A stretch of 64,000 nt of DNA from the NCBI GenBank assembly GCA_051294375.1, contig JBJCIZ010000358.1:1-64000 (forward strand), written 5' to 3'. The number at the start of each line of letters is the position of its first letter. Positions within the stretch are counted from its first letter, which is position 1. Positions 1 through 64,000 of the stretch are shown here, piece after piece. Below the pieces are notes generated by a model. The model was not told where the DNA came from, made no database searches, and saw only the letters and a list, made by a program, of their open reading frames with translations. The stretch comes from Paraspadella gotoi. Lineage: Eukaryota; Animalia; Chaetognatha. The translations under genes and the position numbers were made by a program.

Positions 1-170
1 ATGGTGAGGAGAGGCTAAAGGTGAGGACAGATTGAGTTAGCTTTTAAAAGAAGTGAAAAAGGTGAGACAAATCAAATTAACGCTGATGAAGGCTTGAACA
101 AAAGACATGTACGTTTTTCTCTGAAAAATAAAATCGTTGTTGAAATAATTTCAAACTTTTTCTAATTCTA
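1..170. mobile_element. Penelope-like element (pLTR) fragment with a degenerate hammerhead
   Basis: CTGATGAAGGCTTGA...ACATGT at about 83-110, with the GAAA core damaged. Upstream purine-rich sequence (gtgaggacag, gaagtgaaa) resembles 45230-45320 and 49650-49720. Confidence 0.5.
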
Positions 171-3149
171 CAACACAATGAAAAAGAAAGGATTATAACA
201 CAATGTTTATTCATGTACATTCATATTCATATTCATAATCAAGTTCTAAAATAAAAGGGTAAATCGGGTAAATATAAAAAAGTTAACTATATTTTTATTT
301 TTAAGTGCTCCACTATTAAAGTGTCACGTGATCAAATACATCCAGAAAAAGCAACACCTTGAGCTTGCAGGTTCTTGTTTCATTTGGTAGTAGATTTAAT
401 ATTTTCTTTTCAGTGCGAACAGAGTGAAAGAGTATATTGTGCCTGCAATGAAAGTCTCAAACAATGCAGAAAAAAATATACAAATTTGATTAATGGAATT
501 AAGGTATTGAAATACCTGGAATAATTCTAAAATAGATAGGCAAGTTACATGGTTGTTTATAATGTTATTTTAAATATTTTTACCATTTACTGATAGGAAA
601 TGATGTCAATATCTGCTTACCGCGGTGCTAACATTATCAACATCAACCTCGAGCCCACGCCGCCGGGGCGATTGGAAAAATAATCTCAAAAAAGCCGTCA
701 TCCCGGCGGGCGCCATATTTTAAACAAATCTTGCGTTCGTTAAATTTTCTTTTTTAGCGTTCCACTTAAATTTTTTAGCTTTGGACGGAGTGACTTAATT
801 GGGTAATAAAAAATTGATTGTTCTTATGATAACTTTTGAACCAAAAATGATAGAACGATGCAGCTGGTATCATATTAAAGCCATAATTATTGGGGGCATC
901 TTTTCCATATAATTTTTCTCAAATATTGTCAACGCGAATCATTTTTTGTTAAAATCTGGATCGGAATCTTAGTCCGAAACAAAACCCAGCGTATTAACAG
1001 ACTTTTTGAAATTAAATTTAACACACTTGGCTGCTATTTAAAAAAAGTAGAAATTAAATATAGATTCTGAAAGGACGGAAAACATTGCAATCTATGTTTC
1101 TGATATAAACAAAAAATTTTCTATTCTTCAAATGGTTTATGAAAATTTTGCCAAATTACTTGCATTCCGACTTATTTTTCTATTTTTATGATTTATGAAG
1201 GATTTAGTATTTAATCTATTATTTATTCAAAGTATATATTTCTTTCTTTTCTTAAAAATGTTTTATGTAATCTAATAATTCAATGGGAAGCGGCGGAAGT
1301 CGAGTGTTGGTCTTCTGGAAATAGAGCGCGAGCATCTATATATATACATTACTAAGGATAATGATTATCATTTTTGTTGAAAACAAAAAGATTTTAAAAA
1401 AGTTCATGCTGAGGAACCTTAAAAAAAACATATGATTTTAAATATGAAAATTAGGAGGTTCAAAACTTTGTGCGCCGCGCTGATTTAAAAACTACTGAAC
1501 ATAGGGGCTAAGAAGACTATATTATCAGATTTTTAAATTTTTTGTCATCTTCAGCGTGCCAAAATAAAACCTTTGCATAATGCCCATTAGCGTATATTGA
1601 GTATAAACGAATTTTTTTTATGTAAAAAAAAGCCACGTTACAATCTTTTAATTTAACACGCTAATGCATGTAGCTGGTATGGTAAAATTGTTGTTTTGTA
1701 TGTTTATATGTATAATTACAAGGCGCTTTTGTATCAATAAAGCGGGTAAATTTGCAAAGAAAATGAGTTCATTTCAAGTGCGCTCCATATTGATACTATG
1801 ATATCAATGAATTTTCTTGTGTTCCGGCGCAACGAAAATGTACCTAAGTGAACATTGTAGTTTCATTAGCCTCAATCTTTTATTTAATAATTTGTAAAGC
1901 GGCAGGGTTTCGCAAAAAATAGTAAGAAACAAAAATGACAACAAATTTTGAGGAAAAAAAATGGATTAATTGCTATTATTTCTTACTATGACGTCAATTT
2001 ATTTTTTTCATTATGTGCTTGAAAGTTAGGCTAAACCCAACAGAATCGGAATCAGTGCATGACCGCTGTATATTTATTTGACTTATACAGTAAATACCGC
2101 AAAATAAAAAAAAAATTAAAAAGAATTCAGACTAAGCGCCGTGTTTATTTTCAGTATTTTTTAGTCAAGACCTTTATGGATTTTCTTTGTTCCGGCGGCG
2201 TTAGATAGCCCAAACACTGCAGTTTCAGAAATCATCCGTGGTTTTGGAGTATTTACTGCGCTACTGGTGCAAAAATTGCTAGGAACCAAAATTATCAGAA
2301 ACCGCTTCGTTCTTTCGGATCTTTTTTAAAGCGCGGAGCGACATATCTATCTAAAATGAGAACTATGTTTATTGACAAAATCTTTATTTTATCAGGAGCA
2401 AAAATCATGTTTTAGTTACTTACTGGAAGATCATCGACTTGCAGACCAAGTTTTTTGTGGAGAGATAAAGAATATGCTGGCAGCTGTAACTTTTATGTTA
2501 TCAAAATATCCTAATCTCACTCAAGAGGATATTTCAAAAAAACAATCAATTAATATTGTTAGCAAATTCAGAAATTATTGTTTTTAAAATGTAATTATTT
2601 CTTAAGTAATAAAACTTTTGTAATTTTTGTATGCTTATCCAATCTCGGTAGCATAAAATTAAATGATATTACTCATTTGACTTACATAAAATTTTTGATG
2701 GCCTGAGGAATATAACGCGTTTAACTATAGCTCATGCAGGATGACGCTAATTTTTTTTTTTAAATCTGATGAATAAAAATTCTCTGTAAAGAAAAAAAAA
2801 ACTTTTTTGAAGGTCTCGAGTTTTTAATCGTATTTTCTTAGCTTACTGTCTAAAAAAAATAAAGATGACCTGATCCAAAGTCTAAAAGTTATTATGCCGA
2901 AATTTGATCATTGACCTATAACGTTATCGTCGAAAAAATACTATAAATACTTAAAACCGATTTTTAGAGCATTGTCTATGGCTGACTCCCTATAGCCCTT
3001 AATAGTCGCTTAACCATTATTTATTTGTTCCGGCCTAATATCTAGTAAGGCGGGGCTTCAAAGATGAACACTTATAACTTCTATTCTCTTTAAAATTTTT
3101 TTTCCTCGTCTACTGACTAAATGATTTTTCCAATATAACTTTTTGAAAT

Positions 3150-3673
3150 TAGTTCATTGGGTTGTTGCACTGAAGCTTTTAAATATTTATTTAATATATA
3201 TAATGAACTTATATAAATTTGGACGGAATTGTGCAGTTTGGAAATGAGTTTAGATGAAAAAAACATACAATCACATTACTTGAATCTTTAAATATAATGA
3301 TACTGATGTTTCAACTTAATTATTAATTAAATTTAATCGTGAAAAAAATGATTGCAAGTTAAAAAAATCTTAAAAGCATAGGAGATCGTCGCATTGCATA
3401 AAAAGAGAGAGAAGAGAGAGGAGAGAGAGAGAAGAGAGAGGAAGACTTAAAATAAAATAGTAGGAGATATTGTTTTTCTTGATAAAATGTAAACAAAACA
3501 TAATTTAATAACTGTCCTAACGTACCCAATCTCTGTTAAGGACATCGTATGATGATAGTTGAATATAAATTTTAAAATTAATTATGTACATTTTTTAATT
3601 AATTAATTAATCGATTAATTAATTTAATTAGATTATTCGTAGGCAGATCCGACAATTGTTTGCTCAAACTTGT
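3150..3673 (+). mobile_element. 3' part of a non-autonomous Helentron (HINE/DINE-1-like) family A copy
   Basis: Ends in the family 3' motif GTAGGCAGATCCGACA(A)TTGTTTGCTCAAACTTGTT. Contains one satellite unit (atgattgcaagtt) and the aaaagcata...gatcgtcgcattgcata(GA)n module also seen at 57595-57720. Confidence 0.7.
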
Positions 3674-5059
3674 TTTTCTTTTTCTCAGGGTTGCTGAGTC
3701 TGCTGATTTAGTTTATTTTGTGACAATGATTTTTTTTTTTCAGAAAAACAGAAACAGTACTTTAATTTTCTCTCGTTACTTTATTTATTTTTTTGTTAAT
3801 TGATGGAATTCTCAAAATAAAATTTTTCTTTCTGTTTATAAATTGAATTTTCTTTTAATTCTCTATTTTTTCAGTATCAAAATTTGTTCGTCATATCTAG
3901 GATTTTTCTTATGCGATGTCGACGATCCTTATTACATCTGTTTTTTTCTCCATGCAGTCGAAAATTTTTTACAATCCTTGTACAGTTTCTAGCTATAATG
4001 TGTTAAGTGCTTAAAAGATTAACCAAAGTCTACCTCAATCAGATTTTAGCGTTAGACTACGGCACAATTGACCGCAAGTGCATGTTGATCTACACATGGA
4101 ATTTTTCTCTTTTCTTTAATTGCAAGCATAAGAAAATAGTTTTATAAAATCACATAATTGGCCTCAATTCTAAGTTGCTCTCATTATTCTAATATGTATC
4201 TACTTTAAATTTTTTTAAAAGAAGGTTTTAACCCATAGTGGGCGTGTCCAAAACCGGAAAATGACGCTCAAAAACTGATTAAAATTACGCAATATTATAG
4301 TTTTTTGATCAACTTATAAACTGAATAATGGGTTTTTATTGTCATTATGATAGTTGTATCACAAAGAAAATATCAATATATAATCATAAAAAACTATCAC
4401 AGCTCTAAATAGACAAAATAATACTCTCAGCTTACAAAGATTCTCTTTCTTAGTTAACTGTTAAAATTCAGAATTAATATTATTTTCCTTTATTTCGTTG
4501 TTGAAGAGACATCAGATGGCACAGGAATAATGCATTATAGTATTAAGCATATGAAACTTTTTTTTTGACCTAAGGAATTAAAAAAAATATTTGTTAGTAT
4601 TAAGCAATTCGTGGTAAGATTTATAAGTATAATTTTCTTACTTTTTTGCCAACATTTTGATTCTTTATGAACTAATCATTTTTAAAAGGCAGTCCAGCAG
4701 TAAGTAAATTGTTCCAGGAAAAAAGTCAGGTTAAGAGAGGATTAGAGAAAGAGAGAGAGAACAAAATACAAAAAGACACTGCCTGAATAAAATTGATGTT
4801 GTTCATGAGATCAAAGACTACACATTAGCCATGAGAAATAATAAAAATGAACTTTAATAATTCTACGTGATGATTGCTTAATACTAATATTGCTTAATAT
4901 ACTTGTCAAAACAAAAAAAATATTTAATAATTCTCTTATATTTGCTGTATTATTTATTATATGAAACTTGATATGATATACTCAAGGTTTGAATAAGAGT
5001 CACATTAACTTATTTATTTATTAGTAGTTAATTGTTAATTCTTGTCTTTTAATTTTTTT

Positions 5060-5470
5060 CATTGTTGTACATTGCCCAATGTATTATTTTCTCCCGTCCC
5101 TCTCTCTCCCTCTCTCTCTCTCCTTCCTTGACCATTTCATTTCTTATTCAAAACTAAAATCTCATTCTGTGTTCTCTCTTAAACCTGTCCTCACCAACTG
5201 ACCACTATTCTNNNNNNNNNNNNNNNNNNNNNNNNNNNNNNNNNNNNNNNNNNNNNNNNNNNNNNNNNNNNNNNNNNNNNNNNNNNNNNNNNNNNNNNNN
5301 NNNNNNNNNNNNNNNNNNNNNNNNNNNNNNNNNNNNNNNNNNNNNNNNNNNNNNNNNTTCACACAAAAAATCTGTCCATTTTCACAAAATAATTTGGTGC
5401 TGATGAAGACTTGAAATAAAAGTCGAAACATGTACATTAGAGTGGAGCACTCAAGAACAAAAAATTTATT
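5060..5470 (+). mobile_element. Penelope-like non-autonomous fragment (pLTR), spanning gap 5212-5357
   Basis: CT-rich body (acctgtcctcac..ctgaccact) followed by a hammerhead. Homologous to the reverse complement of 49484-49800 and 45040-45340. Confidence 0.65.
5394..5440 (+). ncRNA. Minimal type I hammerhead ribozyme (Penelope type)
   Basis: ttggtg-CTGATGA-a-gactt-gaaataa-aagtc-GAAAC-ATGTA-cattag: intact core, stem II gactt/aagtc, palindromic ACATGT stem III, stem I ttggtg/cattag with G-U pairs. Confidence 0.75.
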
Positions 5471-5655
5471 TGAATGATCGAACAATGATATTTAGATGTG
5501 AGATAGTATGATTAACTAGTACAAAAAATATCTCGTTCATATTATCTCGGGAACAGAATAGCAAAATATAATATATTTCTAGTAATATCCTTATAAAATA
5601 GTAAATTTTAAAAAAAAAATATAAAACATGTTATCAAAAATTCTGTCATCATAAG

Positions 5656-7787
5656 CGGCAGGCGGAGCTGCAGAAGGTCCACAACAGCGTTAAGTTGCTT
5701 ACGGAGATGGTGGACGCTTTTGACGGATCTAAGAGCTACTGCGGGTCAGACCGCGAGCTTATGAAGGAACTTCATGACGATTGCGAAAAGCTCCGGCCAA
5801 ATCTCTTTAAGTTGGCGAGCGATGCGGAGGACGAGGCAATCGCTGACATCCTGAAGGCCAATGACGATCTGGTCAAAGTCTTGGAAGCTTATCAAACCAA
5901 AGTCGCTCTCAATGCCCCCGTCAAGCTACTTGACGTTAGTGAAATTGGAGGGGAAGGAGAGGTCAACGGGACTACGACGATCCTTAAGTCGGCTGGCGAC
6001 GATTTTCTCACCAACGATTTAAAATCATTGTCATTGGGAGAAACTCCCAAGTCTCTGAAGCTCTTTCAACGTCGACTGCTTCATTGGCTGACAAAGTCCC
6101 AGCGTTTCCATTTGTACTCCCGGCGACGGAACAGGAGAGCGATGAAAGTCACGCGAAAATTCTTCAGTGACGACCGATCTAAAAAATTTATTGTTGGAAC
6201 CTTTGCAGGCGACGGGGNNNNNNNNNNNNNNNNNNNNNNNNNNNNNNNNNNNNNNNNNNNNNNNNNNNNNNNNNNNNNNNNNNNNNNNNNNNNNNNNNNN
6301 NNNNNNNNNNNNNNNNNNNNNNNNNNNNNNNNNNNNNNNNNNNNNNNNNNNNNNNNNNNNNNNNNNNNNNNNNNNNNNNNNNNNNNNNNNNNNNNNNNNN
6401 NNNNNNNNNNNNNNNNNNNNNNNNNNNNNNNNNNNNNNNNNNNNNNNNNNNNNNNNNNNNNNNNNNNNNNNNNNNNNNNNNNNNNNNNNNNNNNNNNNNN
6501 NNNNNNNNNNNNNNNNNNNNNNNNNNNNNNNNNNNNNNNNNNNNNNNNNNNNNNNNNNNNNNNNNNNNNNNNNNNNNNNNNNNNNNNNNNNNNNNNNNNN
6601 NNNNNNNNNNNNNNNNNNNNNNNNNNNNNNNNNNNNNNNNNNNNNNNNNNNNNNNNNNNNNNNNNNNNNNNNNNNNNNNNNNNNNNNNNNNNNNNNNNNN
6701 NNNNNNNNNNNNNNNNNNNNNNNNNNNNNNNNNNNNNNNNNNNNNNNNNNNNNNNNNNNNNNNNNNNNNNNNNNNNNNNNNNNNNNNNNNNNNNNNNNNN
6801 NNNNNNNNNNNNNNNNNNNNNNNNNNNNNNNNNNNNNNNNNNNNNNNNNNNNNNNNNNNNNNNNNNNNNNNNNNNNNNNNNNNNNNNNNNNNNNNNNNNN
6901 NNNNNNNNNNNNNNNNNNNNNNNNNNNNNNNNNNNNNNNNNNNNNNNNNNNNNNNNNNNNNNNNNNNNNNNNNNNNNNNNNNNNNNNNNNNNNNNNNNNN
7001 NNNNNNNNNNNNNNNNNNNNNNNNNNNNNNNNNNNNNNNNNNNNNNNNNNNNNNNNGCGACGCTCCCCGCCCCTGCCAGTTCTTTGCCGGATTGGTCCTC
7101 CTTTGATAACGTGTTCAACGCCAACGTCTCGGCAGAGACGCCGACGCCCGCCGCGTCCACCGTCGATGACCTTCTCTCTGCCTTTGAAAAATCCATCGCT
7201 GCTTCGAAAAAATCCCCCGCACCGACGGACATTTTCGTTGACGGCCAAAAAAGCGGCGGTGGCGACGCTCGCTCTGAAAATGACTTTGGTTCTTCTGGAG
7301 TCCTTCTCGATGCCCCTCTTCTACAGCCACAGAATGCCCCCGTTCCTCCTTTTTTCTCGTCGAAATCAGGAACAGTGACTTCGTCTTCATTCGCCAAAAC
7401 GGATTCGCCTCTTCCCGCGTCGCCCACGAATGCGAAGAAGGGCCTCGAGGTCATTGGCCTTATGAGTCAGGGTCTGCTGGAGAACACCATGAAGGAGTTT
7501 GGTGTTTCTCGTCCTGACATAACCTCCTCGACTTCGAATCCTCCTGCCCTACCGGCCAAACTTACTCTCTCTGAATTACAACAACAGAAGGAGCAACAGC
7601 AGAAGCAAAAGCTGAAAGAGATTCCTTGTAGTAGCAGCACTTCAACGCCAGAAGAAAAGTATCAACTGAACAACATCTTTGTTTCTCTCGAATCTATCAA
7701 ACCAAGCGAGGTGGACCCTTTGTCCATATACGATAAACATGGAATAAAAATCATTCTTTTTTTCTCCCAAGTCATCTGTTATCCTAG
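5656..7787 (+). CDS. GGA: GGA (ARF-binding clathrin adaptor) internal exon: GAT domain, hinge and start of GAE domain; 5' boundary approximate, spans gap 6218-7056
   Basis: RQAELQKVHNSVKLLTEM...ELHDDCEKLRPNLFKLASDAEDEAIADILKANDDL matches the GGA GAT domain. LNNIFVSLESIKPS..PLSIYDKHGIKIILFF matches the GAE start. Donor CCTAG|GTATAT at 7787/7788 (phase 2) joins in frame to 37462. Probable indel errors at about 6050-6170 next to the gap. Confidence 0.9.
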
Positions 7788-8559
7788 GTATATACCTCTT
7801 TTAGCTCGTTATTATTATCTCGCCAGCCTATCAGGCTTGGTGAAGATAATGTAGTTGTAGAAAATATTTTAATATTTTCTAAGCCAGCGTTTGAAGTTTG
7901 AAATTTCGCTCGAAACGTAGGACTAAGCTCTGACGAACAAAGTCCGAGGTTTTTTAAATATATTCTTATACCGGCCAAGGTGGAATGATGGCAATATTGT
8001 TAATATTAAGTTTCAAAAAAATGTTTGGCGCGCTCAAAAACGCCAAACACAAATAAGACAAGATGAACAACGCGCAGTCATTGATACGAAAGAAAAATAA
8101 AATTCGAAATAACTTCGAAAACATATCCAAAAATTTAGACGAAAATTCGTATGATTTTGGAAAAAAAATACATATAAATTTTAAATTCACGTAAAAAGAC
8201 GACATTTATACCGCGGAAAATAGTAAAATTCGATTATTTTTATTTTGTTGAATTTGGCGAGTAATCCATGTAAGGTCGGCCGCTCCGGGCAAGTTAGGAA
8301 AAAATAATATCCAAATTTCCGGCCGATGAAATAGCGATATTGAGAACGGCAAAATTAACTCGTAAAATTAAATATGGTATTTTAATAAGAAATACCCAAT
8401 AGTCCGCCCGTAACTCACACAAACGGAACTATCTTAAATTGGTATGAAAACCCTAGAAAGAAAACAGAGACGCGGTCACGCATCTCATATAGTATTGACA
8501 CTCGCCAATCTATTGTTCAAATCCTCAAAAGAGAGCAATCTTACCTCTCATCCCAGCTA

Positions 8560-8945
8560 TAATGGGCCTCCGACATTTGCAGAGGCAAATGGTCCCAGGC
8601 TTAATGGGCCTCCGTCACTGTCCAAGAGGCAATGGTCCCAGCTTAATGGGCCTCGTCAAAGGAAACATTTTGGGCATGGCAATCAAGAAGCGAAAACATT
8701 ACTGTATTCAAAAGCGACCACAATGCGGTTTAAAAAGTGCGCAAAAAAAAAAAGTTCGACGCTATTGGTGGCGAATTTCCATATTATTTTCAGGTAATTC
8801 TTTAACGGGGTTTTCCGGTATTTTTACGTCGCCATAGGACGGGCAGTTTTGAGCTCAACGCTGAGCAGAGTTTTTCGTCTATGTGCAGACGGCAGTTATA
8901 GAGGCTCAACGCTGACCGGGTTTTTCGTCACTCCGCAGCGGGCAT
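8560..8945. repeat. Two short tandem arrays (about 41-bp and about 46-bp units), probably inside a transposon
   Basis: aatgggcctc occurs three times at 8560-8657, and gctcaacgctga...gtttttcgtc is repeated at 8838-8945. Confidence 0.6.
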
Positions 8946-9597
8946 ACCAACAAGCCCAAGGGTAAGCCAAGGCTCCCCACCCACGCTTGGCAGGTGGCAA
9001 GGACCGTCAATATGCTAGCTTTACATCCCCCACGCGGATTTTGTGGAAGTGAGAGTGGAAATTAAAACACCCCACTTAGATAATTATTATCTTAATCTTA
9101 ATTATCGTTATCAATGATGAACCATTAATAAGTCAATGAAAAACTCGCACCAAGTCCCCCACTTAATTGGTAGCAGATAGCAACAAGAAGACGTGGGGGA
9201 TCGAAACAAAAGCCGCTGCCACATGTCGTCTTTATTACTAACTCCTGTAATAATTGACGAAATCTATTTAGCCTAATATATTAAAAAGAGGATTGAGTAT
9301 TCATTATGATTATATTAAATAACGTGAAACAAACGCAAAATAAACGGGGGGACGCGATTTACAAATTGTTACGCTGGCAAATCCACGACTGAAAAAATAC
9401 AAGCCGATCGAGAACTAAATGAAGCGTTTTGTTTACAACTAGCGAAGGCCAATACTTTTGCTAAATTAAGAAACTGAGGCCGAATACGAAAAACAAACAC
9501 TCTTTAATATTCTGATATCCTTCTATATTTCCTTTTTAATAATTCTTTTAATAAAAATTATAATCTATTTTGAATTTTATACTTTTCTTAGATTACC

Positions 9598-12030
9598 AGT
9601 TAACTTTTTCCTTTACTCGATAAACTGGAGGAAGCGGATATCTCTGCAAACTAAGGAGTTGAAATCAGCTAGGTGCTAGTAATTAGGATGCAAGGAAGGT
9701 GAGCTTGTGTCCCCATTGGACGGATTTTAAAAATTCAAAAAAATTGCGCTCAGCACCCTAAAAAATTTTTTTACAATATTTGCTCTAGCGCAGTTATTAA
9801 TGAAGCTTGCCCCATCATTTTTTGCTCATAAATACTCGCAGACGAGACCTACATAATGATGTTATAAAATTTTTAATTATTTTAATTTTTTGGTTTAATA
9901 ATTAATTTAGTCAAAATAATAATATTCAAAAGTATTCTGAAAATATCCAAAGTAATTGATTCTTTTTTTTAACAAAATGATACATTGAACGAGCAGTTTA
10001 ATAAATAACAAATAAAATTTTAAAAAATAATTTTAAATACCAAAAATATTTTTTCAATATTTATAAAAATATATTATAGTCTTAAAACTAAATTAAAATA
10101 TTTAAAAACTATAAAGGGTTTGAAAGCGGACATCATGCTGATTCCAAATCTATTTTTGTTTTTAAAATTTGAATTCTTGTTCTTGTTTTTACAGACTCAT
10201 ACATTTGTAAAAATTAAGAAAAAATCATCCCTTTTTCAAACCTTAATAAAAAATGATTGGGTCCATGTATTGGAAAAAAAATTTAAAATAACTTTGAAAA
10301 AGTAATATCTCTTGCTATAAAATTTTTAATGAGAAGAATAGATTGCCAAATATATCAAGGGAAGAAGTGTCATTTTATATTTTTATGAAAAAAAGAAAAG
10401 ATTATTTTAATAAGCAATTGAAGCTATCTCTTCTGGCCGAAGCGGCTAGGGCAGAGGTTTTCTTCAGACGCTAGTTTAGTAAGACTTAAATTTTTTTGCA
10501 ATATTGAGGACAACCCACAACATTTTTTGAGTTCACCTATCCTTTTCTTACTAACATTTACAACCAAAGTCAGAGTTCTAATGCAGACATAATGAGTAGA
10601 CCTTTCCATATGAAAAGTTTTAAATCAAAAAAACGAGTATTGGTTAAAGGTGCCCATACATCATATGAATTTTTTGAAATTTTTTTCAAAGATTTTACAG
10701 TAAATGTGGCCAACTCTTTAAAAAAAATAAANNNNNNNNNNNNNNNNNNNNNNNNNTATAAAATTCGAATATTAAATATAGAAAATATTAACCAAAATCT
10801 TTGGAAAATTCACCCCTTCTTTGGAAGATTTTCGCCATAGAAGATTTTTCCCGAATCTGACTCCCGGTTGAAAACTCTTAGAATTCCGATCGTTAGCTCT
10901 TTTACTTACAGTAACTTTTTTCTTTACTCGATAAACTGGAGGGAGTGGATATCTCTCAAACTTGGAGTTGGAATCAGCTCAGCTATGAAATTGGTACAAC
11001 CAATATAAAAATTATCCATTCATTTATCTTGCCCTGACTTTGGACAGGCTTTGGTGGTTTAAGGCCTCCATCACTCTTACAAGATAATGACATAGCAGGT
11101 CCCTGCAAGCTTTCAATCAAGACTCTCTCACAGTCTCGTTTATTCACTCCCAGAGTACCTGGCTCCTATCATATGAAGTGGTTATATCAATATTTCAATA
11201 TTCTATGAGTAATGTAGATGTCAGGAAGGTGAGCTTGTGTCCCCATTGGAGGGATTTTTAAAAAATTCAAAAAAAATTGCGCTCAGCACCCTAAAAATTT
11301 TTTTACAATATTTGCTCTAGCGCAGTTATTATATGAAGCTTGCCCTATCATTTTTTGCTCATAAATACTCCGAGACGAGACCTACATAATGATGTTATAA
11401 AATTTTTAAATTAATTTTATTTTTTTGGTTTTAATAATTAATTTAGTCAAAATAATAATCAAAAGTATTCTGAAAATATCCAAAGTAATTGATTCCTTTT
11501 TTTATACAAAATGATACATTGAACAAGAGCAGTTTTAATAAATAACAAATAAAATTTAAAAAAATATTTTAAATACCAAAAATATTTTCCAATATTTATA
11601 AAAATATATTATAGTCTTAAAACTATTAAAATATTTAAAATATTTAAAAACTATAAAGGGTTTGAAAGCGGACATCATGCTGATTCCAAATCTATTTTTG
11701 TTTTTAAAATTTGATTTCTTGTTCTTGTTTTACAGACTCATACATTTGTAAAAATTTAAGAAAATCATCCCTTTTCAAAACCTTATAAAAAAATGATATG
11801 GGTCCATGTATTGGAAAAAAAATTTAAAATTAACTTTGAAAATGTAATATCTACTTGCTATCAAAATTTTAAATTAGAAGAATAAGATTTGCCAAAGATA
11901 TCAAGGGAAGAAGTGTCATTGCAATTGAAGCGTTCTCTCATGGCCGATAGCAGCTGAGGCAGAGGTTCTTCGAAGACTAGGATTTAGTAAGGACTTAAAT
12001 TTTTTTGCAATATGAGGACAACCTCACCCA
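9598..12030. repeat. Near-identical ~1 kb direct duplication flanking the 25-N gap (9598-10560 vs 10910-12030), likely assembly overlap
   Basis: Both copies start agt(t)aactttttt..tttactcgataaactggagg and share aggaaggtgagcttgtgtccccattgga and later blocks. Differences are mostly homopolymer indels. Confidence 0.75.
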
Positions 12031-12479
12031 GCCGATTTGACTACCCTATCAAAAATGCTAAAAAATTGACTTTTTGATAAATATCTTTTAGAGCTTTATT
12101 ACTACAGGGACGAAACCCAATATATCTTGTAGTAGGGGTAGTCCCACTCAATGGAATGCACTTTTCTTAAAATCTTAAAAGCATAAGGATCGTCGCAATT
12201 GCATAGAGAGAGAGAGAGAGAGAAATCCTTTTCGGACAAATCACGAAGAGAGCGCGTTCAAACTATTTTGGGCAGTTAGGGATTTTTACATTTTTCCTCA
12301 AATTAATCTTTAGTTTCAAAAACTCGTGACGTCGAATCGTCTTACGGCGCCTCAAGAACGGTAGTGAAGGTTTCAGTAACTAGACAACTCAAATAAACAA
12401 ATATTGACGACGCCGTAAGCAGCGCTAGTACGACTGAGCAGTGCAATACAGCTATTCAGTAAACGTACGACTATTCTCC

Positions 12480-15400
12480 CCCCAAGGGCTTCCCTCACGC
12501 TTAAATTAACGGAGGAGGCAGGTCTTGAAAAACGTAGACGTCACACCGAAATAAAAATTAAAAGTTGGAATATCACGAAAAAAGTTTTGAAAGCAAATTT
12601 TGGAGAAAAGTAAATTCTTCACAAAAGGAGCACATCGTCGGGGTTCAAACAAAGGCGACCAAAATCAATCCGAATCAAACGAAAACGAGAGTAAAGGTTA
12701 TCAATAGGCTAAGTTGATTACACGTCGCAGCTAAGTCAAGGGGGTCACGCATCCACAGGAGTTGATCTTAGCACTCTTCCATCTACTTGTACCACAATGA
12801 AGTAAGACAGGCTCTGACGGCAGAATACAAACGAAGGACCGTTTGGATTGAAAAAGGATGTAAGGACTTGCCTAGACTATTAGGGGGATATTTGGGGGTG
12901 CGCCACAAAAATGCCGCAAGAGGCGGACTTACGGCCCATGTGCGGAGTTCCGTCCACGTTGAGGATAGACAGGCATAGCACGTTTTCTACCTCCGACTTC
13001 AAAAGACGGCAGATGATATGAGCCCAAACAGTAGAACTCAAGCTCTTCCGGTGGTCGATGGCAAGTGGAGAAAGCACAATAGCCAAGCGTCGCAGGTTAC
13101 GCCAGGCATAGGCATAGCCGAAACGGAGCTACCAAAGGTAATGGACTGTTCGTGAATGGATCAACAGGGACCAGATGATCGAAGCGCTCAACTTTTTAAG
13201 AATCAGCTAAAAGCACTCCAGATTTGTCGCTAGAGCATCTGCAAGATGAAAAATATGAAAAGAAACCGTTGTCTCCACAGACTGTTTCAAAACCCTAAAG
13301 AGAATGGGCCGATTAAACTTGAACAGAACTGCTGATGGAATTTTATGGTGGTACCTCCTCGGAAGATGCCTCAGAATCACCTGACAGACTTAAGGGTGAC
13401 GAAGCATCCGCACCAAAACAAGGTGATGGACGAGGGGGATATTCCCGGGGATTTTCTGACCACAAAGTGAAACTGGACGATGCACCAGTGATGAGCGGGG
13501 CATCGCCCAGAGGAATCAAACTCAAGAAATAAAATCGGATTCAATGACTCAAGTAAAATCAGCAAGGAAGAGAATGGAACTCTCTCATTAGGCTGAAGAC
13601 GAAATTGGCACCAGCCAATACCAGATGGGCTTCCTTTCCGCGCGGGAATTTTACCCTAACCTCCGATCCGATAGGGAACGTATAATAAGGGCACTAAGTT
13701 TTGTATGATCCTCTGCCTGGAATTTTGACACCGGTCTTTGTATTGGTCTATATTCTGAAATAAAATTCCACTTTGGTTTCCACTATTTGAAGATCCCTGG
13801 TCTTCTACTTAAATTGTGGTGACAGGAGTGGATTTCGAAACTCACCACGTCTCCACCAAGAAGAGCCAAGCCTTGACACCACCGAACCACGCCGCTTTTT
13901 AAAGAAGATGGGACAGAACCCATCCCCTCCAACCGTCCCCCCAGCCAAAAGCGGGATGGAGAAAAGGGAACCGTTGACGCCAACCACAAAAGCGCCACGA
14001 GTTGCCAAGCGGTTAGCAGTAACGCAAGCGGATCCTTGAGTTCCAACCTTCGAACTCAGTGGATACCTGCAACCAACACTGGCCAAACAGGCGAGAAGAA
14101 CCACGCCGAATCACGCTCGAAGTACTGAAGGTTATCAAACGACGTCAACCTGCAGAACAGGACAGGAGAGTAGCCGTCCTTAGAGGCCGCTTCAAGGACT
14201 GCGAGGCCAACTCGGGTCAAAAATCGACGACCTTCCGCGGGATGATGCAACAAATGTAAGACCCACGTCAGCGGGATGAAAACAACCAAGCCAGCGTCGA
14301 TGCAAAGAGGACTCATTGAGCCTCTCCCAAAAGCTCCCCCTCCGCCCTCCAGCTGTATATTTTCCTGACCTCCGTGGAACCTGGTCGTCGGATCAGTCGC
14401 AAAGGGACACCTCCTAGACAACCGCGGACAAAATCAGGCCAAATACACGGGACGAGACGCCCTCGGAAAGCGGGAGAAGTGACCCGCCCTCCTATACCTC
14501 TGCCGAGCAGCCGATTAGCTCGAAAAGAGGAGAATCTCGATTAGGTCGCAGGCAGATTTCTTATGCAGCTTTCTACGAAGCTTTCAAGGGATTCGCCATC
14601 CCGGACAAGGTGGATCAGCAGCTGCGCGCCTTACTTAGCCAGGGACAAAAATCGCGAGCCGTTTCATCGAGCCCATCAAACCAATCATGTGGCTGGGACT
14701 CGAGCTTCTGCGAAGGCTCCTCGTAAGCATAAGCCGAGGCCCTCGCAGAGGCGAAGATCGAAGTGGATCCGCATGTAACACGCCAAGTACGGGCTGGGCA
14801 TTAGTTTAAGGGTGCCAATGAAAAACTTAGGCCGTCAGGGAGAAAGACAAAGCTCGATCCCTGACTATGTCGCCCAATATGTTGGTTGAAGCGCTCGAAC
14901 CTTACGTCCCCGCGGATTAACCTCCGGAGACTTTGGAATGGACAACGGCTCTTTGGAAAAAGGCGAAACACGCATCCTGGAAAAGCCATAGAATTACAAA
15001 GCTTAAGGGGCTACCTTAGAAGAGCGACTGACAGCAATATCAGGAAAGTGGTTCAAAACCGTGTTCAGACGAAGACAGAAGCTCGTCAACGCCTTGTTCA
15101 AAAAGGCCAAAACGGACAAAAGGGGGGACCCACATTGCCAGGCGCAACATCAATTTTACCAGGGATCCATGTTGCAGGAGATGAACACAATGAGGTGAAA
15201 TGATGAAGGATCTGAAGAGGGAGCTGGGAAAAACCGACGCCAGCCAAATCCCGTGAGGACCGCTACGAGCGCCGGGAGCACGCAGCCCGAATAGGACCCA
15301 AGACAGGAAACCCTACAAAAACCTGGATTGGAAAAATCTTATTGGCGGACGAAAAAAAGGGTAGAAAAAGGTCCAAAACTTTGGCAAGAGGGAGAGGATA

Positions 15401-18400
15401 TTGTAGACCTAACTCGTTTTGAAAATTGAAAATGATTGCTGCTTCTGATTTCGATGAAAATAAAGGACGATTCTCTATTACAACCCGGTGTGGTGATTAA
15501 AAAGTAGGAAATAAAGAACAAAGAAGGTTGACCAACAGTAAGAAATTTCTACAAAGCCTAGGGGAAAAGTCATGGCATCGACCACACGACCCGTCGAAGG
15601 GACCCTTAGAAGAGAAAGTAAAAATCTCGCTCAAACGGCAACATGCTAAGAGAAAATCAACAGCATCACGGATGCCACAGTTATTCAAACCTCTCGATGC
15701 CAGCGAGATTGCCCTCGCCCAAACAAATATCTCCACAAATGGGGTGGAAGGACTGGAGCCTGTACAGACATGGGCAGGCCAAAGAGCCCATAATATCAAG
15801 GTCGAAAACCTGCGCCAAGCTTAATGAGAGGGCGAAGCGAAAAGGATAATGCTTCCTTCTTCTCTCCTACTCCTTCCTCCTCCTCCTTCTCCCGGCCAAG
15901 GAAAAATCAACCCAACGCAAACGCCGATAGCGACGCCAGCAACGCCCTCCCCAACGACTTACCCTCACCCACAACAAGGAGAAAAAAAAGGAACAGACTC
16001 AAATCCAACAATAACGTGGAGAAAGGCTGGGGCTAAGGAAACTCGGACCAACAGGCCAGGCAGGAAACAACCCAAACCTACCAGATTAGTCGCTTGGATG
16101 TCAAAAGTGGAGAATCTCTCCATCAAGCGGACCATTAGGAAAGTCGAACTCGAGTGCCATTTGCCGGGAAAGACTTCCCGTCCTCCAAAAGGGAAAGTGG
16201 AAAAATCAACAACAGACGAAAGAGACCATTGCCGGGGCTACCAGAAAAAAGATTGATAATTCCGATACAGGGACTGTAGGCAGAAACTAGAGAACACACG
16301 GATTATCAACCGCCTCACTGCAAAAATAGCTACATCCCAGCGGTGTATAAGCAGGAGCACCTGCCAGCTGCTTATACGATTACAGGTGCATCATTAACAC
16401 TGCTTACACGAATGTTCGTAGGAAAAAATGGGCCCTATCTAAACACCACTTATCCATGGAACACCACTCGCTTATCCACGCCACTGGCCACGACACGTTT
16501 AAGCTGAAGAGAATTAAACTCAGGGTGATGTTCCAAAAATGGGTCCTCCGCACGCATCTTTCTATGTCTCCCGACGAAAACGACAGAAGGACATAATCAT
16601 CGGAACGGCCATCACCATCCAGGCCTCCAGGACCAGCTAAATGGGTAGTACAACCCTCAATCAGAGGAGGAAACTGCAAATTGCCACCATGGACTGGCAA
16701 ACCCATTCACGGCACCTTGTTGGAGGACCAAACATGAGGCCCTCAAAGCGGGCCAGGATGGCTCGCTCGAGGAAACGTCGATTGAGCACACCATCTACCC
16801 ATAACTCAGAGAGAGCAAGATGGAAAAAACTGGCTTAACCTCAAGACCAAAGCTTACTGGAAAACCCTAACCGAACAAGATGGGATTGTCGAAGCGGAAG
16901 GACAGGAAAAGAGGGCCTACATCGCAGATTGGGCGACCAGTCCAAAAGAGGGAGTAAGAATGGACGCTGAAAAACCCGGGATTATTGGGAACAAGCCACG
17001 AACCCCTTAATAACAAACGAAAGCCAAGGTCGACCTGCATCTGAAATAATACGTCACGGCGAAGCCCGGTACAAAAGCCGGACCTATCAGGCTAAAAACC
17101 CCTAGTTAAGGAAAGTACGAAGGATCATATCCCGGCCACTACGATCGTCCATCATAAGGCCGAGCCGCAGAAGAATTAAAAGCGGTGGAGGAAGCACGCC
17201 CGAAAATAGAGGAAAGCAAAAAACCACCGACGGGAACGTGGCAAGGAAGCATTCCTGAAACCATTCAAGGACGTCGGCACCCAAAGCCTTAAGGGACAAA
17301 GCACAAACTGGTCTGGAGATTTTCTGGGAGTTTCGCAGCACGTCTTTGGAGAATCAATAAACGATTGCAAGGAGGGCTTCCTCAACTACAGGGTCGACCT
17401 CGGTTATACAACGAGGACCTCCCGAGCGAGATTCGCCAATAGGCCGGTTAAAGAAAGCGGCCCTCAAACGGTACCTGGAAGTTTACGAGAAAGCAGGGCA
17501 TTGGTATCTAGAACAAAGGAATGAAGCCTACTCGAAACGAGCCTTTCTCATAAAAAACCCGGACACGTGGCTGAGGGACAGACCAAAATGAACGACGAAA
17601 ACTTTGCGAAACCGTATGGTGGCCGCGAGGATGCGGAAGTGCAGTACCAATCGAGCGCCGGCGACGCCCGTGAGTGGCGATAATATGCGACCTCTCTTCC
17701 GTTAAATAATAACATCATCCACATATGCAACAGAACCACAAACGATAGCCCAATACTTGAACAATACAAACACGCACGAACTCGCAGTGCTCAGTTGGAT
17801 ATCCTTTGGGGGCCTTTGCTTCCAATCAGGTCAATCTAACGGACCGCTGCAGCCGGTTAACAAACCTCGCCGGAGCGGGTCATAACTGGTGGATGAATAA
17901 GCTGCCACAATGGTGGGGTCAACAGCGTCAAGCGTCTCCAAGCTATTACTGGATGAGATCTTCCAAGACTTAGGCACAGACGTTCAAAAGTTTCTCGTTC
18001 TACGTGGACGACCTCAATCTAACAGCAAGTCGAGAGGACCATGTCCCACAGACGCCGCGATTCTCGTTGCAAAGATGCAGAGACAAGAACGTGGTTCTCA
18101 CAGATGGACAAAAGAGCTTCCTCTGCGGAAAAGGAGGATATCAAGATCCTGGGCTCCAGTATCTCAAAGAGCAAGTTAATGCCACAAAAGAGAAAACCGA
18201 CGCGGTCGAGTCAAACTGAAATCCGCTGAAAACGCAGAAGGAGCTTCAGAGCGATTGCTGGCATCCATTGAATTACTACAGATGCTTCACCCACCGATCT
18301 CATAATCGCCCAACCTTCTCGCACGCCCTCACCCTGCTTGACAAAAAAAATTCAACGCTAACGGATAAACACACAAAAATTGCTGCTCAGTCCCTTTATA

Positions 18401-20306
18401 GAGGAAATAAGGTCATCGCCTGGCTTAAACTTCCTTAATGACGCAAGAATCAAGCAAGGCTCATACAAAATTATGCTGATGCCAGCACAAGACGGCGATG
18501 TGGATGGGGTTAAGTCACCGCGACTGCAGAGCTCGAATATCCACTGTCTTTTCACTCAAAAGTTCTTTCGCCTGACGAGTAACAGGATGAAGCATATCCA
18601 AGCATCCTGGAGACTCTTCGCATTCAACATGATGGTCCGTAAATTCAAGGGTTACACCTGTGGACGGAGCGTCACTCTAGTCACCGACTCACAGTATTTT
18701 TAAGAGGGTGATGGATCTCCAGCACGATAGCCAACAATTACTGCCCCACCAACGGCTCAGGTGGATTTACCGAAATACACAAGAAGGTCAACCTAAGGGA
18801 GCATCCTCGTCAAGAGCCGAGGATTTAATCCGGGCAGATTCTTGACCCCGTTCACGGACCAAGGGCAAGTTCACCGCCCCTGACACACCTTTCTTTCCGG
18901 CAGCTTCGATTATCTCGGGAAAAACGAACCTGCTTTGCCGAAAAATCCGTGTATGACCAACAAAAACCCAGAACATTTGGATCTCATCACGGACACGCCC
19001 CAACTCTGGCGCTATTAGCGCAAACGCTGACAGAAGACAACCAAGGCCTTCAGGAGCGAAATTCTTTGTAGTTCGTGCGACAACGATTTGTCCACACAGA
19101 AAGGCTAATATTCGAGAATATATGGGGAAAACCAAAACCAAAGATCCTGAACACATGGCATCAGGACCATACTCAGCCAAGAACTGATCGCTCGGGCATC
19201 CCGAACTGGAAATGCTCAACGAGATGACTGGATCACCTTGGTCATGATGGATGAGGACTCAACCAAAGAAACAGGTTGCAAAGTTCGAAAGAATTTACGG
19301 ATCTCCTACAGACAATCGGGTATTAAAAATCTTTAGAACAATCACGGGTGCAAGTCAGCGCTTATCAGAGATGAACGACAAGAAAGATCATTGGCGACCA
19401 ATGCATCACTGAAACCATCGCAAACCATCCAAAAGTCGACAAACTAAGCAGCCAGAACGCAGAGGACGGCCAAAGGCACAAAAAGATGATACTCGACACG
19501 TGACACCCTCCCACAGGGACTTCATAAACCTGCAGGTGGGCTCAGCCAATGAAGAGCCGCCGCCGGACATCAACCCGGCGGAACAGTCCCAGACAGTGAG
19601 GCACAGACACCAAATTGGCCTGGGCCCATCAGAGCTGATGGTCGATAGCGCCCTCGAAGCGGACGGCGATTGCCACAGAAAGGAAAATTGCAAATAAATC
19701 AGAGGGAAGCCCGAGGAAAAACAAACCGGACCTCATCCCGATCGCTCTGAGATAAAAGCAGAGTGGCATAGATGAGGAAGATCATTCAGAATTAGTCGTC
19801 AAAGCTCACAGAGAGCACCGCGAAAAAGCGACGGCAAAAAACTGAATATGAAAAGATTGCCAAAAAGAAAAAAACTTTAACCGGAGAATACTGTCTAAAC
19901 GCCTCGATGATTTTGACATCACCGATAAACGGACATGTCTAATCATAAAGGCTTCAAAGCGCGACATCCCCACGAAGCGAAACACGTCTACAAACAAAGG
20001 CAGAAGAAGTTAAAACAAAACGGATTCCATGAACGCGTTGGACACCCGGCCGAGACCGCAACAAGCATTTCATCACGCCCAGTATATCTCTGCCCCGGGA
20101 CTCACTGCATCCGCTGCTAAATGCCTTAAAATTGCGATAATGCGCAAAAAAGCGACAGATGCTCAGACGTCACAACGGAAACACCATCAAGCCCAAACCT
20201 CGCCATCCCCCTGGGAATCGCTTAGCATCGGAGTAATGCATCTTCCCCCAGTCGCTGTCACATTACCATCATGGAGCCTCGGATAAGCAATCGCATACAC
20301 TGGGCT
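12480..20306 (+). mobile_element. Ty3/Gypsy LTR retrotransposon (LTR-like 5' region, gag, PR-RT-RNaseH-IN), heavily frameshifted and truncated within integrase
   Basis: RT catalytic YVDD at 18001-18012; KILG at about 18140; NYYRCF at about 18270; RNase H KFKGYTCGRSVTLVTDSQ at about 18640-18700; integrase GHP...CxxC at about 20040-20125 followed by PSPWESLSI. Integrase after RNase H gives Gypsy domain order. Confidence 0.85.
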
Positions 20307-20470
20307 ATCTTCCTCTCTTTTCTCGGTTTTAGAAGATTAGCCCAGGTGTATGCGGATGCATTATCCAGGCACCAGAATGTAATTTGCCACGGACTGGGGA
20401 AGATGGCATTAACACCGATGCTAAGCATTCCCTGGCCAAGCCGAGGTTGGCCTTGATGTGTTCGTTGACC
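20165..20470. other. Probable untrimmed PacBio SMRTbell adapter with read turn-around (sequencing artefact)
   Basis: About 140-nt noisy inverted arms (cgcatacactgggcta / tagcccaggtgtatgcg) centred on atcttcctctcttttctcggttttagaagat (20307-20337), which resembles ATCTCTCTC-ttttcctcc...gttgtt-GAGAGAGAT. Confidence 0.7.
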
Positions 20471-20549
20471 GTTGAGGGTGGCCGCTGGGGGGTAGGGGAC
20501 CCGAGTGAGTTGATAGTATTTGAAGTCCGTTTACATAATGTACTTTCAA

Positions 20550-20920
20550 AGTCACGTTTATTCTGCGGTCAAGAGCCTGTTCTTACTCTTGTGTGTAAAG
20601 GATGGAGATGCTAGATCAACTTCCTGGTGATCTGACCCCCTGACTTAGCCACGTTGAATCACTTAGTCCTATGATAACCACTCTCGTCTTCGTTTGATTC
20701 ATGGATTGAGGTTTCGACCTTTGTTTGAACCCGACTGAGGTGCTATGCTGAAGAACTTTAACTTTTCTCCAAAATGCTTCAAAAACTTTTCTGGATATTC
20801 CAACTTTAAGTTTCTTCGTTGCCGTTTCTGTTGGTTCCCTGTGTACTTACATTGTGAGTCTACGCTTTTTTCAACCCTGCCTCCTCCGTTAATTTTACGT
20901 TTAAGGGAACCCTCCCCCTC
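20550..20920 (-). mobile_element. Inverted copy of the Gypsy LTR-like region (12480-12840)
   Basis: Reverse complement aligns to 12480-12840 (gaatcaaacgaa..cgagag, ctaagtcagggggtca, aattaacggaggaggcag) and contains AATAAA. Confidence 0.75.
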
Positions 20921-21299
20921 AACTGGCCAATAAAACCCCCCCCCCTCCCTTCAATCCTCTTTTTTATCTATTCTTGGAAAAGCCTGATCTTATTTACAAA
21001 TGCGTTCCCAAATGGACCGTCTGCTCCCACTATTTTGATAGAACCCAAATTCTAATCCAATCATGATTGAAAAGAGTGGATCAATCTGTTTAGAATTGCT
21101 GGTGTCTTGCAATAACCACTCCAACAACCGGAAAAACCATCTCAGTTTTAATAACCTTCTGCGTCTTAAAGGATCGGCCAGCCAGACATAATATACAAGC
21201 AAAAGTATAAAGGAAATATCCTGAGCCTAAAAATTAAGTTATGGCTGTTTGATTGATCCTCAGGTACAGTACACTTTGCAAAGAAGAAAAGATCATAAA

Positions 21300-23080
21300 A
21301 TGGGATGGTGAAGAATTATTCCCTATGCTCTAGCTTGTCCCGTGTCTGTCCATTACCTTGTTGAATAAACATGATGAAAATTTCAAATGAAGAACGAAAA
21401 AGCCGATATTTTTCTTACTTTCGGCTGCTTTGGAAAAGCCTTTACCGCAACGCGATTGATCTTGTTGGACTGAAGCGCGAACGAAGGCATGGCGAAACAA
21501 GTTGCCGCAATTTCCACATGACTCAAGTAGAAAGATTGATTTTGACAAAAAATGGCAAAAAGGATTCAAAATCGGTGGCTTTCATGGCGCTGCGATGGAG
21601 CGATGATTCGTATACGGATGCTTAGAGAATGCCGTTAGTGAGTTAACTGTTCAGTTTTGAAAATTTTACTCCGAATTTCAAGGCATGAACGTGATTGGTA
21701 TAGTTACTGTAATGACCAGCGTTATGATAGTCCTTACCGTTCTCATGATAGGCGCAGTTTCGGCGATAGAGGTAATTACCGAGACGATTCCAAGAAGAGA
21801 TGATCGCTACCGAATCATCCAGCACGGATGATGAGGAGAGTGATTTTAGTGGGGCAGTTAGAGGTCCTTCCTGCTAATCGCGAACAAGCGTATGATCGCA
21901 TAAAGGCTGCAATAGCTCGTCTTTCATCGGCGGAGATCTGACAATCCCCAAAACTAAATGGTCTTTGCCAGGGTGCATGCGAGGTCACAAGGGTAGCATT
22001 CCCCGAATTTAAAATTTAAAACCTAAGTCGAAAGGCGAGTTTTCATACGATAGTGGGTAATAAGAAGTTAGTGTTTTATAGTTGAAACTAAATTTTTTTG
22101 GCGATGCACTCCGTTCATTAAAATAAATTTAAGCCCCTCTCATTCATTGGTACAAGCAATTTAATGGAACTCAGGTGTAACTATAGGTATTTTAAATATT
22201 AAATTCGCATTATCAATTGTAAGGGTAGTCAACCTTTACTGGATTTCTCGTTTTCTTTGTAAATAATAAACCGTTTTTAACCCCAGTGAAAGGATAACTA
22301 AAGTTTTTAGGAGTTTCCTTTCTACATCCTTGATTGAATATTCCCATAAATTATTTGGTTACTTCTATTGTATCCCTTGAAGAATGATAGTGTCCCTTCC
22401 AAGTTCGAAGATCATTTGATGTTGAGCTATGCTGATGGAGATCAACTCGAAAAGCTCAACCTCTAATACAGTTATGAACAGATCCATTTCTCAGCGAAAT
22501 TATGAAACTCAAGTGAACAATAGGTCACAAGTCCAAGCTGTTATGTCTAGGCTACACTGAAACATTCACAATGAGTCATTGCGTTTTTGTCATTGGAGAT
22601 GGACAAGTTTCTGTTCACTTGTGAATACGATGCAGTATGAGACGGACCGTTCCGGCAGTTGGTCGTTCGATGTCGGGGATTATTGATTCTCAAAAGACCC
22701 CTGTAACCCTCTACATCTGAACGCTTTTCATAGTCCTGAAACCTGGATACAATCACAGGGGTCTGGAGCGTCCTCATTCCCAGTTGTGATAGCAGGTCCT
22801 CAGCATGTGCGGCGAGTTGGCTGTCGGACCCCTTTTTGGTGCGTCCAGCTCCATTGAAGTGGAATCTGAATCGGGATCTGAAGAGAATTATAAAATTCCT
22901 CTTCAGAAAAGATGTCCGTAATTCTCCAGTGATGTTACAGAGAGGTTACAGACCAGCTATGTATATTATTAGCTAAAAGCTAGTTGCCTTGATATAATAT
23001 GCCTGTTGTCTAGTTCTTACAGTAAATAACATTTTACACTGATACATCTTTTATTATTTATACTCTTTATCCATAATACA
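21300..23080 (+). mobile_element. Highly degenerate LTR-retrotransposon gag/protease remnant (tentative)
   Basis: Broken frames give an R/D-rich stretch (DQRYDSPYRSHDRR), a GLC..GCMRGH knuckle-like motif at about 21960-21990 needing a frameshift, and IINCKGSQPLL at about 22210-22240. No intact ORF. Confidence 0.35.
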
Positions 23081-26000
23081 AAATACCCCCCAGTGAAAAT
23101 GGATTGATTTCTAGATTTTATGGCACATTTTTATTTTTTTTACTTTCTTTAACACATAAATCTTTTCTGAGTCATACATTGTTCAGTTTTTTCTTAGAGC
23201 AGTCAATAGTTATATATTGAGTGAAGATTGGAACGTTTACTTGAATGAATAAATTGTACTTGCTAGCACTATCATTTGTTAAGACTCTTCTGTATAGTCG
23301 ACGTGCAAGCTAAGTTGAAATCATAATCCTTCTTTTATTAGCTCATTTGGGTGTAAACCATTCTCAATGTTCATCTTAGAATTTATTATTCAATATTATT
23401 TGAGGAAGCAAAAAAAAAAAAAAAAAAAAACAAAATAGTTAAACAGATGTGCATCTTTTAAATTTGATGTAATCTGCTGTTATATAAGCATTTCGTTTGA
23501 TGATCAATTAAATGGCTATTCCCCATCTGCCTCCTCTGCTGTGAAGCACGGATCAGTCATAGGAACTCGATACGAGAAATGGAGTTCGCATCATCGTTGT
23601 CGACTCGATCTGCATGGTGTCGTCGTTCAAAAGAGAAATGAAATCGATAAAGACGCTATGAAAATATGAGTACGAGCCTAAGCGACGCAAATTTCGTTTG
23701 GAAACAATTCATTGGGAAGTGTCCAGAAGGACGTTGATCCATCGCTAAATTTCTCAGAGTTCCGTTTGCGGTTGCAAAAAGATCAAATACATCACATCGT
23801 ATGGTTTGTTATTTAACCACTCTAGAGCCCCTCCCGTTTGTTGATTTGGTTTCCTTGATGTCCTTTTTCGGGCGTGTTTTTTTTTTTTAGCGTCTGGGAT
23901 CCCCTTCCTCAAATACTCCATCATTTCGTCAAACCAAAACTACATTTCTCGATAAAATATTTCCATCGTAATCATCTGCGGATTCGATGAGAACAAATCC
24001 TTGTTAAGCCTCCTCAAATCTTGCCTATAGCAGCGCGGATGCACTCGTCAGTTTGCAGACGGCGCTATGCTTTTGGAACCATCGGTTTGCGCTTGCACTG
24101 TCACAAGCCATTTCTAATCAAACCAAAACTATTTTCCTTTCTCTAAAACTCTATTGTTCACGCTATGACCACCGCCATTCGCGATCAGAGAGAGCAAATG
24201 ATTGGCGACTAAAGAAAAATTGTGACGCCAGAACTAACGTCAATACAACTTATTTCAGAACGCCCCAGCCCCCCCCCAAACTACCCTCCTCCTGCTCTCT
24301 CTGCCCCAATCTCCACCTGTCCCAGTCCCACCTCTTTCCTCATGTCGATATCCACCCCCCCCCTATTCTCGTGAAACTTCCTTGAGCAGCTCCAGCTCCT
24401 TGCTCTACTTCAAACGACAAAGATCACTTTAAAAAAAACATTTGCGTGCAATTGTGTCAATTTTGAAACAGAAAAAATGGTAAGCGTAATCACGCTACGG
24501 CAAGATTTTCATATCAAATTCTCACACGCCAAACAATCGCAACGATTTTGTTTGTTTTCATTTTCTTCGATGTGGCTTTCGACGTGGTCCCTTCATGCGT
24601 GTGCCAAGCTTTCAGTTTTTCTGGTTTCCCACCTTATCTTTGGGACTTTTGCGTCAACCAACTTGGACGCGATGCGCAACTTTATCGCGGTAGACTATCC
24701 TTCCCTTCACCTCGTCTCTTTGATTAAAGCTTGTGTGAAAGTAGGTATGCACACTAGCAATCTTTGAGCCCACAATGTAAATCCCCCTTTAATGTCCACC
24801 TCCACAGTCTCGTCCAGACTGCGGAGAGGCACCATCATAAGTGAGAGGATAACACTTTTCGCATTCTCAGCGCTTTCTCATTCCCTCTAAAGAAATTGAC
24901 GCAAAGAAACTAATTTCTCACATTTCGTGCTCAACGGCGCATCTTCCATATTCTCCAGTCTTTCATCACGAGTATCATGACCCAAATATATTCACAAAAT
25001 TAAGCATAAACTCTGCTATTCACGTGTTCAAAGTAAATGATCCAAAGTTCTTCGATTGTCAACTTCACTAGTCTCCTTACAATGTTTCCGACGCCGCGGA
25101 CACATGGCATATCTTGCAGCCTTGTTCCGACGGTCGATTCAATTGGCGGAAATTTGTTACCAAGGAAAATTCGCCATCGTCCCTCCACTTCAGCGGGAAA
25201 GTCGTTCCTTCGGCTGCAAACGCTCCGTCAATCGGCGATATTTGTATCGCTCGTGCAGGGGAGATTTGTGCGACAGGTGGTTTTTAATCGTTCCACGCTA
25301 TTGAAGAAGAAAAAGAGATGCGAAGACTCCTCTGAAAGGTCCCTAATTCTAAAAACGACACTTAGCGGGACCTCAGATTTATAAAGGGGAAGTATCTGTT
25401 GGACATTAAACTCTCGTCGTGGTCCGTCGACTTATTTACCTTTCTGTAAAAGTCTTAAAAATCATAAACAATCGATATTTAATTTATAAACAATTACAGT
25501 TCATTGTGTATTTCGAAGCTTTGATTATCAGATGATCTATTTCATACAATCGCATTAATGTTAGTGGCCATCGTCGGGGTTTTTATATATATATGGGTAT
25601 TGGTATGCGTTTCATGTATTGAATAGTGGCCTAGGCGAGCTTACCCTGAGAGAATTCATTTGCTGTTTCTTATCTTAACCAGCTTTCACCTTTGCTTACC
25701 CAGTTACTTGATTTCTAACGGACTCATTAATCCACGATATAGATACTCTCAAAGAAGGGAGCGATCCCAACGGAAAAACCCCGCTCATCACACATTCAAT
25801 GATGTTTAAAGAAAAACTAACTTCATATCAAAAATCTTTTCGGACATACGAGTGCGCCTATGAAAAATATGAGGGAACCGAAAANNNNNNNNNNNNNNNN
25901 NNNNNNNNNACGACCTTAAAAAGAGAGGCAAGGCGTGACATCTTTATCACTCCCCTGGTCAATAAATCATAAAAGGTATTGACTAAATTAAAGATGTATA

Positions 26001-26099
26001 GCGCTGAAAGCATGAATATAAATTAAAATTAATTTTGTGGCGATCAAAATGAGAGGTAATAATATTTCATATTTCGGCTAATCATGAGTAAAAATAAAG

Positions 26100-26800
26100 A
26101 TCACAATTCAATCATCACTCGCTCTCAAGAGGATGAAATGGACAAGTATAAGTTGTGTGTTGGTCATACGTTCCACAATAGATGCAAACAAGTCTCTCGG
26201 TAGTAGGATTTTTAGGCGGAGCATTAGGAACCCTTGTAATCGGCGTCGAGGTGAAATCAATTTTGGAAACTGCTGGAGACATAGTTTTTGATTGACAGAA
26301 GGCGACGATGACGACGTTGACGACGCATCTGCCTTAGTCTCAAATGGTTTTGGGATTTCTGCCGACAAAGAGGAATTAGCGCACTTATCTTTTGGTTGCA
26401 TCCATTATTGGCTTGAAGTCGTTGTTTGCCTTGGCTTTTCCTTGGCCTCCGTAAAGGCATCATGAAGCGTAGTATGGTGTAGGCCTTTTGCGACACAACG
26501 ACGCTCAGAATTGCGCGTCATGTCCCGCTCGCAAACAGCGGAAGCACCTTTTATGTTCTTCTACAAAATTTTTTTGAGTGATGGGAAACGCACTCCGGTA
26601 ATCGATATACATATAGAGAATGGATGATTCTGCTCGCATATGAGACATTTTACAATTTGAATTTGTTGAGTTCACGAATGGCGATTTTGGTACCGATGCA
26701 GTCACCGGTGGAATGGTTGAAGTGGTTGCCGACATCGTTGCCGGCGGAGTTGCCAACGCAGTCGCCGACGAAGAAAAAGGAAGTCGCCGTCGCGGTGATT
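26100..26800 (-). mobile_element. BEL/Pao retrotransposon gag remnant
   Basis: KRCFRCLRAGH followed, across a frameshift, by RCVAKGLHHTTLHDA. This is the Cys/His knuckle cluster ending in HHTxLH typical of BEL/Pao gag. Confidence 0.7.
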
Positions 26801-26857
26801 TTCGATTTTTGAATTTTTTAAACTTGCATAATTTTTTCAACTTGCATAATTATGAAA

Positions 26858-27000
26858 GTTGACCAAATTATGCTAGTTGACCAAATTATGCCAGTTCATC
26901 AAATTATGCCAGTTCATCAAATTATGCCAGTTGACCATATTATGCCTGTTGACCAAACTATGCCATTTGACCAAATTATGCCATTTGACCAAATTATGCG
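26858..27000 (+). repeat. Tandem array, 8 x 18 bp (GTTGACCAAATTATGCCA)
   Basis: Units counted directly; a variant of the GTTGAAAAAATGATGCAA satellite. Confidence 0.9.
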
Positions 27001-27156
27001 CACCTACTGGTAATGATTGATAGATCATTTGATTTATAGATTTTTACATAGATTTATTAAGAAGTCTGTTATGATTTGTTATGTTACAATTTGTTATGAA
27101 CTGTTAAGATAAAAAATTGAAAGTAAAAAAAATTACCATGATTTATCATCGGATAA

Positions 27157-27184
27157 GTGGGTTCGAATCCCACCGCTGCCACCA
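27157..27184 (+). other. 28-nt copy of a mature tRNA-Leu 3' end including CCA (PBS-like on the - strand)
   Basis: GTGGGTTCGAATCCCACCGCTGCCA-CCA equals the T arm, acceptor 3' strand and CCA of eukaryotic tRNA-Leu. No 5' half is present upstream, so it is not a tRNA gene. Confidence 0.85.
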
Positions 27185-27503
27185 CAACGAAGGAAGTAGG
27201 CGTAGTTTATTAATGGGAGAAATAGGAGGAGTTTTATTGGCATAAGAACACGTTGGGATGATGATAATTAATATACAAAATATGTAGATTATGCAGAGAA
27301 AAGGCAGGCAATAAACAATATAACAAATAGTCCATAAGGAGTTTGATGTTTGTTTCTTGAAGGTAAGTTGAAGCGTGATCAAGTTCCCTCTCCCGTTTCT
27401 CTGCCATCAGTTTCCTGAGTGAAGCCTCCTCTCTGATTGGTCAATCAGAAGAAAAGACGGAGAAGCCAAGAGAGACAAGCCACTTGATAATCCATTCTCT
27501 GCA
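27185..27503 (-). mobile_element. LTR-like segment preceding the tRNA-Leu PBS
   Basis: On the - strand: CCAAT box, two AATAAA signals, then TGGTGGCAGCGGTGGGATTCG. The canonical terminal CA is not evident. Confidence 0.5.
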
Positions 27504-27506
27504 TTG

Positions 27507-27547
27507 TTATCGTAGGCAGATCCGACATTGTTTGCCTCAAACTTGTT
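27507..27547 (+). mobile_element. HINE family A 3' terminus
   Basis: ttatcgtaGGCAGATCCGACattgtttgcctcaaacttgtt. Confidence 0.8.
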
Positions 27548-27574
27548 CTTCTTTTCACTTGTCCTAACTTTTTT

Positions 27575-28060
27575 AGTCGGATCTGCTTATCAGCAGATCC
27601 CGACTATATAATTCACTTTGTTGGTCCGTCTGTCCGACCCCTCAATCTTGTCGGTCATAGAATTAAATCATGTCAGAACATCGAATTATGAAAAATTAAT
27701 GCAAAATGTCTGTCTGTCCGTCCATCCACCTTAGCAAAAAACTCCAATTACTCTTGATTGGATGGATGGATTGTAATGAAATTTTTGTGTGTAGTTAGTA
27801 AAGTGTGTGATTGTGCTGGATATAAAGTTATGATGGAATGAGGAGTGGAAATTAGTTTGCATGAAAAAAACAAAGTCAAGCTGACTTGAAATTTTTATTA
27901 TTTAGGCTTCCTCATAAATTTTTGAATTAATTAAATGAAGTGAAAAAATGATGCAATTTGAAAAAATGATGCTAGTTAAAAAACTGATGCTCGTTGAAAA
28001 AACAATGAAGGTAAAATAATGATGCAAGTGGAAAAAATGATACAAGTTGAAAAAATAATA
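27575..28060 (+). mobile_element. HINE family A 5' part with satellite units
   Basis: T-run, then AGTCGGATCTGCT-tatc-AGCAGATCCCGACT hairpin, (GTCY)n microsatellite, and about six 18-bp units at 27940-28055. Confidence 0.8.
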
Positions 28061-28699
28061 ATTGTTAAAAAATTATTTGTTTGTACCATAGTAACAGTTC
28101 AGTTTAATCCCTTGCAAGCGATTTACATGAATTGGCGCTGCCACTACTTTGGTATGTTACGATCTGTTATGTCAAAGGAAAATAGATTTTAAAACATAAC
28201 AAATACTCTGTGAGAATTGTCGCTTATTCTCAAGTGGACAATTGTCTGATGTTTCGCTTGTAACAAATTGTCTCAACGTCACTCACCAAAGAAAAGTTGT
28301 ATATGACACAATGAAAAATGGCGTAACGTTACTGTTCCGTGCATAAAAAAAATTCACTGTTCAATATTATTATATTTCTTTTTATTTTTTGAAACGTTAT
28401 AGTTTCATATGTTGATATCCAAAATATCAATACAAAATCTTTTTTTGTTTTTTAGATATGACTGAATAAAGGGTGAAAGATGATAAATTTTTTTAAAAAG
28501 TCACTTATTCATATTTATTCCTAGAATTGGGATCTTCACTTGTTTTGCAGACAGTGGTATTGTTGGGTTTCAGAACTGTTGTTTGGAGGTTTTTTCAGGT
28601 ACTTTTCGTGTTTTTTTTGTTTTATTCTTTTTTAACTAACATAAATTCGAGCGAGAGTGAATGTTTTTTTCTCTATAGAAGCTAAGCATAATTATATTT

Positions 28700-28957
28700 G
28701 TTGGTTTTGTGTTTGGTTTTTTTTATTTTTTTTTTTTTTTTTTTTTTTTTTCTTTTTTTGGTTTTTTTTTTTTATTGTGTGCTCAAGGAATGGGAGCTTA
28801 GATTGGAGGAGGACTGAGGCTATCGACCGGAAGGTTGTTGTTTGAAGGGTGGTGATAGGGGAACATTTCGGTCGGTGAGGAAGAGCAAAGGACATGTCGA
28901 TGTCAGAAAGGGGGGAGGTGAAGGCCGGGATCCAGAGAAACAGAGCGATACGGGTTA
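28700..28957 (-). mobile_element. 5'-truncated poly(A)-tailed retroposed insertion (LINE/SINE 3' end)
   Basis: About 180 nt of GC-richer sequence ending cacacAATAAA and followed by about 70 nt of A-rich tail on the - strand. Confidence 0.55.
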
Positions 28958-30289
28958 TGAAAAAAATATAAAAAATAATATTACCAAATAGTTAGTAATA
29001 TGTCTCAAATAGATGGAAAAAAACCTCATTTAAAATTCGATCGGGAAGTGGGGTAACTAAGGCTTACCAATGGCATCCTCAACGTCGATTGTTCTCAAAT
29101 AATTATTTTTTATTTAATACATTTGAAAGGGAAAAAAAGAAATATTCAGAATGCAGGTTGTAAAAAGGGTACAGATAATCTGGACTTACTGACATGATAA
29201 CCATGACCTTTTATATCTTGTGAAATGAGGGCAGTAAAGATATCTAAAAATTTGATCATTAAGTCAGTCAATGAACCCTTTCCAATAGGCTATTACGAGA
29301 AATTTTTTTTTTTTAATTAAAATGGATGATAAATAATAGAATTAAATTCTTTGCTATATTTAAAAAAAAATTATCAATACAATTTAACACAATGATGTCT
29401 TGCTTTGTCAAATATATTGCCAGCTATATAAATTTTTTAAAACTTTATTATGATAAACAAGCAGTGTGTCATGCCGATTTTTTTTTCAACGACAAGAAGG
29501 TAGATGTCCAGACTGTTTATATCAAGCTGAAAACATTTTTGTATTTATCATTTTTGATATTTAAAAAATACATTTTATCAAGCTACAACATAAATTTTTG
29601 CTTGTTTTTTACTTTAACTTAAAAATATAAGCAGTTTTATGGAATAAAGAAAATTTAATAATAATCAAAATGTAATTCAGTCTTACCTTTTTAAAATTAC
29701 AAAAGAAAAGTAAAAAATTTTCATATGCCTTCATTGATATTTTTAAAGCAAAAAACTGTTATACTTTAACTCTGATTTAAACAAAAAAACTGTGTAAAGA
29801 TTTTATGGAATTAATTTATAAAACTTTTTTTAGAAAGGTGTCCATAATTAGGGCTTTAATTTGATACCACACCCATCTTGCTACCTCTTTTCTTTCAAAA
29901 GTTATTTAAAAAAAAATAACTTTTTTCAAAACTACGCAGTACAAATCTTTGTTAAATAAAAATTTCGGCAAAGCGGGAGTATCTCACTTATTTCTATTGA
30001 TATTATAACTTAAATTTTAAAATAAAACTTGAAGAAAATTTTTTGTCATTTAGAGACATATCACTTTCAGATATACCCATCGTATAAAATTGATTATTTA
30101 TTTCCCCAAAAAGCTATTAAAAAAGTTGAAATTTTTTTCAAATTGTGGAAAAAAAATTTCCTCCGACTTATCTCATTGAGAATAATGGTTTGCATATAAA
30201 ATTAAAAATTCAAAAAATAAAAAAATCAGCCTCTAGAAAAATCGAAAGGCTAGAATTGCAAAATTTTTTTCCTAACTCGAAATCCATTA

Positions 30290-31690
30290 TTTAGACGAGA
30301 ATCTTGCTTAAAAAAAAATTCAACATTTTTCTAATAGAGATTTCCGTTAAATCTGACTACTCGAAATTGCAAACGAGATTTCAGAAATTCGGGTAAAAAA
30401 CAGTTTAAAAACACACGATTCCGATAGCGTTATATCTTAAGAGCTAGCCAAATTCGTCTTTGCCATTTGATAGGATTTAATATCAAACAAGCCAGGGGAA
30501 ATGCACTAGTCATCTCGGTGAATTTTCAAACCTTGTTTTTAACTATAGAAATGAAAGGGAAATTTGCTTTTAAAAAATTGTAAACGGGGCTAGGGTATGT
30601 AACATTATAAATATTACTTCGAATTTTGAGATTTAGAAAGACCTCTTGTCTCAAGAGCTTGCCAATTTTTCTTTTCATTATTGACCAAACTCTTCATAGT
30701 AAACCAACGTTGTAAAGTCCATTGGTCTGGTTTGACAACATGAAATTTTTATTATAATAAGAAATTAAAAGGAAGGTTGAGAGAAAAAACTGATTTTTCC
30801 TGATATCTCTTGAAGGAACAAAGATACAGGGATGGCAATAGTACCAAAATGAAGCCATAATCATTGCAAGGATTACAAGTTTACAATATTTAGAATTATT
30901 TTTTGCATGAAACCTCTTTACAGGGTGAGTGTCAAACTAAGTCAAAATTATAATGAATTTTAAAAACTAATGAAACCCATGAAAATAAATGAAAATTAAA
31001 TTCTTTTTAGTGATTCTGAAAGAAAAAAGGCTAAATTGTACTATAGTAACTATTAAAGTTTTTTGGATAAAGAAAATATAATTTTTTTTCACTGATATTA
31101 CAAGCATGCTTACAAAATTCCCTTACAGAATCCTCAGTTACTCCTTCACTCCCATACTACAACCAGCTCCGTAACTATTATATTCTTTTCTCGTTGTGAA
31201 AAGATAAGAATGTCTGTTGAAGCCTGTGCAGAGTTAAAATATCTTAAAGATTCGCCTATGTTTATAATTTTACAATTGGTGAAATAACATTGACATTAAA
31301 GTGAATAGGTTGACGGTCTTCCAGCTTCCATTGTCAGTAAACATCCCTGTTCTCTAACATAACATAACGTTCAACTACTTCACTTTAATGTCATTTTTCA
31401 ATAATAAAATAGGCGAATCTTTTAATTATTTAACTCTCACAGGCTTCACAAGACATTTTACTTTCATAATATCCCAATGTTAATGTAATTCATTATATTT
31501 TTTTACCCAGAAATCATAAAATAACAGAAAGTTATGGATTCCCTTCGCTCGTTTAAGAAAAAAAAATTAACTAGCGGAATTATAAGTTTGTAAGAGGAAG
31601 TCAGAATCGGCGAAAATCTTAAAAGGCGAGAATGTTGAAAAAAAGGGGTGGAATTTTGATGGGTTTCCTAAGATTTCTCCACAATAGCGG
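30290..31690 (-). repeat. Interspersed repeat family R1 (unclassified non-autonomous element)
   Basis: Reverse complement of 47290-48480, 50840-52030, 60540-61120 and 62410-64000; shared blocks include ttttcgccgattctgacttcctcttacaaacttataattccgc and gcatttccctggcttgtttgatat. Confidence 0.85.
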
Positions 31691-32979
31691 CTTCCTACAT
31701 TATTCTCAAGTTTCAAAATATTTTTTTCCAAAATCATTCAATCAATTTCTTTTTATTAATTTAAAATGTTTTTATGATGTTGTTTTTGTTTGAAAGAATT
31801 GAAAAAAAGTGAAAAATATAGTAATTATATAAGGTTTTTGAAAATACCTTTAAAATATTAGATAATTAGACACAAGCAGAGAAAACTTTCCATTCATAAA
31901 AAAAATTAAAAATGAATTTGTCATATTGTTATTTAGATTAATTGACTAATTACAAACATATGATTCATATAAATTGAGGAAATGATGGGTAAAAATATTC
32001 ATCTTGGTCTCGGTTAACTATTAAGTTATCGTTAAAGTTTTGTTTTAATAATATTAATATTTTTTTGCATTTATAAAAGCAATGGTCTAAAATTTTGTAA
32101 GCGTTTCGAGCTATATTGCTTCATCTTTTTTACTATTTTTGATCTCGTTAGCTTTTTTGTTGATGGTCAATGGTTATGGTCAGACACAGTAATGTCCAGT
32201 AGTGTATATCGCACATATTACCAAAAGTAATAATCAATTAATTTGGCTCAGAAACAATTTTAAAGGGATAAAATCAGCACGAGACCGTCATTATTTTTCA
32301 TTGTGTCATATAGTAAAGGTTGAAACGTTTGAATTCTTTATAGAGATCCCTCGGAAACTCGTAAACACTTAATAAAACTAGCAACGTGAAAACGTTCGAC
32401 GTCGCGGCGTAACGAGGCAACTGCCTCTGATTTTTCCTTAATTTCAAACGTTAAAAAATAAGCCAGATATTCACTTTCTTCTTCGTATTAATCGTCGTCG
32501 TCGCAAATCGGGAAACTTGGGACTCGGATATCGAAATCTCTATCGTCGGACTCCCGCGTTGGATATTGTGAACACCAATACAATGATGTTTCATATAACC
32601 TATTCAGAGATAACGATTTCAAACACCGAATTTTTTTATGGCTGAATACACTGCGCCACGCTAATTTTCATCGTGTCTTACATAGGGATCGTTCATACCA
32701 AATTTCAATAAATTTGATCCAGTAGTTTTCTCGGAACGAGTTCTGGTCACAAAAATGGGGTACCTCATTTTGTAATATGTAGCCTTCTGTCTCACCAACA
32801 AGATCACCAGAAGATAATATGGCTAAACGCATGTTAACATTAATGAATTTTTTGTTTCCCCCCAAAAATTTAAAAGCAAACCTACCTACCTACTTACCTA
32901 CTACCTACCTATATAATTTAATTTGAACAAAATTTTTTTGAAAATCATTTGGCCGAGTGCTTAGCGCGCACAGTCATCG

Positions 32980-33420
32980 AAATATTTTTTTTACTCGGAA
33001 AAAGGGTGGTACATCATATGTTAATAAGTTTTCGTTTAATCTGTCCAGGTGTATCACAAGAACACTGTCTTATGATATCGGGTTGTAAAAATTATTTATA
33101 TCGGAGATATAAGGCTTTTCTTTTTTTGGAGCTCACTTTGTTTTGTTATTTGTAGACATTTTAATGATAAAAACCAAATTTTTTTTACTCATTGTCAATA
33201 ACTGGATAGTTTGCATGGATTGAATTATAAATTACTTGGACAGCATTTCACTGTATATAAGTTTTCAAATACTAGCCTAAAGTCTATATGGAAGCACGCG
33301 GAAGCATGGCCATTTCCACTGCATTTAATGATTCATCATATCAGGAAGCTACCATATTTGATTTTTTGTCCGCCGTGTCCGGCATGGTTAGTTATAACCA
33401 AATGATTTTTGAAATAATTA
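32980..33420 (+). repeat. Interspersed repeat, diverged copy at 42195-42630; preceded by (CCTA)n at 32881-32910
   Basis: Shared ctcggaaaaag, gatataaggcttttct...ctcactttgt and aactggata...gcatggatt blocks. Confidence 0.6.
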
Positions 33421-34439
33421 TTTTTACAAAAATTCGATACAACTAATTTATTTTGTACAATATTCTTTTAAAGGAAATTTTTAATTTAAAAAAGAAAAAC
33501 CTTAGTTCTTAACTAAAATAATTATAATTCGGAGAAAAAAAAATAAAAAGCAAAAAATGCTACAATAAGAAAAAGACCCCAGCCCACCACCTCCGCAATG
33601 CCAATTATCATTAAGATGTGGAGATTAGAGGCAAGTTGTTTGTCAATGTTAATTCATTTCTTTCATTGAAAAAGGAGTTTTTCAAATTTTTTTTTTTTAA
33701 CGTGAACTAATTATTCGTTAGAATTTTTGCCAAGTTAATTGCTAAGGTGAATTTAGGTATATCTAAGGTATATGGACTTTGACATCATTGTTTATTCTGC
33801 TTTGAATTCATTCTTATATCATATTTCTTATCATCAATTCCATAATCCTCTTTATTGGCATTGGTTTTTATGATGACGCCTAATTTTTGGGCCATGAAAA
33901 ATTTTGTAAGGAAATTTAAAATAATATTAAAAACTAGAAAGCTGCGATGGAAACTAAAAAAAATTTAGATACTTGATTAATTCAAATACGAAATTTAGTG
34001 TTTAGAATTGTCTCTTTACTGTTTTTACTATAAAAAATTCAGGAAACGATCTAAGAAAACCATGAAGAATTATTTTCTCTTTACCAAATTTAAAAAATCT
34101 ACAAACATATTTGCCATTTTATAAGTAACGAATAAAGTTTTTTAAATATAACTACTTATAATATAACAACCTACTAAAAACCAATCAAACTAATTGCACT
34201 ATCGCATAGTTTTTCTGAGAATAAAACTTCATTTCGATGACTGTGGCGCGCCGGATTTCAACGTTACAAAGAGGTTTCAGGTTCAAATCTGGCCGAAGTT
34301 ACTTTTTACCATAAGTTCTGATGTCCCAAAATTGGTCGTAGAGCGATGGCTTACCGAAGGGGGAGTCGCCATATGTGAACTCAATATCAAGACAAAAGCT
34401 CTCTTTTAAATTATCATTTGTACTCGAGTTACAGAGCTT

Positions 34440-34740
34440 GCCATCTCAGACGGATGCTACTGTATCCAGCTCAATCACCCACTTTCCTACCCACACACAT
34501 TCTAATTCAATCTAATCCAACCTTCCAATCACGAGTAATTGGAGTTTTTTGCTAAGGGGAGACTTATGGAAGGACAGATGGATGGACAGACATCATTTTT
34601 TTGGTTTTTTTTTGCTTAATTTAACATAATATGTTGTTCTGATGTGATGAAAATGATTTACCGACAAGATTTAGGGGTGAGACCGACGGACCGACAAAGT
34701 GAATTATAAATTCGGAATCTGCTGATAAGCAGATCCGATT
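34440..34740 (-). mobile_element. HINE family A 5' part (reverse orientation)
   Basis: ...ccgacaaagtgaattat..atctgctgataagcagatccga followed by an A-run, the reverse complement of the family 5' end. Confidence 0.8.
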
Positions 34741-35182
34741 AAAAAACAGTTAACGTTTATGTCGATGCAGTAAACCATGGCAATGCTTTCTTTCGTGTCA
34801 CTGGATTTGGCTAACGGGGTAAATTTGGCATAAAAAATTTTGCAGGAATCTAGAACTTTTAAAAATAATTGATATTTCTGGGAGAACTATTGCTGGCAAG
34901 ATTATTATACTTTTCATCAAAAGCATGGTTCAAGGCAGGAATCCGAGATTGTTCGCAATATGACTTAGATGGGGATGAGCATCGTTTCTAAACAACTCAT
35001 TGTTTTATATCAAATTTGGTAGCGTTTGATAGACAATTGCAAACATTATCTACATGCATAATTTCATCATAATCCGACAATCTGTTCAAAAGTAATCGCC
35101 AAAAAACAATCGCAAAAATCGCTCTTCAAACCGATCAACTTTTGGTTAAAATCGAGCTCCTTTTGATCCAACAAAGATTAGT

Positions 35183-37335
35183 ACTATGCGCAGTACTAAG
35201 TTTTAGAACCGGCGTACAGTGAGATCCTGGGCCTGAATTTTTCAAAAAAATCCCGCTCGGTTAAAAATATTTTTTTATTATAAATTAACTATAAAATTAA
35301 TTTTTTAAAAATTTATTTGAATATTAAAATAATTTAAAAGTAATTTATATAATTTTAAATAAAATAAAATTATTTTATAATAAAATATATATTATTATCA
35401 GATTATATAATAATAATAAAATAATAATAATAATTATAATTAAAAAAATAAAATTAAAAAATAAAAATTTATATTTTATTTATTATTATTATTATTATTT
35501 TATTATTATTATTATTATTAAAAAAATAAAAAAATTAAAAATTATTTTTATTTATTATATTTAATATAATTATTATATTTTATTAAAATTAAAATTTTAT
35601 TTTAATCTTATATTTTTTAATTATATCATAATAAAAAAAATTATTGCAGTTTAAAGAAATTAGTTAATTTTATTATAAAATATAATTTTTAATACATATA
35701 TACTTTTTAATATATAGTACTACCTTTCTCGGATTAAATAAAAAAATTTATTTTTAATATTATAATTATATTTATATAAATATTTTTATATATTATATAA
35801 AAATATAAAAAAATTTAAAAATTATTTTTCTAGCATTTGGGACTCACCAGCAACACTGTGCGACGATTTTTGTTTTTAATAAGTTTTTAAAGAGAGAGAT
35901 ATAACAAAAAAAGAAATTAAAGTTTAAAACTATGCGGCAGTACTAAGCTTTAGAAGCGCGAGGCGTACAGTGAGATCCTGGGCCTGAATTTTCAAAAAAA
36001 TCCCGCTCGGGTTAAAAATAATATTTTTTTATTATAAATTAACTATAAAATTAATTTTTTAAAAATTTATTTGAATATTAAAATAATTTAAAAGTAATTA
36101 TATAATTTTAAATAATAAAATTATTTTAATAAAATATATATTATTATCAGATTATATATAAATAATAAAATAATAATAATATATTATAATGAAAATAAAT
36201 AAAAAATAAAAATTTTATATTATTTATTATTATTATTATTACTTTATTATTATTTATTATTATTAATTATTAAAAATAAAAAAATTAAAAATTATTTTAT
36301 TTATTATATTTAATATAATTATTATATTTTATTAAAATTAAAATTTTATTTTAATCTTATATTTTTTAATTATATCATAATAAAAAAAATTATTGCAGTT
36401 TAAAGAAATTAGTTAACTTTTATTAATAAATATATTTTTAATACATATATACTTTTTAAAATATAGTACTACCTTTCTCGGATTAATAAAAATTTATTTT
36501 TAATATTAATTATATTTATATAAATATTTTTATATATTATATAAAAATATAAAAAATTTAAAAAATTATTTTTCTAGCATTTGGGACTCACCAGCAACAC
36601 TGTGCGACGACTTTTTGTTTTTATAAGTTTTATTGGACTTTTTTTAAATTTTGCATTATATTGAGAAAACGCTTTTGAATTAAGCCGCGCCTCTACCTGA
36701 TTTGAATAGTAAAAATCAATACAGTTTCTGCGTATAGTGTTCAAACTTGAAAAAAATGAAGGCTTGACATACTGCAGTTTTCACCTAAAAAACCAGTTCA
36801 TTTGATTGGGCTTTATCAAGGGCAATTAAGATTGCAATAATCTTTAATTTTCGCTTTTGTTATCATCTGTACGAGAAGGCTATAAGGTTCGGAAACTGTA
36901 CTGATATGTATGATTTGGTCTTTTTTCTCAAGAGCCAGGATGTTTTCTTGGAAAGGGGAAAACGGCCTGACCAATCCATTTAAATACCATTTTTTGGGCA
37001 TGATAAAATAGGAATTTCGATCGCGCTCTACTCCATTGGCTTCCCAAGACGCCAAGCTTCGAAATCTGCCCATATGACATAATTTTTTTTGGCCTTGACT
37101 ATGCAGTTTTGAATAGAAGTGAAATATAAAGGAANNNNNNNNNNNNNNNNNNNNNNNNNATTGGACTTTTTTTAAATTTTGCATTATATTGAGAAAACGC
37201 TTTTGAATTAAGCCCGCGCTCTACCTGATTTGAATAGTAAAAATCAATACAGTTTCTGTTAATAGTGTTCAAATTGAAAAAAATGAAGGCTTGACTATGC
37301 ACGTTTTCACCTAAAAAACCAGTTCAATTTGATTG
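35183..37335. repeat. Duplicated blocks near the 25-N gap (35183-35880 vs 35930-36630; 36632-36815 vs 37160-37335), likely assembly artefacts
   Basis: Both pairs are near-identical apart from homopolymer-type indels; the first pair has an extremely AT-rich interior. Confidence 0.75.
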
Positions 37336-37461
37336 TTTTCAATCTTGATCGGAGCTTCGATTCGAACGATGCGCATCTCTAACTTAGAGTAGCCAGTTTA
37401 AATTTTTATTTTTCCCGTAACTTCCGCTTATAATTATTTTTGTTTTCTATTCGGTCTGCAG

Positions 37462-37663
37462 TCCCAACATCGCTGTCATGATCCTGACGACGATGAGCAC
37501 CAACACTTCGCCTTTAAAGTCTTACGAATTTTCTGCCACCGCCGCCTCTGAGTCAACTCTCATCAAACTACAGGCTCCCACTGCCGATCATCTCCCGCCC
37601 TTTAATCCTATTCTCCCGCCATCGGCTATTTCTCAAATCTTGCTTTTGGCTAATCCCAACAAG
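37462..37663 (+). CDS. GGA: GGA penultimate coding exon (GAE domain core)
   Basis: Acceptor ctgcAG|tccc; (S)PNIAVMILTTMSTNTSPLKSYEFSATAASESTLIKLQAPTADHLPPFNPILPPSAISQILLLANPNK aligns to the GGA GAE motif KLQPPSGTELPAFNPI..PSAITQVLLLANP; donor AAG|GTAAGC. Confidence 0.93.
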
Positions 37664-37780
37664 GTAAGCAACCAGACCGTCACTTATCACAGTTATTTAT
37701 CACAGTTATTTATCACATATTCCGCCTCTGTCGGTCCTTCCCATATAGTTTAGTAAGTCACATCATTTTAGAACAACTTA

Positions 37781-37821
37781 ATTATCGTAGGCAAATCCGA
37801 CATTGTTTGCTCAAACTTGTT
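37781..37821 (+). mobile_element. HINE family A 3' terminus
   Basis: attatcgtaggcaaatccgacattgtttgctcaaacttgtt. Confidence 0.75.
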
Positions 37822-38529
37822 ACTCATAATTGCAGATAATTATTCTATTTATTCAGAGTTGCATAGATGAACTGAGAAAAAAATTTGTGTGTGGGGAAGA
37901 AAGCTTGTCATTAAGCTAGCTATAAAGTTTCGTTGGAATCGTGCAAATGAAAATGAGTTTTAATAGAAAAAACAATTCACATTTACATTTACTTAATTTT
38001 ATTATTAAAGTGTCGGTAACGTGACCTGTGACTTTTATTTTTATATTTCTTTCCCTCTCTCTTTTCCCTAGTCACTGATTCATAGTAGTGCCTGAATCTA
38101 GATTCAGATTTTCAAAAAACTTTCAAAATATAATCAGAACTATATTTAATGGAAATTAGTTATACAGCAGGTGGACCAAGTATGCTTAAAAGGTTAGTAA
38201 TAAAAATCGAGTGACTCGAATATGCAAATGAGATTAATGCGTCATCGTACGGTTGAATATAAGGCAAAAAAGGGCATAAACAATTTATTAATTATTATTT
38301 TTTAAAAAACAATGTTTTAATAGTTCTTTATGGGAATTCTGTATAATAAAAAATATTTTAAAAAGCTAATTTATCTAACAATATTAACATAATTATTGGA
38401 TGTAAATATATATGTTTTACTTCTTTTTTTTATTAATTTTTTTTATGAAATAGGTTTAACCACTATTTTTTTTTTTAATTTTGAAAAAATATTTAGCAAA
38501 AATATAACTTTTTTAAGAAAAAGGGCCAT

Positions 38530-39340
38530 TCAATTCAACTTCAAAATAGGCTGAAATGGAGTACATAATGCCAGAAAGCTGAGCTCCTGGCGATTCCGAA
38601 AATGTATTCACTTTATACATTTGATGCATTCTACCCATTTATATCGGTTTTAATTATATATATAAAATAAAAGAAACCTATCTGAAGAGTTGCAGTCAAA
38701 TGAAAAGGCCAATGCATCTGATATTTTTTATGAATTTTTATTACTGAATTAAGAAAAGTGTAATAGAGAGACATTTTTAAATTTCAACTGTATCCCTGAA
38801 AATGAAAGTTTTTAAACTTCAACCGAATTCTTTCTAACTGGAAGTGTTTATCAAAATGTCTCTCTATTACATTTTTACAAATGTTTTTAAGATTGCTAAT
38901 CAAATTTTTAATTCAATATTATTGCAGTCATTTAGGCTGCAACTCTTCAAATTCAGTGTAGATTCATTGTAGCTCGAATTTCTTTACCATCTATTTAACT
39001 GAAGATTTTGTTCATGACTGGAAAACCAACAGAGTAACGAGATAATTGTTTAATTCTCCCCTTCTAAACTACCCCATAGCCGTGTTTTTAACTTCTTAAC
39101 GCTAGGAACTTTTTAACAACCAGATTGAAAAAACAAATCTTTAAAAAATGTGCTTACCATTTAACTTAACAATTTTGTTATTTACCGCATTTAAAAAATT
39201 TATTGAAAACAGAATGTTTACATATAATAAGAACTTATTTTTTTGTGATAACTGATGACTATAATGTATTTCTCGATATATTAGCTCTAACAAATAAATG
39301 ATTACGTATTGTTATGCTGAATACCTTTCCTCTTAAGGTC
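38530..39340 (+). repeat. Interspersed repeat R2; inverted copy at 42810-42999 plus 45714-46345, split by the hAT insertion
   Basis: cagaaagctgagctcctggcgattccgaaaatgtattcac and following blocks match the reverse complement of 45714-46345, then of 42810-42999. Confidence 0.85.
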
Positions 39341-40546
39341 GGGATCACTCAATTCAAATTATAATTAGGCCTAAAACCAGCTCTCGGAAAATTTCGAAAA
39401 GGAAAGCTCTGAGATTCGAAAATGTATTCACATTTACTATTTTTTTAAAGACGTAGTCGTTTTTTTTGATTTTTTTTGTAGCTATATAAAAAAAAAGAAA
39501 CCCATTTGAAAAGAAGAAATTGCAGCCCAAACGTGTAACGGCGGTTTTCCATGAAATTTAGCATAATTACCTTTGTGGTCACGGACTCCAATTCTAATGA
39601 AAAGATACTTTCAAAATTTGCATTCCTTCATAAGAAATTTGATTTTTTTTAATCATTTTTTGGATTTTAATTCCTTGAAATATTGAAACGAAAAACGTTT
39701 TTCCAAAAACGCGCTCATAAAACTCCCCACCTTTTCCTTTCTTGCCCAAGATATTTTTTCTTCAAGAAGAGTCCAAAACGGTTTGAAGCTGCAACTCTTC
39801 GTTTTTAACTTCTCTTCGTCAAGAAAGTTAAATTCTTTACTCATTACTCTTGCAAGATTCACCAAAAACATACACAAGCACGGGATGTGATGATGGAATT
39901 TGTTCAACTCCGAAGTCTTAAAAAAATGGCTTACTGTTTTAATAATTTGGATTTGATTTTTTTTTTCAAGATTCCCGAGAAAATAGGGCAAACTCTTTAT
40001 GATAAAACATTTACATAAAACTAAAAGTCAAATTGAAAAAAATTCGATAATTTTTTAACTCATAAAACTCATAAAAGCTAAAAACCCTTCTGGAAAATGT
40101 GTAGAGTAGTTTATTTTAAGACTTATTAGTGATACAGCTCCAAGTACGTACTTGCAACAAAAAGAAAAAATATAGAGAAGTAGAAATTGAGCTTACTGTA
40201 AAAAACGAGTTTAAAGCTAAAAATTTGGTAGAAAATTTAGCTTACATTTAAAAAATTATTTTCTCTTGAAAATCTAGTTTACCTAAGAAAAAATTTTGTT
40301 TTAAATTTTATGAACATTTTTGGTAAGAATTTTTAAAAGTTTTTGATTATTTTTAAATAGAAATCCTTCTTACGGGATGCGAGAAAATGATTAAGATACA
40401 TAAATTGAGTTCTTCAATTTTAAGTTTGAGTGACCCTGGCCTTTAATTGGTTCAGGCAAGTAGAATACAACAATACTTTATGAGTCAGATTCTGAAAATG
40501 AATTGGAAAAGATGATTTTTGATACTTCTTTTTCTGACTAATTTTT

Positions 40547-41150
40547 AGTCGGATCTGCTTATCAGCAGATCCCGACTCTATAATTCACCTTGTCCGACCG
40601 TTGGTCTGCCCCCTCAATATTGTCGGGCACTAACTTATATCATGTCAGAACATAGAATTATGATAAATTATGCAAAAAAATGATGTCGTCCGTCCCACCT
40701 TAGCAAAAAACACAATTACTCGTGATTGAATGATGGATTTGAATGAAATTTTGTGTGTGGGTTGGAAAGTGTGTGATTGAGCTGGATATAAAGTTTCGAT
40801 GGATTCGTCCGAGTGGAAATGAGTTTTAAATGGAAAAAACTAAAAAATATAATTCACTATTTGAACACCAATTGCTCATGAGTGGATGGGGCGATTGACT
40901 GGAATTTTGTATTGAGTAGGGAAATGTGTGATTAAACAGGAAACCAAGTTTTGATGGAATCGTTTGAGTGGTAAATGAAGTTTATATGGAATAAATAACT
41001 CGTGATTGGCTGATTGGATCGGAATGAAATTTTGTGTATGGGTAGAACATGTGTGATGAAGCTGGATAGAAATTTTTGACGGAATCATGTGAGGATATGA
41101 GTTTAAATGGAAAAAACATAAGTCGCATTTACTAAAATTTTTTTACTTAT
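40547..41150 (+). mobile_element. HINE family A 5' part with ~140-bp internal repeats
   Basis: ttttAGTCGGATCTGCTtatcAGCAGATCCCGACT, gtccgtcc, and repeated gaaattttgt..gctggata..ggaatcgt..tgagttt units. Confidence 0.8.
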
Positions 41151-41335
41151 TTTAACCAATAAATACTCTAATTAATCATAATTGGATGGCTAGATTGAGT
41201 TCAATAAAATTAATTTTTTTTACAAATAATGTTCACTGATGGTATGTTGTTCGTAATTGACTTTTAGAATTTTCGTATGTAACTTTACTACGCGCCTTAG
41301 TAATCATTGTGTTAGTGACAGAACCGTTCAATATA

Positions 41336-41409
41336 AGCAGTCCCTGAGCTTCGGATCAGGCTGTAACACCGTGTTACAGGCGGGTTAAGTGCCCCGTCCC
41401 TCTACTGCT
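41336..41409 (-). ncRNA. Twister ribozyme, circularly permuted type P5
   Basis: - strand: P5 AGCAGU, A, P2' GAGG, GA, T1' CGG, short P1 GGCACU, UAA, P2 CCC, T2 GC, P3 CUGUAACA-cgg-UGUUACAG, P4 CCUG, loop AU-CCG-AA-GC-U, P4' CAGG, G, P5' ACUGCU. Conserved elements are in order and T1 (CCG/CGG) covaries. P2 is one nt short. Confidence 0.8.
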
Positions 41410-41410
41410 A

Positions 41411-41470
41411 GGCGAACCCCGGACCTTTGGGTTGGGAGGCGAATGACTTGCCTCCCGCACCAATGGCCGC
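41411..41470 (-). mobile_element. tRNA-derived SINE-like head (Pol III A/B-box-like) directly upstream of the twister
   Basis: - strand GCGGCCATTGGTGCGGGAGGCAAGTCATTCGCCTCCCAACCCAAAGGTCCGGGGTTCGCC: A-box-like TGGTGCGGGAGG, anticodon-loop-like CTCCCAA (Gly-CCC-like), B-box-like GGTTCG. Confidence 0.65.
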
Positions 41471-42999
41471 TGATGAACGGTTGGTAGATTTTAATCCACC
41501 ATACATCCGCCCTCCCGTAGGGAGAAATCTGTTGCGTCTCTTCAATGAATTGTTGTTGTTGGTGGAAAGTGCATCGCCAGCTTGAGGCATGTCGCCTGAA
41601 AGTGTTGTTGTTGTTGTTGATGTAATAAATAATAATAAGAGTGAGGAGAAGGTGAAGAATTGTGACGATGTAAGAGAAGTAGAAAAGAAGTGAGACGAGC
41701 TTTCTCCTGATCCACTTTTATCATCGCCCGGACCAACTTGACCTTATGGTCGCCTCGGCCCTATTACTGTGTTCGGTCAATTTAAGGTCATTGCCAATGC
41801 TAGGGCAAAGTGACCGTGTGGATTGACCGGCTCGGAGAAAGAGGAGAGAGGAAGGGTTTAGAGAGAGAGACCGGTGGTAAGTCGCCTCAATGTTATCATT
41901 TTGCTATCGCAACATCGAGTTTTTATTTTGTTCTTTCTTCTCGTCACTCTTTATTTTTCATTATTTCCTTTCTATTCTTTCTTTCCTTTCTATTCTTTCT
42001 TTATTATTTATTCTTTTTGTTTTTTTTTTCTGTTTATAAATTAATTTTCTTTTCTCAAATTTTATATTTTTTAGTATCAAAATTTGTCGTCAATCCAGAT
42101 TTTTCTTATGCGATTGCGTCGATTTTTATGATTTTAAGATTTTTTAGTTTACATTTAAAATAGTCTTTTTAGAGGGAGACACTATCATCGAAATAATTTT
42201 TTTTCTCGGAAAAAGTGTAGTCCATCGTACAAAAATATATATGCTTTTAATTAATTAGGGACTATCATCGGAAACCTCTCAAGCAATATCTGTTGTCAAA
42301 AATCATTTCTTTAGGTGATATAAGGCTTTTCTCTATTTCAGACTCACTTTGTCGAGCTATATTCCAGGAACTTTATGATGAATTTACTTTTTATTTTAAA
42401 TATTGTTAAACAACTGGATACCAAGCATGGATTAAATACAAATTTGTTCTAAAAAGGTTTTACTGTATCTGATTTTTTGAAAACTAGCTTAAAATATATA
42501 GGGAATCATGGGGAATCACTACCATTCTAATTAAATATAATGATTGATATTATAACGCACTTGATGTGTTCGGGATTTCATCCGCAACGATCCACAAAAT
42601 AAGTAAATGCTAAAATGATTTTCAAATTAATTTTTTTTCTAACACCCCGATAAGAACCATTTACTAAGTAAATTATTTTTTTAACTGCGATTTTGAAGTG
42701 GTTTAACTTATTGAATAATTTTTTTCTTTTTAAAATTTCATTTTACCGTATTTGAGAGGTAAAAATAATTAAATAAAGCCAAAAAACTCCGCTTAGCGTT
42801 TGATTCATCTTAAGAGGAAAGGTCATTCAGCATAACAATACGTAATCATTGATGTGTTAGAGCTAATATATCGAGAAATACATTATAGTCATCAGTAATC
42901 ACAAAAAAATAAGTTCTTATTTATTTGTGTTCATTCTGTTTTCAATAATTTTTTTAAAATGGGTAAATAACAAAATTGTTAAATTAAATGGGTAAGCAC

Positions 43000-43382
43000 T
43001 AGGGCGGATCATATGCATATATAATTTTCCAAAATATGTTGCCTGTCGGTGATTCCTTTACCTAATATAGTTTTATTTGATATCACAATAATAATTTCCA
43101 AAAAAATATTCAGGATCCACTGCAGATTTTACAATTTTTTAAGAAATCATCATTTGCGAACTGTGATTGGTGGAAATTGGTCACGTGACCATCGAATTTT
43201 ATTTTTGGTATTATATTTACTAAATAAAAAGTTGTTTTTCAGTTAAGCAATGGAAATTTTATATATTTAAAGCAATACATTAAGATTTATGAACAATATC
43301 AAGGAAAATAAACAAGAAAAAGAAATAAATAAAGCCCCAGACTGGACATACAATCGACTTATCTCTCTTTCTTATTTTCTCA

Positions 43383-43427
<45 letters not shown>

Positions 43428-44101
43428 GAAGAATTTTATTTTCTCGCACGCGGAAACTAAAGTTCAAGCGTCCCCCGTCCAAAAATGAGTCGACAAGAGT
43501 TTCAAAATGTATGTTTATTGAGAGAAAATAGAAAAAAAACATGGTTTAGAAACTCATAGAAACAAGTTTCAGACAGTGATAGAAGGAGAAGACAAGGCGA
43601 GATATTCTTCACTTTTTCTCATTCTAAAATCGTAAATTTTAGACAAAAAAAATGAAATGAAATTACATTACGGATTTTTCATTTAATATTTTAAGAATCC
43701 AGATTTTTTCCCTTTTTTCGTTAGAGAAGACGCGAAGGGCGATGAAACATCGTCGATCGATGGAGATTGTTCTAGTTGACGAATTTGATTATAAAGAGGA
43801 GAAATCGCTAGAGCTACGGAGAAAACAATGAGCGGCGCTATTGCATCACGCATAAAATGGGGTATATTTTTTTGAAATCTAGTAAACAAAAATATTTTGG
43901 AATCTTCTTTACCAATTTTTTTAAATTTCAGATTTTTTTTTTAATTTTTTTTCCTTAATTTTTTTTTCAAACAATTTTTATTGCATAAAAAGGTTTTTAT
44001 TAAATAATTCATACAAAATATCGAGATTGGTTTATTTTATTAAACATTGCATTCGAAATTCAAATGGTAAGATGGTAAGAAAGAGTAAATAAGAATAAGG
44101 A

Positions 44102-44137
<36 letters not shown>

Positions 44138-45713
44138 AAAGAATAGAGACTCTCAAAAACTTCTTCAAAGCAAAACATCTTGTTAAGGTATAGTTGCCAC
44201 TGTAAAACCATTGTCAGCAGAATATTGGAGTCCGGTATCAATAGAATCTAAAATTTATTATAAAAAGACAGATGTTATCGAAAAAGAAAATAAAAACAAC
44301 TAAATACGTTCTCAAAGATTTTCAAGAAGACTTCTCATTTGTGCGAGCCATACCGTGAGACGTATCCATGAATTTCAGTAACCAGTTGGAAGGTCTTTTC
44401 ATCCTCTTGAATTCGCCGTATGCGAACGAAAAATTTGTTCAGGGAAAATTAATAAAACGAAGAAAAGATAACTGAAATCGCAAATTCCAATGCGGTAAAC
44501 TATTCCTTTTCGGTTTTACCCCAAATCAGGATTCATTTTATTACAGGTCGATTTACGAAATTTTTTTAAGAAAGAGGAAAAAAATTATTTGTTTTGAACA
44601 GCGAAGCCACGAGACGGGTTGCGTAGTTTTTACGGGGCATATCTTTGTACAATACCATAGTAAAAACTATAACTATTGTGGACGACACCACACCGATGAA
44701 GTGGCCAGATATTATATATTCTCTCCCTCTTTGCCAACAATATATCGTTCAAATTTTAAGGTCACACGGTAATTTTTTTATTATAAAAAGCGAGAGACTT
44801 TTGTATTTAACACTCTTGAATGTCGCCTAAAATCATGTCTCTAATAAAACATTTTCCGTTTCTTCACTATTTTCTTTTATTATTTTCTTAGTTTTATATT
44901 TGAATCTTCCCAGATCTGTGCTAAAATTTTAATAACAATAATTTTTTCCTGAATGACGTGAAGGATAATTCTTTAAATCCTTTAATAATTTTCGATAATA
45001 ATCATATCCATGGTATATCCTTTCGTTACGTTGTTGTATAGAGATTTACAAAGAATTTTTGAATTGTTACAACCGATTTTATTATTAGAAATGCAGACAT
45101 GTTTCGACTCTGAGATTTTGAATCTTCCTCAGCGCTTATTGACAGTATAATTGGAATAATGGAATAATTTGTGAGTTAAAGAAAGAGAGAGAGAGAGAGA
45201 CAGAAAAGGTTAAAGTTTCCAACAAAGAATTGAGACAGATTAGTGGTCAGTGTAGAGGACAGATTTAGTTTAGGCAGATTGAATAAGTGGTGAAAGAAGT
45301 GAAATTTGGTGAAAGGTGAGAGAGAGAGAGAGAGAGAGAAAGAAATAAACAATTAAATTTGAACAATCTAGCCTAAACTAAATCTGTCCTCGACACTGAC
45401 CACTAATCTGTCTCAAATCTTTTCCAAAAAATATAAATTTTAAGAGTTACTAACTGTATGTACTAATAAATATTACTGTTGAGATAAGACAATGCAGATT
45501 TTAATTTATTTGCCAATATTTCAATTTATATTGAGAAATCATTTGTCCTTTAATCTCATTTGCATATTATAGTGCGGTTAAACTTTAAAACGTAAATATT
45601 CAATAATGCGCTTTACATTTAAAAAAAAAATAACTTCATATACATATTTAGGTACATGGAAGGTACAGGAATCACAGACAGGCAAGGCCTAACTCGGAAA
45701 TCGATCCGGCCTA
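43000..45713. mobile_element. Non-autonomous hAT-superfamily DNA transposon (2714 bp)
   Basis: TIRs TAGGGCGGATC / GATCCGGCCTA with one mismatch, inverted subterminal motif ttgcctgtc.gtgattcct.tacct at both ends, and perfect 8-bp TSD GTAAGCAC (42992-42999 and 45714-45721). The R2 copy near 39150 has a single site. Confidence 0.88.
45090..45137 (-). ncRNA. Minimal type I hammerhead ribozyme in a Penelope-like fragment (45040-45420)
   Basis: - strand gcg-CTGAGGA-agattc-aaaatctca-gagtc-GAAAC-ATGTC-tgc. A ~50-bp inverted repeat lies nearby (45231-45280 vs 45366-45416). Confidence 0.7.
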
Positions 45714-46992
45714 GTAAGCACATTTTTTAAAGATTTGTTTTTCAATCTGGTGTTTAAAAATTCTAGGTAAGAAGTTAAAACACGGTATGGGATAGTTTAG
45801 AAGGGAGAAAATTAAACAATTAATCTCGTTACTAGTTGGTTTTCCAGTCAGAACAAATCTTCAGTTAAATAGATGGTAAAGAAATTCGAGCTACAATGAA
45901 TCTACACTGAATTTGAAGAGTTGCAGCCTAAACGACTGCAATAATATTGATTAAAAATTTGATTAGAAATCTTAAAAACATTTTTAAAAATGTAATAGAG
46001 AGACATTTTGATAAACACGTTCCAGTTAGAAAGAATTCAGGGTTAAAGTTTAAAAACGTTTTTACTTTTCAAGATACAAGTTGAAATTTAAAAATGTTCT
46101 CTATTACATTTTCTACAATTCATAATAAAGAATTCATAAAAAATATCAGATGGATTGGCCTTTTCGTTTGACCTGCAACTCTTTCAGATAGGTTCTTTTT
46201 ATTATATTATAATTAAAACGATATAAAATGGAGTAGATGCATCAAATGCTTAAAGTGAATACATTTTCGGAATCGCCAGGAGCTCAGCTTTCTGAATTTG
46301 TACTCCATTTTAGCCTATTTTGAAGTTGAATTGGAATGACCCTTTTTCTTGGAAAACTTAAAAAATAAAATAAAACATTTTTGTACTTTTTGGAAATATT
46401 AAAGAATTACTCGTGTTAAGCTATCCGAATATGTCATTAGTAAAATTTTTCCGATTTTAACGTTCACTTCGATCATAGTGGGAGAGGGCCTTTTGCCAAA
46501 ATAGCCTGTCCATAATCAGGAGCAAGATGCTTAATTATACGAATGGATTCTTTTTAATAATGGCTTTACAAATTTTATAAGAGAAGTTATTATTAATCTT
46601 GAACAAATTCTTTAACTTGTGCTAAATATTCAAATATATAATTATATTGAAGTAAAATTTTTTCTAATAAATAGCTTTAAAAGAACCCTAACCTTGTGTT
46701 AAATAATAACGAGAGAATATCAATTATTTATAATATGTAGCTCTTAACTTAATTTGCGATTCATGAAAATGACGATTGAGGATTAAGGAAAATGGTACAG
46801 AAGCCACCACGAAAGTGATACTGATATTAAACATGTAAAACATAGGTTTAGGGTTATTTTTTATCATTAAAATAAATATTATGCTTAATAAAAATGATAA
46901 ATATTATATGACTTAAATTTTTGCTTTAACAATTTATTGTTTAATATTAAAGATTTAAGTAATTTTAAACAAAGTTTTTTGGGTGGGTTTTT

Positions 46993-49252
46993 AGTCGGAT
47001 CTGCTTATCAGCAGATCCCGACTCTATAATTCACTTTGTCGGTCAGTCGGTCCGCCCCATCAATATTGTCGGGCACTAACTTATATCATGTCAGAACATC
47101 GAATTATGATAAATTATGCAAAAAAAATGATGTCCATCCGTCCGTCTGTCTGACTGTCCGTCCATCTGTCAATCCCACCTTAGCAATAAACACCGATTAC
47201 TCGTGATTGGATGGATGGATTTGAATAAAATTTTGTGGGTGGGTAGGGAAGTGATATCGATAGATGTGGAATGATGGGAATATTGTAAATCTCAAGTTTT
47301 GCTTTAATCGGACCTCACATTGTGGAGAAATCTTAGGAAACCATCAAAATTCCTCCCTTTTTTCAACATTCTCACCTTTTAAGATTTTCGCCGATTCTGA
47401 CTTCCTCTTACAAACTTATAATTCCGCTAGTTAATTTTTTTTTCTTAAACGAGCGAAGGGAATCCACAACTTTCTGTTATTTTATGATTTCTGGGTAAAA
47501 AATATAATAAATTATATTAACGTTGGGATATTATGAAAGTGTAATATCTTATGAAGCCTGTGAGACTTAAATAATTTAAAAAATTCGCTTATTTTATTAT
47601 TGAAAATAACATCAAAGTGAAGAAGTTGAATGGCTTCCGGCTCCTTTCAGTAAACATCCCTGTTCTCTTCAATAAGATAAGTAAGTGACAAAAAAATTCA
47701 CATTTTCTTTATCCAAAAAACTTTATAGTTTTACTAGAGTACAATTTAGCCTTTTTTCTTTCAGAATCATTAAAAGAATTAAATTTTCATTTATTCTTAT
47801 GGGGGTGTCATTAGTTTTAAAATTCATTTTAATTTTGACTTAGTTTGAACTCATCCTGTAAGGAGGTTTCAGCATAAGTAATTCTAAAATTGTATCTTGT
47901 ATGTGCCCTATGATTATGGCTTCATTTTGGTACTATTGCCATCCCTTAAGCTTTATTCCTTCAAGATATTAGGAAAAATTAGTTTTTTCCTCAACCTTCC
48001 TTTTAATTTCTTTTTAAATAAAAATTTCGCGATTCAAACGCGACTATTTCATTTAAACCTGATCATTTTTGTGCAAAATCAGTATAAAATGAAAAAAGAA
48101 AAATAGGACAAGCCTCTTCAGACACAAAGCTATCAGAATCGCAAAATTCGAAGTCGCTCATGTAACAGGAACATATAGCAATCCGGTTTGCAATTTAAGT
48201 TTGTAAACTTCCATTTCATTTCTATAGTAAAAATGAGGTTTGAAAATTCTCCGGAGATGAGTAGTGCATTTCCCTGGCTTGTTTGATATTAAATCCTTTA
48301 TCAAATGCCATAAAACGAATAGGACAAGCTCTTTAGATATAACGCTTTCGAATCGTGCGTTTTTACAAGTTTTTTTAACCAAATTTCTGGCAAACGCGTT
48401 TGCAATTTGGGTAGTCAGATTTGAACGGAATTCTCTATTAGAAAAATGTTGAATTTTTTTTTAAGCGAGATTCTCGTCTAAATAACTAACTTTTATGAAG
48501 CTTGTGAAAAACCTTATTAAATATTTTTTTAAATTAATCAGGGTTGACATTAAAAAACCACCTAAAAAAAAACAAAATAAAAAAACCACTAAAAGTATTT
48601 TTTTTATATGCAAGTTGAAAAAATGATGCAAGGTGAAAAAATCTTCAAAGCATAAGGATCGTTGCAATTGCAGAGAGAGAGAGATAAAAACGAAATAAAA
48701 ACATGATGTTGCGATAGCAAAATGATAACATGCACAAATGCTATGCTTAATTTTACGAGTTCAATCCTAATTCAATTTTTTTTTAAATAAAAACGCAGAG
48801 AGAGAGAGAACGTCAGCAGCAGAGGTAGCCAGAAAAAAATAAAGAAATCAAAAGTCAGCAGTAGAAGCAGCTGGAGAAAAGAGAGAAAAAGAAAGCCCCT
48901 GCAGAGCCAGCTGCAGACTCGTTTTTTTTCCGATGAATCAGCACTAAAAATGATCATAAAAATAGCGCAAGTTGAAAAAATGATGGGAATTGTAAAAATG
49001 ATGCAAATTGAAAAAAATGATGTGAATAAAAATCGTTTGGTAATTAAAATATTTACTAAGATTGTGATCTAAGTTTTTTAAAAAGGTATATAAAACACTA
49101 AGTGTTCAACTAATTAAAAATCGAATCGTTTTTTGAGGATTTAAAAAAAATTGTAATTTATCATCTGATTAGCTGATTACCTACTATTTTCTTTTTTTTT
49201 CAACCGCTTAATTATTGTAGGCAGATCCGACATTGTTTGCTCAAACTTGTTT
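46993..49252 (+). mobile_element. HINE family A composite copy interrupted by an R1 block (47253-48605)
   Basis: 5' hairpin/subTIR at 46993, GTCY repeats, satellite units at 48605-48640 and 48965-49022, and 3' GCAGATCCGACATTGTTTGCTCAAACTTGTT at 49220-49252. Confidence 0.7.
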
Positions 49253-49483
49253 AATGCCAACTCTGCTGAGGAAACGAGCCTAACGCTACCTTAATATCCC
49301 TTAGGCCTGATACGCCTGCCGACGGTTTCAATTTAATAAAGTTAAATAAAAAAAAAATATTTTTAAGATTTAAATTCGAGGTTATTTGCTTAAATATCTG
49401 TTCTAGAAAATATAGAAGAATCAGTAGACAATGTTAGAGATGAAAACTTTGTATTAATCCTTTCTTTTGTTGTTTGTTGAGAT

Positions 49484-50030
49484 TAATTAAAAACGAAAAT
49501 TTTCGTGGAACAACAATAAAGTTTTTTATTAACTTTGGACATGTTTCGGCTTACAACTCAAGCCTTCATCAGCATTTGAAATCACAAATAATTTATTTCA
49601 CAAACATTGAGAGAGGGGGAGAGTTCCAACAAAGAATTTTCTAAAGGAAAGTGGTCAGATGTGAGGACAGGTGAAGATGAGGACAGGGATGAAAAGGAGA
49701 GTGAATGTGAAATTGGTGAAAAGGGAGAGAGAGAGGGAGAGAGACACACAGAGAGAGAGAAATAATAGTATACATTAGGCAATGTACAACAAAGATAAAT
49801 AGTATTATAAACTAGACATAACAAAGATTGAAATAAATTAAATTAGGCTGTTTGTGCATTTTTGAAATATTGAAAATGAAATGGAAAAGGATAGTTTGTG
49901 AGGGATAGTTAAGATAAAGAGGTAAGAGAAAAATAAGTAAAAGAAAGAGCTCAAAATGAGTTGTAAGCCGAAACATGTCCAAAGTTAATAAAAAACTTTG
50001 TTGTTCCACGAAAATTTTCGTTTTTAATTA
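49484..50030 (-). mobile_element. Penelope-like non-autonomous insertion with inverted partial pLTR
   Basis: 49484-49560 is an almost perfect inverted repeat of 49957-50030 and overlaps the hammerhead. Inverted truncated pLTRs are typical of Penelope insertions. Confidence 0.75.
49534..49578 (-). ncRNA. Minimal type I hammerhead ribozyme (Penelope type)
   Basis: - strand tg-CTGATGA-a-ggctt-gagttgt-aagcc-GAAAC-ATGTC-ca; stem I is short. Confidence 0.75.
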
Positions 50031-50080
50031 AGAGATAAAAACTATTATTGCTCAACTTTTTCATTTTTTCTGTTGTTCAG

Positions 50081-50182
50081 GAATCCGTTAAACTCGAGTT
50101 CGAAGTTCGGTTCTCATTGGGCGACGCATCGTACTTGGATTCCGGCGAGACTCTCCCTTTGCCATCGCAAATTTTCTTTTGA
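50081..50182 (+). CDS. GGA: GGA last coding exon (GAE C-terminus), not in the ORF track
   Basis: Polypyrimidine tract and ttcAG|GAA; ESVKLEFEVRFSLGDASYLDSGETLPLPSQIFF* aligns to GGA EKVRLRYKLTFTMGDQTYNEMG; phase 0 matches the donor at 37663. Confidence 0.88.
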   Translation, partial: ESVKLEFEVRFSLGDASYLDSGETLPLPSQIFF

Positions 50183-50536
50183 TCCTATTTTCTATCGCGA
50201 CTTTTTTCATTTTTTCAATTATTATTCTGGTGGTGATTTCTTCTTATTGTTAACTTTATTATCCACGTACAATTTTTGTTTTTTACAAAACAAGGGAAAA
50301 AAATCTTTCTGTGATTCTTATTTTTTAAAAAGGTATTGAAGTGTTCACTATAGTCACACGGAATTCAATTTCAGCACACTGTCATTTGATAGTTTAAAAA
50401 CTGCATACCACATACTTAGCATTCTGTTCGGTCGGCATAGAACGGAAAATTAAATCTAAGCCTAAACTAAGGTTTCTTTTTAAATTCATAGTCTTGAAAA
50501 AAGAAAAAAAAATTAAAATTCAATTTAGAACTAAAT

Positions 50537-50662
50537 ATGGAAAATTTGACGACGGAGATTCTTCGAAGATTGGAGATTGCAGGGACTTTAAATTCGTTGA
50601 CGCTTTCGAAGGAATTGGAGCAAGATCATCAGAAAATCGTCGGGGCTATCAAGAGTCTTCAG
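50537..50662 (+). CDS. FARSA: Phenylalanine-tRNA ligase alpha subunit, first coding exon
   Basis: MENLTTEILRRLEIAGTLNSLTLSKELEQDHQKIVGAIKSLQ matches the FARSA N-terminus (LLRRLE...LDS..LA.ELG.EHQAVVGAVKSLQ); donor CAG|GTTTGT. The next exon was not found in the window. Confidence 0.9.
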
Positions 50663-50749
50663 GTTTGTTGCTCACCTTATCCTCGACGAGATTTAATGAA
50701 GTTTTTTATCCAACGTCAACCATGTTATTGACCTTAAAATTCAAGCAAT

Positions 50750-52155
50750 AACTTAGGAAGTCGCTATAGAAAAAGAAGCCAGTGACTTTTTTCTTATATT
50801 TTTATATCGATAGATGTGGAATGATGGGAATATTGTAAATCTCAAGTTTTGCTTTAATCGGACCTCACATTGTGGAGAAATCTTAGGAAACCCATCAAAA
50901 TTCCTCCCCTTTTTTTCAACATTCTCGACCTTTTAAGATTTTCGCCGATTCTGACTTCCTCTTACAAACTTATAATTCCGCTAGTTAATTTTTTTTTCTT
51001 AAACGAGCGAAGGGAATCCACAACTTTCTGTTATTTTATGATTTCTGGGTAAAAAATATAATAAATTATATTAACGTTGGGATATTATGAAAGTGTAATA
51101 TCTTATGAAGCCTGTGAGACTTAAATAATTAAAAAATTCGCTTATTTTATTATTGAAAAATAACATCAAAGTGAAGAAGTTGAATGGCTTCCGGCTCCTT
51201 TCAGTAAACATCCCTGTTCTCTTCAATAAGATAAGTAAGTGACAAAAAATTCACATTTTCTTTATCCAAAAAACTTTATAGTTTTACTAGAGTACAATTT
51301 AGCCTTTTTTCTTTCAGAATCATTAAAAGAATTAAATTTTCATTTATTCTTATGGGGGTGTCATTAGTTTTAAAATTCATTTTAATTTTGACTTAGTTTG
51401 ACACTCATCCTGTAAGGAGGTTTCAGCATAAGTAATTCTAAAATTGTATCTTGTATGTGCCCTATGATTATGGCTTCATTTTGGTACTATTGCCATCCCT
51501 TAAGCTTTATTCCTTCAAAAGATATTAGGAAAAATTAGTTTTTTTCTCAACCTTCCTTTTAATTTCTTTTTAAATAAAAATTTCGCGATTCAAACCGGAC
51601 TATTTCATTTAAACCTGATCATTTTTGTCAAAATCAGTATAAAATGAAAAAAGAAAAAATAGGACAAGCTCTTCAGACACAAAGCTATCAGAATCGCAAA
51701 ATTCGAAGTCGCTCATGTAACAGGAACATATAGCAATCCCGTTTGCAATTTTAAGTTTGTAAACTTTCCCTTTCATTTCTAAGTAAAAAGAGGTTGAAAT
51801 TCTCCGGAGATGAGTATGCATTTCCCTGGCTTGTTGATATTAAATCCTTATCAAATGCCATAAAACGAATAGGACAAGCTCTTTAGATATAACGCTCTCG
51901 GAATCGTGCGTTTTTACAAGTGTTTTTTAACCAAATTTCTGGCAAACGCGTTTGCAATTTGGGTAGTCAGATTTGAACGGAATTCTCTATTAGAAAAATG
52001 TTGAATTTTTTTTTGCGAGATTCTCGTCTAAATAACTAACTTTTTATGAAGCTTGTGAAAAACCTTATTAAATATATTTTTAAATTAATCAGGGTTGACA
52101 TTAAAAAACCCACCTAAAAAAAAACAAAATAAAAAAACCACTAAAAGTATTTTTT
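50750..52155 (+). repeat. Repeat family R1 copy; 50805-52155 is near-identical to 47253-48605
   Basis: Direct sequence match that includes the flank ending ccactaaaagtattttt. Confidence 0.85.
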
Positions 52156-52810
52156 AGTCGGATCTGCTTATCAGCAGATCCCGACTCTATAATTCACTTT
52201 GTCGGTCCGTCGGTCCGCCCCCTCAATATTGTTGGGCAGTCACTTATATCATGTCAGAACATCCAATTATGATAAATTATGCAAAAAAAACGATGTCCGT
52301 CCATCTGTCCGTCTCTGTCCATTCGTCCGTCCCACCTTAGCAAAAAACACCAATACTCGTTGATTGGATGGGCGAAGTTTAAATGAAATTTTGTTGGTGG
52401 ATAGGTAAGTGTTGAATGAGCTGTATATAAGTTTCGATGGAATCGTGCGATCGGATGAGGAAATGAGTTAAATGGAAAAACAAAAAAATTAATGTCACTA
52501 TTTGAACACCAATTGCTCATGAGTGGATGGGCTGGAATTGACCTGGAATTTTGTATTGTGGGTAGGAGAGTGTGTGATTGAGCTGGAAATCAGTTTTCGA
52601 TGGAATCGTTTGAGTGGAAATGAGTTTAAATGGAAAAAAAATAAACAAAAACCTGTTTCACTAATTGATTAATGCTTCTATAAATCCAATAATTAATCAG
52701 TTAATTAATCAATTAGTCAATTAATCAATAATTAATAATCAGTCAATCAATCCGTCCCACCTTAGTAAAAAGCTCCATAACTCGTGATTGGCTGTTGAAT
52801 GGAATGAAAA
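52156..52810 (+). mobile_element. HINE family A 5' part (candidate matching 3' end at 57890-57922)
   Basis: ttttAGTCGGATCTGCTtatcAGCAGATCCCGACT followed by gtccgtcggtccg and gtccgtccatctgtccgtc. Confidence 0.8.
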
Positions 52811-55800
52811 TTAGTTCTATCGTTTTTTTTGGTTTTAGACGTTTTTAATTCTCTAAGTAAAGAGTCGTCTTGCTGGGTTTTTTACGTTATTAATCTTTAT
52901 TACATTAAGAAAAGTCGTTTTATCGTTGTTATGTCCGTCTTTACAACCTGGAAAAATCGTCCTGTGCCCGGGGTTTTTCTAATGTAGTGTTGTGAGGTAG
53001 GTCGTTAATTTAATTTGATGTAACTAATGCCGGGTTAGACAATAATAAGAGTATTTCAATGTGGGATTAATGTACTGTTTAAACGTTGATGTGGATTGAC
53101 CGATGAAGTAGATAAGAAAAGAGTTCAAGAATATGAGTCATCTTATGTTACTTAATCCTTAACTTTATGTTTATTAATATACTCGCATATAGTAATTGAG
53201 CAATTTAATTCTTTTTGTTGATCGTCCGGAAAGCGCTTTCCTTGTAAAGTATATACCTTGGTTAGAAAGTAACAACGTTCGGTGACTAACTGTGTAGAAG
53301 AAGCCAAGAATACTAAAGTTTGTAGCAGGAAATTGTTGCAGAGTGGAAAAAATGACGAGGACTTTCAGAAATGGAAATATACTCAAAAATCATACAATGC
53401 ATATAGTCATTCATCTAATACACATGGAGTCATATCAACTTAATATCCCTTAGATGTCTCGTCGAAGATAATTCTTCGCTTTATAGGAAAAGAGAGAAAA
53501 AGAAAGATTAAAATGTTGAAGTTATATTACCTAATCTCTGGAATGATATAAAATCTTTGACAGGTTTGCATCCGCTCTAGGACAGAGGAGCTTAGGCTCA
53601 GTAACGATAAATATTGTCGCAAACTTCAGCTTTTTTTTTAAAATTCGCGCACGCTTTGGAAGTTTGTTAAGTTCAAATTTTTGAGAAAATTGGATAACTT
53701 TTGTATATTTGCCAAAGAATATTAGACTCAATTCAAAACATCTATATGTGCTCATATACATAGTCAGTAAAACCAAATGAACTTTAATTTAAGGACCTCC
53801 TCCCAACTTTCTCCTAAAACTTTAATATGGTTAAAAAGTTTATTTAATCAATATAAATACTGTTATTTATAGTGTTTTCTTTAAAAACGTAATGAATAGA
53901 GATTAGGAGCGTGATATATTGAGAATCATAATAGGACTTATTCTAAAAACTGAGGATCCCAATCGAGTTATTCATAATTAGATTCAGCTCCTTCTTTTCT
54001 CAATTAATTCATAAATAAAATTTTTCTTGCAAGCTTAATTAATACTATGAATATCATCGAGGGTCCGCCACACAAAAAATTTAAAGAAAACACTACTAAA
54101 CATTAATAATGTTTTGAACTTAACTTTACCATAATGAAATTCTTATATAATTTTTCTTACACTATATATGGAGGATCTTCCTATGTAATCTAACTCAGAA
54201 GAATGTGCACCGGTCATTTTGAGCCTCCATGTGCTCGTAACTCTTTACAGATAAACTATCCTTATTGATGCTGATAACTACTCTCCACACAAAGCAAAGC
54301 ACCCGAGAATATCATATTAAAAAACGAACTAATTTTTAATGATTATTTAGTCTCATATGCTCGGTGAATATAAGTACCACTCTATTTTAAATGTCAAAGA
54401 TGATTTTTATTCGGCAGATTAAGAATTGATATATCCTGTCACTAAGATACCAGTCATACCATTAGCCTCAACGTGATTTTATTTTCTACCAATGCCATAA
54501 TCTTTTAACTCATTGGAGACTTAATTACTGTGCCAAGACCAATGTCTTTACCATAATTAACATTCATTAGTTCTGTCGAGTGCTACAGCAAACATATAGT
54601 GTTACATAAAACAGGTACAATAAAAATTCCGATAAAAAATCTGTAAGCCAAAAGACTTAGAAATGTAATTTATTAGGCTTTTACAAAATTTGTTCTCATA
54701 AAGATATATTAAAAATGATAATGCAAGGCACAGATAATACAAATAAAAAAAAATATATATACTCTAAAATTAAATAAGATTGAAGTAAAAATATATATTT
54801 ATTATCTAGTCTAATTTTATCATCTCGCGATGTGAAATAAATACTATGCAGCTGCGTTATTATATAAGACATCGTAGAGGTCAGTTAGGTATATAGGTCT
54901 CAGTAGGTGAGGTAATGGTATATTGGGTGCTTCGGTGTGTGGAATAGATTGGTTTTTTGGTTCCATAACTTTATTCAACGTTGTCTGTGATGTCTTATAT
55001 AGTACAGTTATCAAATAGAAATTAGTTAATCGAACATGGGTTGTATAATTAAGCAGCTGTCTGGAAGCTTGGCAATCCGTCCTACATATTACATGTCGTA
55101 ATAACAAAATACGGAATACGTAAATACGTATCCATCCATATAAGTAGTCATAGCTCACGGTTGGTCTGTAGCATTGTATACTTGAATACATCATCGGGAG
55201 GACTGACGATTAACACACGTATGAAATGTTATCAGACGGTTACACGAGATGTAGGAAATCAGTAACATAAATACAACTATAAATATAAATTTTTTTCAGA
55301 ACCAATTATACTTACATAGCTTAATGACAGTAAGCTCTTAAATACTTAGATATATAATTAGTGGTTTAAGAACATCATGGCATATCATCTACTACTCAGC
55401 TAAATACCTTGACAAGATTGCATGATGTAAGAAATAAATGATTAAAAACTACAAACATGTAATTAACTATTTGTATTTTCCTAATAACAAATCTTCTAAT
55501 AAAGGTTGAGATGTAATATATAATTTTCTTTAAATTTCTTTAATCATTAATTTGGCATGTAAATCCTTTATGATCGGTAAAAATTTTCGTGTATAAACCT
55601 TATATAATAGGCATAATGCTACAGGGTCTTTTGTGGCTTACCCGATAATATGACATCTATAACCCCATTTTTAGTTATAACCTGTTTTAGTACTTGTTGT
55701 CTGTCTTATACATAATTACCTTAAAAACATAGATTTATTGATGATGAGACAAAATAATTGGTAAAATATGGAACTGAAATTAGTAGTCGCTTGATTAAAT

Positions 55801-57013
55801 TTAATTCTTACATGGATCACACAACTAATATAAATAACGTCACTATTACATTGTCATATGTGGGAGAACAAATAGTGCTTGTAGCTCGTGTTGACTCATT
55901 TTTCTTTAATTATCTTTGTGTAATATATTAAAACAATTCAAGATATTGATCTTCGATACTATATACGCTGGAGTATATGTTATCTTTTGATAGAATCTTA
56001 TCTGGATTTATAACAACTGAAAATTAAAAATACAGTAGAACCTTATAGAAATCTATATTTTACCTTTAGTTATTAAAATGTATTCCTTTTTTATTAAGAG
56101 TGGCACTTTTATTTAAGAGGTAGTCTACGGCATCAATAGTGACATAGTTATTTATCGTATAAAGATTTGTCAACTGAGGCACATCAAAAATAAGGTCAAA
56201 TCCTATAGTTTATATGTCCATATATATTAAGTTAATATTCATATATAAAATCAATTTTATGGTTAACAATTAATTTTAAAAATCTCAATATCTACATTTT
56301 TTTAACATTTTCTTGCGGGGAATGAGTACCTATATTTCAACCGTTGTAAGAGGAAAAAATTACTTTATGACATTTAAACTTCAGAAAGAAGTGATACTAA
56401 GTAACTTGTTGCGTACCTCACAACTTTTTTCTAGGAATCATTAAACATTCTGTCACTTCACCTCCATTGCTCAATACTACTCACCATTCCTTTAATTTTA
56501 ACTTTTTTAAACGAAAAAATATAACTATATTTTGATTAATAACTTTAACCAAAGTGGAGAAAGTGAGTGACAAGAGTGTGTCTTAAATTACAAGCTCTCG
56601 CGTCCTTTACTGATATCGTTTGACATATAGATGCTTTAAATTTTGAGTCTAATTTTGCAAAATTAGTACAAAAGCTTATCAAATTTTTCTCAAAAAAATT
56701 AATCTTAACCAACTTCAACTGCAATTTAAAAAAAACAACTGAGTTGCCGGACCAAATTTTTCGACTTAAGCCTAAAGCTTCTTGTCCAGACCAGCAAACC
56801 TTTCAGGTTTTTATCATATTCCAGAGATGCATCCGATCGTTAGCTCTACTAAAAAAGCTTGCGATACTAAATAATAATTTATCATTTAAAGAATATCAAC
56901 TGTCAAATGTGCAACAAGTTATAAAAGAACGACAAGTTGGATACTAACAAGATTTAACTTTAATTAATTTAATGGGCTTAAAAAGATGTCTGGTTCCTTG
57001 TAAAATATTACTT

Positions 57014-57597
57014 TGCCAAGTTGAAAAAAATGTATATTCATGCAAGTTGAAAAAAATGATTGCAATGTTTGAAAAAAAATGATGCAAAGTTGAAAAAATG
57101 ATGCATGAGAAAGTGCATCAAGGTTGAAAAAATATGCAAGTTGAAAAAAATTGATGCAAGTGAAAAAAATGATTGCAAGTTGAAAAAATGATTGCAGTTG
57201 AAAAAATATAAGTTTGAAAATATTGCAAGTTGAAAAAATTGATGCAAGTTGGAAAAAATGATGCCAAGTTGAAAAAAATGATTCAAGTTGAAAAAAGTAG
57301 CACAGTTGAAAAAATGATGCCAAGGTTGGAAAAAAGATGCAGTTGAAAAATGCTGAAGAAAAAATGATGCAAGTTGAAAAAATGATTGCAAGTTTGAAAA
57401 AATTGATGCAAAGCTTGAAAAAAATGATGCAAGTTGAAAAAATGATGCAAGCTTGAAAAAATGCATGCAAGTTGAAAAAAATGATGCAAGTTGAAAAAAA
57501 ATGATGCAAGTGAAAAAATGATGCAAGTTGAAAAAAAATGAATGCAAGTTTGAAAAATGATGCAAGTTTGAAAAAAATCTGTGCAAGTTTGAAAAAA
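57014..57597 (+). repeat. Tandem satellite, about 31 x ~18 bp (GTTGAAAAAATGATGCAA), within a HINE ending at 57922
   Basis: Units visible directly; followed by the (GA)n module and the family 3' motif. Confidence 0.92.
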
Positions 57598-57939
57598 CTT
57601 AAAAGCAATCGTCGCAATTGCATAAAAGAGAGAGAGAGAGAGAGAGGATAGAGAGAGAGAGACATAAAAATAAAATGAGAGGATATTTGTTTTGTTTTTT
57701 GATTAAAATGTAAACAAAACATAATTTAAAAAACTGTTCCTGACCCAATTTTAAGGAACATGATGCATGATATATTAAGTCTGAATATTAATTTTAATTA
57801 ATTATTAAATATTTAAATAATTAATTACTTAATCGTATTAATTAATTAATTTAATTACTTAATCGATAAATTAATTAATTAATTATCGTAGGCAGATCTC
57901 GACATGTTTGCTCAAACTTGTTTAATTAGTAAATATTTT

Positions 57940-58605
57940 TTCAGGCGCCTGCCTTTTCTGAATCGTTAAAAACGAGTTCAGTCTCTCTCAGTTCTCTTCT
58001 CCAGTCTCACGTCTCATTCTGTTCTCCTCGGTCGTCTGTCTCTTCCTTATTGTAGGCGCTCTACTTGTCTCTCTCTTCGTTACGATTCTTGCGTGATCGT
58101 TCGTTTTTTGAAAAATTCTGATTATTTTTTTCTTTCTAAAAAAAAATATATATTTGATCAGGCGCCGTGCCTTTTCTGAATTCAGGCTCTCTCTCTCTCC
58201 TCTCCGTTCTCCTCCTCTCTCTCTCTCTCTTTTCTCTTTTTTTTTTACAAAAAAAAAAATTATCACTTTTTTTCGCCACCCTCACAAGGCGACGAGTAAA
58301 CGAGTTCCGGTCTCTCTCTCTCTCTATTCTCTCTCTATCTCTTTTTTTTTTACCAAAAATAATTTTTTAGTCACTTTTTTTTTCACCACCGTTACTAGGC
58401 GACAAGTAAACGATAAACGAGTTCCGGCTCTCTCTCAATCTCTAATCTATCTTTCTCTCCTCTCTCTCTATCTTTTTTTTTACAATTTTTTTTTCACCAC
58501 CGTTACTAGGCGACGATGTAAACGAGTTCCGGCTCTGCCAGCGTCCGTTCAGCTTCTTTCTCTTTTTCTCTCTCTCTCTTCTCGTTACGATTGTTCGTTT
58601 TTTTG
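57940..58605. repeat. CT-rich tandem units of about 110-120 bp (x3)
   Basis: ccacc...aggcga...taaacgagttccgg-(ct)n repeated at about 58270, 58380 and 58490; tcaggcgcc.tgccttttctgaat at 57941 and 58157. Confidence 0.75.
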
Positions 58606-59394
58606 AAAAAAATTCTTATTTATTTCTTAATATTCTCTTTCTTACTAAAAACTTTTATTATCGCCATTTATTTTTTTTCTCAATACAATCAATATCATCT
58701 TCACTCATTCATTTCATAATATGCAAAAATGAGGTTTTAAAACCTCATTTTAACTAGCATGAACAAAAAAGACTATAGTCTTTTTCAACTGAAAAAAAAA
58801 AAAAAGTTAATTGATGCTTAACGACACCTCTAATAAAACAATTTTATTTTTATCACGCACTTTTTTTTTAATACAAAATCGCCAATTTTATTTCCGAGAT
58901 TTTGTGATATTTTAATTTATATTCCTTCTAAAAAACTTTTATTAATATTTTATGATATTCTCTCCTATATATCTCTTCAAATCAACTCCGTGTTCGTTTA
59001 CTCTACTTTTTAACTCATCTTCTCTACTCTCTCTCTCTCTCCTCTCTCTCTCTTCTTCTATTTCTCGTCTCTTTCTCAAATTAAACTCATCGCCGTCATA
59101 TGATTATGACTATCATCGCATCAATGAATGATTATCATCAGATCATATGAAAGTATACTATCATCACATCCAATGAATGATTATCATCGCATCCATCATT
59201 TGGTTATCATCGCATCAATCCTCTTCGGTTATCATCGCATATATCTTGGTTATCTATCGCATTGCAATATTTTGGTTATCATCAAAAGCAGGCTCGATCC
59301 CTATTGCTTTTTAAGATTTTTTTATTTATGATTACTAATAAATGTTTTAATTAATTAATTAAATTTAATATGTGAAAAATGGAAACAATTTAAA

Positions 59395-59810
59395 AAAATG
59401 TGCGATGCGAGTTGAAAAAATGATGCGAGCTTGAAAAAATGATGCGAGTTGAAAAATGTAGATGGATTTGAAAACATGGTGCGAGTTGAAAAAATGATGC
59501 GAGTTGAAAAAATGATGCGAGTTGAAAAAATTGATGCGATCGGTTGAAAAAATGATGCGAGTTGAAAAATTGATGCGAGTTGAAAAATGATGCGGAGTTG
59601 AAAAAAATGATGCGAGTTGAAAAAATGATGCGAGTTGAAAAATTGAATGCGAGTTGAAAAATGATGCGATTTGAAAAAATGATGCGAGTTGAAAAAAATG
59701 ATGCGGAGTTGAAAAAAATTTTTTAAAAATATTGTGATTTATCATCTGTTTAGCAGAATTACCGCTTAATTATTGTAGGCAGATCCGACATTGTTTGCTC
59801 AAACTTGTTT
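59395..59810 (+). repeat. Tandem satellite, about 18 x ~18 bp (GTTGAAAAAATGATGCGA variant), followed by a HINE 3' terminus
   Basis: Array at 59395-59718, then gtaggcagatccgacattgtttgctcaaacttgtt at 59775-59810. Confidence 0.9.
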
Positions 59811-60159
59811 TTTAATTATTTAATTTTTTAATTTGAAACATTAGAAGAGTTTTTTTTTTTTTTTTACAACGATTTATTTTATTTAATGGGACATGTTTCG
59901 ACTCTTTTTTCCAGTCTTCATTTTGAAATTTCAACTTGCATCCTTAAACCCAAAGTGCTTTTAGACTTTGACCCTAAATTCTTCCTAACTGGAATTCTTT
60001 TATTAAAATATTTCTTTATTAGTTTTCTACAAATGTTTCTGAGATTCCTAATTAAAATTTGAATAAAAAAAAGAAAGAAGAAGAAAAATTTCTAAATTAA
60101 AAAAAAAATTAAATTTTTATATCAAAATTCTTGCAGTTGTTTAGGCTGCAACTCTTAGG

Positions 60160-63100
60160 AGCCGACGTCGTTCTTAGAGATCGAGGAAGATATTTTCAAT
60201 GGAGATTTTCGTTCAAATCTGACTTCCAAACAATATAAACGTTCCTGGGAAAAATTCCGGTAAAAAATTCATGTAAAAACACTTGATACCAATCCTGTTG
60301 TATCTGAAGGGCTCACATTTTTTTCTCTTGTCAAATCATCACCATCTTGATATCAAACAAACCAGAACAAATAGACTGCTTTTGGACGGAAAAATTTTCC
60401 ATCTCTGATTTTATATAGAAATGAAAGGGATATAAACGTGACTGAGGTATATTCCTGTTCAACAAATGATGTCAAATTCAGAAATCCTCTGGCAAAGTGT
60501 CTGAAGGGCTCTCAAAATTTTTTCATTCTATAGTAAAATAAGGTTTAAAAATTCTCTGAAGATGAGGAGTGCATTTCCCTGGCTTGTTTGATATCAAATC
60601 CTTTATCAAATGCGATAAAACAAATAGGACAAGATCTTCAGATGTAACGCTATCTAGGAAGCCGCTATAGAAAAAGACCCAGTGATTTTTTCTTATATTT
60701 TATATCGATAGAGTGGAATGACGGGAATATTGTAAATCTCACAAGTTTCGCTTTAATAGGCCTCACATTGTGGAGAAATCTGAGGAAACCCCTCAAAATT
60801 CCACCCTTTTTTCAACATTCTCGCCTTTTAAGATTTTCGCCGATTCTGACTTCCTCTTACAAACTTATAATTCCGCTGTTAATTTTTTTTCCTTAAACGA
60901 GCGAAGGGAATCCACAACTTTCTGTTAGTTCATGATTTCTGGGTAAAAAATATAATAAATTACATTAACATTGGGATATTGTGAAAGTGTAATATCTTAT
61001 GAAGCCTGTGAGAGTTAAATAATTAAAAAATTCGCTTATTTTATTATTGAAAAATAACATCAAAGTGAAGAAGTTGAATGTCTTCCGTCTCCTTTCTGTC
61101 AACATCCCTGTTCTCTTCAATNNNNNNNNNNNNNNNNNNNNNNNNNCGTCACTTACGCTCCACCCAGAGATAAAACCCCAATCTTGCCGAAGGGAAAATA
61201 AAAAGTAAAAAAACTATCCGCGTGACGTTCGAATAAATGGCAGAAAAAACCAATTCATTTGATTGTTAAGCTTAAATATAAAAAAAATTAATATACTCTG
61301 TCCTTTTGGCAAGATGCCAATCTATCAGAATGTGTAAGGACAAAAAATAATCAACATAGGTTAGTAGAACGATCAGTCTAAGATGAAGCCAAAAAAACAG
61401 TAAAACCAGTCCACTTTAGGTTCATTTCTTTTATGTCAAAATGACCGAATTTTTCTCTCGCTCCACCCGGCAAGGGCTTCCCAAGACGCCACGCTTTCAA
61501 TATGCCCATTTTTATACTATTTATTACGGGCATGCCGTTCGAATCGAAGCAAGACCATAAAAAAAGCCGAAATTCTTGGAAACCTGATCCTCCCTCTCGC
61601 GAAACTCGTGATCTTGCTACATATCATGTTACAAGAAATACATATACTGCGGCGCAACACATTTGAATTACCATTCTTGTTTTTTAATCATTAAATTACA
61701 AAAGTATAAAGTTAAATCAGTAAGTAGGAGTCTACGTCGTCTTAGAGATCGCAGGAAGACTTTTTTCAATGGAGATTTTCGTTCAAATCTGACTACCAAA
61801 CAATATAAACGCTCCTGGTAAAAATTCTGGTAAAATATCGATGTAAAAACACTTGTTCCGATCCTGTTGCATCTGAAGGGCTCGCATTTTTTTTCTCTTG
61901 TCAAATCATCAACATCTTGATATCAAACAAGCCAGAACAAATAGACTGCTTCTGGATGGAAAAATTTTCCATCTCTGATTTTATATAGAAATGAAAGGGA
62001 TTTTATTTCTTGAAAACGATATAAACGTGACTGATGTATGTTCCTTAGGACTAAGCTCTGACGAACAAAGCCAGAGGTTTTTTTAATATATTCTTATACC
62101 GCGCCAAGGTAGAATGATGGCAATATTGTTAATATTAAGTTTCAAAAAAATCCTACCATAAATATAGAAATAATTAACCAAAATATTCGGAAAATTGACC
62201 CTTTCATTGGAAGATTTTCTCCATAGAAGATTTTTCCCGAATCTGACGCCCGGTTGAAACTCTTAGAATTCCGATCATTAGCTCCCTATTTTACTTTTAC
62301 TTTAATAATTTCACTCAAAATTTGATCTATTCACCTTCCCATGATCGTATCATATCAAAATAACTAAATAAAATGTATAAACAATTAAAATTTCTAATAG
62401 TAAAAAATAAGGTTTTAAAATTCTCTGAAGATGAGGAGTGGCATTTCCCTGGCGCGTGTTTTGATATCAAATCCTTCTATCAAATGCGGATAAAACCAAA
62501 TTTTAGGACAAGCATCTTCAGACTGTAACGCTATCTAGGAAGCCGCTGATAGAAAAAGAAGCCAGTGGACTTTTTTCTTATATTTTTATAGTCGATAGCC
62601 ATGTGGGAATTGCACCGGGAATATTGGGTTAAATCTCACAAGTTTCGCTTTAATACGGCACCTCACATTGTTGGAGAAATCTGCAGGAAACCCTCAAAAT
62701 GTCCACCCCTTTTTCTTCACATTCTCGCCCTTTTAAGCATTTTCGCCGATTCTGACTTCCTCTTACAAACTCCTATAATTCCGCCCTTGTTAATTTTTTT
62801 TCCTTAAACGAAGCGAAGGGAATCAACAACTTTCTGTTAGCTTCATGAGTTTCTGCGTTAAAAAATATAATAAATTACATTAACATTGGGATATGCTGAA
62901 AGTCTGTAATATCTTATGGAAGCCCTGCCCTGAGCATGTTAAATAATAAAAAATTCGCTTATTTATTATTGAAAATAAACATCAAAAGTGAAGAAGTTGA
63001 ATGTCTTCCGGTCTCCTTCTCTGTCAACATCCCTGCTTTCTCTTCGAATAAGATAATGTTACTTTTTGCTGCGTGCGAAAAGAAGGAATAAAAATACTTA

Positions 63101-64000
63101 GTTTCTGTGATGGCGATAAATAATATTTTGTAGACATTTCTGCTACAGCATTGCTTGCTAAAATCAGACAAGCAATTATTAAGTGACAAAAAAAGTTTAC
63201 ATTTTCTTTATCTAAAAACTTTTAAGTTTTACTAGAGTTACAATTCCTAGCTTTTTCTTTCAGACATCATAAGAGAATTTAATTTTCATTTACTTCTTAT
63301 GGAGGGTCATTAGTTTTTAAAATTAATTGTAATTTTTGACTTACGTCTTGACACTCTCCCTGTAAGAGATTTAACCAAAATAACTCTAAAAATTGTATCT
63401 TTGGTATAGTGCCCTATGATGATATGGCATTAATTTTGGTACTCATTGCCATCCCTTTATCTTCTGTTTCCCCATTCATAAAGATTATTAGGAAAATAAG
63501 TTTTTTCTCTCAACTTTCCTTTAATTTCTTTTTAAATAAAAAATTTCACCGATTGAAACTGGACCAATTTCCACTTCACATGTTAGTTTAACTTATGAAA
63601 AAATTGCGTCAATAATTAAAAAGAAAAATAGAAACGCAGGCTCTAGGGACACCAAGCTTTTTGCGAATCTCATAATTCGAAGTACCATTTTATAATGCTA
63701 ACATGACCCTAAGTCCCGTTTTGTAATTTTAAAAAAAGTGAAATGTTCCCTGTTCATTTCTATTAGATAATAAAAATTATTATATTATAAAAATGAGGCT
63801 ATTGCAAATCCTCCGGAGACGAGTAGTCCATTTCCCCTGGCTTGTTTGATAATAAACCTTATTCAAATTCCACAAGAAGAAAGGAACGAGCTCTTGAATG
63901 CACAAAGCTGCTTCGAATCGGGGCCGTTGTTTTTACAAAGCTGTTTTCTAACCGGGAATTTCTTGCAGGGCTCGTTTTGTAAGGTTGGCCAGTCAGATTC
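60160..64000 (+). repeat. R1-family copies duplicated across the 25-N gap (60160-61121 vs 61730-64000), second copy noisy
   Basis: Same blocks in the same order, with the later copy full of single-base insertions. 62047-62285 also matches 7919-8020 and 10770-10900. Confidence 0.8.

Follow-up and report, generated by a model that had tools for sequence, protein, structure and literature searches.

A high-copy animal repeat family that pairs a tRNA-like head with a P5-order twister fold

On the minus strand of a 64,000-nt stretch of repeat-rich animal DNA (the window; ~30% GC), a tRNA-like head and a P5-order twister fold are joined in a dispersed repeat, one copy of which lies in the last intron of a GGA adaptor gene. 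The fold, at 41336-41409, is real, and we read the repeat, with a probability of about one half, as an analogue of Sm-alpha and of the animal non-LTR retrozymes that would be cut by its own ribozyme, driven by Pol III and moved by a Penelope-like element (PLE), its partner being of the Naiad type. Both parts, the tRNA head and the twister, are already known, as is the proposed life cycle; no element combining a tRNA head with a twister was found in the literature searched, whereas Repbase, Dfam or paper supplements, which lie outside that search, may include one. The more specific version of this reading, in which a Pol III circular-RNA retroelement would have combined a tRNA promoter with a twister from a Naiad-type Penelope element and so reinvented the Sm-alpha/retrozyme cycle independently, is tentative, and we place it well short of even odds.

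The twister fold and its recognition

The minus-strand letters of 41336-41470 were checked, and the twister core and all the stems named for it in the initial annotation (UAA, GA, T1, T2, P2, P3, P4 and P5) were each found in their places (Table 1). The core set of a type P5 twister is complete at this site, comprising UAA, GA, both pseudoknots, P4 with its loop and the P5 strand order, and P3, P4 and P5 are predicted with high probability when the whole copy is folded. Strand order, UAA, GA, T1, T2 and the P4 loop are like those of the Rfam twister models P5 (RF02684) and P1 (RF03160), the order being that of P5, and the base of P3 resembles the P1 consensus of the Rfam model.

Table 1. Positions of the element and its parts in the window
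Feature	Position	Strand	Detail or basis
Last intron of the GGA adaptor gene, with the element antisense in it	37664..50077	+	tblastn exons; Pfam GAT
Whole copy of the repeat	41299..41621	-	contig depth rises at ~41301-41313, falls at 41613-41625
Upstream part of the long form	41546..41621	-	two CAA tracts flanking a 46-nt unit, tandem in some copies
Hairpin just inside the frequent family 5' end (41503, give or take TA)	41483..41503	-	predicted fold
5' arm of the 8-bp stem enclosing head and ribozyme	41474..41481	-	pairs with 41323-41330; pair probabilities 0.73-0.90
tRNA-like head	41411..41470	-	anticodon-loop-like CT-CCC-AA, Gly; loose ends, alignment to phage tRNA, stems by eye
P5-order twister fold	41336..41409	-	P3, P4, P5, T1, T2; 3-nt P2 strand, almost no P1
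P5	41409-41404 with 41341-41336	-	AGCAGT with ACTGCT
P2, 3' strand	41402-41399	-	GAGG
GA	41398-41397	-	
T1 pseudoknot	41396-41394 with 41354-41352	-	CGG with CCG
UAA	41387-41385	-	
Predicted cleavage site, between U and A	41386..41387	-	place in UAA by the twister rule given in PMC8501958
P2, 5' strand	41384-41382	-	CCC
T2 pseudoknot	41381-41380 with 41349-41348	-	GC with GC
P3	41379-41361	-	8 bp
P4	within 41336..41409	-	5 bp
3' tail	41299..41335	-	loose ends before 41308 in 70, 105 and 14 contigs

The remaining two stems are weak. A usual twister P2 has four, sometimes three, canonical pairs; here and in the family CCC faces (G)AGG, which can be read as a bulged helix of three pairs or as two stacked pairs next to a C-A mismatch. 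P1 amounts to one pair in the 6-nt loop region by script, against a threshold of at least 2 bp, and to 1-2 pairs at most. The perfect CCUC that had been suggested as the family consensus of P2 did not materialise: the family has CCC, and no such insertion is listed at 2% or above, the 12 indel rows listed at that threshold including none at 41382-41386 and reaching a depth of 219, against ~2.9 million at that place.

A combined pattern and pairing search of the 64-kb window, with a pattern that was composed with the site already in view and that permits a 3-nt P2, returned this one site. The same pattern gave 15 loose matches on both strands of 300 locally (doublet) shuffled windows, two of them with a P4 of at least 5 bp and none with P3, P4 and P5 all of at least 5 bp; 20,000 shuffles of the 200-nt element yielded no match, and a looser version yielded three in 200 shuffles. 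As a positive control, the pattern recovered the Rfam-positive phage P5 twisters L020, L082 and L098. It also matched L059 and L088, which in truth carry P1 twisters: each of these phage contigs holds two P1-type ribozymes back-to-back (L059:129-228 and L088:110-209).

The search with the Rfam twister-P5 model that the initial annotation had proposed left the site unmatched. Neither a twister nor a tRNA was matched at gathering score in the window, the RF02684 threshold not being reached, or in a scan of 161 bases with E up to 10. The miss is probably due to the architecture of that model, which has an 8-bp P1 and neither a P3 nor a P5 stem, P1 of the element being nearly absent and its P2 short. 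The CCG/CGG form of T1 is a natural variant: of 12 phage loci selected among those carrying it, nine are matched by twister models of Rfam, and 39 of 241 phage loci with these letters have a fully paired P2 together with a P4 of at least 3 bp, many of them being near-duplicates; a 3-nt P2 strand likewise occurs in the Rfam-positive L082, where the 3-bp P2 is perfect. A covariance model built from 13 phage twister halves gave the site its best score within the 64-kb window (19.7 bits, rough E 0.004), to which we attach little weight: its alignment picked the UAA within P3, and 12 of the 13 loci used for training had been chosen by the loop letters of the window. Family-specific patterns had no match in prokaryote genomes and viral contigs, and the sole metagenome match (L001) was dismissed as a chance 21-mer in a GC-rich, bacterial-looking coding stretch.

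Extent of the repeat family and its tRNA-like head

The family was read from public sequencing runs, all in contig form (X1, X3, X6 and X10; X6 is guessed to be RNA and was taken as uninformative on expression). In run X3, 11,981 contigs fall on 41288-41650; over the wider 41100-41950, which includes other repeats, the counts are 9,652, 15,376, 1,027 and 5 for X1, X3, X6 and X10, and runs X11 and X12 gave none, which is no proof of absence. So many distinct contigs point to a very high-copy family, contig depth itself being no copy number, and the window holds no second copy. Head and ribozyme are both spanned by 13 of 30 listed pieces, from a list that favours long ones, with 5-17 gap letters each and in three runs from two studies. 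The linkage is therefore not confined to the window copy, and the two parts travel together family-wide, as had been suspected, rather than being independent insertions that adjoin here.

The family extends well beyond the 135-nt unit (41336-41470) that had been delimited at first, reaching ~150 nt further upstream and ~50 nt further downstream, and loose ends occur at 41308, 41403, 41414 and 41619. Upstream, 41503 is where 89, 111 and 21 contigs pass from the family into long, mutually unlike, AT-rich sequence whose consensus starts with ATAT and has an agreement of 0.43-0.46, in a window that is itself AT-rich. This end lies 33 nt upstream of the tRNA start, and no 5' loose end is listed at 41470. 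The short form of the repeat measures ~234 nt; other copies, that of the window included, continue to 41619 through the CAA tracts and a variable number of 46-nt units, the joint from 41599 back to 41554 ('goes back 46') appearing in 7, 8, 2 and 1 contigs of X1, X3, X6 and X10. Downstream, the family runs ~23 nt past 41308 and ends in CTCTTCA, beyond which comes an AT-rich flank or, where copies stand in tandem, another unit. The 3' loose-end consensus is mixed AT-rich, with no poly(A) or simple-repeat tail.

A head-to-tail joint from 41618 to 41311 is present in one contig in each of X1, X3 and X6 among the four runs compared, a count that speaks to existence and not to frequency; the loose ends at 41619 (two contigs of X6 and one of X10) overlap the 3'-end consensus by seven letters. 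From these ends we infer a head-to-tail unit of ~373 nt. The window copy is damaged: it is 5'-truncated in a CAA tract, lacks the last ~11 nt of the family 3' end and has lost 13, 2 and about 4 nt in deletions of its own. Avoidance of TTTT on the ribozyme strand did not reach significance, as TTTT was likewise missing from 1,742 of 5,000 shuffles. Within 41342-41573, eight of 15 well-covered minor variants listed are CpG transitions, although CpG accounts for 32 of 312 positions (majority-state differences, three rows at 41456 and low-depth rows are excluded), an excess that suggests host methylation of the repeat.

These ends bear on what kind of element this is. Copies of a tRNA-derived SINE start at the tRNA and carry a poly(A) or simple-repeat tail, neither of which is seen among the ends listed here: many copies start at 41503 and the ends are AT-rich. 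An ordinary SINE copies only sequence downstream of its promoter, and a start 33 nt upstream of the tRNA is thus beyond the reach of a simple Pol III SINE. The same positions make it very improbable that the repeat is a stand-alone unit of ~135 nt releasing a tRNA-like 5' fragment with a cyclic phosphate: that idea draws on the ribozyme starting 2 nt past the acceptor stem in the majority form, but the ends of the family, 41503 on one side and past 41308 on the other, do not coincide with 41470 and 41336, and the predicted cut lies ~26 nt beyond the tRNA end. Read on the plus strand, the repeat could alternatively be a non-autonomous rolling-circle DNA transposon of the Helentron/HINE type with the tRNA and the twister as captured passengers; an inverted repeat with a hairpin immediately after it at one fixed end, the internal microsatellite and 46-nt repeats, the AT-rich flanks and the tandem junction all suit that proposal. 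We consider it improbable, because HINE inverted repeats are described as 12-15 bp long and 2-4 nt from the 5' end (PMC4067079), against 8-9 bp and ~38 nt in here, because the long form extends past the hairpin end, and because the repeat is more simply an RNA stem around two RNA motifs of the same polarity. A MITE, suggested by an 11-bp terminal inverted repeat, was also considered and lost ground because the family and the window copy differ at 41545. A second ribozyme that would account for the 41503 end was sought by eye and with hammerhead core motifs, and none was found.

The head had been described as ~60 nt long; it is indeed tRNA-like, and that length belongs to the deleted window copy, most copies having a head of full tRNA length. 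The majority carries 13 nt that the window copy lacks between 41414 and 41413, and two extra bases at 41403; the loose ends of three runs agree on this, their consensus drawing on 106, 190 and 26 contigs ahead of 41414 and on 55, 113 and 16 behind 41403. GGTTCG, first taken for a feature of the head, is the junction of this private 13-nt deletion. By eye, the 13 bases supply the 3' strand of the T stem and the start of TGGTCGC, all seven letters of which pair with the first seven of the head. The majority head thus completed is 72 nt long, not counting a discriminator; its acceptor stem (7/7) and T stem (5/5) are fully paired, the D stem is weak and the anticodon stem, which carries the CT-CCC-AA loop, has 3/5 pairs. 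P5 of the ribozyme begins 2 nt past the acceptor stem. The B box of the majority head, GTTCTAGCC, is near consensus and differs at position 57, whereas the window copy has lost the B box; the A box is without the usual A14. A head with A and B boxes, as in a tRNA-derived SINE, is thus present in the majority form, and ARAGORN reported no tRNA in the window.

It is conceivable that the twister cuts while the tRNA-like part serves as an RNA processing or priming structure instead of a promoter, transcription coming by read-through from other promoters, as has been proposed for retrozymes (PMC7761336). The acceptor and T stems, perfect in the majority, and the broken (3/5) anticodon stem and imperfect A box, judged by eye, are compatible with this; the B box, however, survives in the DNA even though the T-loop register has slipped, and Sm-alpha, a hammerhead element with a tRNA head, is reported to be transcribed by Pol III, so that we give this version little chance.

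Cleavage and the proposed cycle

The catalytic letters and both pseudoknots are retained in the majority of copies, and the weak P1 and P2 are common to the whole family. Ribozyme variants listed among the copies affect the loop of P3 (41370-41372), the region of P1 (41390), the junction between P4 and P5 (41342) and T1 (41352); the last is the commonest stem variant (13% of depth), a CpG transition that breaks a T1 pair. Among the variant rows listed for the copies, with the low-depth rows at 41402-41416 set aside, there are no compensatory changes. In a mutational scan of a rice twister, mismatches in P1, P2 and P4 were often tolerated, T1 and T2 were sensitive and P1 was dispensable (PMC5113685); elsewhere P1 is described as dispensable but helpful, cleavage without it being inefficient (PMC8501958). 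As T1 and T2 are kept and P1 and P2 weakened, activity is plausible, perhaps low. A competing hairpin of CGGG with CCCG, formed by the 3' strand of T1 and the 5' strand of P2, would sequester T1 and P2; its predicted stability exceeds that of the nested twister fold by 7.8 kcal/mol in a count that leaves pseudoknots out. With P1 nearly gone and P2 weak, the predicted ribozyme may no longer cut well.

Contigs run through 41387/41386, and no loose end is listed at the cut site. This passage, the weakness of P1 and P2 fixed in the family and the competing hairpin are what one would expect of a tRNA-headed, SINE-like passenger that has captured the 3' end of its partner and keeps the twister as a recognition signal cutting weakly or not at all; moreover, an active ribozyme behind a SINE head would cut the head away and truncate the element, as argued by Kojima (PMC5786205). 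Against such a passenger stand the catalytic letters and pseudoknots kept in most copies, and an uncut RNA begun at the head leaves the 33 nt upstream of it and the head-to-tail joint unexplained unless a further joining step is added. We regard it as unlikely, if a serious contender.

In the preferred reading, a cleaving, Pol III-driven and PLE-moved element, transcription from the first head of a tandem pair would read into the next unit, and cleavage at two sites would free a ~373-nt unit with its 5' end at the cut and the promoter close to its 3' end, as in Sm-alpha. A host ligase could close this unit into a circle, re-forming the cut site. From the fixed CTCTTCA end, which lies about 75-80 nt beyond the cut, the partner enzyme would copy back through ribozyme and head, often halting at the 41503 hairpin to give the ~234-nt short copies and sometimes going round to give long and tandem ones. 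Such a cycle would explain why copies cross the cut site and contain 33-150 nt from upstream of the head, where the promoter would lie. In the more specific version of the reading given at the outset, the weakness of P1 and P2 would serve, together with the competing hairpin, as a brake that leaves part of the RNA uncut for copying. The ~84-nt 5' product first predicted fits the deleted window copy, the majority form giving ~99 nt instead; moreover, with many copies starting at 41503 and some reaching the head-to-tail junction, the unit between two predicted cuts would be a more meaningful product than a tRNA-like fragment. Counting against this reading are the competing hairpin, the weak P1 and P2, the missing Rfam match, the T1-breaking variant and the lack of compensatory changes among the variants listed, the imperfect A box, a tandem joint seen in one contig per run and a motif search in published Naiad consensi that gave no matching fold.

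The closest parallel in design is offered by Sm-alpha and Sj-alpha of Schistosoma (PMC6765202, PMC2770079), which share the tRNA-derived head, a downstream self-cleaving ribozyme (here predicted) and high copy number. According to PMC6765202, Pol III transcribes Sm-alpha from tandem copies; ribozyme cleavage then liberates a unit whose promoter has come to lie at the 3' end, while a solitary copy goes no further. The same layout and release are proposed here. Sm-alpha has a type I hammerhead whose cleavage has been shown, whereas the present element has a P5-order twister whose cleavage is predicted. Animal non-LTR retrozymes (PMC7229834, PMC7761336) share the non-coding unit with one ribozyme, 150-450 bp long in retrozymes and probably ~373 nt here, apparently also the occurrence as monomers and tandems, and the mobilisation by PLEs that is proposed for them as it is here; they are reported to be circularised by tRNA ligase (PMC7229834) and have been argued to be non-autonomous PLEs in a preprint (10.64898/2026.07.22.740005) whose main text contains neither the word 'twister' nor 'tRNA'. 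These retrozymes are defined by a type I hammerhead, which the window element is without: no hammerhead was matched in Rfam, and the minus strand of the window copy contains neither CTGANGA nor GAAA. The element is accordingly not classed as a retrozyme or a member of Sm-alpha, though it is proposed to work alike.

A Naiad-type partner is suggested by the habits of these Penelope-like elements, which are described as favouring (TA)n targets and forming partial tandems (PMC8557442), and with which the family seems to share AT-rich or (TA)n targets and partial tandems, as well as 5' truncation. No autonomous partner was identified, and motifs searched in published Naiad consensi, which come from other species, gave no matching fold. 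Among six record ends examined in the supplement of that paper, two clam Naiad consensus ends show by eye, unscored, a twister-like P5-order fold with P3 and P5; these are the records preceding Naiad_Mmer and Naiad_Obim, assigned to clams by table order. They have T2 as CC/GG and otherwise different sequence, whereas the window element has GC/GC, a tRNA head and no ORF. The records preceding Naiad_Hpol and Naiad_Asuum, from two nematodes, have consensus ends with the core halves of a hammerhead in rearranged order, again by eye.

Animal twister roles are known mainly from 5' processing of RTE-type LINEs. The T-variant twisters of Perere-3 and RTE LINEs (PMC8501958) resemble the present one in belonging to animal non-LTR elements and in their weak P1; they are described as P1-order and lying at the 5' end, before the EN-RT ORF, with copies that begin at the cut, whereas here the twister is internal, copies cross the cut and no ORF follows. 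The fold escapes Rfam and published retrozyme screens seek only hammerheads, and such families would therefore be missed. In phage theta ribozymes, an HDV-like fold right behind the 3' end of a tRNA cuts at the tRNA end; here the predicted cut lies ~26 nt beyond that end, and the tRNA, which looks non-functional, forms the head of a repeat. If the preferred reading is true, the retrozyme cycle would not depend on the hammerhead, and the element would offer a small RNA amenable to asking how Penelope-like enzymes choose and copy passenger RNAs. Under the more specific version of that reading, the engineered system of Pol III transcription and twister circularisation would have a natural counterpart.

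The host gene and neighbouring repeats

The element lies antisense to the GGA pre-mRNA, as first annotated. The exons of this gene were located by tblastn at 5653-6057, 7066-7785, 37430-37663 and 50078-50176; the best named GGA matches have 52-55% identity over the GAT domain, and the closest relatives found are two unnamed proteins, 54-69% identical where they match the GAT exon. The gene (5653-50176) has repeat-filled introns of about 30 kb and 12 kb, and within the former, a 10-kb block at 12000-22000 is richer in GC (0.45-0.51) and contains many interrupted reading frames. Seven frames from this block had no Pfam match, and it is probably a decayed mobile element.

The truncated 3' end of the repeat adjoins a different high-copy repeat at 41216-41295, a like end of which is joined elsewhere, in one X3 contig, to the twister element at 41333. 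On the other side, just upstream on the minus strand and beyond a low-depth gap (41622-41650), another hairpin-rich repeat family occupies 41650-41895. The window also contains a dispersed family of 18-20-bp minisatellites, with arrays at 57040-57597, 59404-59717, 27941-28056 and 48972-49027.
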